Below, piece after piece: positions 1-64,000 of a DNA stretch of 64,000 nt (position 1 is the first letter of the stretch; the number at the start of each line of letters is the position of its first letter). Below the pieces are notes generated by a model. The model was given only the letters and a program-made list of their open reading frames with translations, had not been told where the DNA came from and did not search any database. Made by a program: the position numbers and the translations under genes. The DNA comes from Raillietiella orientalis (Eukaryota), in assembly GCA_036172245.1 (NCBI GenBank), contig JAYWIR010000003.1, forward strand, positions 6,758,001 to 6,822,000, written 5' to 3'.

Positions 1-429
1 CCAAAACAACCGCTCGTCGGTGTGTGGGATGCGCCCTTGATGAAGAGGATGGATTGCATACGGAATCGTGTCCTGAAATGCATCTCGGCCACATACGAGC
101 AAAACACTAGAAAACAGCATTACTATCAATCACAATGGTTTTAAAGACAAACTTTTGCATAAATACCCAGTCACGAGCAGATGACTGTTGATTTTGAAAA
201 TAGACCAAAAAAAAAAAAAAAAACTGGCACAGAATTCATTTTTTTTTCGTGATCAAGAAATCCATTTGAAGAACGGCGGGGAAATATATTTCAGGAAAAG
301 CATCCCGAAGTTTTGCTGGGCACACCATGGCCAGTGGCACTGTTCCCGACAAGCTTCCTTCGCCAGAAAAGCACGACAGCGTTTCCATATTCACAGTCGA
401 CAGGGGTACTGGTCGCGATGACGACCGAT

Positions 430-585
430 CTTCGGGCAGCTTGCTGAACAAAAGATCGGATCGGATCTGCGTGTCGGATGGGAGCAACAGCGTTCGAGCT
501 GCTGCCTCAGGTATAGCTTGTGCGTGCAGGGGTGCCACGTCCAACTCGGGTCGGCGAGCTAACGGACTACAAGCGACGCACAATT
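430..585 (+). pseudogene. Decayed ankyrin-repeat coding remnant
   Basis: Translates SLLNKRSDRICVSDGSNSVRAAASGIACACRGATSNSGRRANGLQATH, resembling LLxxGADxN..DGxTPLHxAAxxG..RGAxxN..NGxTxLH. Confidence 0.4.
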
Positions 586-3500
586 CTCGGGACATTACTG
601 AAGAATTCACAAAACGCCGTTTTCTCAGCCACTCTCCTGCTAAATTCGTAGAACCTGATCGCCGAACACTTAAATTACTTGGGTCGACACGAAAGTGAAC
701 CTGGAAAAACAGCAGGAAACAAATACCTTTGGAGTAAGACCATTTGCAAACGTGCAGTCAACTGCCGGTTCCTAGGTGACGGAAATTCCTTCCAAAAATG
801 AGAAACATTCCCGCATTCGTATGCATTCCATTTATTCAAATCGGAGGGAACTAGCGATCCACGGACTCGGGAGATCCGAATATCATCCAGTTTTTCTTTT
901 TTTTTCTTTCCCCCCCCCCCCCTTCCGATTTCGAACACACTTCAACGGGAAGCCACCTTCAAGTGCCGTCGCTAGCAGAGTCCGCTACACCATTTATTTA
1001 AGTGACGAGCACGGGCACACCATCGTGATATGCCCAAACGTGGCTCGGAAATGAAGCAACTCCTCGACCTCTTGCAGATCAGGGAAGTCCTTTTTCAAGG
1101 CCAGCTCCAAGTTCACTTCGAAAAACATCCTTGTTTGAGAACGCGAAGCACGAAGATGCCTCTTCGGAGTGAAAAGTGCATTCTCAATGATCCCTTGCGA
1201 TTAGGTACGGTACGGTTTAAGACACCGTACAACAAAACAATCATTTACCTGACCAAAAACAAAAGCAGTGTGCGACACGAACACATAACGAGGAAACAGT
1301 TGAGATTACCTTTCGCCATGCCAATGCGAAAACCACTGGCGTGAAAGACTGTACGAGGTGACACCTTTTTCGAATGAACAACCCTCCAAAAAGAACTCAC
1401 CGACAGAAAACAAAGTCGCAAACGCCAATGATACAAATTTCAGGGTTCGTCCGAAACCAGAAGGTTCTTGCTCGGGAGAGCTTTTTTACCAGACCCCTGA
1501 AAGCAAGAACTTCCGCACTCGTTGATGGCGTTCTTCGGAGGTTTCCGTCACTCTCTCGCCACGCTTGAGAATGATGCCAAATTTCAGTTGTCGCCCGTCA
1601 TCCACGGCGGATGCCCAATCATCTCACACACACATCTGATGCAACATACTGGCATGATGCAAGCACACGCGAGTGTGTGCACCGCAAACGCCCTACAAAG
1701 TAAAGCACTTGGAGAACCACACACAGAATGCCCATTCGGTTCGGCAGAGCGCTTCTGCTTGCTTACACGGCTTTGGGCGAAGCTCTCTGCGCTCCAGCAG
1801 CAGAGATCTCTCCGGGCAGAGCTTTTTTCCAAGACAAGTCTGCCACCACTGGCGTTCCACAGAAAAAGGAGCTGCGAAAAGGAGGGAAAAGTCCGTTGGC
1901 TGCTTGAACCGCAAGGGTTTGCACTGGTTCCGTCAGTACAAAAGGGTTAACCCCTTTCTGGACCCCGGCACAAGAACCATTCTGCATCGCAGTCATCTAT
2001 TTATTTCTAGCAGCAACAGCGGTAGTAAATACTTGGCGCTTCGTAGCTTTCGCTCTCACGTGGATATCCAAATGAATTCCATGCTTCTATCGATTACACG
2101 TATGATCGTACACATGACGCTTCTTCGATGCTTCCAAGTGACTCTTTCTCTCCGGCCACGAAAAATCAAAAACATGCACCGCAACTCGGTTTCACTCGAA
2201 AAGATGTCACGACCCCTATACACTACATTGCAGCCACGGATTGAGAAGTTAGAAGGCTGTTGTATGAGAATCCTACGTTACCTTTTCTCAACTTTTCTGC
2301 TTATAACAGTGCAAGCTGTGGAGGCTGCAATCTCAAACCGAAACAAGTTGAGGAGCTGCACACACAATCACAAAATCCGATCTTTCATCCTAAGCATTAA
2401 CAACATAGTATCAAAGCAAGGAGACGGTTCACAATTACGTTGATGACACAGATGTCTCGGATTCAAGTAATTCCAACTTGCAAACTTATACAAATAATTG
2501 AAAAATTTGAATAATGGTGACCTGTGTTTACACACGACTTCTTGAACTGCTGAAACATTTAAAGTAAGTGTTAAAAAGTGCATAACAAAACGTAATTAGT
2601 TTAAGGGTAAGCATTGGCACTATTAGCTAAACTGATATTGTAGAGTATTAGCAAATGGTGATGGATGAACACCTTGCTGAGTTCATTATTTCGACAGATA
2701 CTTTTAGTCAAATACATTTCATAGTCAATAAATTTTTGGTGGAACAATTTTTGTCTTTAAGTCTCAGAAACCAAACTGCAAAGTTTTCTTCATAATTTTG
2801 GGTTCCAATTTTTTCTTCAAGAAACCATAGAACGCTATAAAGTGGACCTTTATCATCTTTAATAACAGGTTCCTAAAACACCATTTCTCATATGTGCTAC
2901 ATGATGACAAAGAAACACTGCTTACAATGTATAAATCAAAAAAGAAAAACAAAAAACAAGAAACAGGTCGCAAATGCCAAAACTGAGAGATAAAACCACT
3001 AGACCAAGACTTTAGTCCAATCTACACACTCACTTAACTATAATTGAATATACTCAGGCAATCCATGTCACACTTTATAGATTCCAAGAAATCTGCAATG
3101 TGCCAAAGTTCTAACAACAAAGATATCCTACATCAAGTGCTTTTACCTACCAATACAAAACACCTGTTACTGACGTGAAATTAAAATGGAGGCTTTGGAA
3201 TTGCATATTTAAAATGAATCCCTAATACTGATCCAAAAAACCACTGAAATTTCAAATAAATGTATTAGTCCACAAGCAGTAAACTCTATTAGAGCAAATC
3301 ACTACAGACTATAGGGAAGTTGGCTTCCAATACCACTTTCACACTAACATCATGGATGATTTCATCTGCCCATAAGGTGGTGAAGAATAGTACCTTTCTC
3401 CAATGATCTTGAATATGGTATTTTAACATTTACCTTCCATAAGGGAAATTTCATTAAATCGTATTTTATATTCCACGAAAGGAATTAAAAGGGCTTTGAG

Positions 3501-6469
3501 GAGGATGCAGTTCTTTCAAAAGTACAAACATAAAATTTGAAATACAACTGCATGCCTCAAATCTTTTAAGTACAAGTGCACAAAAAATACACACAGCATG
3601 TACATGGTTGAATCTGAATCACAACAGTGAACACAACCATTTGTAATCAACAGAGAGAGAAAAAAAAAAAAAAAAACGTGAATCATTTGCACTGGTACAT
3701 AACTTGAAATAAACCAGCAATAACTTTCCAGATGACACAGAGGGATGCAAATTGGAATAAAAGCAAAGCAGCATAAGTGTACAATTTTTAAAGTGTACAA
3801 TGCAGTTAATAGTACAACTCTAACATATTGTTCAACTATGTTAGTTATGTAGTTACGGCCCAAACCATCTTCACTTATGAGATGTGATTGGAAACATGAT
3901 TTTGATAACACAAGTCTTAATTCAAGGTTTCAAATCATCAGTGCAAAACATTCTTAAAACTGGTAACTTGTGATAAACAAGAATAGCTCATCAAAGTTTC
4001 GGAGATGTCTTGAATATTCAACACATTTTTTTTGCATGTTAACAAAAGGTTCATAAACATAGTATGGGCACATCAGCTAAACTATTAACTGCATGAAAAA
4101 TGCCTCTATTCAAAGTTTTTGTCACATGTGGAGACTTTAGAACCTTATCACTTGTAAATTAAATTGAAGTTGACGGATGATTATCATTTGCAACGAAGGT
4201 ACATAACTCCCAGTTTCATTGTTACAACTGGCTCAAACAAGCACATCCAAAACCCAATAAGATGTTTGTCTTCAAACATATGCACTACTATAAATTTCCA
4301 CTAGACTGACAGTAGTGAAGAAAAAAAAAAAAAACATGAAGGATTTATTACCAATAATTCCTTACTATCCAAACTCTATTTTGAAAATGAACACCTCTGT
4401 AAGTCGCATTCTGATGACTTAATATTAAAATGTCTAATTGTCCAGCTGACTATATAAGTTTCTGGTGAAAACTGCATCCAGGCTGAATTACGGACTAATG
4501 GACACGTAATTTAACTCCGTTGGGAAATGATCTAGTCGACATTAAAGTTTTACACCTCTTTTTACAAACACGGGGTTTGCCTCTTTCAACTCCATCCTCC
4601 TTCAATTTGATCACTCAATAAAAAATCTGGGGGATATTTCTGATGATCAAATTTTTAAAGCATTATCACAACACAGAAAATTTGTAAGCATATTGACCAC
4701 GAGAGAGACTGATCATTTGTATTAAAAAGAAAGAAGGACACGAACTGTCTTTTTCGTTTGTACTCTTAATATGCTAAGTTTTCTTCCATTTTACTTACGG
4801 AGAGAGAAAGGATTTTCATACCATGCCTTCATAAATACTTTGGCTGGACTTTCACACAGACTGAAATCGACAATTCCAATGCCATCGTGATTCACGATTT
4901 TCATTTCTTCTTACCATATGGAAGGTTGCCAGTCTCGAAACGAGCATGGTATATTAAATTGCATCAATGCATTATTCACGAACTACCAACTGTATTTTAT
5001 TATCATAAACTTCAAAATACTATTCGAATTACAATGCCATATTGCTATCATTTTCAGTCAAGAATGCATGAAATAAGTTTGACAGGTAGTTACAAACGAA
5101 ATTATTCATTTCAGTTCATAATAGTAACTTCAAGTCTAGATAAAATTCATGATTTTTTTATTTCTCATAATGAAAATAAAAAAACAATAGATAATGCTTC
5201 ATAAATTTTTCATTATTGATGTACCAGCATTTGCAGTACAATGGGGATCTATGGAGCTGTTGAATTTTAAGAAATGCTTATCCGGATGATTGTTTTTGAC
5301 TGCATACAGCAACAAGTGAGCTCATCAATTCGATTACCATTTTCTAAAATTTCAACGTTCCTATTTTAACAGACAGTCGTAATGAATTGGATTAAGCACT
5401 GTAACACGACATAGCATTGTCTAGGAATGTGATAAATACATAGCATTTCAAGCAACAGTCTTACTCGCAAGAAGTTGCATGAATTCTAATGTATGCAATT
5501 GCAATGCAGAAAGCTTAACCCAAATTAATTGGATTCGCACGGGACTGTAGAATCGCTTGGGGAACTGAAAAATGACTCATTTTAACAGAAGCAGTATTTT
5601 AACACATTATTCGTGAACAATGAATTCTGCGGAGATGAATATTTAGTTATTTTTAATAAAAGTTTTCCTTATTTAATAAAAAGGCAGACTGAAATTAGTT
5701 TATGCGACTACCATCAAACTCGGTTCCTCAAATTGGAATCGATCTCCAAATTTGAGAATTATGCTCCAGATTCTAAAAATCAGGCAAGAATAAAATCACT
5801 GATCAAAAAAAAAATGATCAAAATAGGAACTTTAGAAATATATGGAACATGTGTTGAGATTTATATGCATCATTGATGAAGGTTATCGCCTGATTCAGAA
5901 CATTCATAAGTCGCATTATCCTAATTAGTGAAACCTCGTGCTGATGTGAACGATAGCATGGAAGAATAATAGGTACGCTTGTAAGAATAGAGTAAGGTAC
6001 GAAACAAGGTATTTTTTAAAACTGAGATTGCAGCTGATAATAAGATGGGTGTCTAAGACAAACGTTCTTTTTTGTTACTAACGAACATAAAATTCAGGCA
6101 ACTTGCTTGCTTGCTTGTCTTCAAGAGAAACAAACAAGAGAAGTTTTAAACTGAAAGCAGAGTGAGGACCATGAACCATGTGAGGTAATTTTTTTAAAAA
6201 GAAAATCTCAAATTTCATTTCGAATATAATTTTTTTCCTTCTTTTTCCGAATCTTTCCTGCTTGAAAAACCAACATTCTTCTCAGAGGTCCAGTTATCTT
6301 GATCTTTCTTGATAGATACATGAAAGACATGTTTTACGAACAGAAGTAGCAAGCAGAATTTTCCTGTGCCGTTTCTAAGGAGTTGAATTTGCCAGACACA
6401 CAAATGTTCACGTTCATGCAGTCCAGAAACTTTCTGGTTGCTGAAGACTTAAGAAAACGAATTTGTAAC

Positions 6470-7830
6470 CGTTCCTGTCGTGTCTTAGGAACGAAGGAAA
6501 TCGTCCGATACTTCCGGTTGGAATTCCGGACAAATCAGTTGGTCTGGACTTCACTTTGTAGAGGAGAGCTGGATTTGGCACCTGCGGATTCATTATGCAC
6601 AAAATCAATCCAATACTGGCGATCTTCGGATCAAGAGAAAAGCTCTTTGAGAGATGTTGCTTTACGCTGCTCGATGGATTGAACTCATTCTCAAGACCTG
6701 AAGATGTTTTCTTAATCTCTAGACGCACAAGCAGATCGGAGGGAGAAGCAGCGAAAACAGATAGAAACTTGCCCCAGGTTCAGAAGATCTTGATACTTGA
6801 GATCTTTCCAGGGATCAGCTAAAACAGCTCAGAAAATCATTTCCGCACTCTCTAATTATCCGGAAGAGGTGTTTCGATCTATCAGTAGCATAGGACGCCA
6901 TCGAAAAGCTCTGTAGGTGACTCCAAAGCTGTGCTCTGAGAGTGATCTCAAGAGGCAGAAGAGGATTCCTGGTTCGCAGTGCTCCGGTCTTCCCAATGGC
7001 ACTGAGGAGTTCCGGAACGTTTCCAAGCAACCGAGACGGATGAGAGAGACCACCGGATGGCTCCCCCGTGTGCAGGAGGCAAGGGAACCGTCCCGATCAC
7101 ATTCCGCCAAACGCACAACACACGTGATGCGATGAACAAGAAGGAGGGGAGGGAAAGTGTTTCCGAGTCGATGTCTCGGAACAGATTCCGTACCCGGCCA
7201 CCGCTGCGACCCGCCACCCCCTTTCCTCTTCTGCGTGTCCATGCCGAAATGGCATGCCAATTCAAAGATCGAAGGCACGGTAGCAGGTCTTCAGCCACCT
7301 TCTTGGGGGAGCAGCAGGCAGGATGAGAACGGGGTCGACCGTGGTCAGAGCTGGGTTATCTCGTAGAGTGAGGCTCGTTGGTCCTGCACTCGTTGGGAAT
7401 CGGATGCACCGTGGAGACCTCTTTACACGACGTACATTTCAAAAGTATGGGCTTCCGAGTCAGCTACGTACGCTGCAGCTGTGCCCTATGATTATTTAGT
7501 GTGTACAGAAATGCCAGTGCTAGATTTTCCGACAGCGAAATCCGACGACACTTGTTTCGAAGAACGCAGGCGGGAAACCGACTTCCCTGCGGTTAAGTTA
7601 AGAGCCAGGCGCTGCCAAGCAATGGACCGGACGCGTTTCCTCTTCGGTCGAGCGCACATGCTGCACGTTTGCCGGCAACAGGTTTCCTAGTGGGTTATCT
7701 GAGGTTGTGTGCCGATATCAGCTCAAGCTAAAGACGCACCGCAGGCACCTTTCGCCTCAATGGAAAGGCATCGCTTCAGTACGAAAGAACACGCAAAAGA
7801 CAACAGCTGCTGCCAAGTCGCCGCAATCGG
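6470..7830 (+). pseudogene. Decayed ankyrin-repeat coding remnant
   Basis: Frame-broken fragments: VLGTKEIVRYF (~6480), TTGWLP/CAGGKG (~7050), AVKLRARRCQAMDRTRFLFGRAHMLHVC (~7590), ISAQAKD and HAKDNS (~7715-7810). Confidence 0.4.
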
Positions 7831-10219
7831 AAATTATTTTTCAAATTCTCCCGTTCTGAGTGACGTGTCTTCTTTCCGAGAAACGGTCGTTCCACGCATC
7901 CACTTTTGCTCGACTGCAAGGTTTCTCGGAAATCCATGCTCAATGACAGTGTACTGTTTCATCATACGCTCCACGTGATCACACACAGTTACTTGCCTCA
8001 TACAGCAAACAACCGATCCCACCCTTGAATTCACTTCAGAAGCTTCCGCACACTTGCAATGCGAAACGCGAAAATTTTTTACTGAGAAAAATTTGCTTCC
8101 TTCCGTAATCAGTTGGCTCAATGCTTTCTTTTAATCATAATTTTCGAAGAATACCGGTGTCGTTTCAAAACTCAGTTTGGAATGGAATCCTGTTCAGAAC
8201 ACAGCAAACGGAATTACCGGTTTTTGCTCCATTTTCATTATAGAGTAGTGTTCTCGAGAAATCCTAGGCCTCTCCGATTGCACAAAAAATCTACGTAAAA
8301 TAAAGTCTCAAACAAAAAAAAAAAAAATCCCATCATCTGTAAAACGAAATTATAACAAGAAACCGGTAATTAAACTTGTAAGCAAAATCGCTGAAGAAAT
8401 TGGCAGATGTCAGCATTCTGATGTCTGTGAAGTAATGTGAAGATTTACCGTTTTTAATGTGGGACTCCTGGAAACCGCCGCAACCACTACAGGATCCTCC
8501 CCAATCCGTAACGCACATCACTTTTGGAAATTGAATGTCAGAAACTAGGTGCTTTAAATGTAGAACAGTGTAATGATTTTGCCTAGACTTGCAGTGGAAT
8601 GTATTTTAAAATTCAAATATGCTCGATACAAGTGCAGACGTTCAGGTCTTGAATTCGTTTTACTTCTTCTTCCATGTATTCTTTTTAGCAACAAGTGTGA
8701 CTCAGCTCGGATACCAACAACGTCGTTCCAAACTCCAAAGCCATCTAGGGACACACCCTATGAGCATCACGAATAACGCTCGTACATCTGTAAACAAAAA
8801 GGGTTGCTATGTGACAGTGCAATTCACAGTGCAGGTTGCTGTCATCTCCGTTGCACTCAGACCTCCATCCGTGTGACCGAGTCTGTAAGCAGAATCTTCG
8901 TGAATAAACAGAACATTTCAAACCCGTATCGGAATACACACCTTGATGACATGAAATGAACTCGCTGAAGGAAATCCTGAAATGCAAAAAAGGAACGCTT
9001 GAAAACTAGCGCAGAATTCTGGGAGCGCTTTCCAAAATCTCCCCCTTACCCCTGCCTGACCACTAAAGAAGCCATCCCATCGGCTCATCGAGCAGCTTTT
9101 ATTTTCATCAGAGCAGTTTTGATTGTGGTCAAACTTTGAATGCTACGTGTATGCGTAGTTCCGTAAATTCAAAAAAAAAAAAAAAAAAAACAGATATATT
9201 ATAATGTGTGTGCGCCTTGAGACCAACACAGGCAAAAATGTGGATCTGTTCTTTCGAAGTCCGCAAGTCGATGGATGTCTGAGGTCAAAGATGGATCTCA
9301 CAGCCACGAAATCGAGCCTGAGAAATTGTGCGCTCATCCCTGCAGCTGCAAGTTTCTGCGAGATCAGATACGACATGGGCATTTTCTTTTATAATAGATG
9401 AAGAGCATGGTGAGGTCACAAGTGATGTTCGCTCATTACCGTTGTTTAAGAGAGCTTGGAGCAGTCTCCAGTGTCCGTAGCACTCAGTAGTGCATCCGCA
9501 AACCAACTCATTAGTGGGAATTCGATTTTTTTTCTTCTTCTTTCCTTTTTGTTCCTTAGAATAAACACACGAAAAAATTGGTTTCCCTCTTCGGCTTTGA
9601 ACTGATTTTTGCATCCGCGACCAGCTGAAACCTGGCAACGCCAGCCTGCTCGTCTTCCTTGACGGGAAGCGCGGAGGTGAGTTCACATCAAAGGTCCTTT
9701 GTGTGAATTCGACTGCTGGACGACTCGTTCGTGAGATGGCATGGCCTGCTCGTAGTCGGGATGACCGCGTGAAAAAACAGGAAAGAAAAAAAAGGAAGTG
9801 ATGGGCAGCAGGCCGTGATTCGAAAGCCAGTGCAATGCATCAGTGTCTTATTGCCTGCTCCATTAACCGTCCAATGACTTTCATTTGTCCGGGATGCGAC
9901 CGATTGGACAATCGAAAGCGAAGGGACGAAAGGAAAAACCCATTCCAGAGAGGAAGACGGCAACTGTCCGTGAAAAGGACAGGGCTGTGCAAAGACGCAA
10001 AAGAAACAACCGAAAATACAAATGGATCGTACCTAAGTGTATTTTGAGTTAGGTACTGGAGGGGTAAATATAGATCAGGTTTGGCATGCAATGGAAAGAA
10101 GACTTGAAACAAAGAGTTCGAGTTGGAATTGGGTGAATCAGCAGAGGCGGCCGAGAAAGACAATCACCCGTGCTCGACAGACGACTCACCCGACGTAAAC
10201 GGAATGCCAAAACTTGAAA

Positions 10220-12860
10220 AATCAGATGCCTAGCCCTTGGCAAGAACGTGTTGCACTTTCTTCCAGAGATTCCCACGTGGAAATGATTTCTGAGCACGGC
10301 AGATGTCTTGCCGGGAAAGCAAAAGTTTCCGCTGATTCCGTTTCCACGAAGCTTTCAAAAAACAGAGTGGAGATTCCGTCCCGACTGGAGTCGTGTTTCA
10401 CGGTAATCCTGGGAACTGCGTCGGAAACTGAAGTGAGTGGTTAGGAAGAACACCTACGACATGAACTGGGAAACAGGAAGCGAGAAGCAGCCAGTGCACA
10501 TAGGAAGGTTCCCAAAAAGACAGGAGGAAGTTCGTGGTGCGAAACGTCGGGGGATGCGTCGTCGTCGGCAGTCGAGAACTAATTCAAATGACCGTCTTAG
10601 CAGTGCTATAGATGCCAAAGGCGCGTCCTTGGCATGGCAGTACGCTCTCCACATGTTCTTTCGCCGCCGGCGATTGGACCAACGGTGAGCACGTTTAAGA
10701 TCCGATTTTGCCGAGTTGTGAGCGACAACTGCTTCTCAGGGTTAGGTTCGTTCCCTGGAGGAAACTGCGGTAGATGACTAGACAGCTCCAGGTGGGGGAA
10801 AGCAGTCTTTGCCGAGAATGGTTTGCCCGATGGCTTCAACGTAGTCGGGCGTCCGCAAAACCAAGATAGAAGGAACACTCATCCTTCCAGATAAGTACTG
10901 GGAACGCAGTGCAAGAGGTGCATTCGTCTGTTTTGGAAGCAAATCTCACGGGAGTCTGTAGAATTCGGGGCTGCTCCCAGCAGAACGGGACGAAACCAAT
11001 AAACGTTAGCATCTAAGCCATTGCCGACGAGTTCGCGCGATGGAAAATCAGGGACAGGACGCCCACTTCCCTTAAAGTTTGCCTGCCGGAGATCATCCCG
11101 TCTTGGAAATTGCACTCAAACTATCCATAGGGGATCATTTTAGTCAAGCTTTCACATTAAGCGAATAGGTAGTTTTTTTTATTCTTCTTCTTTTCGGCGA
11201 ATTAAGTATTGATTAGCAATGATCGTACTGGCAACCCTGATCGTCCGTATATATGATAGGTATGCCGTTGAGCAACATGCACCCAATGCTTCGCTTGATG
11301 GTTTACTTCAAGAAGCACATTTGTGCCTGTACAGAGTGGATTCTAGCGACTCTACGCACCGTGGCTTCTGATCCAGGTGCCAAAGTCATTCGGGAATGAC
11401 CACGAAACACTGCTACATTCCTCCCATGATAGGACAGTGATGTGAATAAATTGAATAGCATAAAATCGAGCGTTTTTTTTTTTTTACGAGAGGGAGAAAC
11501 AAAGGTCCCTGTTGAGAGCCCTCCCAAAGGTAAAAGTGTGCGCCCCAAATTTTTTTCGCATCTCGACAGAGGTCAACTTTACATAGAGGTCATCGCGTGG
11601 ATGTGGTCCAGGGGCTCTCATTCACGATCCGATTTCCCCCTCCCTCCGCCAGCTCGTCTCTCACTTGAGTGCTTCAACGACTTGCGACGCGTGGAAGTTG
11701 GGAGCAGCTCTGGGCTAGGAGGAAAGGCATGCCGGCAACTTCACCTCAACAGGAAAGAAAACGCCGCACAAAACGCGCACGCGAGGACGGACAGGCACAG
11801 AGATGTTCCATCTCTAGACGAAATCATGCGGGCAAGGATTCTGGAAATTCACCCTGCGAGCGCGAAGATTGCACGCTTTTCCGGGACTGAAGGCCGTCTG
11901 AGGCTTGTCCCGGTACTAACCGAAAGAGGAACCTGGCCATCGGAACGGGGGTTGGCGGTGGGAAGGACGGGAAAGCGATACAAACGGGTGCGGGTACGTC
12001 AAAGACATGATGTACGCGATAGCTCGTGGGTTCTTTTCGAATCTGGAGGCAGTCGACCAGCACGGGTCCACGACTGGAAGTAATCGACTGACTGACGGGT
12101 TATCGGGATGGATTCCCACGGTTCTCTCGAAGGCTACAGGAGATCAGACGCTTTCCAGCTTCCGCGATGCAGGGGTACGACCGGCCGGCGGCGGAACTTT
12201 GCCTGCAACTCGATGGCAACACGCATTCCCGCTGATGGTTCAGTTTGCCCAAGGGGACGCTACCCTCGGTCGCTCTCCAGCGACCAGCGGTCGACGCTGA
12301 CAGGTACCCAGGGAGACCACAGAGCAACTTCCGACGGGTGCGACGATCCGATGGCGTTTCTTATGCCTTATTTATAAGTTTAGTCTGAGCGGCAGTTTGC
12401 ATCCAGCAACCGCGAAATGCCCCGTCTCTTTTCGAAGGAACTCAAGTCACTCCTCTTACATATGCCTGCTGGCAAGGGCGCGTGTTCCGCATTCGAATGA
12501 ATGAGGGGCATCCACCAGATGCACCTGTAAATTCCCTTCCCACTGCCTGGGTGACGAACCCGCTCTTGGCTGCTGCACGCAGCCCATGAATTGTTCTGCT
12601 GTCTTCGGAAAACGCTCACGACGAGACGTTGGAATTTGGCGCTAATTGCTGGCTAATTGTGAATGTGTGCGCGCATGTACTGAGCCTGGAATTCGCGGGT
12701 TCCCCGTCGCTGCACAGCTCTGCACCTCACCCATTACTGGCATTATTTCATGCCACTCTGTACCTGGGGAAAACACACGAAGAAGACGATCCCGTGAGCA
12801 GGGATCTCCGAACTGAAGATTCCCGTGGCCAACCTCTTGATGCCAGTTTTCGTTATTGCT
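10220..12860 (+). pseudogene. Decayed ankyrin-repeat coding remnants
   Basis: Fragments SRDSHVEMISEHG (~10260), IDAKGASLAWQYALHM (~10610), LDGNTH (~12210), TLEFGAN, GSPSLHSSA and RTEDSRGQPL (12625-12840). Confidence 0.4.
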
Positions 12861-14040
12861 CCGGGGGAATGATTGCTCTTTATAATGCGATGACTGGTGA
12901 TGCTATTACCAGTTCACAGGAATGAAGGCTGGCCGTCTGGGAATCACGTCCATTGTTTCTGGTCCATTACTGCGTATTGAAATCTTAAGAGAGAGAGCTG
13001 TGGGTTCGAAATACCATTGTCTGCTCCTTCTCTTAACATCGCCTCTATTAATTTACGACAGATAATTGGCTTCCAGCGCTGCCATGCTCATTCTCCATAC
13101 GCTTTCCATTTCTTTCTTCCGAATATCCTTCCAGAAAATTCCGATAAGATGGAAGAGGTGAATCGTGAAATACCCATTTTAATGAAGACTGGGGCAGCGC
13201 GGAGGGAGTTAATCATACAATTTCACAAGCAATTTGAGATGCTGAAGCGAAGGCTTTCCAGTTCACTGGAGTTACATTTCAGTAGCAGTAGAAATGACTA
13301 CGCGCGCACACACATACACACAGAAGTAGGAACTGAAAAGACAGAAAGGAAAAACTATGCGTCCTGTCCACATGGCGGAATGATTCGGCTATAGTAAGGT
13401 TGGACAGACAGCTGGAAAGGCCTCAGGTAATCTCGGAATCTTCGTGTGCTCGATGCAGTTGAATTCAAACCGGGCAGAGCTTCCAAGAGGACGCGAAACG
13501 TGAAACATTTCCTGCATCTCCTTTCCTCCAACGGAACTGTGAGGGTCCGTTTCGTTGTTTCGCCACAGTTTGCATTCAGAAGGATTCTCAATCACACAAA
13601 ATCCGATGGGAAATGCAAACTCCACTTTCCCCCCTTTCCCTTCAAACTTTGCAAGTCGGTAAACCGTGTGCAATTGCCGAATCTGATCCTGAACAGCAAG
13701 GAAATTTAAGATTCCTCTCAAGGCGGGAAGATTAGAAACTGCGGGATCGAAATCTCTTCCTCAGAACTTCATAGATTCAAAATTCCAATATTCCTTCGAA
13801 ATTACACCCATTCACAAGCATATGATGCTTTTATATACATGTGTGTACCTTCAGAACGTAGCATGGAAGCACCATGCAAATGCACAATCAGCTCTCTGTT
13901 TCTTCTTCTTCGAATCCCTAAGCCATCTATCTACACTCTCAACTTTTCCGAATCGAAAGCAATTTTTTGGCTCTTTGAGTTCCTTTCTTCATCCATCACT
14001 GGTATTATTTTATCCCATGCCGTTCCAGGGGAAAACACAT

Positions 14041-14250
14041 GCTCTTTGATTACCTGTTGATCACTGGATACATTAAAATTATAGCTGAACCGTTAACGAA
14101 TCCTTAATGCTTTTTCCATCGCCAGATGAAGGAGATGTTTAATCTTCCAGATCCCCTCTGTGTAGGAACTGAAAATGGTGAGGGTTCTGCCATTCCGCTG
14201 ATCCTGGCTATTCCAAGACTTCTGCATGTTTCCCAATGCAGCTCTCTCCC
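14041..14250 (+). repeat. Diverged direct repeat, copy 1 (partner 16081-16287)
   Basis: Colinear ~205-nt match, e.g. AATCCTTAATGCTTT...CAGATGAA.GA.ATGTTTAATCT...TGTAGGAACT.AAAATGGTGA...CTGATCCTG. Confidence 0.9.
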
Positions 14251-15389
14251 ATAAACTCGCCAGTGCCTGCACTCCACTGTGAGAGACTGCGATCACCTAT
14301 TCTCCTTCTGAAAGCACTCCGTGCATCTCGGGGCATTCCCAAATTCTCAAGTCGAAACTTGTAGCCGAGTAATTTTGCTGTATTAGCAGGATGGATGGAT
14401 TGATGTTTTTCCTTTCTTTGAACGTAATCATAAAAAAAAATTGAAACGTCAGAACCTTTGTTTTTCAATCAGGCACAAGTGTACACATATAGGAGAATTC
14501 TTTGCACGTTATATGGGGATGAGGCTATAAATAGTAAGTGTTTACGAAGCTAGCCTTCTTCGCAAACACATTCTCATCCTTGAATCAATCTTTTCAAACT
14601 CAATCAATTATGTAACTCATAGCTGGTAGTACCCCAACACATAACCGAATGGCAGACTACACAAGCAGTCCCCAACACCTTCTGGAGCACCCAGGAGGTT
14701 GCATGGGAAACCCAACATGGGGAACAACGTAGCAAACCACAAGCACTTTCATTCGGGATTTTTTTTTTGTCAACTGCGTACCACTTCTGGCATGACTGTC
14801 ACTTTTTCGTTTTTGGTCAACGCACCAAGCCAAGTCCAGTATATACCAAATTAAGCATCCAAGCAGCTACCACCCTCGATACCCCCTCTCTGACGTGAGG
14901 AAAATGCAGGCAGATGCTCACTCTGTTTGCGATATATCAATCTTATCCTTTGTACCAACACCACGATTTTTATGATTTCCATCGCTAATGGATCTTAGAA
15001 TGTTCCTGTGTTTTGATTTTTTTGTGTGTCTTTTTGCCTTTTGGCACAGAATCGATTTCAGTAATCCAAACCTTCTAATGCTTTTCTTCGGATACATCGG
15101 TTCCTTTAGAATCGATGCCCATTCATTTGAAGAAAACCACGAGCCGTTATGCAAACCTATGCTTCAGACGCTCGGAATGTTTCAAAAAAGCAGAAAATCC
15201 TAAAAAAAGGGAAACGGAAACGACTATGATATAAATCTTCGTGTAGCTCAGTTGAAATGTTTCAGAAAAGGGTTCATGTTTCCTGTAGCTCACCATTTAC
15301 AATATCATAACTCTAACTGAATAGTTCTAATGGCGAGTAGCTAAACTTGGAAACGAATTTGATAAATATTCCAAATGGAAAAAAGCAAC

Positions 15390-15690
15390 GAGACGCTACT
15401 CAAAGGGCGCAACCCTACACTAAAGATAGACAGAAAAGTACATTTTCATTAAACTGTTGGAAATGAAAAGATTAGCCGAACTATTACAGTCATTATATCA
15501 AAACCAACTGAATTGTAACATAATTGGACAACATCATTAAAATGCATAGTAATGGCACAGACTCATAGAAACTTAATTAGAGAACTCCCTGATGAGTGGT
15601 ATACAACTAGGATCGTGGTTTAATTTTTGAAAATCAATGGTGCTCACAAGGATGAAAATGGATGCAGCTGCACTTACAATTATAGCCCGC
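15390..15690 (+). pseudogene. AT-rich decayed ankyrin-repeat remnant
   Basis: SKGATLH then, after a frameshift, TKDRQKST (15400-15442); NGAHKDENG (15636-15662). Confidence 0.35.
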
Positions 15691-16080
15691 CAGTGAGTTT
15701 CACGCATCAATAAAGATTCAAAAGTCTATACCTAGAATGTCTCACACAGGAACTCGACCTAGGAATTCATCAAATGAAAAGCGTCGTCTGTTCAAAGGCT
15801 GACTTAATGAAAAGTTGCAATATATCGTGAAACCCATGTTTTTTGTTTTTTGTTTTTTTTAACAATTTGAGAGTTCATTTGATCAGGTTTTTTTTTTCTT
15901 TAATGACATTTGAGGATACTTCAAAATACATTCGTGTAATTTACACTACTAAATTTATAGAAAGCTACTTTAAAGCCACTTACTGTACTTATCTCAGATG
16001 ACAACTCTAAGGAGCCTCTTAGGAGTCAATGCTTTGAGCAAACGTCGAGAGTTAAGCTCTCTTGCATTTTATTGAAAGAT

Positions 16081-16287
16081 GCTTCAAATTATCTGTTGAT
16101 CGCTTAATATAATGAAATAATAGCTTAACCCTTAACTAATCCTTAATGCTTTATTCATCGTCAGATGAAAGAAATGTTTAATCTCCCAAGTTCTATCTGT
16201 AGGAACTTAAAATGGTGAAGTATCTGATATTCCACTGATCCTGAGTATTACAACAATTCTGTATGTTTTCAAATGTAGCTTTCTCCA
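16081..16287 (+). repeat. Diverged direct repeat, copy 2 (partner 14041-14250)
   Basis: Same sequence as copy 1 but with many A/T where copy 1 has G/C. Confidence 0.9.
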
Positions 16288-19200
16288 AAGTGTTTGATTT
16301 GTTAATTTTGCGTTTTTATCTTTGATGGTTACTATTATTCACAAACTATAGAGTTTTTAGAAAGTTCATAATCTTCGCTGCTTAAGATTTCTATGGATAT
16401 CTGATTAGCAAATGCATTAAACGGTAAACTTCTTCATTTATATAAGACTCTCATTTCATCGAATGTAGTTTTGATCATTAAATACTAAAAATGTGGTGTA
16501 ATTGTATTTTTTGATTAAGAATTGGAAAGCTAGATGTTCTGAAGCTTTTAGCTTTTTGCTTTAAAATTTAATTTTCCTTACCAGATTTCACTGTCAAGAT
16601 TTTAAAGCATTTTTTTTTGCGATCTGCATTAAATCCACTATTTCCCCACTTTTGTAAATGTAATTTTTCAATTAGATGTATCTTCGGAATATATTTACGG
16701 TGGAAGTTCTTGTTCATCCTGTGGACATCAATTGTTGGCGGAATTTGAGTTGTTTTTATGTCATTCCGAATTCGTGTGGTGTTTTGCAACTTGAGCATGT
16801 ATAGTGATGTGATTTTTTGCATGATGTCGTCAAATTGCTGCCAATTTGTTATTGACGTGTTATGAATTATTTTCCAATCAGATAGGACAGATAGCAGTTA
16901 ATGTACATAGTTATTGAAAATAAGTGATTCCCAATCTTCGAGTGAGTATGACTATGGTATGCCATTTTATTTCAGGCCAAAAATGTGAATACTCATAAAC
17001 TGTTTTGATCCATCAAACGCTTTAAAAGCACAATTACTCTAATTGTTTTTAAATTTGCAGGTGTGCAGAAATCGTTATACATTTCAGCTAAAGTGTGATT
17101 TGGTCGCGGGAATGTGTTTGAGGGGTTGTAATTGTTAACCATAAAAGAGTGATCTTCTTGAAAGTGACAGTAGTCTCTCGCTAACCTGAACCAGGTGAAG
17201 TTCGTAAGCCGGCACGTTAGCATGATGAACAGTGTTCCTTTCAGTAGTGACCTATTCACATGTGTGAATACTTGAGAACCGTACATTGCCATCACTGAAA
17301 ACTGTCATGAAAAAATGTAATGAATTTGCTATTGATTGCTTTTACCAAAGAGCATTTGATTCTGTTTCCAGTTCCAAATAATCCAAAATTTCTCAAGTTC
17401 CAATTTGTGAATTTGCGTAAAACAAATTTCGCGTAAAGTAAATATGTAACTTAAGTGTAACCTAAAGTAATAATCAAATTGCATGTGAACGATTTTGAAT
17501 TTTCAAGAAATACTGCATTACGAAAGTGCGAAAGTGAATGCTAGGATGTTCTGTGATGAATTATTCCAAAATATTAAGTATCTGGGATTTTTATTTGAAA
17601 GTACTTAAAAACTTGTATGATTCCTTGATTTCCGTCTTGCAATGTCTCGAGATTTACCGTTTTTAAAGAATAAATGTTGATAGTCGAAACCCAGTCTTAA
17701 TAGCCTTTTTATTTTTTTGCACATATTAAGAACGTTATGTCTTAGTGAACTGTGAGTTGATGAATTACTTAAATAATTCAAGGCAGTGGTATTAACAGAA
17801 CAAGTTTTTTGTATGTATCCTTTGGCATTATGTAACACTTCAAAAGTAAATGCAATTTAACTAGACTAAGATGTTCACATTCTGATTCTTATGCATTTCC
17901 ATCCTGATGTTTGATATTGTTATCAAAATATCCGTGACAGGAACTTGTCTAAAGCAATCATTTTTTTTTGTGTTTTTTGCTGCCCATGCTGCATGTTAAG
18001 TAGCCACCAAATAGGAAAATACGATGTTATTTATTATGGAAACTAGTGATTAACTATTAATTTGGATGCTTTTACCCTTAATGGAATCAGCAAATGCGTC
18101 CCCCACCTTTTTTTTTTTTTTTTCATTGATGAAAATCGAGTTTGCTCGATGATCGAAATCTTGAAACTTAGTTTTTGATGCTTGGAAAGCAATGACCGAT
18201 TGGTTAAATCAGTCATAGATCTCATCCGCAAAACTGATTGTTGCAGAAACAGTTGAATGTGATTGGCATTATTTGAAAGTATCCAAACTGGAAAAGTTTG
18301 ACATTTAAAGATCTTTTAATAAGAAATGTTGTGGAACTTCAGCATTGTATAAAGGGACCCTAAGGCTTCTTGGTTTTTTATGTTCGCCTTGGTTCGTTGC
18401 TGTTTGCTAGTATTGGAATAGAGAAATTTTTGCCCCCCAACTATTTTTAAATATTAATATTGTAAGTGCTCTCATTTGCAGCTGTTCATAAATGTTTTTA
18501 CTGGTGGTTGATAAGTATACGATTTATATTTGTGTTATAAACTAGTAGAACATCATTCTTAAGTGCCATCAGGGTGTCAGTGCTAGAATAAATTGGTTTG
18601 GATTTTGTGATACTTCTATTTGCTCATACATAAGATCCTTTCAGTTTGCAAAAGAAGCAGGTGCCAGATTAGGTTATTCATTTGCAATGCCTGATCGTAT
18701 TGATATTCTTAATTCTGACATTTTATCATTATTATTGTCATTCTTAGAATTTTGTCATAATTGTTTTATGATATTTTTTTAATTTTTTCTTGTTTTGATA
18801 TGAGTGATGATGTAAGTGTTAAAAGTAGGAAACTTTTCTTAAGGCTCCTTACACTGGGTTATTAGTAACGTTTTTGATTTTATAAAATAAAATTGTTCAA
18901 ATAGCAATGTCAAGAAAATATAATGAGGAATGTTATTAAAGTCATGCTCCAAGGAAATTTGAGAAAGAATATAGTGATTTGTTAGGGCCATCACCAGTAC
19001 TCGAGTTAGTCATTGTAATTTTCGTTTGAAAAATATTTGTGAAGTTAAGAGAATTATTTTTAATGTCATGTTTTGGCCGTGTGTTGCACCAAGGTTAAAA
19101 ACATAATAAATCATGCATTAAGGTTTTTTTAGGTGTATGAATTCCACTCCATATTTAAATATGGAAAGGTTCTGTTTTAATCGAAGTTCTGTTTAAAGAC

Positions 19201-19566
19201 CACAAATGCTAGCTTGTTAAATCGTTTCACGTTGCTCTTTCTTTTTCTTTGTTTCGTTTTTTTGGAAGTTAAGTGTAAATGTAACAAATTGGTGTAACTA
19301 CCAGTAAAATCTTGACTCACCAATACTTTTTTCATAAATGGACGAGCAAATCATAAATAAACTTGATCTTGCATTATAAATTGCATTATAAATTTCTTTC
19401 AAGAAAGAATCTTTCCTGCTTTAATTTTGTAAACCTATGAAGAATTGAAGTTTAATGAAAGTACATTCTATCATTGTCTTTAAAAAAATTGTTAATAACT
19501 TGATGTTTTTGGGATTTTGTTACGATTTTTTTGATTTTTTGTGCTTTTAGAAACAAGAATAGCAGG

Positions 19567-22500
19567 ATGAGTGTGGACACATATGGAACCAGCTCCCAGA
19601 CGTTAACCTTTCTGGATACCGAAGAAAATGATTTTCTTGGGGCAGATACGCAAGGCTCAGAATTTGAGTTCACAGATTTTACTCTGCCTAGCCAATCACA
19701 GACCCAGCTTGAGGGTCTGCCCAGTCAGAATTCCCAAATGAATGGTGAAATCCATTTGACCAGCAGTGTTATGCTAGCTAATACAGCTCAAGCCTTGGCA
19801 GAGCTTCAATTTGAGGAGGAGGAGGAGGAGGGCAATTCATATTATTCTCGCAATTTGCCAGAACATGCCTGCAAATATTGTGGCATCCATGATCCTGCAT
19901 GTGTGCTCATGTGCAATGCCTGTCGCCGGTGGTTTTGCAATGGGCGTGGAAATACATCTGGCTCCCACATTGTGAATCATCTGGTCCGTGCGAAGCATAA
20001 GGATGTGACTTTACACCGTGATGGCCCCCTTGGAGAAACTATACTAGAATGCTACAACTGTTCTTCCCGTAATGTTTTTGTGTTGGGTTTTATTCCTGCC
20101 AAAACTGACTCTGTGGTTGTGCTTTTATGCCGTCACCCATGTGCTAACCAATCTTCCTTGAAAGATATGAACTGGGATCAAGACAAGTGGAAGCCACTGA
20201 TATCAGACCGAGCTTTTTTATCTTGGCTTGTAAAAGTTCCTCTTGAACAAGAACAGCTCAGGGCACGTCAAATCACTGCACAACAGATTTCCCGCTTGGA
20301 GGAGTTGTGGAAAGTAAATGCTGATGCTACTTTGGATGATTTGGAGAAACCAGGCGTTGATGAAGAACCAGCACATGTACTTCTGCGCTATGAAGATGGC
20401 TATCAGTATCAGAATATTTTTGGGCCATTAGTCAAATTGGAGGCTGACTATGACCGCAAGCTAAAAGAATCACAAACACAAGACAATGTAGCTGTGCGCT
20501 GGGATGTAGGTCTAAACAAGAAGACTCTGGCATATTTCACTTTGGCCAAAGCTGATGGTGACATGCGCCTGATGCATGGTGATGAATTGCGTCTGCGCTA
20601 TTTGGGTGATGTACACAAACCATGGGCTGGTGTAGGACATGTCATTAAGATTCCTGACAACCATGGAGAAGAAGTTGGCATCGAATTGAAATGTGGAGCT
20701 GGTGCTCCAACGGATGCATCACGCAATTTTGTTGTGGATTTTGTATGGAAGTCAACGTCGTTTGATCGCATGCAGATGGCACTGCGCAAGTTTGCTGTAG
20801 ATGATGCATCTGTTTCTGGATACATTTACCATCGTTTATTGGGTCATGAAGTAGAAGAAGTGGCTTTCCGTTGTCATGCCCCCAAGCATTTTTCAGCACC
20901 TAATTTGCCTGATTTGAATCGTTCCCAAGTGTATGCTGTAAAACAAGCATTACAGAGACCACTGTCTCTCATCCAAGGACCTCCAGGAACAGGAAAAACT
21001 GTTACTTCTGCCACCATTGTGTATCATCTAGTTCGCCTGAATGGTGGTCCTGTTCTGGTGTGTGCTCCCTCCAACATAGCTGTGGATCAACTCACAGAGA
21101 AGATTCATCGCACTGGACTGCGTGTTATTCGACTGTGTGCTAAGAGTCGTGAGGCCATCGACTCTCCAGTCTCCTTCCTGGCACTTCACAATCAAGTACG
21201 TGGTTTGGAGGCCAACCTCGAGCTGGCCAAACTTCAGCAGCTGAAAGATGAAACAGGGGAATTAGCAGCAGCAGATGAGAAACGTTACAGAGCTTTACGT
21301 AAAGCTGCTGAGAAAGAACTGCTAGAGGCAGCTGATGTAGTGTGCTGCACGTGTGTTGGTGCTGGAGATCCACGTCTTGTTCGTCTGAAATTTGGCTCCA
21401 TTCTTATTGATGAGAGTATGCAAGCTACTGAACCAGAATGCATGGTACCTGTTGTGCTTGGTGCAAAACAGTTGATATTGGTGGGTGACCACTGTCAGCT
21501 GGGTCCAGTTGTAATGTGCAAGAAAGCAGCTGAAGCAGGACTTTCTCAGTCATTGTTTGAGCGATTGGTTGTTCTTGGTATTCGTCCACTGCGGCTGGAA
21601 GTCCAGTATCGCATGCATCCAGAACTAGCACGTTTTCCATCCAATTTTTTCTATGAGGGTTCTTTGCAGAATGGGGTGCATGAAGATGAAAGGCGTCTGC
21701 GACAGATTGATCTTTGGCCTGTCCCTGAAAAACCAATGTTCTTTTATGCTACTTGTGGACAAGATGAAATCTCTGCTTCAGGAACATCATTTTTGAATCG
21801 CACAGAAGCTGCTAATGTAGAGCGTGTTACTACACGTTTTCTTCGTTGTGGTGTATCACCTGAGCAGATAGGCATTATCACACCCTATGAGGGTCAGCGG
21901 GCCTACCTTGTTCAGTACATGCAACTGCAAGGTTCCCTACCACATAAATTATATATGGAAGTTGAAGTAGCATCTGTTGATGCTTTTCAAGGACGTGAAA
22001 AGGACATTATTATTATGTCATGTGTGCGTTCCAATGAGAATCAAGGCATTGGCTTTTTAAGCGATCCACGGCGACTTAATGTTGCTCTCACACGTGCCAA
22101 ATTTGGAATTGTCATTGTGGGCAATGCCAAAGTTCTCTGCAAGCAACCTATATGGAATCATCTATTGATATTCTATAAAGAGAATCATGTGCTAGTGGAA
22201 GGCCCTCTGTCACATCTAAAAGAAAGCCTTATCCAGTTTGGAAGACCTCGTAAGCTACTGAATCTTGACAATCCAGGCACGCACTTTATGACCACTACAT
22301 TGATTGATGCCCGAGAAGCTATGGTGCCAGGATCTGTATATGATCGAAGCCGCCAGATGCATGGCCCTTATAACTATGGTTTAACACGTGATCCATTTTC
22401 TCGTGGAGGTCCATCACATGATCCTTTGGGATATATTGGTAGCACAACTGATCGTACTGGATTACATCAGCAACAGCATCTACCTACCTCTCTCAGTAAT

Positions 22501-22893
22501 TTGCCAGTCCCAGTTGGAATGTTTCTGAATATGTCACATGTGCCACCTCGATTTTATCAGCAAGCCATGCGTCAGAACCAGCGAGCACAAAGGCAACGTA
22601 ATGGCAATAAGGCAACCCGCAATAATTTCCGAAGTTTAGCTGAGCCCACATTATCTCAGGAAGCAGGAAATGTGCATGCATGTCGTCAGGGAGCACCACT
22701 AACTCAGCCTGCATTTGCTGGTTTATCACAACCAGGTCTGTCACAGATTGATTTGTCACAAGATGCCTTCTTGTTGGGCGAGCTCCACTCCCAAATGGAT
22801 GGATTGCTATCACAAGATTCGTCATATCAAGGTGATCGATCGCTTTTCTGCCCTGGTGCTTCGCAAGGTGCTCAATTTTCCCAACCGTACTGA
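19567..22893 (+). CDS. UPF1: Regulator of nonsense transcripts 1 (UPF1/RENT1) SF1 RNA helicase, single coding exon, 1108 aa
   Basis: Uninterrupted ORF from ATG 19567 ([20 protein letters not shown]). It has the Cys/His-rich CH domain ([12 protein letters not shown]...[11 protein letters not shown]...ECYNC), Walker [42 protein letters not shown], and C-terminal LSQ repeats ending SQPY. A T-rich tract plus AG just upstream (~19550) suggests a 5' UTR intron. Confidence 0.98.
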
Positions 22894-23821
22894 ACGGCGG
22901 TTGGGGATGAGCCCAAATAGCCCGCCTGTCTGTGAGGTGGTGCTTCTGAGAAGATCCTTTATCATCAGGAAATCTCACAACGCGTCAGCGAGCATCGAGT
23001 TGCTCCGATTTGCCAAATTCTTGTGTTGAGGGTGTTGCACAGTGGGACCGATGTCAGAATACATTATCTGTATGACATGACTTATTTCTTATTGCATTAT
23101 CTTTAGGTGTGAATGGATACCAAAGGGTCTTCTCTCTCTCCCTCTCTCATCTAGCAGTTAATCAAGTGGGATTATTATTATTATATTCCCAGTGCCTGTA
23201 TACTTTCACTTTCACCCTTTCGGAAGCTTACCATATTGCTCTACCTGGAACCATGAGGCAGTTCTCAGTTTGGAAAACTACTCTGTATTGATCTAATTTT
23301 ACTTTGATTCTTTCAGCATGAGATTGTGTGTTGTCAGTTTGAGATTTTGTTTAACCAGATGGTAGAACCAGTTTATCAGTACTTGAAAGGAGTCACCAAG
23401 TAGTTCCACTAACTTCATTAGATACAACTGTTTTGCATGTATGCAAAGCTGCTTTGCTTTGCATTGCATTTGCGTTGTACCAGGGTATTCATTAATGGAA
23501 AGTCAGTTGTTTTGGGTTCAAAGTATAGCACACCAAACTAATAGAGTAACATTCAAATGGCCACCTTGAAATGCAAGAGAAATTTTTTTCTTTGATTGAC
23601 TCATTTGTTTATTGCAGGTCGTCATGTCAAGTGCGTTGTTTATTGAGTGTGTTTGTCGAAAAATATAGTGTTTTCTTTAGACTGTTCCAGCTTGCCAAGC
23701 AAACTCGTAAGCCCCTCTCCTTAAAAAACAATCTCATTTTTAAGTGCAGAAAAAGCCTACTCCAGTGATTACCGAGAAAGTCAAAAATATTAAGTAGACA
23801 TTTTTATCTCCCATTTGATGT

Positions 23822-23827
23822 AATAAA
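23822..23827 (+). terminator. Candidate polyadenylation signal (AATAAA) for UPF1
   Basis: First AATAAA I found after the UPF1 stop, ~930 nt downstream, followed by T-rich sequence. Confidence 0.4.
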
Positions 23828-24666
23828 GACTTTTGTGACTCCATGGAATTTTCTTGGCACCCCACAGGTGATACACCCTTTTTTGTTCCCTTTTTTATTT
23901 TTATTTTTACAGTATCTTCGGGACATTTTCATTAAACTGCAAGAAAAATGTTAACCGATCAACCCGTTTTCGGCACTTTCGATTTATTTCTTTAGCTAAC
24001 CAAAAACCGAGTTTGGTGTATCCTCTTCTTTTCAGTTTCGTTCGTGAGAGAAACGCTGCGAATCATTTGTCACAAAGTAATCTTTCCATTTTCTGTGTAC
24101 ACAAGTTAAGCTGTGTAAAAGCTTTTCGAGTGGTGTTAAAGAATGACCCCGGGCCTTTCTTCGTATCGTTTTGAGGTATAAGAAGGGCCAAATGGGAGGT
24201 CAGAAGACAAAACACCGTTAACATTGGCGTGGTTGTCGACGGTGCCGCTAGCAATAAGACAGCCCCCGAGGCGGTTTCTATACTTTCCGCGCTTCCTAGA
24301 GAGGCGGAGGTTCCGTCCGAGCGAAGCATCTTCGGCTGGTCACGGAGTGCGAGGCGGCAGCAGAGCAGCTGCCGCCGAATGGAGCCTTTCGGCGGGACTC
24401 ACGTGGTCCCCGCGAGAGATCGATGTCCCGGTGAGGCCAGCAGCCAGGAACCCGGCAGACGTAACCGACCTGCGCAAAAGCAAGGTGCCACTCGGGACCG
24501 GCCTACTTGCAGTCGCTCCCGCGTCCAGGGCCTGCTTTCGTTTGCCGGGAACTGCGGACTTTCCCCCTCTTCCCTCAACACGTCCCTTTTACGGTCTGGG
24601 CACGGCTGCTCCCTCTCCGTGCTCGCGGAACCCGCTTCGACGATTTCCCTTCCGGATGGGAATCTA

Positions 24667-24703
<37 letters not shown>

Positions 24704-27449
24704 CAAGCAGAATCACGACCTGGCTCGAGTATGTGATGCCATTGTAAACGCGCCGCTCAGATTTGCACGCTGGAAACACTCCTGATTTGGGAATCACCCA
24801 ACAGGGAATCTGTGACGGACTTCTTTGTTCTGCCAGTTCCCTCTCCGTAGCACACGAAGGCTGCTGAAGCTGATTTGCAGTTCTGATGATATCATAGACG
24901 GATGCGACCAGCGGCCTTATTTTCTTTGGGGGGGGGGGGGGGGGAGCGTGGAAGAAGCTCATCAAACGTGAAACGATTAGTAGCGAATCTCTTCAACAAA
25001 AAACAAAAAAAAAGTGATACAAAACTCTGCTGAGGCTGCAGTTGGAACCTTGCGGCTATCTATATGCAGGTGTGCCACAGCCGCAAGCATTCATCTTGCG
25101 TACATGAAAAGAAAAAAAAGAAAAACAAGATGCATGCTCGATGGAATCTGGGCATTCAACACCTGTATTTCGAAGGTTTCCAAGAATTTCTTCTTTAGTA
25201 CTACTACTTTCAGCGAGTTTCAGTCTGCCTCTTCGGGAATTCCTATCCTACCTAATACTTCAATTAGTTCTAGTTGGATCTTTCAGAGCTCTTATTTTTT
25301 CTCTCTAATGAAAAGTGAAATTTCATTTTATTGCTGCTCTCATAATAGTGTCTCACAAGCATGACTTCCGCTTTGTAATTCAGCCTTTTCGTTTCTTTGC
25401 AACAGCGAAAAGAATCGCTTTCAGCCGCCTGGTTTTGAGCTTTTCAAGTTTTTCTCCCACGAGCCATTATTTTGAAACACTGCTGTGTGATGTGCCTTAC
25501 ATCACAAAAGCTCCATCTTTCGGAGAGAATGGAATTCGAGGCACTCAACAGCGTTCATCTCCGGAAAGGCTGCTAAAATCGAGAAAAAGTAAGCTTTGCC
25601 TATCTGAATCACCATGGTGAATGGCGTACTCTCCTCGCAAGTCAGAATTTCAGAAGACGTTATTGCAGTATATGCTTCATGTGTTCACGAGCTCGGCATC
25701 CGTCTAAAGATGAACTCCTCCATCCAGTTCCTCCATCAGCCCGAGATGCTTCAAGAGACGACTTGAGCTTGCAAGAGCCATTGCCTCGGTTTTCTCGCAC
25801 AGCTCGTACTATGCAGATAAGCAATGGCCCTTATACGCGCTAGTATTAAAATAAGGATTGCCAAACCGTTTTGCATTTATTTGATTTCATTACCCGTACA
25901 CCAAGCAGCGTGGCTGAGGAATTTAGTATCCGTTTCTTTTCGTGCTTTCTTCTCTTTTAAGTTACAAAAAAAAAAAAAACACGCATGCTCGTGTACGCTA
26001 CAGGTTCGTTTAAATACAATTTCTTCATTCGTAACGGAGCTGTTCCATTCAGCAAACGTTCCCCTATCATCTAAAATTCTGCTGTGAACTATTTTGTGAA
26101 ATCTGTGCATAACCTCTCTTATAATTTTCGCAGACAAACAAACAAACAAAATCGCAAATTGTATGTCCATTTTTAATTAAGCGTAAAATGTTTCATAAAA
26201 ATGAAGCAGAAATGAAAACACCCTGACACGGACCTCAGTGGAACCATTTGTTCTTTCGCGCAGTTCGGTGGATTCGAGTAGTAGGGTGGGTGGGGTTCAT
26301 GAGTCTCCGAGATGGCAGACGGGGAAAGATCTTCACCAAGGACACTCTCATGGTGCCATTTTATTGTTTCCGTATCATTTGTGATGCACAATGGACACTT
26401 CCTGTGGCACGAGATTCTGCGTCTGAATGCTGCAGTGTGGCTAAAATAAACGTGAAACATTGTATAAATTGAATACCTACAGGAGCAGATATACTGTATA
26501 GTTGACCCACAGCTCTGCCAACCTTCTTTTCGCTCTTTTACAGAACAAAGTTGCCAGATTTACTGCTTCCGGAATTCTTAGTACAGCAAATGAAAATAAA
26601 CTAAATTTTTCACTCTTTCGAACGATGGCCCCCTATCGAGTAATCCTGTATCAAAAAAAACTCCTGCTTATTTGTTCTTGAAATTTTCCATGTATCAGGT
26701 AGACTTTTAGCAAGCAATATTTAGAGGTCACTAAAATAATGTTTCTTCAAATACTCTTCTGCTTTTGCGCACTCTGCTCCAGAATTTCGTGTACTTGCAT
26801 GACTAGTAGGTTAGTAATAATGCATTCTTACTGCATGCAATCTTGTTTCTGTGATTCTTCGTCGCAGAAAGCTCCGGGTGGATCACTTTCGGAGATGGGA
26901 TGATACGAATGTTGAGGTAATGGAGGGTGCGAGAAGAAAATCTACAATTAAAAACAGAAGCATCCGTACATACTCATATATCCTTTACGTGAGCAAAATA
27001 TGGAATTTGGAAACAAACTAACACAAAATTTAAGGCTTTTTTTTATTTTTTATTTTACTGTGTTCAAGTACCAAATTTGATTTAATATCTTTCCTTTTGA
27101 GTCTTAAAATCCCATCTATGCCGAATTTACACAAGAGGACTTTTGATGTTCTAACAGTAGTGAAGTATTAGGTGCTTTTGCTAATTTGATGTTTGTTCCT
27201 CAAAGAGGGAAAGCAGCTTGGAGTAAAGCCTTCCATCAAGTGTTCTCAGAACTTCATTAAATCGACATCCTTCTTTCTCCTTTGGGCAGCAAACAGTGCA
27301 CGTTTGCTGATCATAGTGTTCTGTATCGTTGGTTCAATGTTGTCGAACCGAAGCTTAGTGAGGTCACTTGATATTCCTTATGTATTCAAATGTTTTTGAC
27401 AAATAAGAGTGCATTGAAATTTTGTATATGTATTTGCTCCAAGTAAATT

Positions 27450-27505
27450 TTCGGAATATCTTTGTTTTGGAATGCAAGAACCACAAGAGGATCTCTCATT
27501 TTCTG
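27450..27505 (+). repeat. Short direct repeat, also at ~28670-28722
   Basis: GAATATCTTTGTTTTGGAATGCAAGAAC...GGATCTCTCATTTT versus GAATATCTTTGCTTTGGAAATGCAAGAAC...GGATCTCTCATTTT. Confidence 0.75.
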
Positions 27506-27839
27506 AATTTCTATGATTTTTCGATTTCGGATTCCTGATGTTTTGATTATTGGATTGGAACGCCGGATGCTGCAGTTGTGTAACAAACAGCGTTTCCAAG
27601 ACTGGCCCTCGTTCCGAATTTTTGTTATGGCACCCCTTGAAAATGTCGTTTTCCGGTGTGGAATGACTTTGGGATTCGTAGTCGAGTAGAAACTGCCGGT
27701 CACGTGAAGCACGGAGAGTGCCTTGAGCCGAACGAATAGCAACCGACTCGGAAGAAGCTCTTGGAACAAGGTTCCCGAGTTTTCCGACATTCCCGTTTCG
27801 GGCGACGTTTGCCCGGATTTGTTGAACGCCCAACCCCCA

Positions 27840-28420
27840 GCCACGTGGTGGTGGGCACACCCGGCGCGTTTTATGGCGGGGGTGCACCGGTGTACGACCC
27901 TTTGCAAAGTTCCCTCCCCGACAAAGGAGCGCGTAAGGGCCGCCGCTTGGCGCCGAAACGTGCGTGGGGTTTGCGAAAGTAGGGTTGCCAAGTCATCCGG
28001 CTTCCGCAAGGGGCAACTTTGCGGAAAGGAATGCCGACCCAGGATTTTTCGAGCGTCCTGCGGAACTCTTTCGGGAACTCCGTTTCGCGCGGGGAACGCA
28101 ACTCCCGTTGCGTGAGGTGTCCCGGATACGCGTTGCTCGGCTGCGATGGCAAGTTCTGTCCGTCGGCCTTCGTCGGTAGCGTCTTCGATTTCCGACCTTT
28201 CGAGGCTCTTGTCGTTTTCGTGGGCCCGCTTGGGATGGGGGGAGGCAGCAAGTGGGCCCAGCCGACCGTACGCTTGCTTAACCGTACGTTGCTGTGCTCG
28301 TGGGAAGTGCTACGCTGCCGTGAAATACCCGCGTTGAAGGTGTGTGAAGTCCCACGCAAACGTGAGGAAGATGCATGCAATGGAGTGCACCAAGTAGACG
28401 AACGGTTGCTGTTTGTGTCG
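27840..28420 (+). pseudogene. GC-rich decayed ankyrin-repeat remnant upstream of pygopus
   Basis: Fragments GTPGAFYG, LPDKGA, GLPSHPASARGNFAERNADP, DACNGVHQVDERLL. Confidence 0.4.
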
Positions 28421-28988
28421 ACGATTCGTTGTTTGGACCTGGATGCGGAGAAAATTCGACAGGATGGCAGGTAATGCACAGAACACACACAAAAAAATTT
28501 CAAACCTTTTCGGGAATGGTTGCAGCTCACTGAACCAGCAAACTGCAATCATTCTTTTGACTTTGTTCGGTACATCAGTTGTTCGCATTTTTACGATGCC
28601 TTCAGTGATGTGCTCGCAAAGTTTTTGCGTGTTCAACGTGTAAGCCGAAAATTTACTATATTACTGATTCCTGAATATCTTTGCTTTGGAAATGCAAGAA
28701 CAGTAAAAGGATCTCTCATTTTGATCTCCAAGGAAGCACTTTCAGTATATTCCACCAACTCATTTCAACACATGTTGTGCGTGGTGTTTCATTCGAGAGG
28801 CAAAATAATGAAAGTTTGGTTCAAAAACCCATATTACGTTTACAACAAGTTTATTACATCAGGCTCTAAGATTCATTTAATAAAGCAAATTCTTTCTTCT
28901 TTAGAAAGTGGAGGTTTTTGTTCCATACGCACGAACAGTTGTCAGGAGTTTTGATTTTGAGATTGGAGTGTGAATCCAAAGATCAGAT

Positions 28989-29586
28989 ATGGTACCTACT
29001 CCGCCAGAGTCCCCAGGAAATCTGAAAAAGAAACGCAGAACCTCTACTCCTGTTCAGCCATCTCCTTCTGTGCCTGATCTCCTTCCCTCACATCCTACCT
29101 CAGGTTTTAAGGAGACTGTTATTGCATCCAATCCCTTTGATGATAGTCCACCAGTTGCTGGAAACCAACAGTACCTACCTCAGGCACATCCCATGATCGG
29201 GGTTATGAATGTGAACATGAATATGGCAATGGGTGCAAATATGTCTCCCAAGCATATAGGTATCAATACAGGAAAGGTAGATACATACTAACAAAATCAC
29301 ATTTAGCACTTTTTGCTAGGTGTATCCAGCTGATCAGCCCATGATTTTCAATCCTCAGAATCCTAATGCTCCCCCAATTTATCCTTGTGGAATCTGCCAC
29401 AAGGAAGTCCATGATAATGATCAAGCTATTTTGTGTGAATCAGGTTGCAATTTCTGGTTCCACAGAGTTTGCACCGGACTTACTGAGCCTGCCTATTGTT
29501 TTCTTACTCAGGAAGTATATGCTGAATGGGTTTGTGACCGTTGTCTCAACTCAAAGACAATTCCACTGGTCAAGTTCAAGCCATAG
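28989..29586 (+). CDS. pygo: Pygopus (Wnt pathway PHD-finger protein), ~184 aa, 2 coding exons
   Basis: Exons 28989-29276 and 29320-29586, joined by a 43-nt GT-AG intron. N-terminal KKKRR NLS and ASNPFDD motif. C-terminal PHD: YPCGICHKEVHDNDQAILCESGCNFWFHRVCTGLT...EVYAEWVCDRC. An extra upstream exon cannot be excluded. Confidence 0.95.
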
Positions 29587-29894
29587 CTTGACAAGAAAAG
29601 AGCTATGGTTTGCACAGAAAGAGATAGATCTGATCTCCATATGAACAAGCGAAAATCTCTGTGTTTAAAAATCTGCTGCTTGAACATCTGATGGAAGCTT
29701 AGATATGTGCAAGCCAACTCGCATCATGTGCTGCTAATCAGTATTTTCAAGGAAAACGTATCTGAAGCAAACTCTAGTTTTGTCTGTATGGAAAAGCCTT
29801 TCTGTTTTCCCAATGATTACATCAAACACATACAAAAATACTTTGCACATTGTTGGGGGACTGCATTATAGAAATATCTTCACAAAAGTTAGTG

Positions 29895-30851
29895 TTAATG
29901 AGGCAATTCTACAGAGACAAAATGTTTAAGCCTTTCCAGATATTGATAATGGCACTCTACATCGTTATGTCCTGCTCCCTGATAAATAAAAAATACATAA
30001 GCAATAGAATCTTTCTCTCTGTTTTTGCTTACTTCGACCCAAAGAGGCTCCACAGTCCGAGGGCACTGCTCGTAAAATGCCAACCCATGGGAAAAGTCAA
30101 TAACCTCATCCTCAGTACCATGGATGACCAGTACAGGGGATGTCATTTTTGTGACCTTATCAATACTGCATACTAAACATGCAAAAACATTACACGTTTT
30201 TCCTCACCTGGGGAAGGCATCACAACACCAAGTTCTACGAGTACCTGGGCAGGCCACTCGCATTCCTGACATAAGAGGGGAATGGAGTACAACAGCAGCA
30301 GCATGCAGCCGAGAGGCCAAATCTACTGTGGGGACAGTGCCAATGCTCTGCCCATACAATATAACATGCTCTGGAGAGACTTTGTAGCGCACTCGGAGAG
30401 ACTGCCAAGCAGCATCAATGTCTGCATATAAATTCTTCTCCGAAGGACGGCCCGAGCTTTGCCCGTAACCTGAGTAATCATAGCCAAGAACATTGCAGCC
30501 CATTCGGTTTCCCAGCCCCACAAGGAAGCCAGTCATTTGTCCTAGGTCAACTGCATTGCCATGGGAGAAAAGCAATGTGTAGCGGGTCTGGGGATCAGGA
30601 CAGTGGACATATAGACAAGCTACACGATTGCCACGTGATGTGCAGGCAAAAAATGCATCTACATTTGCACGCTCTTTCTCAGATATATGCCAGTCAATGC
30701 CTTCTGCCAAGTTGAGCACATAATGGTCACCTTCATGTACCAGTGAGTATGTAGGAGCAGGAGGTAAAAATGCCAACTTAGCAGCAATCCGTGAGGGGCA
30801 GGGTGGGCAACAAAACAAACAACACAGCTCACTAAAGCTGAAGCCATTCAT
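29895..30851 (-). CDS. ABHD17: Alpha/beta hydrolase domain-containing protein 17 (depalmitoylase), 3 coding exons
   Basis: Exons 30851-30208, 30165-30033 and 29978-29895; introns 42 and 54 nt, GT-AG. N-terminus [37 protein letters not shown], nucleophile GQSIG, HGTEDEV (Asp), GAGHND (His). Confidence 0.96.
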
Positions 30852-32110
30852 GGTAGGTCCAAGCAAAGGGCATGCAGAATTATCCTCCTCAATCACCCAG
30901 TAACGTTCCTGATAGTGATGATAATTCCAGATGAGCACATTAAGATGCCAAACATCACTTACATGGTGGCTGCACCAACTCCCCATGCACGCAATAGCTG
31001 GTCAAAAAGGCCACATCAGTTAAGAGACCATACACCTATTGTGTATAATACATGAGAATAAAAAGAACAAATGAAACGGGAATACGAGAATCACAAAATC
31101 CTGTAAAACATTATGGACAGGTTTAACATTCAATCTACCAATTATTACTGCATTATGTGGCATTGAGCTTGTACAGTTGCAATGAATCATATTGTAACAA
31201 TCACATTTTACGAAATATGATATAACGATGTTTTTTTAAAGGGAAGTACACACACACTTTCAAGACTTGAATACTCTGATAATATTTATGATTTACAAAC
31301 ATTCACACACAATTCTAAATAAGTGACAGTTGTAACATTGTTATTTTTCATTTCTGGTGATGGAATCCACATATTCATCAGCAGAGGGAATTATAAAAAA
31401 TGCTTCCAAGAATTTGACAATAATAGGTGATTCCATCCTGTCACTTTTCATACAAGCAAATGTTCCAAAACCAAAAACGAAATGCCTAATTTAAAAAGTG
31501 AAAGGAGATGACCAATGAGTATCCACTTTGTTGGTGTGTTAAGACACCTAGGCAAAAGATTCATTCAAATGTCAAGTATTTGTTACTACATTTCCAAACA
31601 TCTCAAACTTACTATTTGATGATGCACATGGAAAAGTGAGCAAAATGAAATTCGTGATTCTAGTTACTCTTCCTTAAAATGGCTGTTGAGATGCATCAGA
31701 GGAAATTTACGAACGGAATCATAGATTCTATAATGCTAAAGACAGATTCATATGCCTGCAGGTTCTAGCACAGTCAAAGTAATACAAACATGTATAAAGA
31801 CGTTGTAGATTGTCGAGTTGCAGCAAAGAAACAGCAAAGCCACAAAAAACCAAATGAACAACCGCTAAAATTAGAAACAAAATTCTCTTTGATAAAAAGA
31901 CAAAGGATATCACTTACATTGCACACTCCAACAAGGATCTTATCTGTAAAAATCTACTTTGTAAAGGTTTCCACTGAAAGAAGAGTAAAATAATGCAAGC
32001 AAACTCCACAAACAAAGGAACTTATGTCCTGGAAAGAGTCAGGTCTACAACCAATGCAGCAATTAAATCCATTCATAACTCCTTATAATTCAAATTAAAT
32101 GTAATACACT

Positions 32111-32134
32111 CACACACACACACACACACACACA
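32111..32134 (+). repeat. (CA)12 microsatellite
   Basis: cacacacacacacacacacacaca. Confidence 0.9.
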
Positions 32135-35100
32135 AAAAAAACGTAGTTTCAAACTAAAATAATCTCTGGAGCACATTCGTTTTATAGTGAACATCCGAAA
32201 ACTGGTCTTGAATTTTTATTCACCGTGTTTTGATGCTGATCAGTAATCCTATGCTAGCCACACTTGACTGAACGTAGCCAGTTGCAAACCAAAACAAATC
32301 TTACTGAAACGAAGTCTTACTAAACTCTGAACTCCGCCAACTGACTAAACTAAACAGCATAAAAGCTTGCATTCACTTTGCATACTGCACATTGGTTTTT
32401 TTTTTTTTTTTTTCTCCCAGACCAGGAGGCAGTGCAATCAACAGGATCATGTTATCACAAGATACCAAAACCTCAACCTCTGGCTCTGCACCAACAACTT
32501 TTTAGTGCTTCCATTCAAACATGGGTTGTGAAATATTCTTATTAAAACACGGCCCGGCTTCCTGGTACGAATTTCCGTTAACATCACCTCCTCGTACTGT
32601 CAAAACTGCTTGCAAAGTCCAGTGAGGCATGTTATTCTTAGCCAAAAAAAAAAAAAGGGGGGGAACCAAAAAAAAAAAAAAAAAAAACATACGAGTGCAT
32701 CAGAAACTTATGCTACTCCAAGAAGCTGGCTTTGGGATGAAATCTGAGAGATCCATTCCATAGGGTTTCGACGCCTGCACAATGAACTTGAACGTGAGAT
32801 ACACCCCATTTAGCATTGCACCGCATCCACACACGGGAACGACGTGAAGAATAACGAATCACCACCTCGTTCACAACCACATGCAATGTACCGAGGAAAA
32901 AAAAAAAAAAGAAGTTTTCCTTTTTTTTTTTTTTCTCGAAATGCATCAGAGAAGCAGCAAAAGTCACATAAGAGTACCGCGTTTCGAAGGCAGCAGCAGC
33001 ATTCAACTTGAAATTCGTGTCGACGGCCCGACATTCAAACGCTTCGCCCTCAAGGGACTTTGAGGGCTTTCTTTTTTTTTTTTTTTTTCCTCTCGAAACG
33101 AGTGATGAGGGGGTGGGGTGGGGTGGGAAAGGCCACATCAAACGAAAACGAAACAAACAAAGGACAACCGAAAACCAAAGTCGGAGGGAGGGGTAAACTT
33201 ACTCGAAACCACGAATAATATGCCACTCGCCGGAGTGTTCGGAGGGCTCCCGGACACGGTGTTCCAGCAGCCGGGCCGCTTCCGGAATGGAACGATGGAT
33301 GCACTTTCTTTCCTCTTCCCCACACTCGAAGTCGTTGCAACGATTGAAGTTTAACAGGAATCAGGGCCGAGGAAGTTTCTTAAGTGGGGACGAAAGGGCG
33401 GAGGGGGGGGGGGGGGAAACATTGGTTCGAAGGGGGGAGAAGGAGAGGACTCCATCTGGGCAGTGAGGCATCTGCACGCGAAACTACGAAATCAAAATCG
33501 TTTTCCAGGGAGCACCTTGTTGCTCAACAAACACTTTGCTCTTGAGAGCAGCTGCTACTTTTCACGAAGCTCTGCGGCAGCACTCTCTGTGAAAATGAGG
33601 GGAAGGGGAGGAGCAGGGAGAGGAGGAGGACACGAGGAGATCGGCCGACGTGTGCCGCTGTCGCACTCCATCGAGTCCGTGCACTCAAACACCCATCCAC
33701 GTGCGAATGTCCAACACTGTACAGGGAAACGAGACTATTCTCAGGTTGTGCAGAGTTTCACGCGAATTGGTCTGGACAAACAAACAAAAACACATGGCTC
33801 CTCTTCCCCACCCTCCCCCACCCCCTTCCTCCCCTACATCAACCATTTCACTCATTTTCATTTAGTCCGCAACGGCTCCAGCTCCCACAGAACAGGGCGA
33901 TAGGGCAACAGACACGCAGGATCCCCCCAAAATTCTTTTTCCCGAAAGGGGTAAACGCAAACGGAAGCAGCAACAACGAACCGTGGTCTCCAATCTCACA
34001 CAGTGCACGAAGAGTCACAAAGATGAGTGTATTATGAGAAAACAGTTCGAACTAGGCGTGCAAGAAAAATAAAAACAAAAAATGGGGTGCCGGGGGGGGG
34101 GGAGGGGGAAGAGGTAGTTCCTGGCATCGTAAATCTCTGAGGTAATTTCCGGAATCAACCGACAAGTCTATACGGTGATACCGAATCATTTGGAATTTCC
34201 GAATTCTGGAAGTGAAGTGGGAACCATTCCGTGAACTGCACAGAGAACTTTTCACTGTCCACGTAGAATTGAGAAGACACGTTGCGAGTTTAAAGGATAC
34301 GAAGCATGAAGACAACTGTACATCTATCATCTCATCTGAGCAGTCCCATCAATAATTTTTGATGATTTATCAACAGATACAATCCAGTGCATGCATCCAT
34401 CTCTCTCAGACCTGTCATCACTGAATCGAACGCTCCATAGTGAAATTTCTCGATCAGTCAAATCGAGGTTTCCTTCTACATCATTTTGATGGCAGTTTTG
34501 CTACGACGACAGCAGCTCTCCCAGTATTCTTAGCACTCAAGGTACGTCACCCAAGTTCAGTTCTCAAGGGTTATATTTTTCCATACTCCATAGTTGTCTT
34601 AATCTGCTCATCGCTTTCCTTGCGAATTGCAAATCCTCGTCTCGAAAGGATATCTCGAGCAGCAAGGATGGAGGTGTATACCCTTGGGCTGTACTTCGCC
34701 AGAATCGGAGTTGCCTTGAGCAAGCCCCAGTGAGTTGAGAAGGCCGATGCTGCCCGGTTACTCGTCGTCTACACCGAGCACGATTGTGTGCTCGCATCGA
34801 GATGCGTGTTTCCCCACCTCGTATCAAGACCGGCGTTCCGAACAGGAAGCAGCGAATGAAGGCGCACGGAAAAGTTGCTGCATTTTCCGTGCATACGCAG
34901 CAGACGTCTCACGAGCAGGAACGTGGGAGAGATGGTCTCTGCTTCGAAGAATTCGCTTTTCTGCGAATCCTGAAGCTGAGAGGTCAATGCACTCGGATGC
35001 AAGAACACGAAGAGGAATCGTGGAACGAACGGAAGGAGTAGATGCAACACCTTCATTCCCAGCGCAGCGTGAGTGTTGATCGAGACAAAGTCGACTTTTG

Positions 35101-36599
35101 TTCGAGCGCACTGTCGACGACGATCGCTGGAAAGGGTGGAGACGGAGTCCGCCGCACGTTGCGAAGGAGCCCGCAGCATCGTCCGGAAGCTTTTCAGGAG
35201 CGGCCAGCTGGACCCTTCGTCCTCGAAGCAGGAACCTGATCCGGACGGACGCCACCACAACCACAAGTTCAAGTCTGACCCGAGGACGTCTCAATCCGCC
35301 GCACTTTCGCTTTTCTGGGATCTGTGAGAATCCACGATTCCGTGTCGGAAAGCCGCAACATGCATCTTGGGGAGGGGGAGAGGAGGTTCCCTGGCCGCTG
35401 CTCAAGTTCGTCAAACTGGGAAACGGCAAGAGACAAGCGGCTCATCGCAGGGTGATCCGGGAGCGAAATGATGGTCCATGAAAGTTGAGATCGAAGATGA
35501 GGGGGGACGCGAGGCGTGGAGGAGTCCCCCATTTCCTCCCCCTCCCTACTCTTCCGGGAACGCAATCCCTGACCACTCGCAGAAGGGGGTAACAGACAAC
35601 CGGAATTTCTCCTGGGAAGGAAATCGGGGGGAAATCGCGTCACCCTAGGGAACCAGTTTTTCGCCGGCAGAGGAGACATCGTGCAGCCGACCACAAGCAG
35701 TTTCCTTTGGCAACCGCTCCGCTTCCCTTGCTTATTCTCTCGGAGAAGACAAGGCGCACCATCCGCGCGCCCCAGGAGCGCGTCCTGCTCTCCCCGGGAC
35801 ACCGAAAACTCCTTCGATGTCACACGGAATTTGGGACGTCACTCGACGGCTTCCTGCGTCCCTCCCACCCTCGCGAGAGGGTAGGAGATAGGCAGTCCTT
35901 CTCTGCCCGGTCACGCCGGGACGTTTCTCCCTCTGGAAACGCCAGCAATCGGGAGAAGGGTTGCCAAGAAAAGCAGAAACGGAAGAGTCCGCGAAGGAGA
36001 TTCGCCGACGGGCAGATCGGAGTGCCCGGGACGACAGGGAGGAGACGGCAAATAAATAAATAAAAATGAGGGGTGCCGAGTGGAGGGGGTAGGGACTAGA
36101 AAGGAGTCCCTGCGATGTAGGCTGCCTGTCTCTAGCTTCCCTGCAACTTCCCGAGATGCGCGCGAGCTCCCTGGCGGTCCCTTGGGGCAGGAAGCTGTGG
36201 TGGCTCCGCTTGGCCGCAGTCCTCGCAGAAGAGGCGGGTTGTCAGGCAACGGGTGGCTTCCGTCGTCCGCTAGCCAGGCTCCAGGGTCGCGGGGAAAGGG
36301 GAGGAGGAAGGTTTCCCCGCGTGAACCCCTCCCAAGGGCCGCCTCCTTCGCCGGAACCCCTCCCTCTCTCCCTCCTCCTCCTCCTCTTCCTTGTCTACTG
36401 GCTGCGCCCAGAAAGGGAGCGGCGCCCGCCCGACCGGAGCGGACGAGATGGGCGCGCGCGCGGCCTCCTCCCTCCCTGCAAACCCGCCGGGGCCGACGTT
36501 TGGCGGCGACCCGGCCGGAAGAAGCGTTTCGTCACCACCAGCCCCGGAAGAACACGACGGAAGAGGGAGGAGGAAGCGGATGTTCGAGCCAACCAGCAA

Positions 36600-39500
36600 C
36601 AGCTGCTCGCCCGCGGCTGTTCTGCGGGCAGACCCGACTCCAGCAGGCGACCGCACGAGAGGAAGTGATTGCGTGGCAGGTCCAGGAGGGAGACCATGCG
36701 GTTTCCCCGCTCCTGGTCGGCTTCCCCGGAGGTCCCCCCGGAGCAGGGAAAGGGCGAGCGCACGCGCATCGGAAGGGGGGAGGAGAGGGAGGGAGTGGTT
36801 GCATCGCTGTCTTCTCCCCCAACGTCGGGTGCCGCCGGATTTCCCGGGTCGAACGCGGTCCGCGGCTTCTGCGGACGGCCCGCTCCCGGCAGCCAGGGTG
36901 CCGTGTCTGCGCGGGTGAAGGCGCGTCAGCACCCGCTGCTCCGGTCGGCGCTGCTCTCTCGATTGGCCTCGGTGCGTTTCCCCCGCGGGGTTTCCGCTAC
37001 TGGGAGGTCAGGGCGCCGCTCCTGCGGCCCGGAGGAAGCGGGCTCGATTCTGGCAAGGGTCGCCGCCTTCCCGCTGGGGTGGGGGTGGGGGAACGCGGAT
37101 GGAGTTCAAATGGGTCCCGGGGGAAAGCGTCGCGGCCGCTCCACTCCCTGCGCGGTAGGTCGACCAATTGCACCACCCTCTGGGGTGCTACCGGCGTTGG
37201 TCGGGACGCGGCTTCGCCCTCGCCCCTCCCATAGCGGGAGTTCGTCCCCTCGACCTGCACCATTTCCGCAGGCTTTTATCGGCCATCTCTCGTCCGCGTC
37301 GATCTCCCGAGGAAGCCGGGGGCGTTGCCCGAAGCGAGGGTGGTTGCCGCGGATACCGCCTCCGAATAAAAAGATCGCGGGATGATCGTAGGCGGTGCAG
37401 GCGCGACAAACACAAAAAAAAAAAGACAGGTGTCGTGGAAGTGGGCGCGCTTGGGAGGGAGGAGGGAGAGCCCCTTTCGGGCGGAACAGGTCTAGGGAAG
37501 GGGGGCCGGTAGCTACGAAGCGTCCCATCGCGTTTCGCAGCAAACTGGCACTCGACTTGGTGAGCATAAGCGACTTGGTGAGCACGGCAGCTGCGTGACC
37601 AAAGCGCAGAGATGACCTCAGTTAGGGTGCTTCCCTGCCCGTAGGGGAGGAGGGGACCACCCTGTGGATCCGGGAACGTTCCAGAGGAAGCAGTTCCGTT
37701 CCTCCCGCACCCTCAGGAAGGGACCCAGGAGGGAGTCCCCTTGTTCTCTCTGGAGGGGACCACCTTCCCCCCCTTAAAAAAGGATCCGTTCAATCTTCCC
37801 TCCTCTGAAGAGAACTCCGAAGGGGAGGGCTCCCGAATTTCGCTTGAGGGCGCTCCCCGAAGGAAGCAGCATGCTTCTTGGCACTCTGGGGAGGCGACCT
37901 CCCGGAGGGAGGACCCAACAACCTACACGGTACGCGACTGATGGTCCCCCACTGCGATGGACTCTTTGATTCTTGGAAGAACCCCGGAAGGTCAACTTCC
38001 AATCCCACAGGACAGTCAACGGGGGCATCCGTTCTTCCATCAGTTCCTAGCAGCGCCACCCTAGGGGGGGAGGACTCGAAATCCATGATGCACCCCCCAC
38101 ATTCTCGGGAAAAGGGAGGTCCAGAGTCCGTTTAAAAGACCTCTGTGCTCCGCGTAGGGATGGTGGACTGGGACTCCTTACTCTGGAGCGAATGGAGCGA
38201 CAGCTCCAATTCCGCACATTCGCCCTCGCGTCCAAGCACTGGACGACACCTTGGTGCGCTCCGGCAAGAATTCTCGCCAAACAGGCAACCGGATGCGAAG
38301 GACTCACCTCGGTAGTCGTGGCCACCGAAGGGAGTCTGGGACACCTCGGCCCCCAGTCCCGAAACAGAAGAACCCCTGGATCTCTGTTCCCCCCGAGAAC
38401 TAGACTGCCTGGCTACAGGAGTCAGTTTTCGCTTGGGGAAAAATCAACGACACGGAGAGTTCATCTGCCTCCGGAACAGCAAATACGCTCGCCAGCCGCT
38501 GAGGGAGATCCTGGGGAACACCAGGAATCTGCTGTGGGCTTCGTTCAACCCTCTTCGCCCCTTCGCTAACTTTCTAAGGGGAGCAATGGACAGCCAACAT
38601 CCAGGGAGGTGGGGAGCGACCTGCGTGATAGGGAGCATAAAAATAATCTGAGTGCGTGGACAACTCGCGGACGTCGTAGCCCCGAGTGCACCGCCTAAAG
38701 GACTGCTACGCTGGGTACAACCCCCCCCCCCCCCTTAAATGGCAGGAGTTGGTGAACCTGCTGTTGCACTGGGGCCTCCCGTGCAACGTCCTGGCAGGCT
38801 CCTTCTCGTATTCATAAGTAACGTGTCAGGATCAAACGTCCAGCTACAGACATGTATGTTTGTTTTTAAATTGAAAGCCCCAGCGTGTCCGGATGCCAAC
38901 CCACGTTCTTGGCGTCGATCCTCTCCCTCCAGAAGGAGGATTCGAACCCGCGACGCTCGGCGCTGCGCCGCCACCGCGAAGAGGCCGCAGCCGCACGGGC
39001 GGCCGACGCATAAGAAAAACGAGAGCGTGCGTTGGTACCCCTGCTGTCTTCGCCCTGCCCAGCGTTTCGGCCTTGGTCGGCCTCCGAACTCGGGCGAAAG
39101 CTACGGCGGCGCGATCTGCTTTCGGAGACCCCTTCGCAGGGACCCCTCCGGCTCTTCCTCCTTCCTCGAACCCTCTCGGCCACCCGTCCGTCCGTCCTGA
39201 CTGTGAGGAGGCAGCATTGCGACCACTACCCCCACCTCTACCACCGCGAGGCATTCCGCGCGTGCTCCTCCTTCCCTCGGACTCTCTCTCTCGCGTGCGC
39301 AGCGGGCCCAAGTGCTCCCCGTTAGCGACGGAGGGCCCAGCCTCCTGGAGCGCTGTGCGACGGCTGCTCAGCGACCTTGACTTCCGCTGGCGCGCCCGCT
39401 CCCCCGGCGAGCAGCCGGCCCGCGACGGACCTGCCGCATTGCGGCCTCCGGAGCCGGATGCCGCACCGACTTCCCGCCCCGCGGGCGGGACCATCCGCGG

Positions 39501-39760
39501 GTTGCCTCCCCTCCCCACAAACAGCCACGCACTGGTGCTGCAGAGGACGGCGAAGGGGCACTCAAGAAACTGGCCGCCCACGATCCGGCGGGAGCGCCGC
39601 GACGGCAGGGGAGGCCGCGGGCACTCGTCGGTGGCCGGACCGCGCAGCAGCCTGCCGACTCAGCAACGACCTTGACCTCTCCCGGAGGCACTCCACCGCC
39701 GGGCTGAGGTCTTTGGCCTTCCGACCGACCGAGCAGGAGGTGCCCCGGTGACGGCTTACA
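36600..39760 (+). pseudogene. Ankyrin-repeat pseudogene, paralogous unit A
   Basis: GQTRLQQATAREEVIAWQVQEG (~36626), EHGSCV (~37580), QELVNLLLHWGLPCN (38743-38787), AVRRLLSDLD and LQRTAKGHS (39350-39565). Shares block 37650-37900 with units B and C. Confidence 0.5.
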
Positions 39761-40759
39761 GCTCCCTTCTTTCCCTCAGGAGGCAGCAGGAAGCGGTGTT
39801 GCTCCTCGTTTTGCATTGCCCTTCCTCCCCTCTCCCTCACGTAGTGCACGCCTGCGGCGCCTTCACCCTGTTTCGATGAGGCATTTCAAGTTTTCAACTA
39901 GCAATAATCGCGCCTCCCTTTCGTTCAGCAGCCGCGATACTGCCCGTATGCAAGGAAGTCAAGTGGACCACGTGGACCGGCGGATCCATGGAAAGGAAGA
40001 CCACCGAGATGCTCAGGCCAGCTGCACGGAAGGGCAGGTTTTGGGGTAGCGGATGAGGGGTCAACAAATACACGCATGAGCGAAAGGGCGGAAGGAGCAG
40101 GGGTCCCCGGTTACTCCCGCCACGCCACGCCGCAGCTTGCTCGCGATGCAGGCAGAGTCCCCCAAAGGCCCTTTGACCGCGTTCCTCATCCCTGCGGTGT
40201 CGAGGCGCCCAGACCCTCTTCCCTGCTGGAGCGACGCCCCAGGACACCGCGGGCCTCCCGACGAAGGGCTCTCTCGAAGGGAGGACGGAACTGCAAGGTC
40301 GGGCGACCGGGGAAGCAGGCGAAAGACCTCCCCGCGTGAAGCAGCTCCGCAGCATCTCTTCCGGGGTTCGTCGGGTCGAGACAGGGCCGCCGCGAAGGGC
40401 GTTTGTGCGCTCCACTAAGGTCACGGCAGCCAGGCAGCAGGTGCGTGGGAGTGTCCGGCTGCCTCCCTGTAGCGAGCCCTGGGAGGCACCGCTCCTCGTT
40501 CAGAGCAAAGTCTCTTCTCGGTGCCGCGGGTCCTGAAGAGGAGGGGGGCGCGGGGCTCTCGCTGTCGAGGTCCGACGCAGCCGTCCTTGGTGATCCTCCT
40601 CCTCAATGAGGCCGCGTCCGAGCAGTTCTTGCCGCGTGACCCCGTGTCGGGGTGCCGCGGGGCGGTTTGACCGTGAGCCTTTAGCAGCGGTCTCAGGCGG
40701 CGCGTGGGAGGTCGGAGCAGGGTAGTCCAGGTAAGAAAGCGCCCGCTCCAAGGCTGTTC

Positions 40760-42100
40760 CCTCAGGTAATGGTGGGGATGTATCTCGGGGGATTCGGATT
40801 TTCCCGTTCTCCGGCGCTCCCGGCTGTGGGAGCGTCTAGGGCTTTGCCGCTTCCGACGTCGTGGTCACCCATGGCGGAGAAATCCTCCACCCCGCGTGGG
40901 GGGCGCACAGAGTCCGTCTTCTCAGTCTCGCAATTCCCTGGGAAACCGTGGCGACGAAGTGCAAAGTTTTTCTTGGGGGCGGGAACGCTCCGCGCGACCA
41001 GCTGATCCCGGAGCGTCCCCTGTTCCCAGGGAACCAAATACATCTTCCTGGGGAACGTCGGCGAGAGCAAGCGTGACGGCTCCGGGAAATGCGCTGAGCG
41101 ATCCGCAGGGTCAGATGGACCGACGGTAGATGCAGAGAATCCCATTAGCCTTCGGCGCGCGTACGCAAGCATTCCCCTGCCCGGCGTTGCCACCCATCGA
41201 AAGGCAATGAACTCACAAAGGTGGTCGGTGGGTGGTGGTTAGAGCGCGTGTGGTCCTGCTACGCCGTTCACGTGAGGAACCTGCCTAGGTGCCCATACGA
41301 AGGCCGGCGAGGTTGCCTCGGCAACGGGAGGGAAGGGAGAGGGGGGGGGGAGCAAACAAACAAACAAACAAGGAAAAGCAAAAACAAATTCCGCGGGGGT
41401 ACGGGATGGGATCCCATTGGGGACCGTCCTCTGCGTCCTTCCTAGGATGCCGGCAAGGTGCTGCCGCCGCATGCTGTCCGGGTGGTGCCATCTCGCTGCT
41501 CGTCGCAGGAAGCGCAGGGACGGATCGGACGGCGTTCTTCCCGTCTCGCCCTCTTCCGGGGTCTCTCCAGGCCACCGCGACCTCTCGAAGGTAGCGGGAG
41601 AGCTCGCAGCGGAAGCGGCCGACCGCGCTGCTTCCCGCACCGGGAGGAGTCTGAACCCATCCCCGCGGTTGGCTACTGATATGTGGGGGGATCGCGACAA
41701 ATATGGGTCCCCAATGGAACGTTCGAGAGTGGACAAATGGCGCGGAAACAACGGAGGAACCGATCGACGCAGGGGAGTGGCCGCCGCCGCTGCGCTCGCG
41801 GACTTGGGAGTAGAGGATGGGGGTAGGGATGTGGCTGAGGATGATGATGGGGTAAGAGCAGAGGTGGAGCTGAGGGTGAGAGTTTAATGTGAGGGTAGGG
41901 GTAGGAGTAGGGGGGTAGGAGGACTAAGGATAGGGTGGGGATGGGGATGAGGATGTAAGGCAGGGGTGGGGAGCTGAGGACGGGGTGAAACTGAGGATGA
42001 GGGTGGGATAAGGGTAGGTGATGATAGGGTAGCAGTGGGGATGAGGGTGTGGTAAGGATAAAGTCAGGGAAGAGAGTTGGGGTTGGGATGAATACGATCC
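40760..42100 (-). pseudogene. Inverted copy of the ankyrin-remnant family
   Basis: Minus-strand ETGRTPSDPSLRFLRRAARWHHPDSMRRQHLAG (~41550-41447). The reverse complement of 41740-41850 matches + strand 45320-45420. Confidence 0.45.
41810..42090 (+). repeat. G-rich degenerate hexamer tandem repeat (GGGGAT/GAGGGT/GAGGAT-like)
   Basis: ~280 nt nearly lacking C, with 6-nt periodicity; a shorter complementary C-rich version lies at 45240-45340. Confidence 0.8.
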
Positions 42101-43199
42101 GAAGCGGGGAGGGGGGGGCAGAGATCTTTTCTCTTTGGTTACTCCCTCGACTCAGCCTCGGCTTCAAGTCCGTCGCTACATCCCGATACCAACTGGCGGT
42201 TCGTCTCCTCATCTCCCCGTTTTCCTCCTTCTTCCGCGGCGAAGAACCGGGGCGCCTGTTGGTGCGCGTCTCCCTGTCAGCCGCGCAGCCGAAAGCGAGG
42301 GGCTCCCTTCCTTCCGCCAGCGCCGCCTTCGAAAGTCGACCGACTGCGGACCCCTCCCCTCCCTGCTCTGCCAGTCGGTTGCCCTCAGGGAGCAGGGCTG
42401 GGTGTCCCGCGGTGGCCGAACTGCTCTGGCTGTCCGCCGCGGAAGGTGGTGGAGTCACCCCAGCGCGCGAGCTCGGGCGCGCAGCGCCCCCTAGTCGCCA
42501 TCCCTGCAGGAGAAAGATGGCAGCAGCCCACCGGCGAGGAAGGGGAAGCTCCTGTGAGAATCGCGGGCAGCAAACAGCCAGCCGACCACAAATACCCCGC
42601 CGTGTAACCTCAAACGGAATTGGCGCTGGGTCCGTTCCAGGAAGACGGTTTTGGGACTCGCTCGCGACTCTCCTCCTCCTCCCCTTGCTTTTACGTTTGC
42701 CCCGCTTCCGGAAATGCCAAAGAACGGAAGAAGGGTTTTCTGAGAATTGCCCCGTGGGGCAGTGGGAGGTCCCGAGTCCTGCTGAGGAACCTGCGTGCCC
42801 CGAGTAGGGCTGGAGGTCTCGACTTCCTCACGCTGGAGCGTATGGAGCGTCGGTTCCTGCCGAGAAGACTTGCCCTGGGTCGAAGAACACCGGACGTCAC
42901 AGCATCCCTCTTTCACGAAGTCAACCTCTCCCAAAGACGACATCCTTGCCTGAGCGCCTCTTCGCGGAGAGAGCGTCCGGCTGTCGAGGGTTGACTTTGT
43001 TCCTCGTCGGCGGCCACCGAACTCCGGTCCAGTCCGGGTGTCGGCTCCGAGAGACGGTCACTTTGGTGAAAGGGGGGGGGGATTCTTGGATCTCCCGTTT
43101 CCCCTCGAACTCCAGCGCCTGGTTCCGGGAAGCAGTTCTCCCGTGGGGAAGGATGAACCTCGAGAGCCGGGGTAATGGCTCAGCCTGAGGCACTCCAGA

Positions 43200-44510
43200 A
43201 ACGGACGCTCCTGACGTTGCACAAAGACCTCCAGGCAACACCTGCCGACATCACCGGACCCGGGGGAGGGAAGAGAGCGGACCCGAACGGCAGCAGGTGC
43301 GGGGAACGCGAATCCCCCCACACCTGTTCGTGGGTTGCGTTGCCATGCGACCGTTGCGGGAACGATATTTTGCGGAGACGACCCTCCGCACCCCACGTGA
43401 CAACCTCAGGGACTCACCGAAATCCCTCTTAATCCTTTTTTTTTTTTTAAAAAAAAAAGGGATTCCACTTTCAGTGGCTACACTGAACGAGGGATCATGA
43501 GAATCCTTTGGGGTTCTTCTGCTTCTGCTGCTCTTCTTCCAGCTTTTCTTTTTGGTTCTCGAGGGGTACGGAAGCACTGCCCGCCTCCTCAAGGGGCGCC
43601 CACGCAGCTCCTCCAGGCCACCGTCCACGTTACTAGAGGGTGCGTGACTCTCTTCAAGTTGGGAGTGGTGGTTGACCACGCTGACCAGGGACCACCTTGT
43701 GGATCCAGGGAAGCTCCGGAGGAAGGGGACCGTTTCTCTCACGCTTGGGAGGGGACCCCGAAGAGAACCCTCGCGCTGGTTATCTCCGAAGGGAACCCAG
43801 AGGGAGCCACCCCTCCCTCGTTCTCTTTGAAAGGGACCTTCTGGTTTGTGGGGGGTTGCGTCTCGTTTCTTTCCTGGAGGGAACCCGGAAGGGATACGCA
43901 CCTGGAATTTCTTCTCCGTAGGGACCCCCCCTCCCTAAAAGGATCAGCTCTTTCTTCCCTCCTCTGAAGAGAACCTCGAAGGGGCACTCCCTGAAAGAAG
44001 TAGCACACTTTTTGCCCTCTTAGGGCAAGCCCTTGGCAGAAGCACACAGCCCAGATGGGAGGTGAATCGCAGAAATCGGGGAACTGGCGAAACCCCTCGC
44101 TTAGCGGCCGAGTGCGGGCACTCGTGTTCGCCGTGACCCAGAGCGTCCCCCATCCAAAGGGCTGACACGCCGGAGCGAGCTGCCTGGAATTTCTCGAGAA
44201 GACCTGCTCTGGTCCCAGGCGTGCAGGAAGAGCCGCGCCCTCCTTCTCAAGAGGCGGGAGTCGCCGCTGCTGGTCTTGGCTTGGGGGGTCCCGTGCAAAG
44301 CGTGCGCCTTCATCACCGGATCCGGGGAGATCTTACCTGCTGTTGGACCGTGCTGCTTTTTGACTCCTTTGGGATCTTTTATCGATGGCTTTTCGTAATT
44401 CCGGTGCACGGCCTCAGCGATATTTTGAAACGCCCCTCCGTGGGTGCCACCCTGCCGCCGCCCGCGTCCCTCGCGGTGCTCAGCTGTCTTCGCGGGATGG
44501 GTAGCTAACT
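43200..44510 (+). pseudogene. Ankyrin-repeat pseudogene, paralogous unit B
   Basis: Clearest motif: EVNRRNRGTGETPRLAAECGHS (44059-44124). Also KRADPN (~43270), TQLLQATVHVTRGCVTLFKLGVVVDHADQG (43602-43691) and DSFG...HGLSDILKRPSVGA (44362-44448). Broken by stops and frameshifts. Confidence 0.65.
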
Positions 44511-45299
44511 GGAACGCCACAAGAAGAGGACGCGATGGAAGGGGTGCCATCCGCTAGTTGGGGGTCTTCGTGAGGATCGCCACGAGATGGTCCCACTTAA
44601 GGCAACACACACGCAACGAACTTGCGTCATCCTAGAAAGGACTCAAAGGGCGTCTAGTAGCAAGCAGGGATCCCTTCCTGAATTGCCTTCTCCTCCTCCA
44701 CCCCACCCCACCTCCCCAAAAAATTCGTGCCCTTTTTTGGGGGGCTTGTCATCACTCCCCCTGCCCTTCGCTGCCGATGAGATCCGCGCCGGTCTGCGTA
44801 CTGGCAACCGGGAAGGTTCCCTGCATGTCAGGAAGTGGCAGGACGGACAGTCCCACCCGGTAACGCCGGGTGAAAGAAATCATGTGGTCTCCTACCCTGG
44901 GTTGAGCCGCCAGTAATCCCTCGAGAGGACCACGTGCGGTCCCCCAGTGTTCCTGGATGGCCGTGCCCTCCCCTTCGAGTGGCGGGTGTCAGCATGCTTG
45001 CGGCGCGGCGCGGTGGACTCCTTTGCAACGCCCGCCGGCATCACTGGACCAGGGAAGGAGAGTAGGTTCAAACTGCCGTAGGTGCGGAGGAGGAGAAGGA
45101 ATCACCACCCCACACCTGCTTGCGTGCTGTGCTGCCTCCTTCCGATCCCTATGCGGAATGAAGTGACGCGCACAAAAAAGTCGAGGCTGAGAGAGGAACC
45201 ACGAGGATATTCCTCCCCCTTTCATATGGGATCGTTTTCATCCACCTCCACCGCCCCAATCTTCACCCCAACCCCGACTCATCCCTCATCCCCATCCCA

Positions 45300-48200
45300 C
45301 TTCCACCCTCGCCCCATCCCTAACCCTCATCCACACCCTCCGCTCCCGAATCCACGAGAGCGGCAGCAGAGGCGACCGCTTCCCTGCCTCTCCCTGTTTC
45401 TCTGCTGTTTCCTCACCCTTCTCCCACGACCGGAGACCCCTGGCTGCCATAAAAAGGGACGTTGCGAGTCGCGTGCGTGTGAAGACGCGGAGAGCGAGGA
45501 GCGGGGAAATTTTACGAGCGCACGCGCGCGCACGCATGCAAGTCCTAGGAATGCGGTCTTCCAGTTCACGAAGGACTCCGGGAGGAGACCTGAACCTTCT
45601 CGATCACGACACGGCGGAGAGCTGTCCAGGGAGGAACGCTGCCCCTCCCCGCCCTCCGATCAGCGGATCAGCGGAAGAGCAAAGGCGTCCATCTCTCAGG
45701 CCAGCTCCTGCTTGCACGCAGAGACCGGTCCTCTCTGCGCCTCGCCCAGGAGGGAGGACGGCGTTTCGTGGCCACAAGAGGGCGGTCGGGCAGGTCACCA
45801 GCGCGCCTCAGGGGACATCCCTTTCTTCTGTCCCTTCTCGCGCGCCCGCCAACGGGAAGCCATCTTCGAGGCTTGCTGACATCACAGGGGAACGGACATC
45901 TCACCCGAGTCCACCTGATGCGCCCTTCCTGGTCCTGCCGCCACCCTCGCAACCAGAGATGTGCCGCGGGTGATCCGTCCTACCGGCCGGAATCGACTGA
46001 GCGTGTGCGTTTTCCTCGCAGCCATCGCAGAAGCGTGCGAGGAGCGCTGAGACGACGACACATCGGGGCCCACCCGCTGGCGCCAGCGCCGACCCGATGT
46101 CGACGAAGAGCTTTCAGTCGGTGCTTGCCATCGCGGCTCAGACGGGACACGCGACGACCCCTTGGCGTGCTCACGGGAGCCGGGCACGCTGCGGACCTCC
46201 AACCAACGCCTAGCAGCGGGAACCTTGCCGGCTCTCCGGGAGCACCGGGAGTGTTCGTGGGCGCACTCGGCTGGGGGAAGCGACTGCCCGCAATCACGGA
46301 ACGCCAATCCCTTGGGATCCCTGGGAATCGAGGGGTGCGACGCTATCCAGATGGTGGCGGAGGCATCGGGCTCTAAAGAGGAGCTCTTATGCCCCCCCAA
46401 TCCCCCATTCCGCGCGCGCGCGCAGCTCGAGAGGGCGCATGCAAGTTGCCACCGTCTCCGGCGGCGTAGGGGGAAACAGGTTGGTCGTCCCGATGAAGGA
46501 CACGACCGGGAAAGCGAGAGAAAGAGTCGCCCCGCGTGAAGCAGCGCCGCAGCAGCTCTTCCGGGGCGTCCTTCTGCCTTCGAACAGGACTCGTCAGCAT
46601 CCTGGACAGCGTGTAGAGGACCCTTCGAGCGAATACAATCCCTTCCCCGGTCCCTCCTCCCCAGATAAACTCTCCCTCTCCCTTTTTTCAATTGGTTTTG
46701 TTGTTTTCCCTTCCTCTTTTTCCCTCCCCTTCGCCGCAGGAACGGACCTTGCCCGTCTTCGTACCGCTTCCGGCAGGTTCCGAGCACGTGGCAGACCCCA
46801 ATGCGCTGACCACCTTGTCCTTATTGTGATCCTGTCTTTTATTGTTATTTCAAGGGTAGGCGCCCAGGTCAAGCCGGGACGAAAAACCTGGGAAGCGGAC
46901 TGTGGGAACTCGCTAGCACCCCTGCAGGGATACGTGGTGACGTGCCGCAACGAAGAGCTCCCTTCTGTCCCTTCCCGTTCAGTCAGTTTGGTCTTCTTTG
47001 GTTTTCTTTCGTTCCCCCTGGCAGTCCGCCAACCGAATCTAAGCAGGTGCATCGAACGTATTAGGACGGAGAGAGCCACCGACCACATCCGTATGTTTCT
47101 TACTCTTTGTGGTAAACGCCCCGGCGTGACCGAATGGCGATGGAACCATCTGTAGTGTCGATAGCAACCGCACCGTCACGCCTCTTCGGCCAAGCGATGG
47201 AACGACTTGCTGTGGCCGATAACCACAACACACGAAGGACGCTGCCCAGCCGTGGAGGACGGCGAGAATTCTCAACGAATCACGGCACAGCAGCGCAGGT
47301 GAGTCGGCTGCAACTAGGGCGCTCGCGTCGAGCGGACGAAGCCAAGGGCGAGAGGTCTCCCAGGGATACGGAAATCTTTGGGAGTTCCTCTGTCGCGCTT
47401 CTTTCCTTCCAGCTTCCATTTCTTTCTTTTGGTTCCCCACGTGCTAAAGAACCGTCTACCTGGGAGCTCACCAAGCCCTTTGATACGCCAGCGTCTCCGA
47501 GGAGGCGCGGGGGCACCTCTCGGAGCGGACGCCGTCGCCTCGGAGACGGCGCGAAGGCACATCTGCGGAATGGACTTGCTTCGGCGGCACATACACTAAA
47601 TTTGACATTGTCCGTGCCACCCGGAGCGCGCGTAACTCTTCAATTTAGAGAGTGACCCTGGAGGGACTACCTTATGAATCCGGGAAGTGCTCCGACGAAG
47701 GAGTCCGTTCTTCTCACGCTTGGGAGGGAACCCCTAAGGGAACCTCTCCTTCATTCTCTCTCCGGAGAGATCCCCCGGAGGGGCCACTCCTTGTTTCTTC
47801 CCCGAAAGGACCTTGGAAAGGATCCGCTCCAGGAATTATTTTCATCTGTAGAGCTCCCGTAAGGGGATCGCTCCTTATTCCCTCCGCTGACGACAACCCC
47901 GAAGAAACGCTCCCAAATTTCTCCGAGAGGCGCTCCCCGGAGGAAGCAGAGCACTTTTGCCACTATGGAGAGCCAACCCCCCCCCCTCTGCCCCCGATGG
48001 GGGTGTCAACCAGCTCCACGGCACGAGATGGAGGGTCCACCCCCAGAGGGAGGGAAGTCTCCACCGTCGCAACCCCGAAGGGAACCGTCGCTCCTTGATT
48101 CCTGGAAAGACCCCAGACTTTGACTTTTAACCCTGGCCAGTAAGCGAGGGCATCTGGATGATTTTTCCAGTGCCGCACCGGAAGCCAACCAGCGTCATCC

Positions 48201-48760
48201 TGCGGGGGGAGGAGTGACTCGAGACCCACGGTGCACCCCTTTTGCGACGTCGGGGCTTTTCCAAGGGGCATTCGAACCCGCGACGCTTGGCACCAGACGC
48301 CGAGACCGCGTCCACACGGGCTCAGAGGCCAGCCATTGACTGAAGCTGGAGCGAGCTGAAGCCAGCTTGAGGCTTCTCTCCCGGGAAGCTCAGCTACCAA
48401 GCGATGGCGGCGACTCCCATCGTCGGGAAGGGATCCTTTTGCCAGAGGGGTCAGGGATCTGCCCGGGGGGCAGAGAGGGAGTCTGTTTTCGTGTGCTTCC
48501 GTGGAGCTCTTGCAGTGCGGTCGTCCCCCTCCTCGCGCTTCCTGCAAACCCAAGCGCCCGCACGGGGCCCGCGTGGGGGCACTTGGGTTTTGCGCCAGGA
48601 CAGACCGTGACGGCAGGCTGATGCACTGTTACACGAGAGGGCATGGTAGCTGTGTGTGTCCTCGGACCTGACCCTACAAGACGGTTCGCGATCGCGGGTC
48701 GACGACGTGGAGCTGGTCAAGAACCTACGAGGGAACCATGGAGTTGCGTCCGACGGGAGC
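45300..48760 (+). pseudogene. Ankyrin-repeat pseudogene, paralogous unit C
   Basis: GGDLNLLDHD (~45580), RDPRCTPF then KGHSNPRRL (48220-48290), TDRDGRLMHCYTRGHGSCV (48600-48656), DDVELVKNLRGNHG (48701-48742). Shares block 47660-47975 with units A and B. Confidence 0.6.
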
Positions 48761-51700
48761 GCGCCGAAGGGCTGTAACCATTAGCAAGAGTGACTGAGGT
48801 GGCGCGCGACCTCCTACGCTCGTTGGCGACGACGCCTGGCTTTGACTGCGTCTTTCTGGTACGCCCTTCCCAACGCAGTGAGCAGCGCTGTCTGCACTCC
48901 ACTGGCAGCTCCCTGACAGCCGCGGAGGAAAACGTTTTGCACTCTGCATAGGGCGAAAACGCCGAACCCTCGAGTACACTTGGCCTAGTGACCAAGACGT
49001 CCTGGCACTCTTGCAGACCACGAGTTCTTGCTTCCTCTGTTTCACCTATTATCATTACTGTTTAAACGCACCCCCAGTTCGTATGCGGTTTTAAAAAAAG
49101 CCACTTGTTACAAAACGCATCGTTTATTCCTGTTTGAAGTTGGTAAGCCTGAAAAACTTTGGATCGGACTTCAGTAAAAAGTTTCCAGTATACCACGCGT
49201 GTCACTCCTAGCCATCGCGTGTTAAAGCACTACGAAAAAAAAAAAAGAAAAAAAAAAAAAGGGTGTATACTTATTGTTCTTACATGTGGAGTGCCTTGAT
49301 TTCCACGTTTCGTTTCTTCCTATTAATTAGCGTTGTTTCAATCACGAATCCTTTTTTCGTGGTCCCTGTTCCAGTCTTCCTCTAGCCGCTGGCGGTTAGA
49401 CCTCTGCACGTGTACCGACTGCTTCCTCATAAGTTCTGGTGCACACGTACGAAAACTTCAAGCACAGATAGGTAAACGGAAACAACAGATGTGCGTCTCT
49501 GTATCAGTCAGTAAGGACTGCAACCATTTCTTCTTCCCACCTGCTCGAGCACGCGCATGCAATCCAGCCGTGCAATCGTATCTCGACATGCTTACTTACA
49601 AAAAAATAATAACCCACGAGGAAATCACATCAATTTGCAGCCACCTTACTGAGTGCGAGTACTTGCGGAAGCAGCAGACACGCCTACGTTTCTTGCTTTT
49701 GCGTCGAAGACCACCACCAGCCGCTCGATTGGGCGGCGGCCGGCGCTGCGAGCAAGCCTGCTTCCCAGCATGCAGATCTGTCTGTCCTTTCTGACCTCTG
49801 GTCACTTTTCGCACACTTCCAGTTTGCCGACGTCGTTCCCCCAAGCGACGCTTACGAGGAAAGGACCGCTCCACCCCGTGCGAAGGTTATGCTGGTCTGC
49901 GCCCCCAGGAAAATTCCCGCGCGCGTTGCGCAAGCGAACCCATCACACCCCCCATGACTCTCGTCCTCCCGCCGCCGTGGTTCGCTCCTCCTTACGGCGG
50001 AGACGTCTACGAGCTTTGTAATGACGACGAGCGCCGGGACGTGGCCGATGTGGAAAGGAAAAAGTCGCATTCCGCCCGAAATGGTCGCGAGTGCGCGCGC
50101 GTAGGCACACCCCTTGAGATCCCGTGCGATCTCCGCCGCAGCTGCCGTCTGCCCCGAGATGTCGACACGATCCGAAAGACCCTCAGGCGCCTTCACGACC
50201 ATGAGGTGAGAAGGCTGCCCAGGGCTTGTGGAGCTGCCCCAGGTGCAGGCGCTGTGCGGGAAGCGGGTCGAGACCAAGCTGCTCCCTTCCTCGACATGAA
50301 TTCGGCCCAGGAAACCGTTCGACTTCACGCACCTCGCATCCGCCCACCGTCCTAAGCGTTTTGCGCACGGCCACGCTCTCCAGGCAATGCTTCCCTCAAA
50401 CGCGCCGACCCTTCCCCGGCAGTTCCGGAGTTCCTAAAAGGACGCACTATGGCGCTTCGCGGCCACGGGGAAAACGCCCTCGCGGTTGCGTGCGAGTGTT
50501 CACCGCTGTCCTTCGAGGGTATATTTCAGGATTGACGCTTGCTCCACGTCATGATGGGCAGAGGCCAAAGGGAAGGAGCCTCTAAGGCATTTTAGCACCC
50601 CGTGGGTCCGAAGAAGCCATCACTCAGGATGAAGAGGAAGAAGAGCTGCTGGAGGAGAAAAGATTCGAGAAAGTACGGGAAGAATCCATGAAGACAGAGA
50701 TAAGCAGCCCCCTCCCCCAAAAAAAAGAACACGAGCCGAAGACTCGTCGCCTCAACATCAGATGTCACCACGGTGCTCCGGTACAACCACTGCCTTCAGA
50801 ACTGGGGGCAGACACGGCACTGACTCGGGAAGCTTCTGCGCCGTCTTGAAGCATCCCTACCGAAGACCTAGCAAGGAGAGTCTTGCCGCTCAGTCGCCGT
50901 TGTCATGGAGGAAGGTCACACTCTCCGTCGTTATGACTCCTCTATTGCTTAATGCCAGAGCCGCTAAATGAGAAGGGTGGATCCCTATCGTTCTTAATAC
51001 TCCGTAGCAACGGAGTGCGGGTCGAAGATCCGAGTTGCTTGCTCCCCCCGCCACCACGGCGACTACGGCACGTAGGAATTTCTTCACGGTTCTGTGACGC
51101 CTCCCCAATGCTCCGCATCTGAGAGGGTGGGCTCGCTCGCTCCCCGTCTGAAGACGACCCTTGTTTCCGAGGAACCCGGGGTAGGGGCGTCGCACACGCC
51201 CTCTTCCTTCTCCCCGCGTCCTCCTGTTCTCTAAGCTGAAGATCCCGCGCTCCTTATTTTGCGTCGGACGGAAGCCCCTTCGCCCGTTGAACTCGCCGGC
51301 GAAAGAAGCGCGGTCGAGCCTGAAGAGAAGGGGGAAGAGGGGGTTGGCGTGGACAGAGGGCAACATTTTGCAAGACGGGCACGCGCCGAAGAAGTGATCT
51401 CACGATCTTCCGGCGGTGCACTCGCACTGCTCCCAACTTTACGTCACGAGGGAAGACCGCTGGCGCCAGATCGACCAAGTTGCCCTGCGGAGCGAACCAC
51501 ACACTCTACGTGGCCGTAAACGCAAAGGGTTGTCTGGCGGCGGAAAGCGGGAGAGGGTCAGAGGACAAACGGCAAAGAAAAGCAAATTGAAAAACAGAAA
51601 GGTGGAGGACGGGGAGCGGAATGGGGAGAGGAGGGGGGGAGGGGAAGGCGAGGCAAGAAGAGCGAAAACAGCGAAAACCAAAACTTTCCATCAAAAAACA

Positions 51701-52421
51701 TCGAAGCTAAGCATGTCAGGAAGCAAGCGGTCAGCCGAAGCAGCAGTGGAACCAAAGAAGAAGGAGGAAGTGTGGCGACGGACGCAGAACTCCGGGATGG
51801 GAAGACTGCCGAAGGAATGCACGTGGAAAAACAAAGCATTAAAACCGAATCGTGGCAATGAAAACGAAGCGGCGGAGCGCGAGAGCCCTCCATTTTGTGC
51901 AGCCCATACCTCGACTTGCATCCGGGTGACCTTCTGGAAGTGGGGACGCAAGTCGTTCGGGCCGTCATTATAAGTGGGAGGTGAAATGCAGCACACCACA
52001 AACACGTTTACCTAAACCTCTATATTGTGCATACACATGCCTAGAAACACCACAGCTAAGAAACTCTAAGCACCGCAGTGTACAGCAATGCACGGTAAGG
52101 ACCGTGCTCTCCTAATGTACAGTACAGGGTACTGTGCTATCTTCGACAAAATCAATGATGAAGGAATTCGCTGAACACTTGCTTCCAATTTGATAGGACG
52201 TGTCTGCGATGGGGCGTAGCTCGAGGTATGGTTGTTGAGGGAAAGCTAAACCGTGAGGGGAAGGGGAGGGGGAAGGCGGTGTAAAAAACCAGAGCGGAAA
52301 GCAAAATCGAAGGGAGCAGATCGAAAACACTTCAGAAGCTGTAAAGGCAACTGAAAAACGAGGAGGTTGAACCTGAAGGAAGGAAAGCGGGAAACCTACG
52401 AGAGCAGGAGACACGCCTTCA

Positions 52422-52425
<4 letters not shown>

Positions 52426-52455
<30 letters not shown>

Positions 52456-52466
52456 GCTGCTGCTGC
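52426..52466 (+). repeat. (CAG)n tract followed by a short (CTG)n
   Basis: gcagcagcagcagcagcagcagcagcagccgctgctgctgc. Confidence 0.85.
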
Positions 52467-53217
52467 GAGGTGTTCGCGTTGACCCGCTGTTTGTGTGGCC
52501 GTAAAGGTCTCAAGGTGGCAGGTAGGGATGAGCACGGCACGGGACAGCAACCCCACGTCAGACCAAATGGAATTATAGGTGCCGCGCCGATGCGCTTAAT
52601 TCCGCTAATTCACACGCGGAAGAGCACGCCTACCCTTCATCGTCACGTGATGCCAACAATGGCGCTTGCCTTTCCCGGTTTCCCGCCAGTCAGGACGTCG
52701 CATCTTTTTGCTACCTTTAACCCCTTTAAAAGGAGGGAGTCGCTAAAAAAAAAAAGATGGATGCATTTCAGAACCTCCATTTCCTTGCTGCGTGCAGCGA
52801 AGAGAGCTGTCGTAGCAGCAACGGAGAAGAGCAAGCGGGGCGTGTTTTTTTCCCGTAGCCTGCTGCTGATCGATGAATCGCTGAGCGGCGACACGAAGAA
52901 AAAAGCCCAGGGCGGGATGCCTCGCCGCATCCCGACGCTTTTCAGTGGAAATCACGGAAGCGTCGAGGAGGAAGACGAAAGAGAGGGAGGGGAGGGGAGG
53001 GGAGAGGGAGGAGATGGTATGTTCGCGCTCTCATCGGAAATGGAAGAAGCGCGTTTGCAGAGGGATTTTCCACCCCGCTGCCTCCTTCATCGGCGTCCGC
53101 GGGACTCCCCGGTGATCCGACTCCCTGCCTTTTCACGCACAAGCGCGGGATGAATTTCCCCACCCTTTCACTCCCTTCCCTCCGTCGTAAGGTGCTTCTT
53201 CCTCACCAGTGGCGGAG

Positions 53218-56200
53218 ATGGAAAGTACGTCTTCTCCTGCTCCTCCCGTATCGAGTCCCCCCTCCTCCCCCCATATCTGCTTGCACCTGAGTCAACCGCT
53301 GGCGCAACGGCACATGCGCCAGAGCGCAGCTGCCTCCTCCAGCCGGGAAGGGGAAGGAGGGGAGGGGAGGGGAGGGGCGGGAGAAAGGAGGGGGAGGACG
53401 CACACGGAGAGAGAGAGTGAGAGAGGCAGGGAGAAGCGCGAGGAGAGCTGCATGGCGGCTCGCAGACTCCAGTCGACGTGGATCAGCGAGCGCGGCATGG
53501 ACGGATGTGCTCCCGCCGTGGTCGCCGCCAGGTCCCTCAACCCCTTTGACGAGGACGAGGACGATGGCGAGCACGAGTCGCAGAAGGAGGAAGGGGAAAG
53601 CACTCCCCCGGAGCGGTCGTCTTCGCCTCCAGGCCAGGATCAGACGGGAGCGGGGGCGTCTGACAGGAGAGCAGACGTCCCCATAAAGGACAAGCTGAGG
53701 AGGTTCAAGGAGATGATCCTCCTGCGGCGGGTCGCGTCGCCGTCCCGGGAAGACTCGGGATCTCCCCAGAGGGCGCCCGACAGCGAGGACGGGGAAAGCT
53801 GGCCCAGCCCTCCTCCTTCATACCGCCAAGGAGAGGGCCGTGGGGCCTCCCCGGCGCCGTCTCGCTCCCACGAGGAGACCTCGGGCAAGCCGGAAGTCAA
53901 GGTAACTCGCTTCTTGTGTGGAGGAGGAGGAAAAGGAAAAAAAGGGGGATTCGTGGTGGAGGTGGTGGACCCGAAGGAGGAGGAGGTGGAGCAAAGGCGG
54001 GAGGCGGAGGCGGCGAGGGAGGAGGACGAAGAGGAAGGCGAAGAAGGGGAGGAGGAGGACGGGGAGCAGGGGACCCCCGTCCAGCGGAAACCCCTACTGC
54101 CTCCGGTACCCAAGAAGACCCGCAGCTACGTCTGGAGCTCCGTCCTGACTGTCGTCCTCATCGAGGGACGCGACGTCCGAGCCGCCGACGCGGACGGGGT
54201 CAGCGGCGCGTACTCCCCCGCCCCTGACCCGCGCGTCTACGTCAAGTTCAGGTGTCGGTTTTGGTGTTCGCCCTCGCCCAACCCCCCCCCCCCTACCTTA
54301 CCCCCGTGACTCCTCCCCCAACCTCGCGCTCTTAACCCCTGCACCCCATCCCCGACCCCCGGGAAACGACAGCCACAAAGGTCCGCGCTCCTTCCAGGCT
54401 GGGCAACGAGAAGTACAAGAGCCGGCCAGCCGCCCGCAGCTGCCACCCGACCTGGCGCGAGCAGTTCGACTTGCACTTCTACCGCGACACTCCGTCCCTG
54501 CTGGAGCTTGGAGTCTGGGACGCTGACCGCCCCCGGGGATACATCGGCGGATGCAAGGTTGAACTGGAGCGCTTTCAGCGGGAGAAGACGCACCAAGTGG
54601 AGCTGCCCCTGGAGGAAGGGACGGGCAGGATCTCCCTGCTGCTCACCGTGAGCGGCATCGCAGAGGAAGGGGTCGCGTCCGACCTGTCGAGCTACGTCGA
54701 CGACCCTGCGAGGCGGGCCGAGGTCCGGGAGCGTTACGTGAGTCTCTCTCCTTCCTTCCCCCCGGGGCGTTCTTCACCACCCTTCCCTTTCTTCCTTTCC
54801 TTCCCTCCCAGCAGTCCCTCCTGCACACCTTCTCGGACATGCAAGACGTAGGTCAGCTGACGGTCAAGGTCTTCCGCGCGCGGGGACTCGCTGCTGCCGA
54901 CCTCAGCGGGCGCTCGGACCCCTTCTGCGTTCTCGAGCTGGTCAACTACCGGGTGCAGACCCACACGGAGTACCGCACCCTCAACCCCTGCTGGGACAGG
55001 ATCTTCACCTTGTGAGTGCCCTCCGGGAGGAAAGAGGTTGGAGGGAGGGAGGAAGGGAGCAAGCCCGGGTCAGACGCTCGCTTGCTTGCTCGGTCCGGGA
55101 CGCATCCGCAGCCCTCCCCCTTTTTCCAGCCAGGTGAAGGACGTGCACGTCTGCCTGGACATCAGCGTCTACGACGAGGACCGGGACGGCAAGTTCGACT
55201 TCCTGGGCCGAGTCCTGGTGCCTTTGTACCGCATCCTGAACGGGAAGAAGAGGTGGTACGCGCTGAAGGACAGGAAGCTCTGCCGTCGGGCCAAAGGCTC
55301 CAATCCGCAGATCCTCCTGGAGATGGAGCTCGTGTTCAACCCTGTGAGGGAAAGGGTGTGGGGTCTGGGGAACATGCATGCGCGACCCTGCTCCAGATCC
55401 GGGCGATGGTGCGCACATTCCGCCCAAAGGAGTGCAAGTACGTACAGCCGGAGGTGCGCTTCAAGCGGCAGCTGTTCCTCCGCAACGTGGCGCGCGTCCG
55501 GAACTTCGCCCCTTTCTTTGTGGATGTGGGACGCTACATCAAGTGAGTCGCTGCTCTTTCCCGTTCCCCCCTTTGTCTTCTCCCCCCCTTTCCCCCTTTC
55601 GCCGCTTCCCTGCTACCCCTCTGTCTCCACCGGCGTCTTCTTTTCCGTCCTCAGAAGCTGCTTCCAGTGGGAATCCACCGTCCGGAGCACGATGGCCTTT
55701 GTCCTGTTCTTGACGGCGACATACTTCTTCCAGCCCTACATGCTGCCGCTCCTGCTGCTGCTTCTCTACCTCAAGAACTACATCGTCAGTATATCCCGCC
55801 GGAGAGGGGCGCCCCCGTTACGCGCGCGCGCGCGCGCGCGTACCGCCACCGTCACCCTTTCACCCTTTTACCAGGTGTGGAGCGTGAACGGCTGGATGGA
55901 GGAAGACAGGAGAGAGTTGTGGGAGGACGAGGATGACGACGCCGAGGACGAAAAGGGCAAAGTAGGTGACCTTCACGCTGGTGAGACGGAGGAGGGGAAC
56001 CGGGGTGGCTCTCCGACGGCCAGGAGGAGAAGAAGTCGCTCAAAGACAAGCTGCAGGCCGTTCAGGACATCACGCTGATGGTGCAGACCAGCATCGGTGA
56101 GGTGGCTTCCCTGGCGGAAAGCTTCATAAAGTTAGTAGCACTCGCTTGCACTGGTGGGAACAGGAAAGGGGTGGTGGAGGAGGAGAGGGTGGTACCAGAA

Positions 56201-57058
56201 AGAGCGGTCAGGAACTGGTGGAGACGAAGCAGTGCCCCCCTTACCTGCATCCCTCCTCTTCCAAGTCAAGTTTGGTTTCCTCGTATTTTTTATTTTTTTT
56301 TGTCCTAGCACGTTTAACTTCACCGTGCCTTTCCTGTCGTACATTGCCATATTCGTCTTGTCCTTGGCCACATTGATCCTCTACTTCGTGCCGCTACGCT
56401 ACCTTGTGATGGCCTGGGGAATCAACAAGTTCTCCAAAAAGCTGCTACGACCGAAGGCAATCCCCAACAACGAGCTCCTGGATTTCTTGTCTCGGGTGCC
56501 GAACAAGGAAGACTTGGTAGGTACAGCATGCTCCGCTCCGCTTCTACCGTCTCTTCTCCCATTCCGTTGCATCCTTGTGCCTCACGCGTGGCACAGCAGT
56601 CCCGAGCTGCTGCCACGAGTAAGGAACGATTCCAGCGCAAGCACGCAGGAGAGCAGGCTGAGGCGCAGGTTCCGCCGCGCAGCATTCGAGCACACGCCGG
56701 GTCGTACCGTTTTGGTATCCCTCGCCTCACCCAAGGACGCTTCTTGCCATCGCGTGGAAAACGAAAGAAGGCACACCCGAAAGCGAGCGATCGCGTGCTG
56801 CCTGTCGAATCAGATTGGAAAGAACCCCCGTTTCGTTTCCTTGGTGCTTCCGAAGATTTACCGCGCTTCTGTACCAAGCAGATCCCGTCTCGTCACAGAG
56901 TCCAGGTTTCGGTGGTCCGGTCGCCGGTCGGACTTCAGTGTACTTTCCTTCACCTCAAACGTGATTCGAATGCGGATGCAGTGGATGCGACACATGTGCT
57001 GCGACCCCCAGTTCCGGTGCTTCCAAGTTCTAATTGCAAGAACTGTTGGTGCAAATAG
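53218..57058 (+). CDS. MCTP: Multiple C2 and transmembrane domain-containing protein (MCTP); 5' start and last exon uncertain
   Basis: Spliced model: 53218-54251 (possible in-frame intron 53902-53961), 54398-54737, 54815-55011, 55130-55343, 55397-55542, 55655-55784, 55875-55961, 56024-56130, 56309-56516, then a tentative last exon 56597-57058. It gives C2 domains ([14 protein letters not shown]...[12 protein letters not shown]...[39 protein letters not shown]...[13 protein letters not shown]), two TM regions, and FNFTVPFLS...[17 protein letters not shown]...[12 protein letters not shown]. Confidence 0.93.
55821..55840. repeat. (CG)10 dinucleotide repeat in an MCTP intron
   Basis: ta-cgcgcgcgcgcgcgcgcgcg-ta, a perfect 24-nt palindrome at 55819-55842. 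Confidence 0.95.
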
Positions 57059-58694
57059 GGACTTCGAGCGATCTTGTATTTATACCATGGATGCATTTAT
57101 CGTATTTATACGACAACGGGAGCACCGGAAGTCCTCATCAATTCTGGAGGCGGTTCGATAATCAATGACACGAAACCATTCGGGCGCGCTCTCAGTAATG
57201 ATGGAACGTTATTCGTCATCCGTTTTAATTACCCGAAAAGCTTCCTTGGTGTCGTGTGGAGTCCGTTTCGAAATTTTCCTGGGTGTTACGAAGGAACGTT
57301 CCAACTCGAACTTTAGCAAACTTGCACCTAACGATGGCTATTCTCTTCCTCTACTAAGAATTCGTTTCGTACACATTTTTGATTTTTTAAGAAAATATTC
57401 GTATAGTGCTTCATGTATATGAATTCGTTCCATATACTTTTAAGTAGCGTTTCTCTCTCTCTCTCTCTCTTTTTTTTTTTTAAAAAAAAAGCGCCACTTG
57501 AAAGCGCGAAAATTTCAAGCGATTGATCCTTGCTGAGGTGATGTGTACGGTGGCACCACTGACCCCAAAGGGCAACACGTTCGCTGGAAGAGCCACGTCT
57601 CACGTTTTCTCTTCAGGCTTGAATGCCTTTCGGCATTCAAGCCTGAAGAGAAGGAAAACTCACAGGAAACCTCGCACATGTTCGTTCTGTATGTTCATTT
57701 ATCAAACGTGCAAGAACAAGCATCCCGTCAACAGCAACAAGCCTCGGGAGATTCATTAAGGTTGCTGCTGCACGTGGCCGCTTATTAAGATCTCAGCAAA
57801 TTCTGTTCGATCATCTGGAATGCAGAGGAACCATCATCGCAGCAGACCCCGAAGGGCGAGTGCAGTAAGGAGTCCCGAAACATGGGCGACGAATTCACCA
57901 AATTCACCACAAAGTTTTCTCCATAGACGGAATAGGGATATGGGCGAAAATATCCATGAGATCTGTAATTAGGTGCCTTGCATCCAATTAGATAACGAAT
58001 GCTGAGCTTCACGCTCATGATGACTCATCCCTCAGAGTGTTACAGCGTGAATGTATCACTTCACACAAGTTCACTAACTTCCTACAGTGGTGCCCAGCCT
58101 TGGTTTTATCTTCTTCCCTGCTCATCTCATAATTATCTTTTGTTACACAGGAAGTGTTCGAACTTTACATTCCTTAGTAGTAGGTAAATAAAATCACAGC
58201 GGTCAATTTCAGCAGTCGTGTTTGGCGTAAGGAACACTGAAGACAAAACAGGTCTTTCAAGACACGGAAGCCGTGGCTAACAGATAATGCAGTTCCCTCG
58301 AACGTATGTGGGGATGCTTGAGGGAATTCGATGTGGAACGTGACCAGTTATATGATCCTAATTATAAAAAGGAATGGGGATGTATGCTCAATGGTATTTT
58401 TTCTTCTTTTAGGTAAAATATAGGGACCTGCGTCCAACACCCTTGAGTGATGCAGATAAACGGAAAGCTGGGAAGCACAAGTCTGGCGGCAGTTTCATGG
58501 GATAAATTGCAACGACAGCAGCTGGTGTTGGTGAACAGGTTCCATGGTATCTCAACGGCAAGAGGTGGTGCCATGTATTGAACCCAGTGTCGTAACATTA
58601 ATTATTCCGATTGATTCCAATTGGTTTGTTTTCGTAAGTTGCCTGATTATGCTGATGAAATAAACACAAACATTGGATTTTATAAAATCTATTC

Positions 58695-60593
58695 TCAAAG
58701 TTTGAACGCTTTTCCATGTGCCCTCTCGCCGCTTCCTTTATCACTTTCTGCATAGACTTTCTTCTGAATTTGGGTTTTAACTTTTTCCTGTAACCTCTCA
58801 AAAAATGCTTTGGATGATTTGGGTACTTTTGCTTCCTGTTCTTTTTCCTGGAATCCATTGTCAGTGGCACTGCCTAACGTATGGGCAAGAAAATTACCTG
58901 ATTCTTCGAGGTCTTCTTGGCAATTTGCTTTTTATGACTTCGAAAATAGGCCTGCTGTCTGGCTTTTTTCAGTCGTCTCCGGTGTTGCCTATCTGTTGCA
59001 TCTAATTCACTCTGGCCTTTGATCTCAATGCGTGGCTTAGCTGCAATACATACACTAACACGCACTGAAAGTGAAGAACCCAACCTCGGATTTCTTGAGG
59101 TGCTAATAAAGCAGCATCAGACATGAATACAGGCTGCACTTCTTCAACGGTGACTGCTGGCACATTGCTGACTACTTTGATCTCTGGTGCAGCCTACACT
59201 CCACATATTTCTCCATAACAATACCTTCCAACAACTCACTTGCTTTGGTACAAAATGCAGATTACTTAAGGCATCTAGTTTCCTAAACAAGCTATCCATT
59301 CTCTCATGAATAGCTTTATGTTCTGAGAGTTCTTCTGGTTCCTGCTGAGAAGTCTCCACAGTTTTCTTATATTCTTCTTCGTACACTTGAGCCAGACTGA
59401 GAGTAGGTTTGCTACTATCTAGCTGCAGTCGACGTTTATATTCAGCTGGTACCTCTACAGGTGGCAACCGACGCTGAACATCATCCCAGATCTGGTTCAA
59501 GGCACGCTGTGTAATAAGACGTTCAACTTTGGCACTCAGTTCCTCAGTCATTGCAGGTGCTGCCACAAACCACTGACATTGCCCTTTTTAAATTCATCAA
59601 CTACCTTCACGCCATCCCTGATCAAATTCCAAATGTTCTTCTAGTAGGCTGCACTCAGGTCGTCCTTCTGCTTTCACTTCTCCAATCAACTGCCATGGTT
59701 TGCTAGCAAGATTCTCTTCTTCCTGCTTGGCTATTTCTGCTCTCCATCGAATTTGCTGTTTTTCAAAAGTAGACAGAGGCACAGAATCGTCTTCTCGAGG
59801 ATCCAGCTGTTCTAAGCCACTCTTGGTTTTATCTTTTTCCTGGCTACAGGGGAGATCAAAGAAATCTTGGTAACTTGGATCTTCGCACTGTAAATTTCCA
59901 CATGATGATGTTCTTGATGCCATGAACTCACCTCATCATCTGCATTCTCTTCCAGATCTACACCAGATGAAGAATCTTGTATATTCTCTTCAGCATCCAT
60001 AAATGTTTCCATATCTGCAACATTGAAGAACTTATCTTCGTTAGATAGTCTCTCCTCTAGATCTCCACTTGCATCACAGGATTCATTCTGATTTCCATTA
60101 AGACTAGGTTCCAATGTCTCTCTATCACTAGAATGCATTTCTTCTTCACTGAATTCTTCGGAACTGATGAAGTTATGTAAGAAAGTTTCCTCAGGTTTAT
60201 AAACAGTTGAATTGTCTTCTTCACTCCAAATTTTGTAAGCTTCAGGCCTAAGTAAGTGCTCCTTTTCACTCAGCTGGTTCACTGCTCTAGCCATTTGGTT
60301 AGCAGCACTCTGTTCATGCATTTCTAACTGCTGCCATAGCTGCTCATCATCAAAACCATCCAGCAACAGCTGCTTTAAGGAACCACAGCATTCCCGAACA
60401 TGAAGTGTGTCATACAACTGCTTAATATGCTGTTGAAACTGGGATGCAATGTGTTCCTGAGGTCTGTTCCTGTATAGAGTCACCCAAATTGCTATCTCTT
60501 TTACCTGAGTAGTTTAACTGCTTCCTGAAGCAGCTGACTGACATCCCCCAGAAGATCACCCATCTGCAACACAGGCAATTTATTCTCCATCAT
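58695..60593 (-). CDS. MPHOSPH10: U3 snoRNP protein MPP10 (M-phase phosphoprotein 10), 7 coding exons
   Basis: Exons 60593-60505, 60469-59932, 59887-59605, 59559-59240, 59193-59085, 59040-58898 and 58847-58695. GT-AG introns of 35, 44, 45, 46, 44 and 50 nt all restore frame. Motifs: [38 protein letters not shown]...[40 protein letters not shown]...[17 protein letters not shown]...FKL-stop. Confidence 0.95.
60579..60584 (-). terminator. Candidate UFD1 polyadenylation signal (AATAAA) lying inside MPP10 codons 4-5
   Basis: Minus strand reads TGA AATGTT ATG ATG GAG AAT AAA; the hexamer begins 15 nt after the UFD1 stop. Confidence 0.45.
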
Positions 60594-60599
60594 AACATT

Positions 60600-61517
60600 T
60601 CACCCCTTGTCCCCCACTGTCACACTCTTCTTCCCCTGAGATTGCCTCAGAGTCTGTCCTTTCCCTTGAAATGGCGAAAATTCTTCAACAGCCATTGTTT
60701 TGGAGAATAATGTGGGTTTACGGGCACGAATAAATCTAAGTGTGCCAGGCACATAACTGAAATCTGGAATTCCTCTCTGTGGAGGCGTGCCTACTGGCAG
60801 CTCAGCATCTACACCGTGCTCCTTGCCATCTAGTCTTTCTCCTCGACCACTAAAAGCTTGGAAGCCAGTATGAGGTACTTCCATGACTTCTGTGGTTTCC
60901 ATAATTTCTTCTTCATTTTGAGGGGGAGGAGGAGGGGTTTCTTCATATCCTAAAGGAGGAGCAAATTCCACATGCATATCACACTCAATGATGGCTACAG
61001 CACGCTCAGGCTTGGTATTCAGCACACGCAACTCATAGGCACGGTCATTATAAATCAAAGCCAACACATCACCCTCTGTCAGACATGCAAATCGGCGCAA
61101 GCAGCGTTCTAGAACTGCTTTGGGATCACTAATTTCGAGAAAATCCTGAGAGAATGGTTGGAATCGTGAGAAAGTGGCCACAGGAAGTGACACACTCTCA
61201 ACTGTCACCAGATCTCCTTCAGCCAACAATAAATTGCGCATCATCCAGTGAGGCAGATATGCTCTCCCTTCATCTGCCACAAACTCCAGAACTCCTGCAT
61301 GAGTGTGTCGTCCTGCTGAGACATGGGTGAGTCGAAACAACATTGGATAAGCTATATTCAGGCGAGTTAGTTGGTCCAATGCTGATGGTGGCAGAATAAT
61401 TTTTCCTCCTTGCTCCACATCATGTCGTTCATTGCCTGGCAGCATGGACACAGAAAAGCATCGATACTGGGTACAAAAAGGACGCGAGGACATGGGGAAT
61501 ACATTAAAACTGAACAT
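60600..61517 (-). CDS. UFD1: Ubiquitin fusion degradation protein 1 (p97/VCP cofactor), single coding exon, ~305 aa
   Basis: MFSFNVF...[48 protein letters not shown]...[13 protein letters not shown]...[19 protein letters not shown] boxes FSGRGERL and [16 protein letters not shown]...LRFIR. ATG 61517 lies just downstream of a TTTTCAG acceptor. Confidence 0.97.
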
Positions 61518-63374
61518 ACTGAGCTGAAAATATAAAGATGAGCCAAACAATGTCTCCTCAAAGGTGTACACATATATTACAACTTTTCAGAATCCCCTAA
61601 ACAACATAGTTTAAGTCCTAATTACAAATTAAGTCATAATTACCAAGCTTACTACTTATTTAAACTAAGCTTGCTAATTAAAATCACACGATGGTTTACT
61701 GTTACTCAAAGCATTATAAACGAAAAATTAACAAAATTTAAGTATTTTTTTACTAGAGTACGTGGAGGCAGATACATAATGCCAACAGTATTTACACTTC
61801 GAAATATGCAATTGTTAACACGTCGTACTGGCCTGAACACAACTGAAAGCAAATTACACAGATTTTTATTTTAAGAATAAATCACTTCATACGAGATAAA
61901 CGCATTTATGGTATTCTCAAACAAACTACAACACACAGTTACTCAGTTTGGATATTATTTAAATATGCAGTTAGATGTTATATCATTCACTTGCATATAA
62001 CTTTGGGATTGCATACACACTAAGCATATTACAAGCACAACAATACACGTAAAACGTAATAGGCACAAAATGTATTTGCTCGGTTGATAACCACTTGGTC
62101 ATTCACTTTTCACAAAAAACAAACTAATCAATTACTGCAATCGATACGAATATCTCCTTCACTCTCATCACACATTCAGAAGTCCAAATTACTGAATGAT
62201 TCTTAGAAAATTTCCAGCTACTTAATAAAAATCTTTAAGGCACTGTTAAGAAAAATATTTATTATAATAATTACGTTTTTCTTATGTTCTTATATTTTCT
62301 CTGGCTTTAACTTCACAGATTTTGATACAACTTTATTAGTTTCCAATGATTTTAAAACCCATCCTTCGACGTCCAAAGAATTGCCACCTTTTTTTTTATT
62401 ACTGTCATTAAGAAATTATTTGAAGATCATAGTTGAAAGCAGAAAACTATTCAGCTGAAGAGATCTTGCTAGGTCTCATTTACAGAATCGCAAAAATTAA
62501 TTACATCTTAAGAACTCTCTGTCTGATAGTTAAAGTTAAGCACAAATAGCGTTTTCCCTTAAAAAGAAAACAATAGATCCAATTTCCATAGCTGAAGATT
62601 TTTAATAAATCATTATTTTATCACAAAAAAATACATTTACATATTTCTAACTCGTTAAAAGTTTCAGATTTAAATTACTTAAAATAATGATATCTAGAAA
62701 TGAGATAGATTTTTATCCTCATGTTAAAACCAATATTCTGGTCACTCACAATGATTAATTTGTTATTTATGAAAATTGTTGATTTCTTCGAAACCATTTA
62801 AAATATATCGACCAGTAACCAAGTGAAGTTAACTGACAATTAAGGGAAAATGGCCTATTTGAATGCATCTACTCCTGTTAATCGCAAACTTTTCCTCTTC
62901 ATAGCAGTCTTTGAAGATTTTATTATACTTGTGTCATTCTTCTTATTCTATGAATGGGTTAAGATACAAGTTGAAATGAATTCAAAACGTTTAGGCAGTT
63001 TCAGCATTGTATAGTTAAAATGACCAATACTCAGCAATTTATTCACTACTTATGTGTTTGTTATTTTCTTCTATGATGGCGAATGCTCTGAATTGTGTCT
63101 GAAGGCGTATTATATTATTTGCAATTGTTTTAATACCTACTATGTCCCTGCAACCAGATTACATTCAGGATGCATTGCATTGTGTGTTTTCTATCATAAT
63201 ACTTTAGTTTGAAGCAGTTGGTCATCTTTGCAGTCGAAGACTTTTCATGATCTGGCACCATCTTTTTGATTGTTCATCCTTTCCCCATCTTCCTGTATCC
63301 CCACAAGAATCCACAAATGGGTACAGTCCTGCTGACCACTCAAAAAATCACGCAAAAGCACGACTTCAGGTTTT

Positions 63375-63600
63375 TTGTCGATACACACCTCTGACCTGCT
63401 GTTAATTAAGTCTAAAAACGCTTCGAACGACTCCACTGGGATGGATGTGGACAGAAGGCAAAACATACAGTCCAAATATGCCGCCTCGACCGGCGTGCAA
63501 ATGTATGAGCTCCGTAAGATCAGAATTTACCAATGCACATTCAGCACTAACCCAAAGATACTGAACAGTACAGGGTGCGAACTCTCCGCACAGCCACCTT
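63375..63600 (+). pseudogene. Decayed ankyrin-repeat remnant
   Basis: GMDVDRRQNIQSKYAASTG...NPKILNSTG. Confidence 0.3.
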
Positions 63601-64000
63601 ACATGTGATGATTGTTAAAACAAGGTTCCATAAGAGCATTGATACAGATAGAGTCCCGAAAGACTAGCCAAGCGTTGCGGGAAGCCAACGCCACGTTGCA
63701 GGTGAAGTTAAATCCTTGCGAAGAGCAGAACTCTCTTTATGTTTCGTCTCGTCGCCGGGTAGGCGGCACTGGATGCCACCCAATAGGAGGTCTTCTCCTG
63801 GACCCAGGCGCTTCTCAGGTTCAGACTGGGACACAGGGCGAGTCTGCGGGCCGGGTCCTGGGCCCCGCCAGCTCCCACAAAGAGAGAAGCCTCCTCTTCG
63901 CGGGCGCGTCGGCGCTGGTGCCGTCTCCGGCACGTAGCGAAGGCTACGGAATCCCGGCACGAGGGCGAAGGCGAGGGAGACGTTCCCATCCGCTGTCCGA

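Follow-up and report, generated by a model that had tools for sequence, protein, structure and literature searches.

UFD1 and MPP10, two unrelated housekeeping genes, lie head to tail on the minus strand of a 64-kb window (the whole stretch of DNA analyzed here), and the question is how both are expressed with almost no DNA between them. The UFD1 stop codon (TGA, 60602-60600) is separated by 6 nt (AATGTT, 60599-60594) from the first in-frame MPP10 ATG at 60593, which shares the UFD1 reading frame and directly precedes a second ATG at 60590; the alternative MPP10 start at 60563 is 36 nt from the stop (60599-60564). These distances agree with the initial annotation of the locus, as do the mini-ORF ATG TTA TGA (60598-60590), which overlaps the ATGs at 60593 and 60590, and the AATAAA (60584-60579) that forms codons 4-5 of the long MPP10 form. 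That annotation offered three explanations: reinitiation after termination on a dicistronic mRNA, a polycistronic precursor that processing or trans-splicing separates, and an MPP10 promoter inside UFD1. Of these the sequence favors the second, because in the spacer a poly(A) hexamer runs straight into a 3' splice acceptor, with ATG 60563 immediately behind it. Our leading interpretation, to which we give slightly less than an even chance, is that UFD1 and MPP10 are one transcription unit, an animal-type two-gene operon in which UFD1 would be polyadenylated at about 60565 and MPP10 trans-spliced at 60563.

Gene models and genomic setting

UFD1 was identified by its Pfam domains, UFD1_N1 (PF03152, 1.4e-39) and UFD1_N2 (PF24842, 8.3e-31). 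Its product, at 305 aa, is within the size range of animal UFD1 proteins (296-310 aa) and is 57-63% identical to them across 97% of the length. The best identities, in this same range, are mostly to arthropod proteins. In a tree built by a quick method from the query and 72 of the 133 listed homologues, copepods, arachnids, insects and an amphioxus-mammal set each grouped without the query, which fell outside arthropods and chordates with no supported neighbor and had a branch length of 1.03 versus a median of 0.1. Very long branches are usual in lineages that trans-splice, and this one was counted in favor of an operon. Chaetognaths, tunicates, flatworms, nematodes, rotifers and copepods were weighed as possible lineages, and for none was a placement confirmed. 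Retrocopying of UFD1 was considered as a cause of the spacing and rejected; there is no poly(A) remnant past the hexamer, and UPF1, which is also encoded, intact, in the window, is likewise intronless.

The joined MPP10 model has 544 residues in seven exons, with introns of 35, 44, 45, 46, 44 and 50 nt (Table 1). As in the initial annotation, the first exon ends at 60505 and six exon junctions lie downstream of the UFD1 stop; removal of the 35-nt GT..AG intron connects that exon to 60469 and brings the reading frame into register with the Mpp10 domain found by Pfam. Three exons match successive parts of the Mpp10 profile (PF04006), namely positions 7-203, 265-342 and 344-456, and the joined model is collinear with ten homologues as far as residue 488-530, depending on the homologue. 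Word-index searches with exon 4 and with longer lengths gave no homologue at E ≤ 1e-8; an exhaustive search, for which exon 4 was the only query, recovered 900 relatives at E ≤ 0.001.

Table 1. Features of the UFD1-MPP10 locus, in window coordinates
Feature	Position	Strand	Basis or remark
CpG-rich stretch, tentative promoter and first exon	63500..64000	-	G+C 0.57, CpG observed/expected 0.92
Acceptor-like site CATCTTTATATTTTCAG	61524..61540	-	6 nt before UFD1 ATG; 9/11 pyrimidines
UFD1 coding sequence, single exon, 305 codons + TGA (60602-60600)	60600..61517	-	ORF and Pfam
GT dinucleotides, candidate cis donors to the 60564 acceptor	60603..60625	-	use putative
Spacer, UFD1 stop to ATG 60563	60564..60599	-	36 nt, read directly
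Mini-ORF ATG TTA TGA	60590..60598	-	read directly
First in-frame ATG past UFD1 stop, MPP10 start in the initial annotation	60591..60593	-	same frame as UFD1
AATAAA hexamer, putative UFD1 poly(A) signal	60579..60584	-	begins 15 nt past the stop
TTGCCTGTGTTGCAG, 3' splice acceptor abutting ATG 60563	60564..60578	-	putative MPP10 trans-splice (or cis) acceptor
ATG proposed as MPP10 start	60561..60563	-	residue 11 of long model; suggested by acceptor and hexamer
MPP10 exon 1 (from 60593, or from 60563)	60505..60593	-	35-nt intron 60504-60470 restores frame
MPP10 exon 2	59932..60469	-	Pfam and homologue alignment
MPP10 exon 3	59605..59887	-	Pfam and homologue alignment
MPP10 exon 4, most conserved part	59240..59559	-	Pfam, homologue search, alignment
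MPP10 exon 5	59085..59193	-	homologue alignment
MPP10 exon 6	58898..59040	-	homologue alignment
MPP10 exon 7 with stop TGA 58697-58695	58695..58847	-	homologue alignment

Five genes were recognized in the 64 kb and all other gaps are at least 2 kb, so that the gap of 6-36 nt is an outlier and does not reflect general compaction. The surrounding DNA is very uneven in G+C content (0.28-0.70 per 500 nt), and the gene bodies are CpG-depleted. The eight introns mapped in AT-moderate genes are all 35-56 nt.

A putative poly(A) signal and splice acceptor in the spacer

What separates the genes up to ATG 60563 is exactly a hexamer, an acceptor and an ATG, and this counts in favor of an operon. The first AATAAA past the stop codon comes after 15 nt in UFD1, versus 2,400 nt in MPP10, 928 nt in UPF1 and 1,039 nt in ABHD17. 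The coding sequences of UFD1, UPF1 and MPP10 (5,862 nt in all) contain no AATAAA, and the minus strand of the 57-64 kb region has 7 in 7,001 nt, or about one per 1,000 nt. The following stretch, TTGCCTGTGTTGCAG, ends in YAG and has pyrimidines at 7 of 11 positions versus 4-6 of 11 in all six MPP10 intron acceptors; we infer that it may also act as the GU-rich element after the hexamer. Of the window's 1,997 ATGs, 17 (0.85%) are directly preceded by an acceptor of such quality. Stronger acceptor-like sites (9/11 pyrimidines) lie 6 nt before the ATG of UFD1 and 16 nt before that of UPF1. Three of four gene starts examined thus have an acceptor within 16 nt, the background for a distance of 0-16 nt being 46 of 1,997 window ATGs (2.3%); ABHD17 has one only at 58 nt.

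Counting against an operon, 46 of the 458 coding-sequence AGs (10%) have an acceptor as good as that at 60564, and the site could be a cis acceptor served by the GTs 40, 54 and 60 nt upstream. The candidate donors are 60603 (40 nt, frame-shifted), 60617 (54 nt, in frame), 60623 (60 nt, in frame) and 60625 (62 nt, frame-shifted). Those at 40, 54 and 60 nt are within the local range of intron sizes and resemble real donors (GTGAAA compared with GTAAAA; GTGGGG compared with GTTGGG).

The same figures bear on the third explanation in the initial annotation, which stays a rival, if a rather improbable one. It posits two independent overlapping units, with an MPP10 promoter inside the UFD1 coding sequence and a UFD1 3' end that overlaps the MPP10 5' UTR or exon 1. 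A gap of 6-36 nt is too small for a promoter, and any independent one must therefore lie within UFD1; moreover, the context of ATG 60590 is good (A at -3, G at +4), and homologue N-terminal lengths fit 60593 or 60590 slightly better than 60563. However, such an arrangement would leave as coincidences both the acceptor (0.85%) and the hexamer (~3%, from 31 positions at 1/1,000 nt). A 5' UTR originating within UFD1 would also carry the mini-ORF that overlaps both ATGs, and since the rest of the window is gene-sparse, there is no pressure on the two genes to overlap.

Proposed processing of the precursor

An operon would require that the genes are co-transcribed, that the hexamer and the acceptor are both used, and that a spliced leader exists here. 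Transcription from a promoter upstream of UFD1 would yield a precursor covering UFD1 and MPP10. The UFD1 mRNA would end at a poly(A) site set by the AAUAAA at 60584-60579, cleavage near the CA at 60566-60565 giving a 3' UTR of ~35 nt. The MPP10 mRNA would begin at the acceptor UUGCCUGUGUUGCAG (60578-60564) with a short spliced leader added in trans, and would be translated from AUG 60563, not 60593. With the poly(A) site and the acceptor in direct contact, polyadenylation and splicing would compete for these few bases or use them jointly, which is the situation in operons that lack intercistronic DNA. The MPP10 introns would belong to a separate mRNA, so that nonsense-mediated decay would pose no problem for UFD1.

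That a single mature mRNA yields both proteins, by restart at AUGAUG or as an in-frame fusion made by UGA read-through or removal of a 54-nt intron, appears quite improbable. Such an mRNA, if real, would connect a Cdc48 cofactor with a nucleolar ribosome-assembly factor, and with six exon junctions downstream it would need some way around nonsense-mediated decay. The variant with a true dicistronic mRNA, in which ribosomes restart 6 nt past the UGA or enter internally for MPP10, was the first explanation in the initial annotation and is the least likely of its three; we regard it as very improbable, because the ORF before the restart site is 305 codons long and contains ATGs, and nothing unusual is predicted in the structure of the junction. 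Dicistronic cellular mRNAs do exist in insects and mammals, and here 6 nt separate the stop from the restart codon, which is in the same frame. A long upstream ORF with many internal ATGs, however, disfavors both reinitiation and leaky scanning. That of UFD1 is neither short nor followed by a dedicated structured element: the predicted fold of the junction (-28 kcal/mol, z -0.30) was equaled or bettered by 72 of 200 shuffled sequences. With six exon junctions past the UFD1 stop, the mRNA would be a target for decay, and the UPF1 encoded in the window is intact.

A UFD1-MPP10 fusion is the least probable arrangement we considered, with hardly any weight in our assessment. It would arise by removal of a 54- or 60-nt cis intron (GT 60617 or 60623 to the AG at 60564) or by read-through of the in-frame UGA. 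The donors are present, the intron lengths suit the genome and the frames match, but splicing from the best-looking donor, GTGAAA at 60603 (40 nt), would shift the frame and give a prematurely ending product. The length of UFD1 is normal for its family (305 versus 296-310 aa, with 97% coverage), and its stop codon therefore looks used. The base after the UGA is A, which is not known as a read-through context. No Mpp10 domain was found in any of 13 long UFD1 homologues recovered by a word-index search, in which long proteins crowd the index.

A possible shared upstream exon

The anatomy of the junction could also be explained with one promoter and no spliced leader. A non-coding upstream exon would be shared, and alternative cis-splicing would join it either to 61524, giving a UFD1 mRNA that ends at the AAUAAA, or past the UFD1 ORF to 60564, giving the MPP10 mRNA; in that case the first intron of MPP10 would contain UFD1. 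We consider this unlikely, though it carries more weight than any other rival to an operon. It accounts equally for the acceptors before both ATGs and for the hexamer between them. A donor-like sequence, cat|GTAAGG (63602-63597), is found inside the CpG-rich stretch, 2.1 kb upstream of the UFD1 acceptor. Upstream of the ABHD17 ATG, ~1.6 kb of CpG-depleted DNA gives way to a CpG-rich stretch, a pattern that would fit long first introns, and a C2-domain gene in the window has introns longer than those of the AT-moderate genes (~70-170 nt). On the other hand, the upstream exon and its donor are candidates only. Next to eight mapped introns of 35-56 nt, introns of 2 and 3 kb would be out of the ordinary for such genes, and UFD1 and UPF1, otherwise intronless, would each have to retain only a 5' UTR intron.

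Such a locus would be of the cholinergic type. In the cholinergic locus (VAChT in the first intron of ChAT; unc-17/cha-1), an intronless gene is nested, a 5' exon is shared and splicing is alternative. UFD1 is similarly intronless and precedes the first coding exon of MPP10. Unlike the cholinergic locus, there is only the candidate donor at 63602 for a shared exon, and the UFD1 and MPP10 proteins are not functionally linked.

Comparison with known operons

A UFD1-MPP10 operon would have known counterparts in sea squirts, arrow worms and nematodes, the pair itself being a new example if real. A full-text literature search for a link between UFD1 and MPP10 (MPHOSPH10/UFD1L) as an operon or polycistron found none. 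Operons of the sea squirt Ciona are described as mostly dicistronic and as having genes that abut without intergenic DNA, a 5'-most gene that is single-exon in 60% of cases, and an upstream poly(A) site that touches the downstream trans-splice acceptor (PMC2760879); the median intercistronic distance is 1 bp (PMC7986045). As in the Ciona intestinalis operons so described, a single-exon 5' gene (UFD1) here abuts a multi-exon gene (MPP10) on the same strand. Unlike in Ciona, the leader, poly(A) site and precursor are putative, and the surrounding DNA is gene-sparse with uneven G+C.

Oikopleura has a very compact genome with tiny introns, many of its introns having been lost. In O. dioica, intercistronic distances do not exceed 60 bp, the median being 31-33 bp (PMC7986045). 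The gap between UFD1 and MPP10 is similarly short, but the window contains five genes in 64 kb. In C. elegans, SL1-type operons are rare, the standard operon having ~100 nt between genes and a specialized SL2 leader (PMC7986045). The placement of the UFD1 protein gives no support for a nematode, which sets this locus apart from the SL1-type operons of C. elegans.

Chaetognaths provide a further comparison. In Spadella cephaloptera, with a genome of 1.05 Gb, 3 nt lie between poly(A) site and acceptor in an RP S14-PCNA operon (PMC2481426). In Paraspadella gotoi, 18% of genes are in operons that are rich in housekeeping functions and enriched for protein metabolism, the longest including ribosomal-protein, ubiquitin and proteasome-subunit genes (PMC12460157). 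UFD1 and MPP10, both housekeeping genes, resemble the Paraspadella operon genes as characterized there. DNA methylation in P. gotoi has reportedly moved from gene bodies to transposons (PMC12460157). Compared with that account, the gene bodies here are CpG-depleted, which suggests DNA methylation and was counted against an operon. Nematodes, flatworms, rotifers and Oikopleura are not known to have DNA methylation, and this narrows the candidate trans-splicing lineages.

Searches beyond the junction were negative within their scope. No spliced-leader RNA was found in the 64-kb window, where no family of any kind reached its Rfam gathering score; a permissive Rfam scan of the window gave six weak matches, none of them a leader RNA, and a tRNA scan of the window found none. 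A metagenome search with UFD1 returned four loci at 38-57% identity, none close; three were short contigs that provided no synteny, and the fourth was a 13-kb locus. The UFD1-MPP10 adjacency was seen neither on those short contigs nor in the 13 long UFD1 homologues, the latter being weak evidence, and this counts against an operon.

If UFD1 and MPP10 do form an operon, they would add one more animal case without intercistronic DNA, in the gene-sparse, compositionally patchy genome of a fast-evolving lineage, and would strengthen the chaetognath evidence that genome compaction alone does not account for such operons. The current understanding of operons would stay unchanged. The junction would in addition offer a compact test case for cleavage and polyadenylation versus splicing on the same few bases.

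The MPP10 start codon

The initial annotation began MPP10 at 60593, and here the evidence points both ways: the acceptor and the AATAAA favor 60563, and N-terminal lengths lean slightly to 60593. An alignment of 65 MPP10 homologues, chosen from 150 after 85 fragments or motif-less sequences had been dropped, gave a median of 6 residues N-terminal of the 60563 column, with 0 in one homologue and ≤1 in five. A protein starting at 60563 would thus have one of the shortest MPP10 N-termini among the 65, a point against an operon with that start. Of the seven homologues with an N-terminal BLAST match, six are 0-6 residues shorter than the long form and one is 7 residues longer. Together, the alignment and the BLAST offsets are equivocal, leaning slightly to 60593. 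For purposes of annotation, the MPP10 start probably belongs at 60563, and UFD1 and MPP10 should not be fused.

Gene models of UFD1 and MPP10

UFD1 and MPP10 lie head to tail on the minus strand (Table). The UFD1 protein is complete and of normal length, since both N-terminal subdomains are present (Pfam, 1.4e-39 and 8.3e-31) and animal UFD1 proteins of 296-310 residues match it at 57-63% identity over 97% of length. MPP10 was assembled as seven exons starting from either of two in-frame ATGs, 60593 or 60563; three of the exons hit successive positions along the Pfam Mpp10 profile, and the joined 544-residue model is collinear with ten homologues up to residues 488-530, depending on the homologue. 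All six introns are GT..AG (35, 44, 45, 46, 44 and 50 nt), which bears out the six junctions that the initial annotation had counted downstream of the UFD1 stop.

After the UFD1 stop the minus strand reads AATGTT ATG ATG GAG AAT AAA TTG CCT GTG TTG CAG ATG GGT..., so that the stop is 6 nt from ATG 60593 and 36 nt from ATG 60563. On re-reading, the previously assigned coordinates were all correct, and both the mini-ORF at 60598-60590 and the AATAAA hexamer at 60584-60579 are present. The UFD1 stop shares its frame with MPP10 exon 1, a one-in-three chance. The window holds five recognisable genes in 64 kb, and the other intergenic gaps are all at least 2 kb, so general compaction does not explain the tight spacing of UFD1 and MPP10.

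Coordinates of genes, exons and acceptor-like sites in the window
Feature	Position	Strand	Description
UPF1	19567-22893	+	single uninterrupted ORF, about 1,108 codons
ABHD17-like gene	29.9-30.85 kb	-	introns about 43 and 56 nt
C2-domain, MCTP-like gene	about 53.4-56.5 kb (53400-56520)	+	
UFD1 ORF	ATG 61517 to TGA 60602-60600	-	uninterrupted; read from sequence
MPP10 exon 1	60593 or 60563 to 60505	-	
MPP10 exon 2	60469-59932	-	
MPP10 exon 3	59887-59605	-	
MPP10 exon 4	59559-59240	-	
MPP10 exon 5	59193-59085	-	
MPP10 exon 6	59040-58898	-	
MPP10 exon 7	58847-58695	-	
UFD1 acceptor-like site TATATTTTCAG	6 nt upstream of ATG	-	9/11 pyrimidines
UPF1 acceptor-like site GTGCTTTTAG	16 nt upstream of ATG	+	9/11 pyrimidines

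A hexamer and a putative splice acceptor in the spacer

The 36-nt spacer between the UFD1 stop and ATG 60563 consists of 15 nt, AATAAA, and TTGCCTGTGTTGCAG abutting the ATG. Chance would not readily produce either the hexamer or the acceptor. AATAAA is absent from the coding sequences of UFD1, UPF1 and MPP10 (5,862 nt), and the local minus strand has seven copies in 7,001 nt; the first one past the stop lies at 2,400 nt for MPP10, 928 nt for UPF1 and 1,039 nt for ABHD17. The junction acceptor, a YAG with 7/11 pyrimidines, exceeds all six MPP10 intron acceptors (4-6/11). Acceptors of this type abut 17 of the 1,997 ATGs across the window (0.85%), and 46 of 458 coding-sequence AGs (10%) equal it in quality, so it stands out by position, not strength. 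Folding of the junction RNA is not out of the ordinary (z -0.30).

An acceptor within 16 nt of the start was found in three of four genes examined, two of these three being otherwise intronless. The sites of UFD1 and UPF1 (Table) are strong, and sites of this type occur 0-16 nt upstream of 46/1,997 ATGs in the window (2.3%). For ABHD17 the nearest acceptor-like site is 58 nt upstream of the start.

A putative operon

The initial annotation had offered three readings: a dicistronic mRNA with reinitiation, a polycistronic precursor resolved by processing or trans-splicing, and an MPP10 promoter inside UFD1. The hexamer and acceptor in the spacer favour the second, and the simplest and most likely account is a single UFD1-MPP10 transcription unit whose precursor would be processed into two messages. 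UFD1 mRNA would be cleaved and polyadenylated about 13-20 nt past AAUAAA, near the CA at 60566-60565, and MPP10 mRNA would start at 60563, the acceptor there receiving a 5' leader. The concern that a dicistronic message would have to evade nonsense-mediated decay would then disappear, because the six junctions would lie in a separate mRNA. As to the leader, we tentatively favour one spliced in trans, although no match to a spliced-leader RNA family was found within the 64-kb window.

One point against trans-splicing is that the junction acceptor could be used in cis: GT dinucleotides precede it by 40, 54 and 60 nt, distances within local intron sizes, and resemble MPP10 donors. A cis intron of 40 nt would shift the frame, and one of 54 or 60 nt would yield an in-frame UFD1-MPP10 fusion. 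Such a fusion, or a mature bicistronic message, is the boldest reading and seems improbable; it would be of much greater interest if true. A close rival of the trans-splicing account, yet still unlikely, is a leader supplied in cis from a single retained promoter, with a shared non-coding exon spliced to 61524 or, past UFD1, to 60564. A candidate for this exon is the CpG-rich stretch 63500-64000, with a donor-like cat/GTAAGG at 63602, and at the cholinergic locus a shared non-coding exon is spliced to either gene, one gene being skipped.

SL1-type operons, which are rare in C. elegans, resemble the processed operon that we prefer. Judged from its sequence, the locus is probably a new case of an already known type, the animal operon without intercistronic DNA. 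The same architecture has been described for several animals: the intercistronic distance of Ciona operons has a median of 1 bp (PMC7986045), and in the chaetognath Spadella, with a genome of 1.05 Gb, the poly(A) site is 3 nt from the acceptor (PMC2481426).

The interpretation in the initial annotation is thus supported in part: its second reading is favoured, and the MPP10 start probably lies 30 nt downstream of the in-frame ATG that it assumed (60593), yet homologue N-termini and BLAST offsets fit the long form slightly better. Starting at 60563 would give an unusually short N-terminus, which counts against it; only 1 of 65 aligned homologues (picked from 150 by requiring a Met start and a conserved motif) has nothing N-terminal of that column, against a median of 6 residues.

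Search for the adjacency elsewhere and placement of UFD1

An Mpp10 domain is missing from all 13 of the long UFD1 homologues, and UFD1-MPP10 adjacency was found neither among these nor in four metagenome loci, which were uninformative, nor in a literature search. In a quick tree of the query and 72 of 133 listed homologues, the window UFD1 has a very long branch (1.03 versus a median of 0.1) and no supported neighbour, falling outside the insect, arachnid, copepod and amphioxus-mammal groups.

Composition and other features of the window

CpG is depleted in the bodies of four AT-moderate genes (observed/expected 0.34-0.49; regions compared, 19500-23000, 29000-32500 and 58700-61500) and not in the GC-rich block at 36-52 kb (0.91), a contrast that suggests mosaic gene-body methylation. 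Such a pattern is easier to reconcile with tunicates than with nematodes, flatworms, rotifers or Oikopleura; as a pointer to lineage it is a lead, not a finding. The compositional mosaic is sharp, a block of GC 0.57-0.70 and CpG observed/expected about 0.9 within about 35000-56500 adjoining AT-moderate housekeeping genes. Two intron styles likewise occur at most 5 kb apart: introns of the MCTP-like gene (GC 0.63) measure roughly 70-170 nt and are rich in pyrimidines, and those of MPP10 and ABHD17 measure 35-56 nt and have weak pyrimidine tracts.

The question of decay arose at a junction whose window also encodes UPF1, the nonsense-mediated-decay helicase. Upstream of ABHD17 (31000-33500, minus strand), the DNA is CpG-depleted for about 1.6 kb from the ATG and then CpG-rich at 32.5-33.5 kb, an arrangement suggestive of a long first intron, or an outron, that starts from a distant promoter. 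An AT-rich stretch at 2501-4500, strongly depleted in CpG (0.15-0.40) and with no ORF matching Pfam, could belong to an unrecognised gene as its intron or UTR. The MCTP-like and MPP10 genes converge, and the DNA between them contains a near-perfect hairpin (57597-57659, ttcaggcttgaatgcc...ggcattcaagcctgaag) with only a weak microRNA-family match (26.8 bits). Within the GC-rich block, a 76-nt U4 snRNA-like match at 39882-39957 on the minus strand scores 45.5 bits (E 5e-07) where the gathering score is 46, and could be a pseudogene or a truncated copy; ORF translations at 41200-42800 and 45000-45900 share similar proline/histidine-rich low-complexity runs, suggesting a repeated element.
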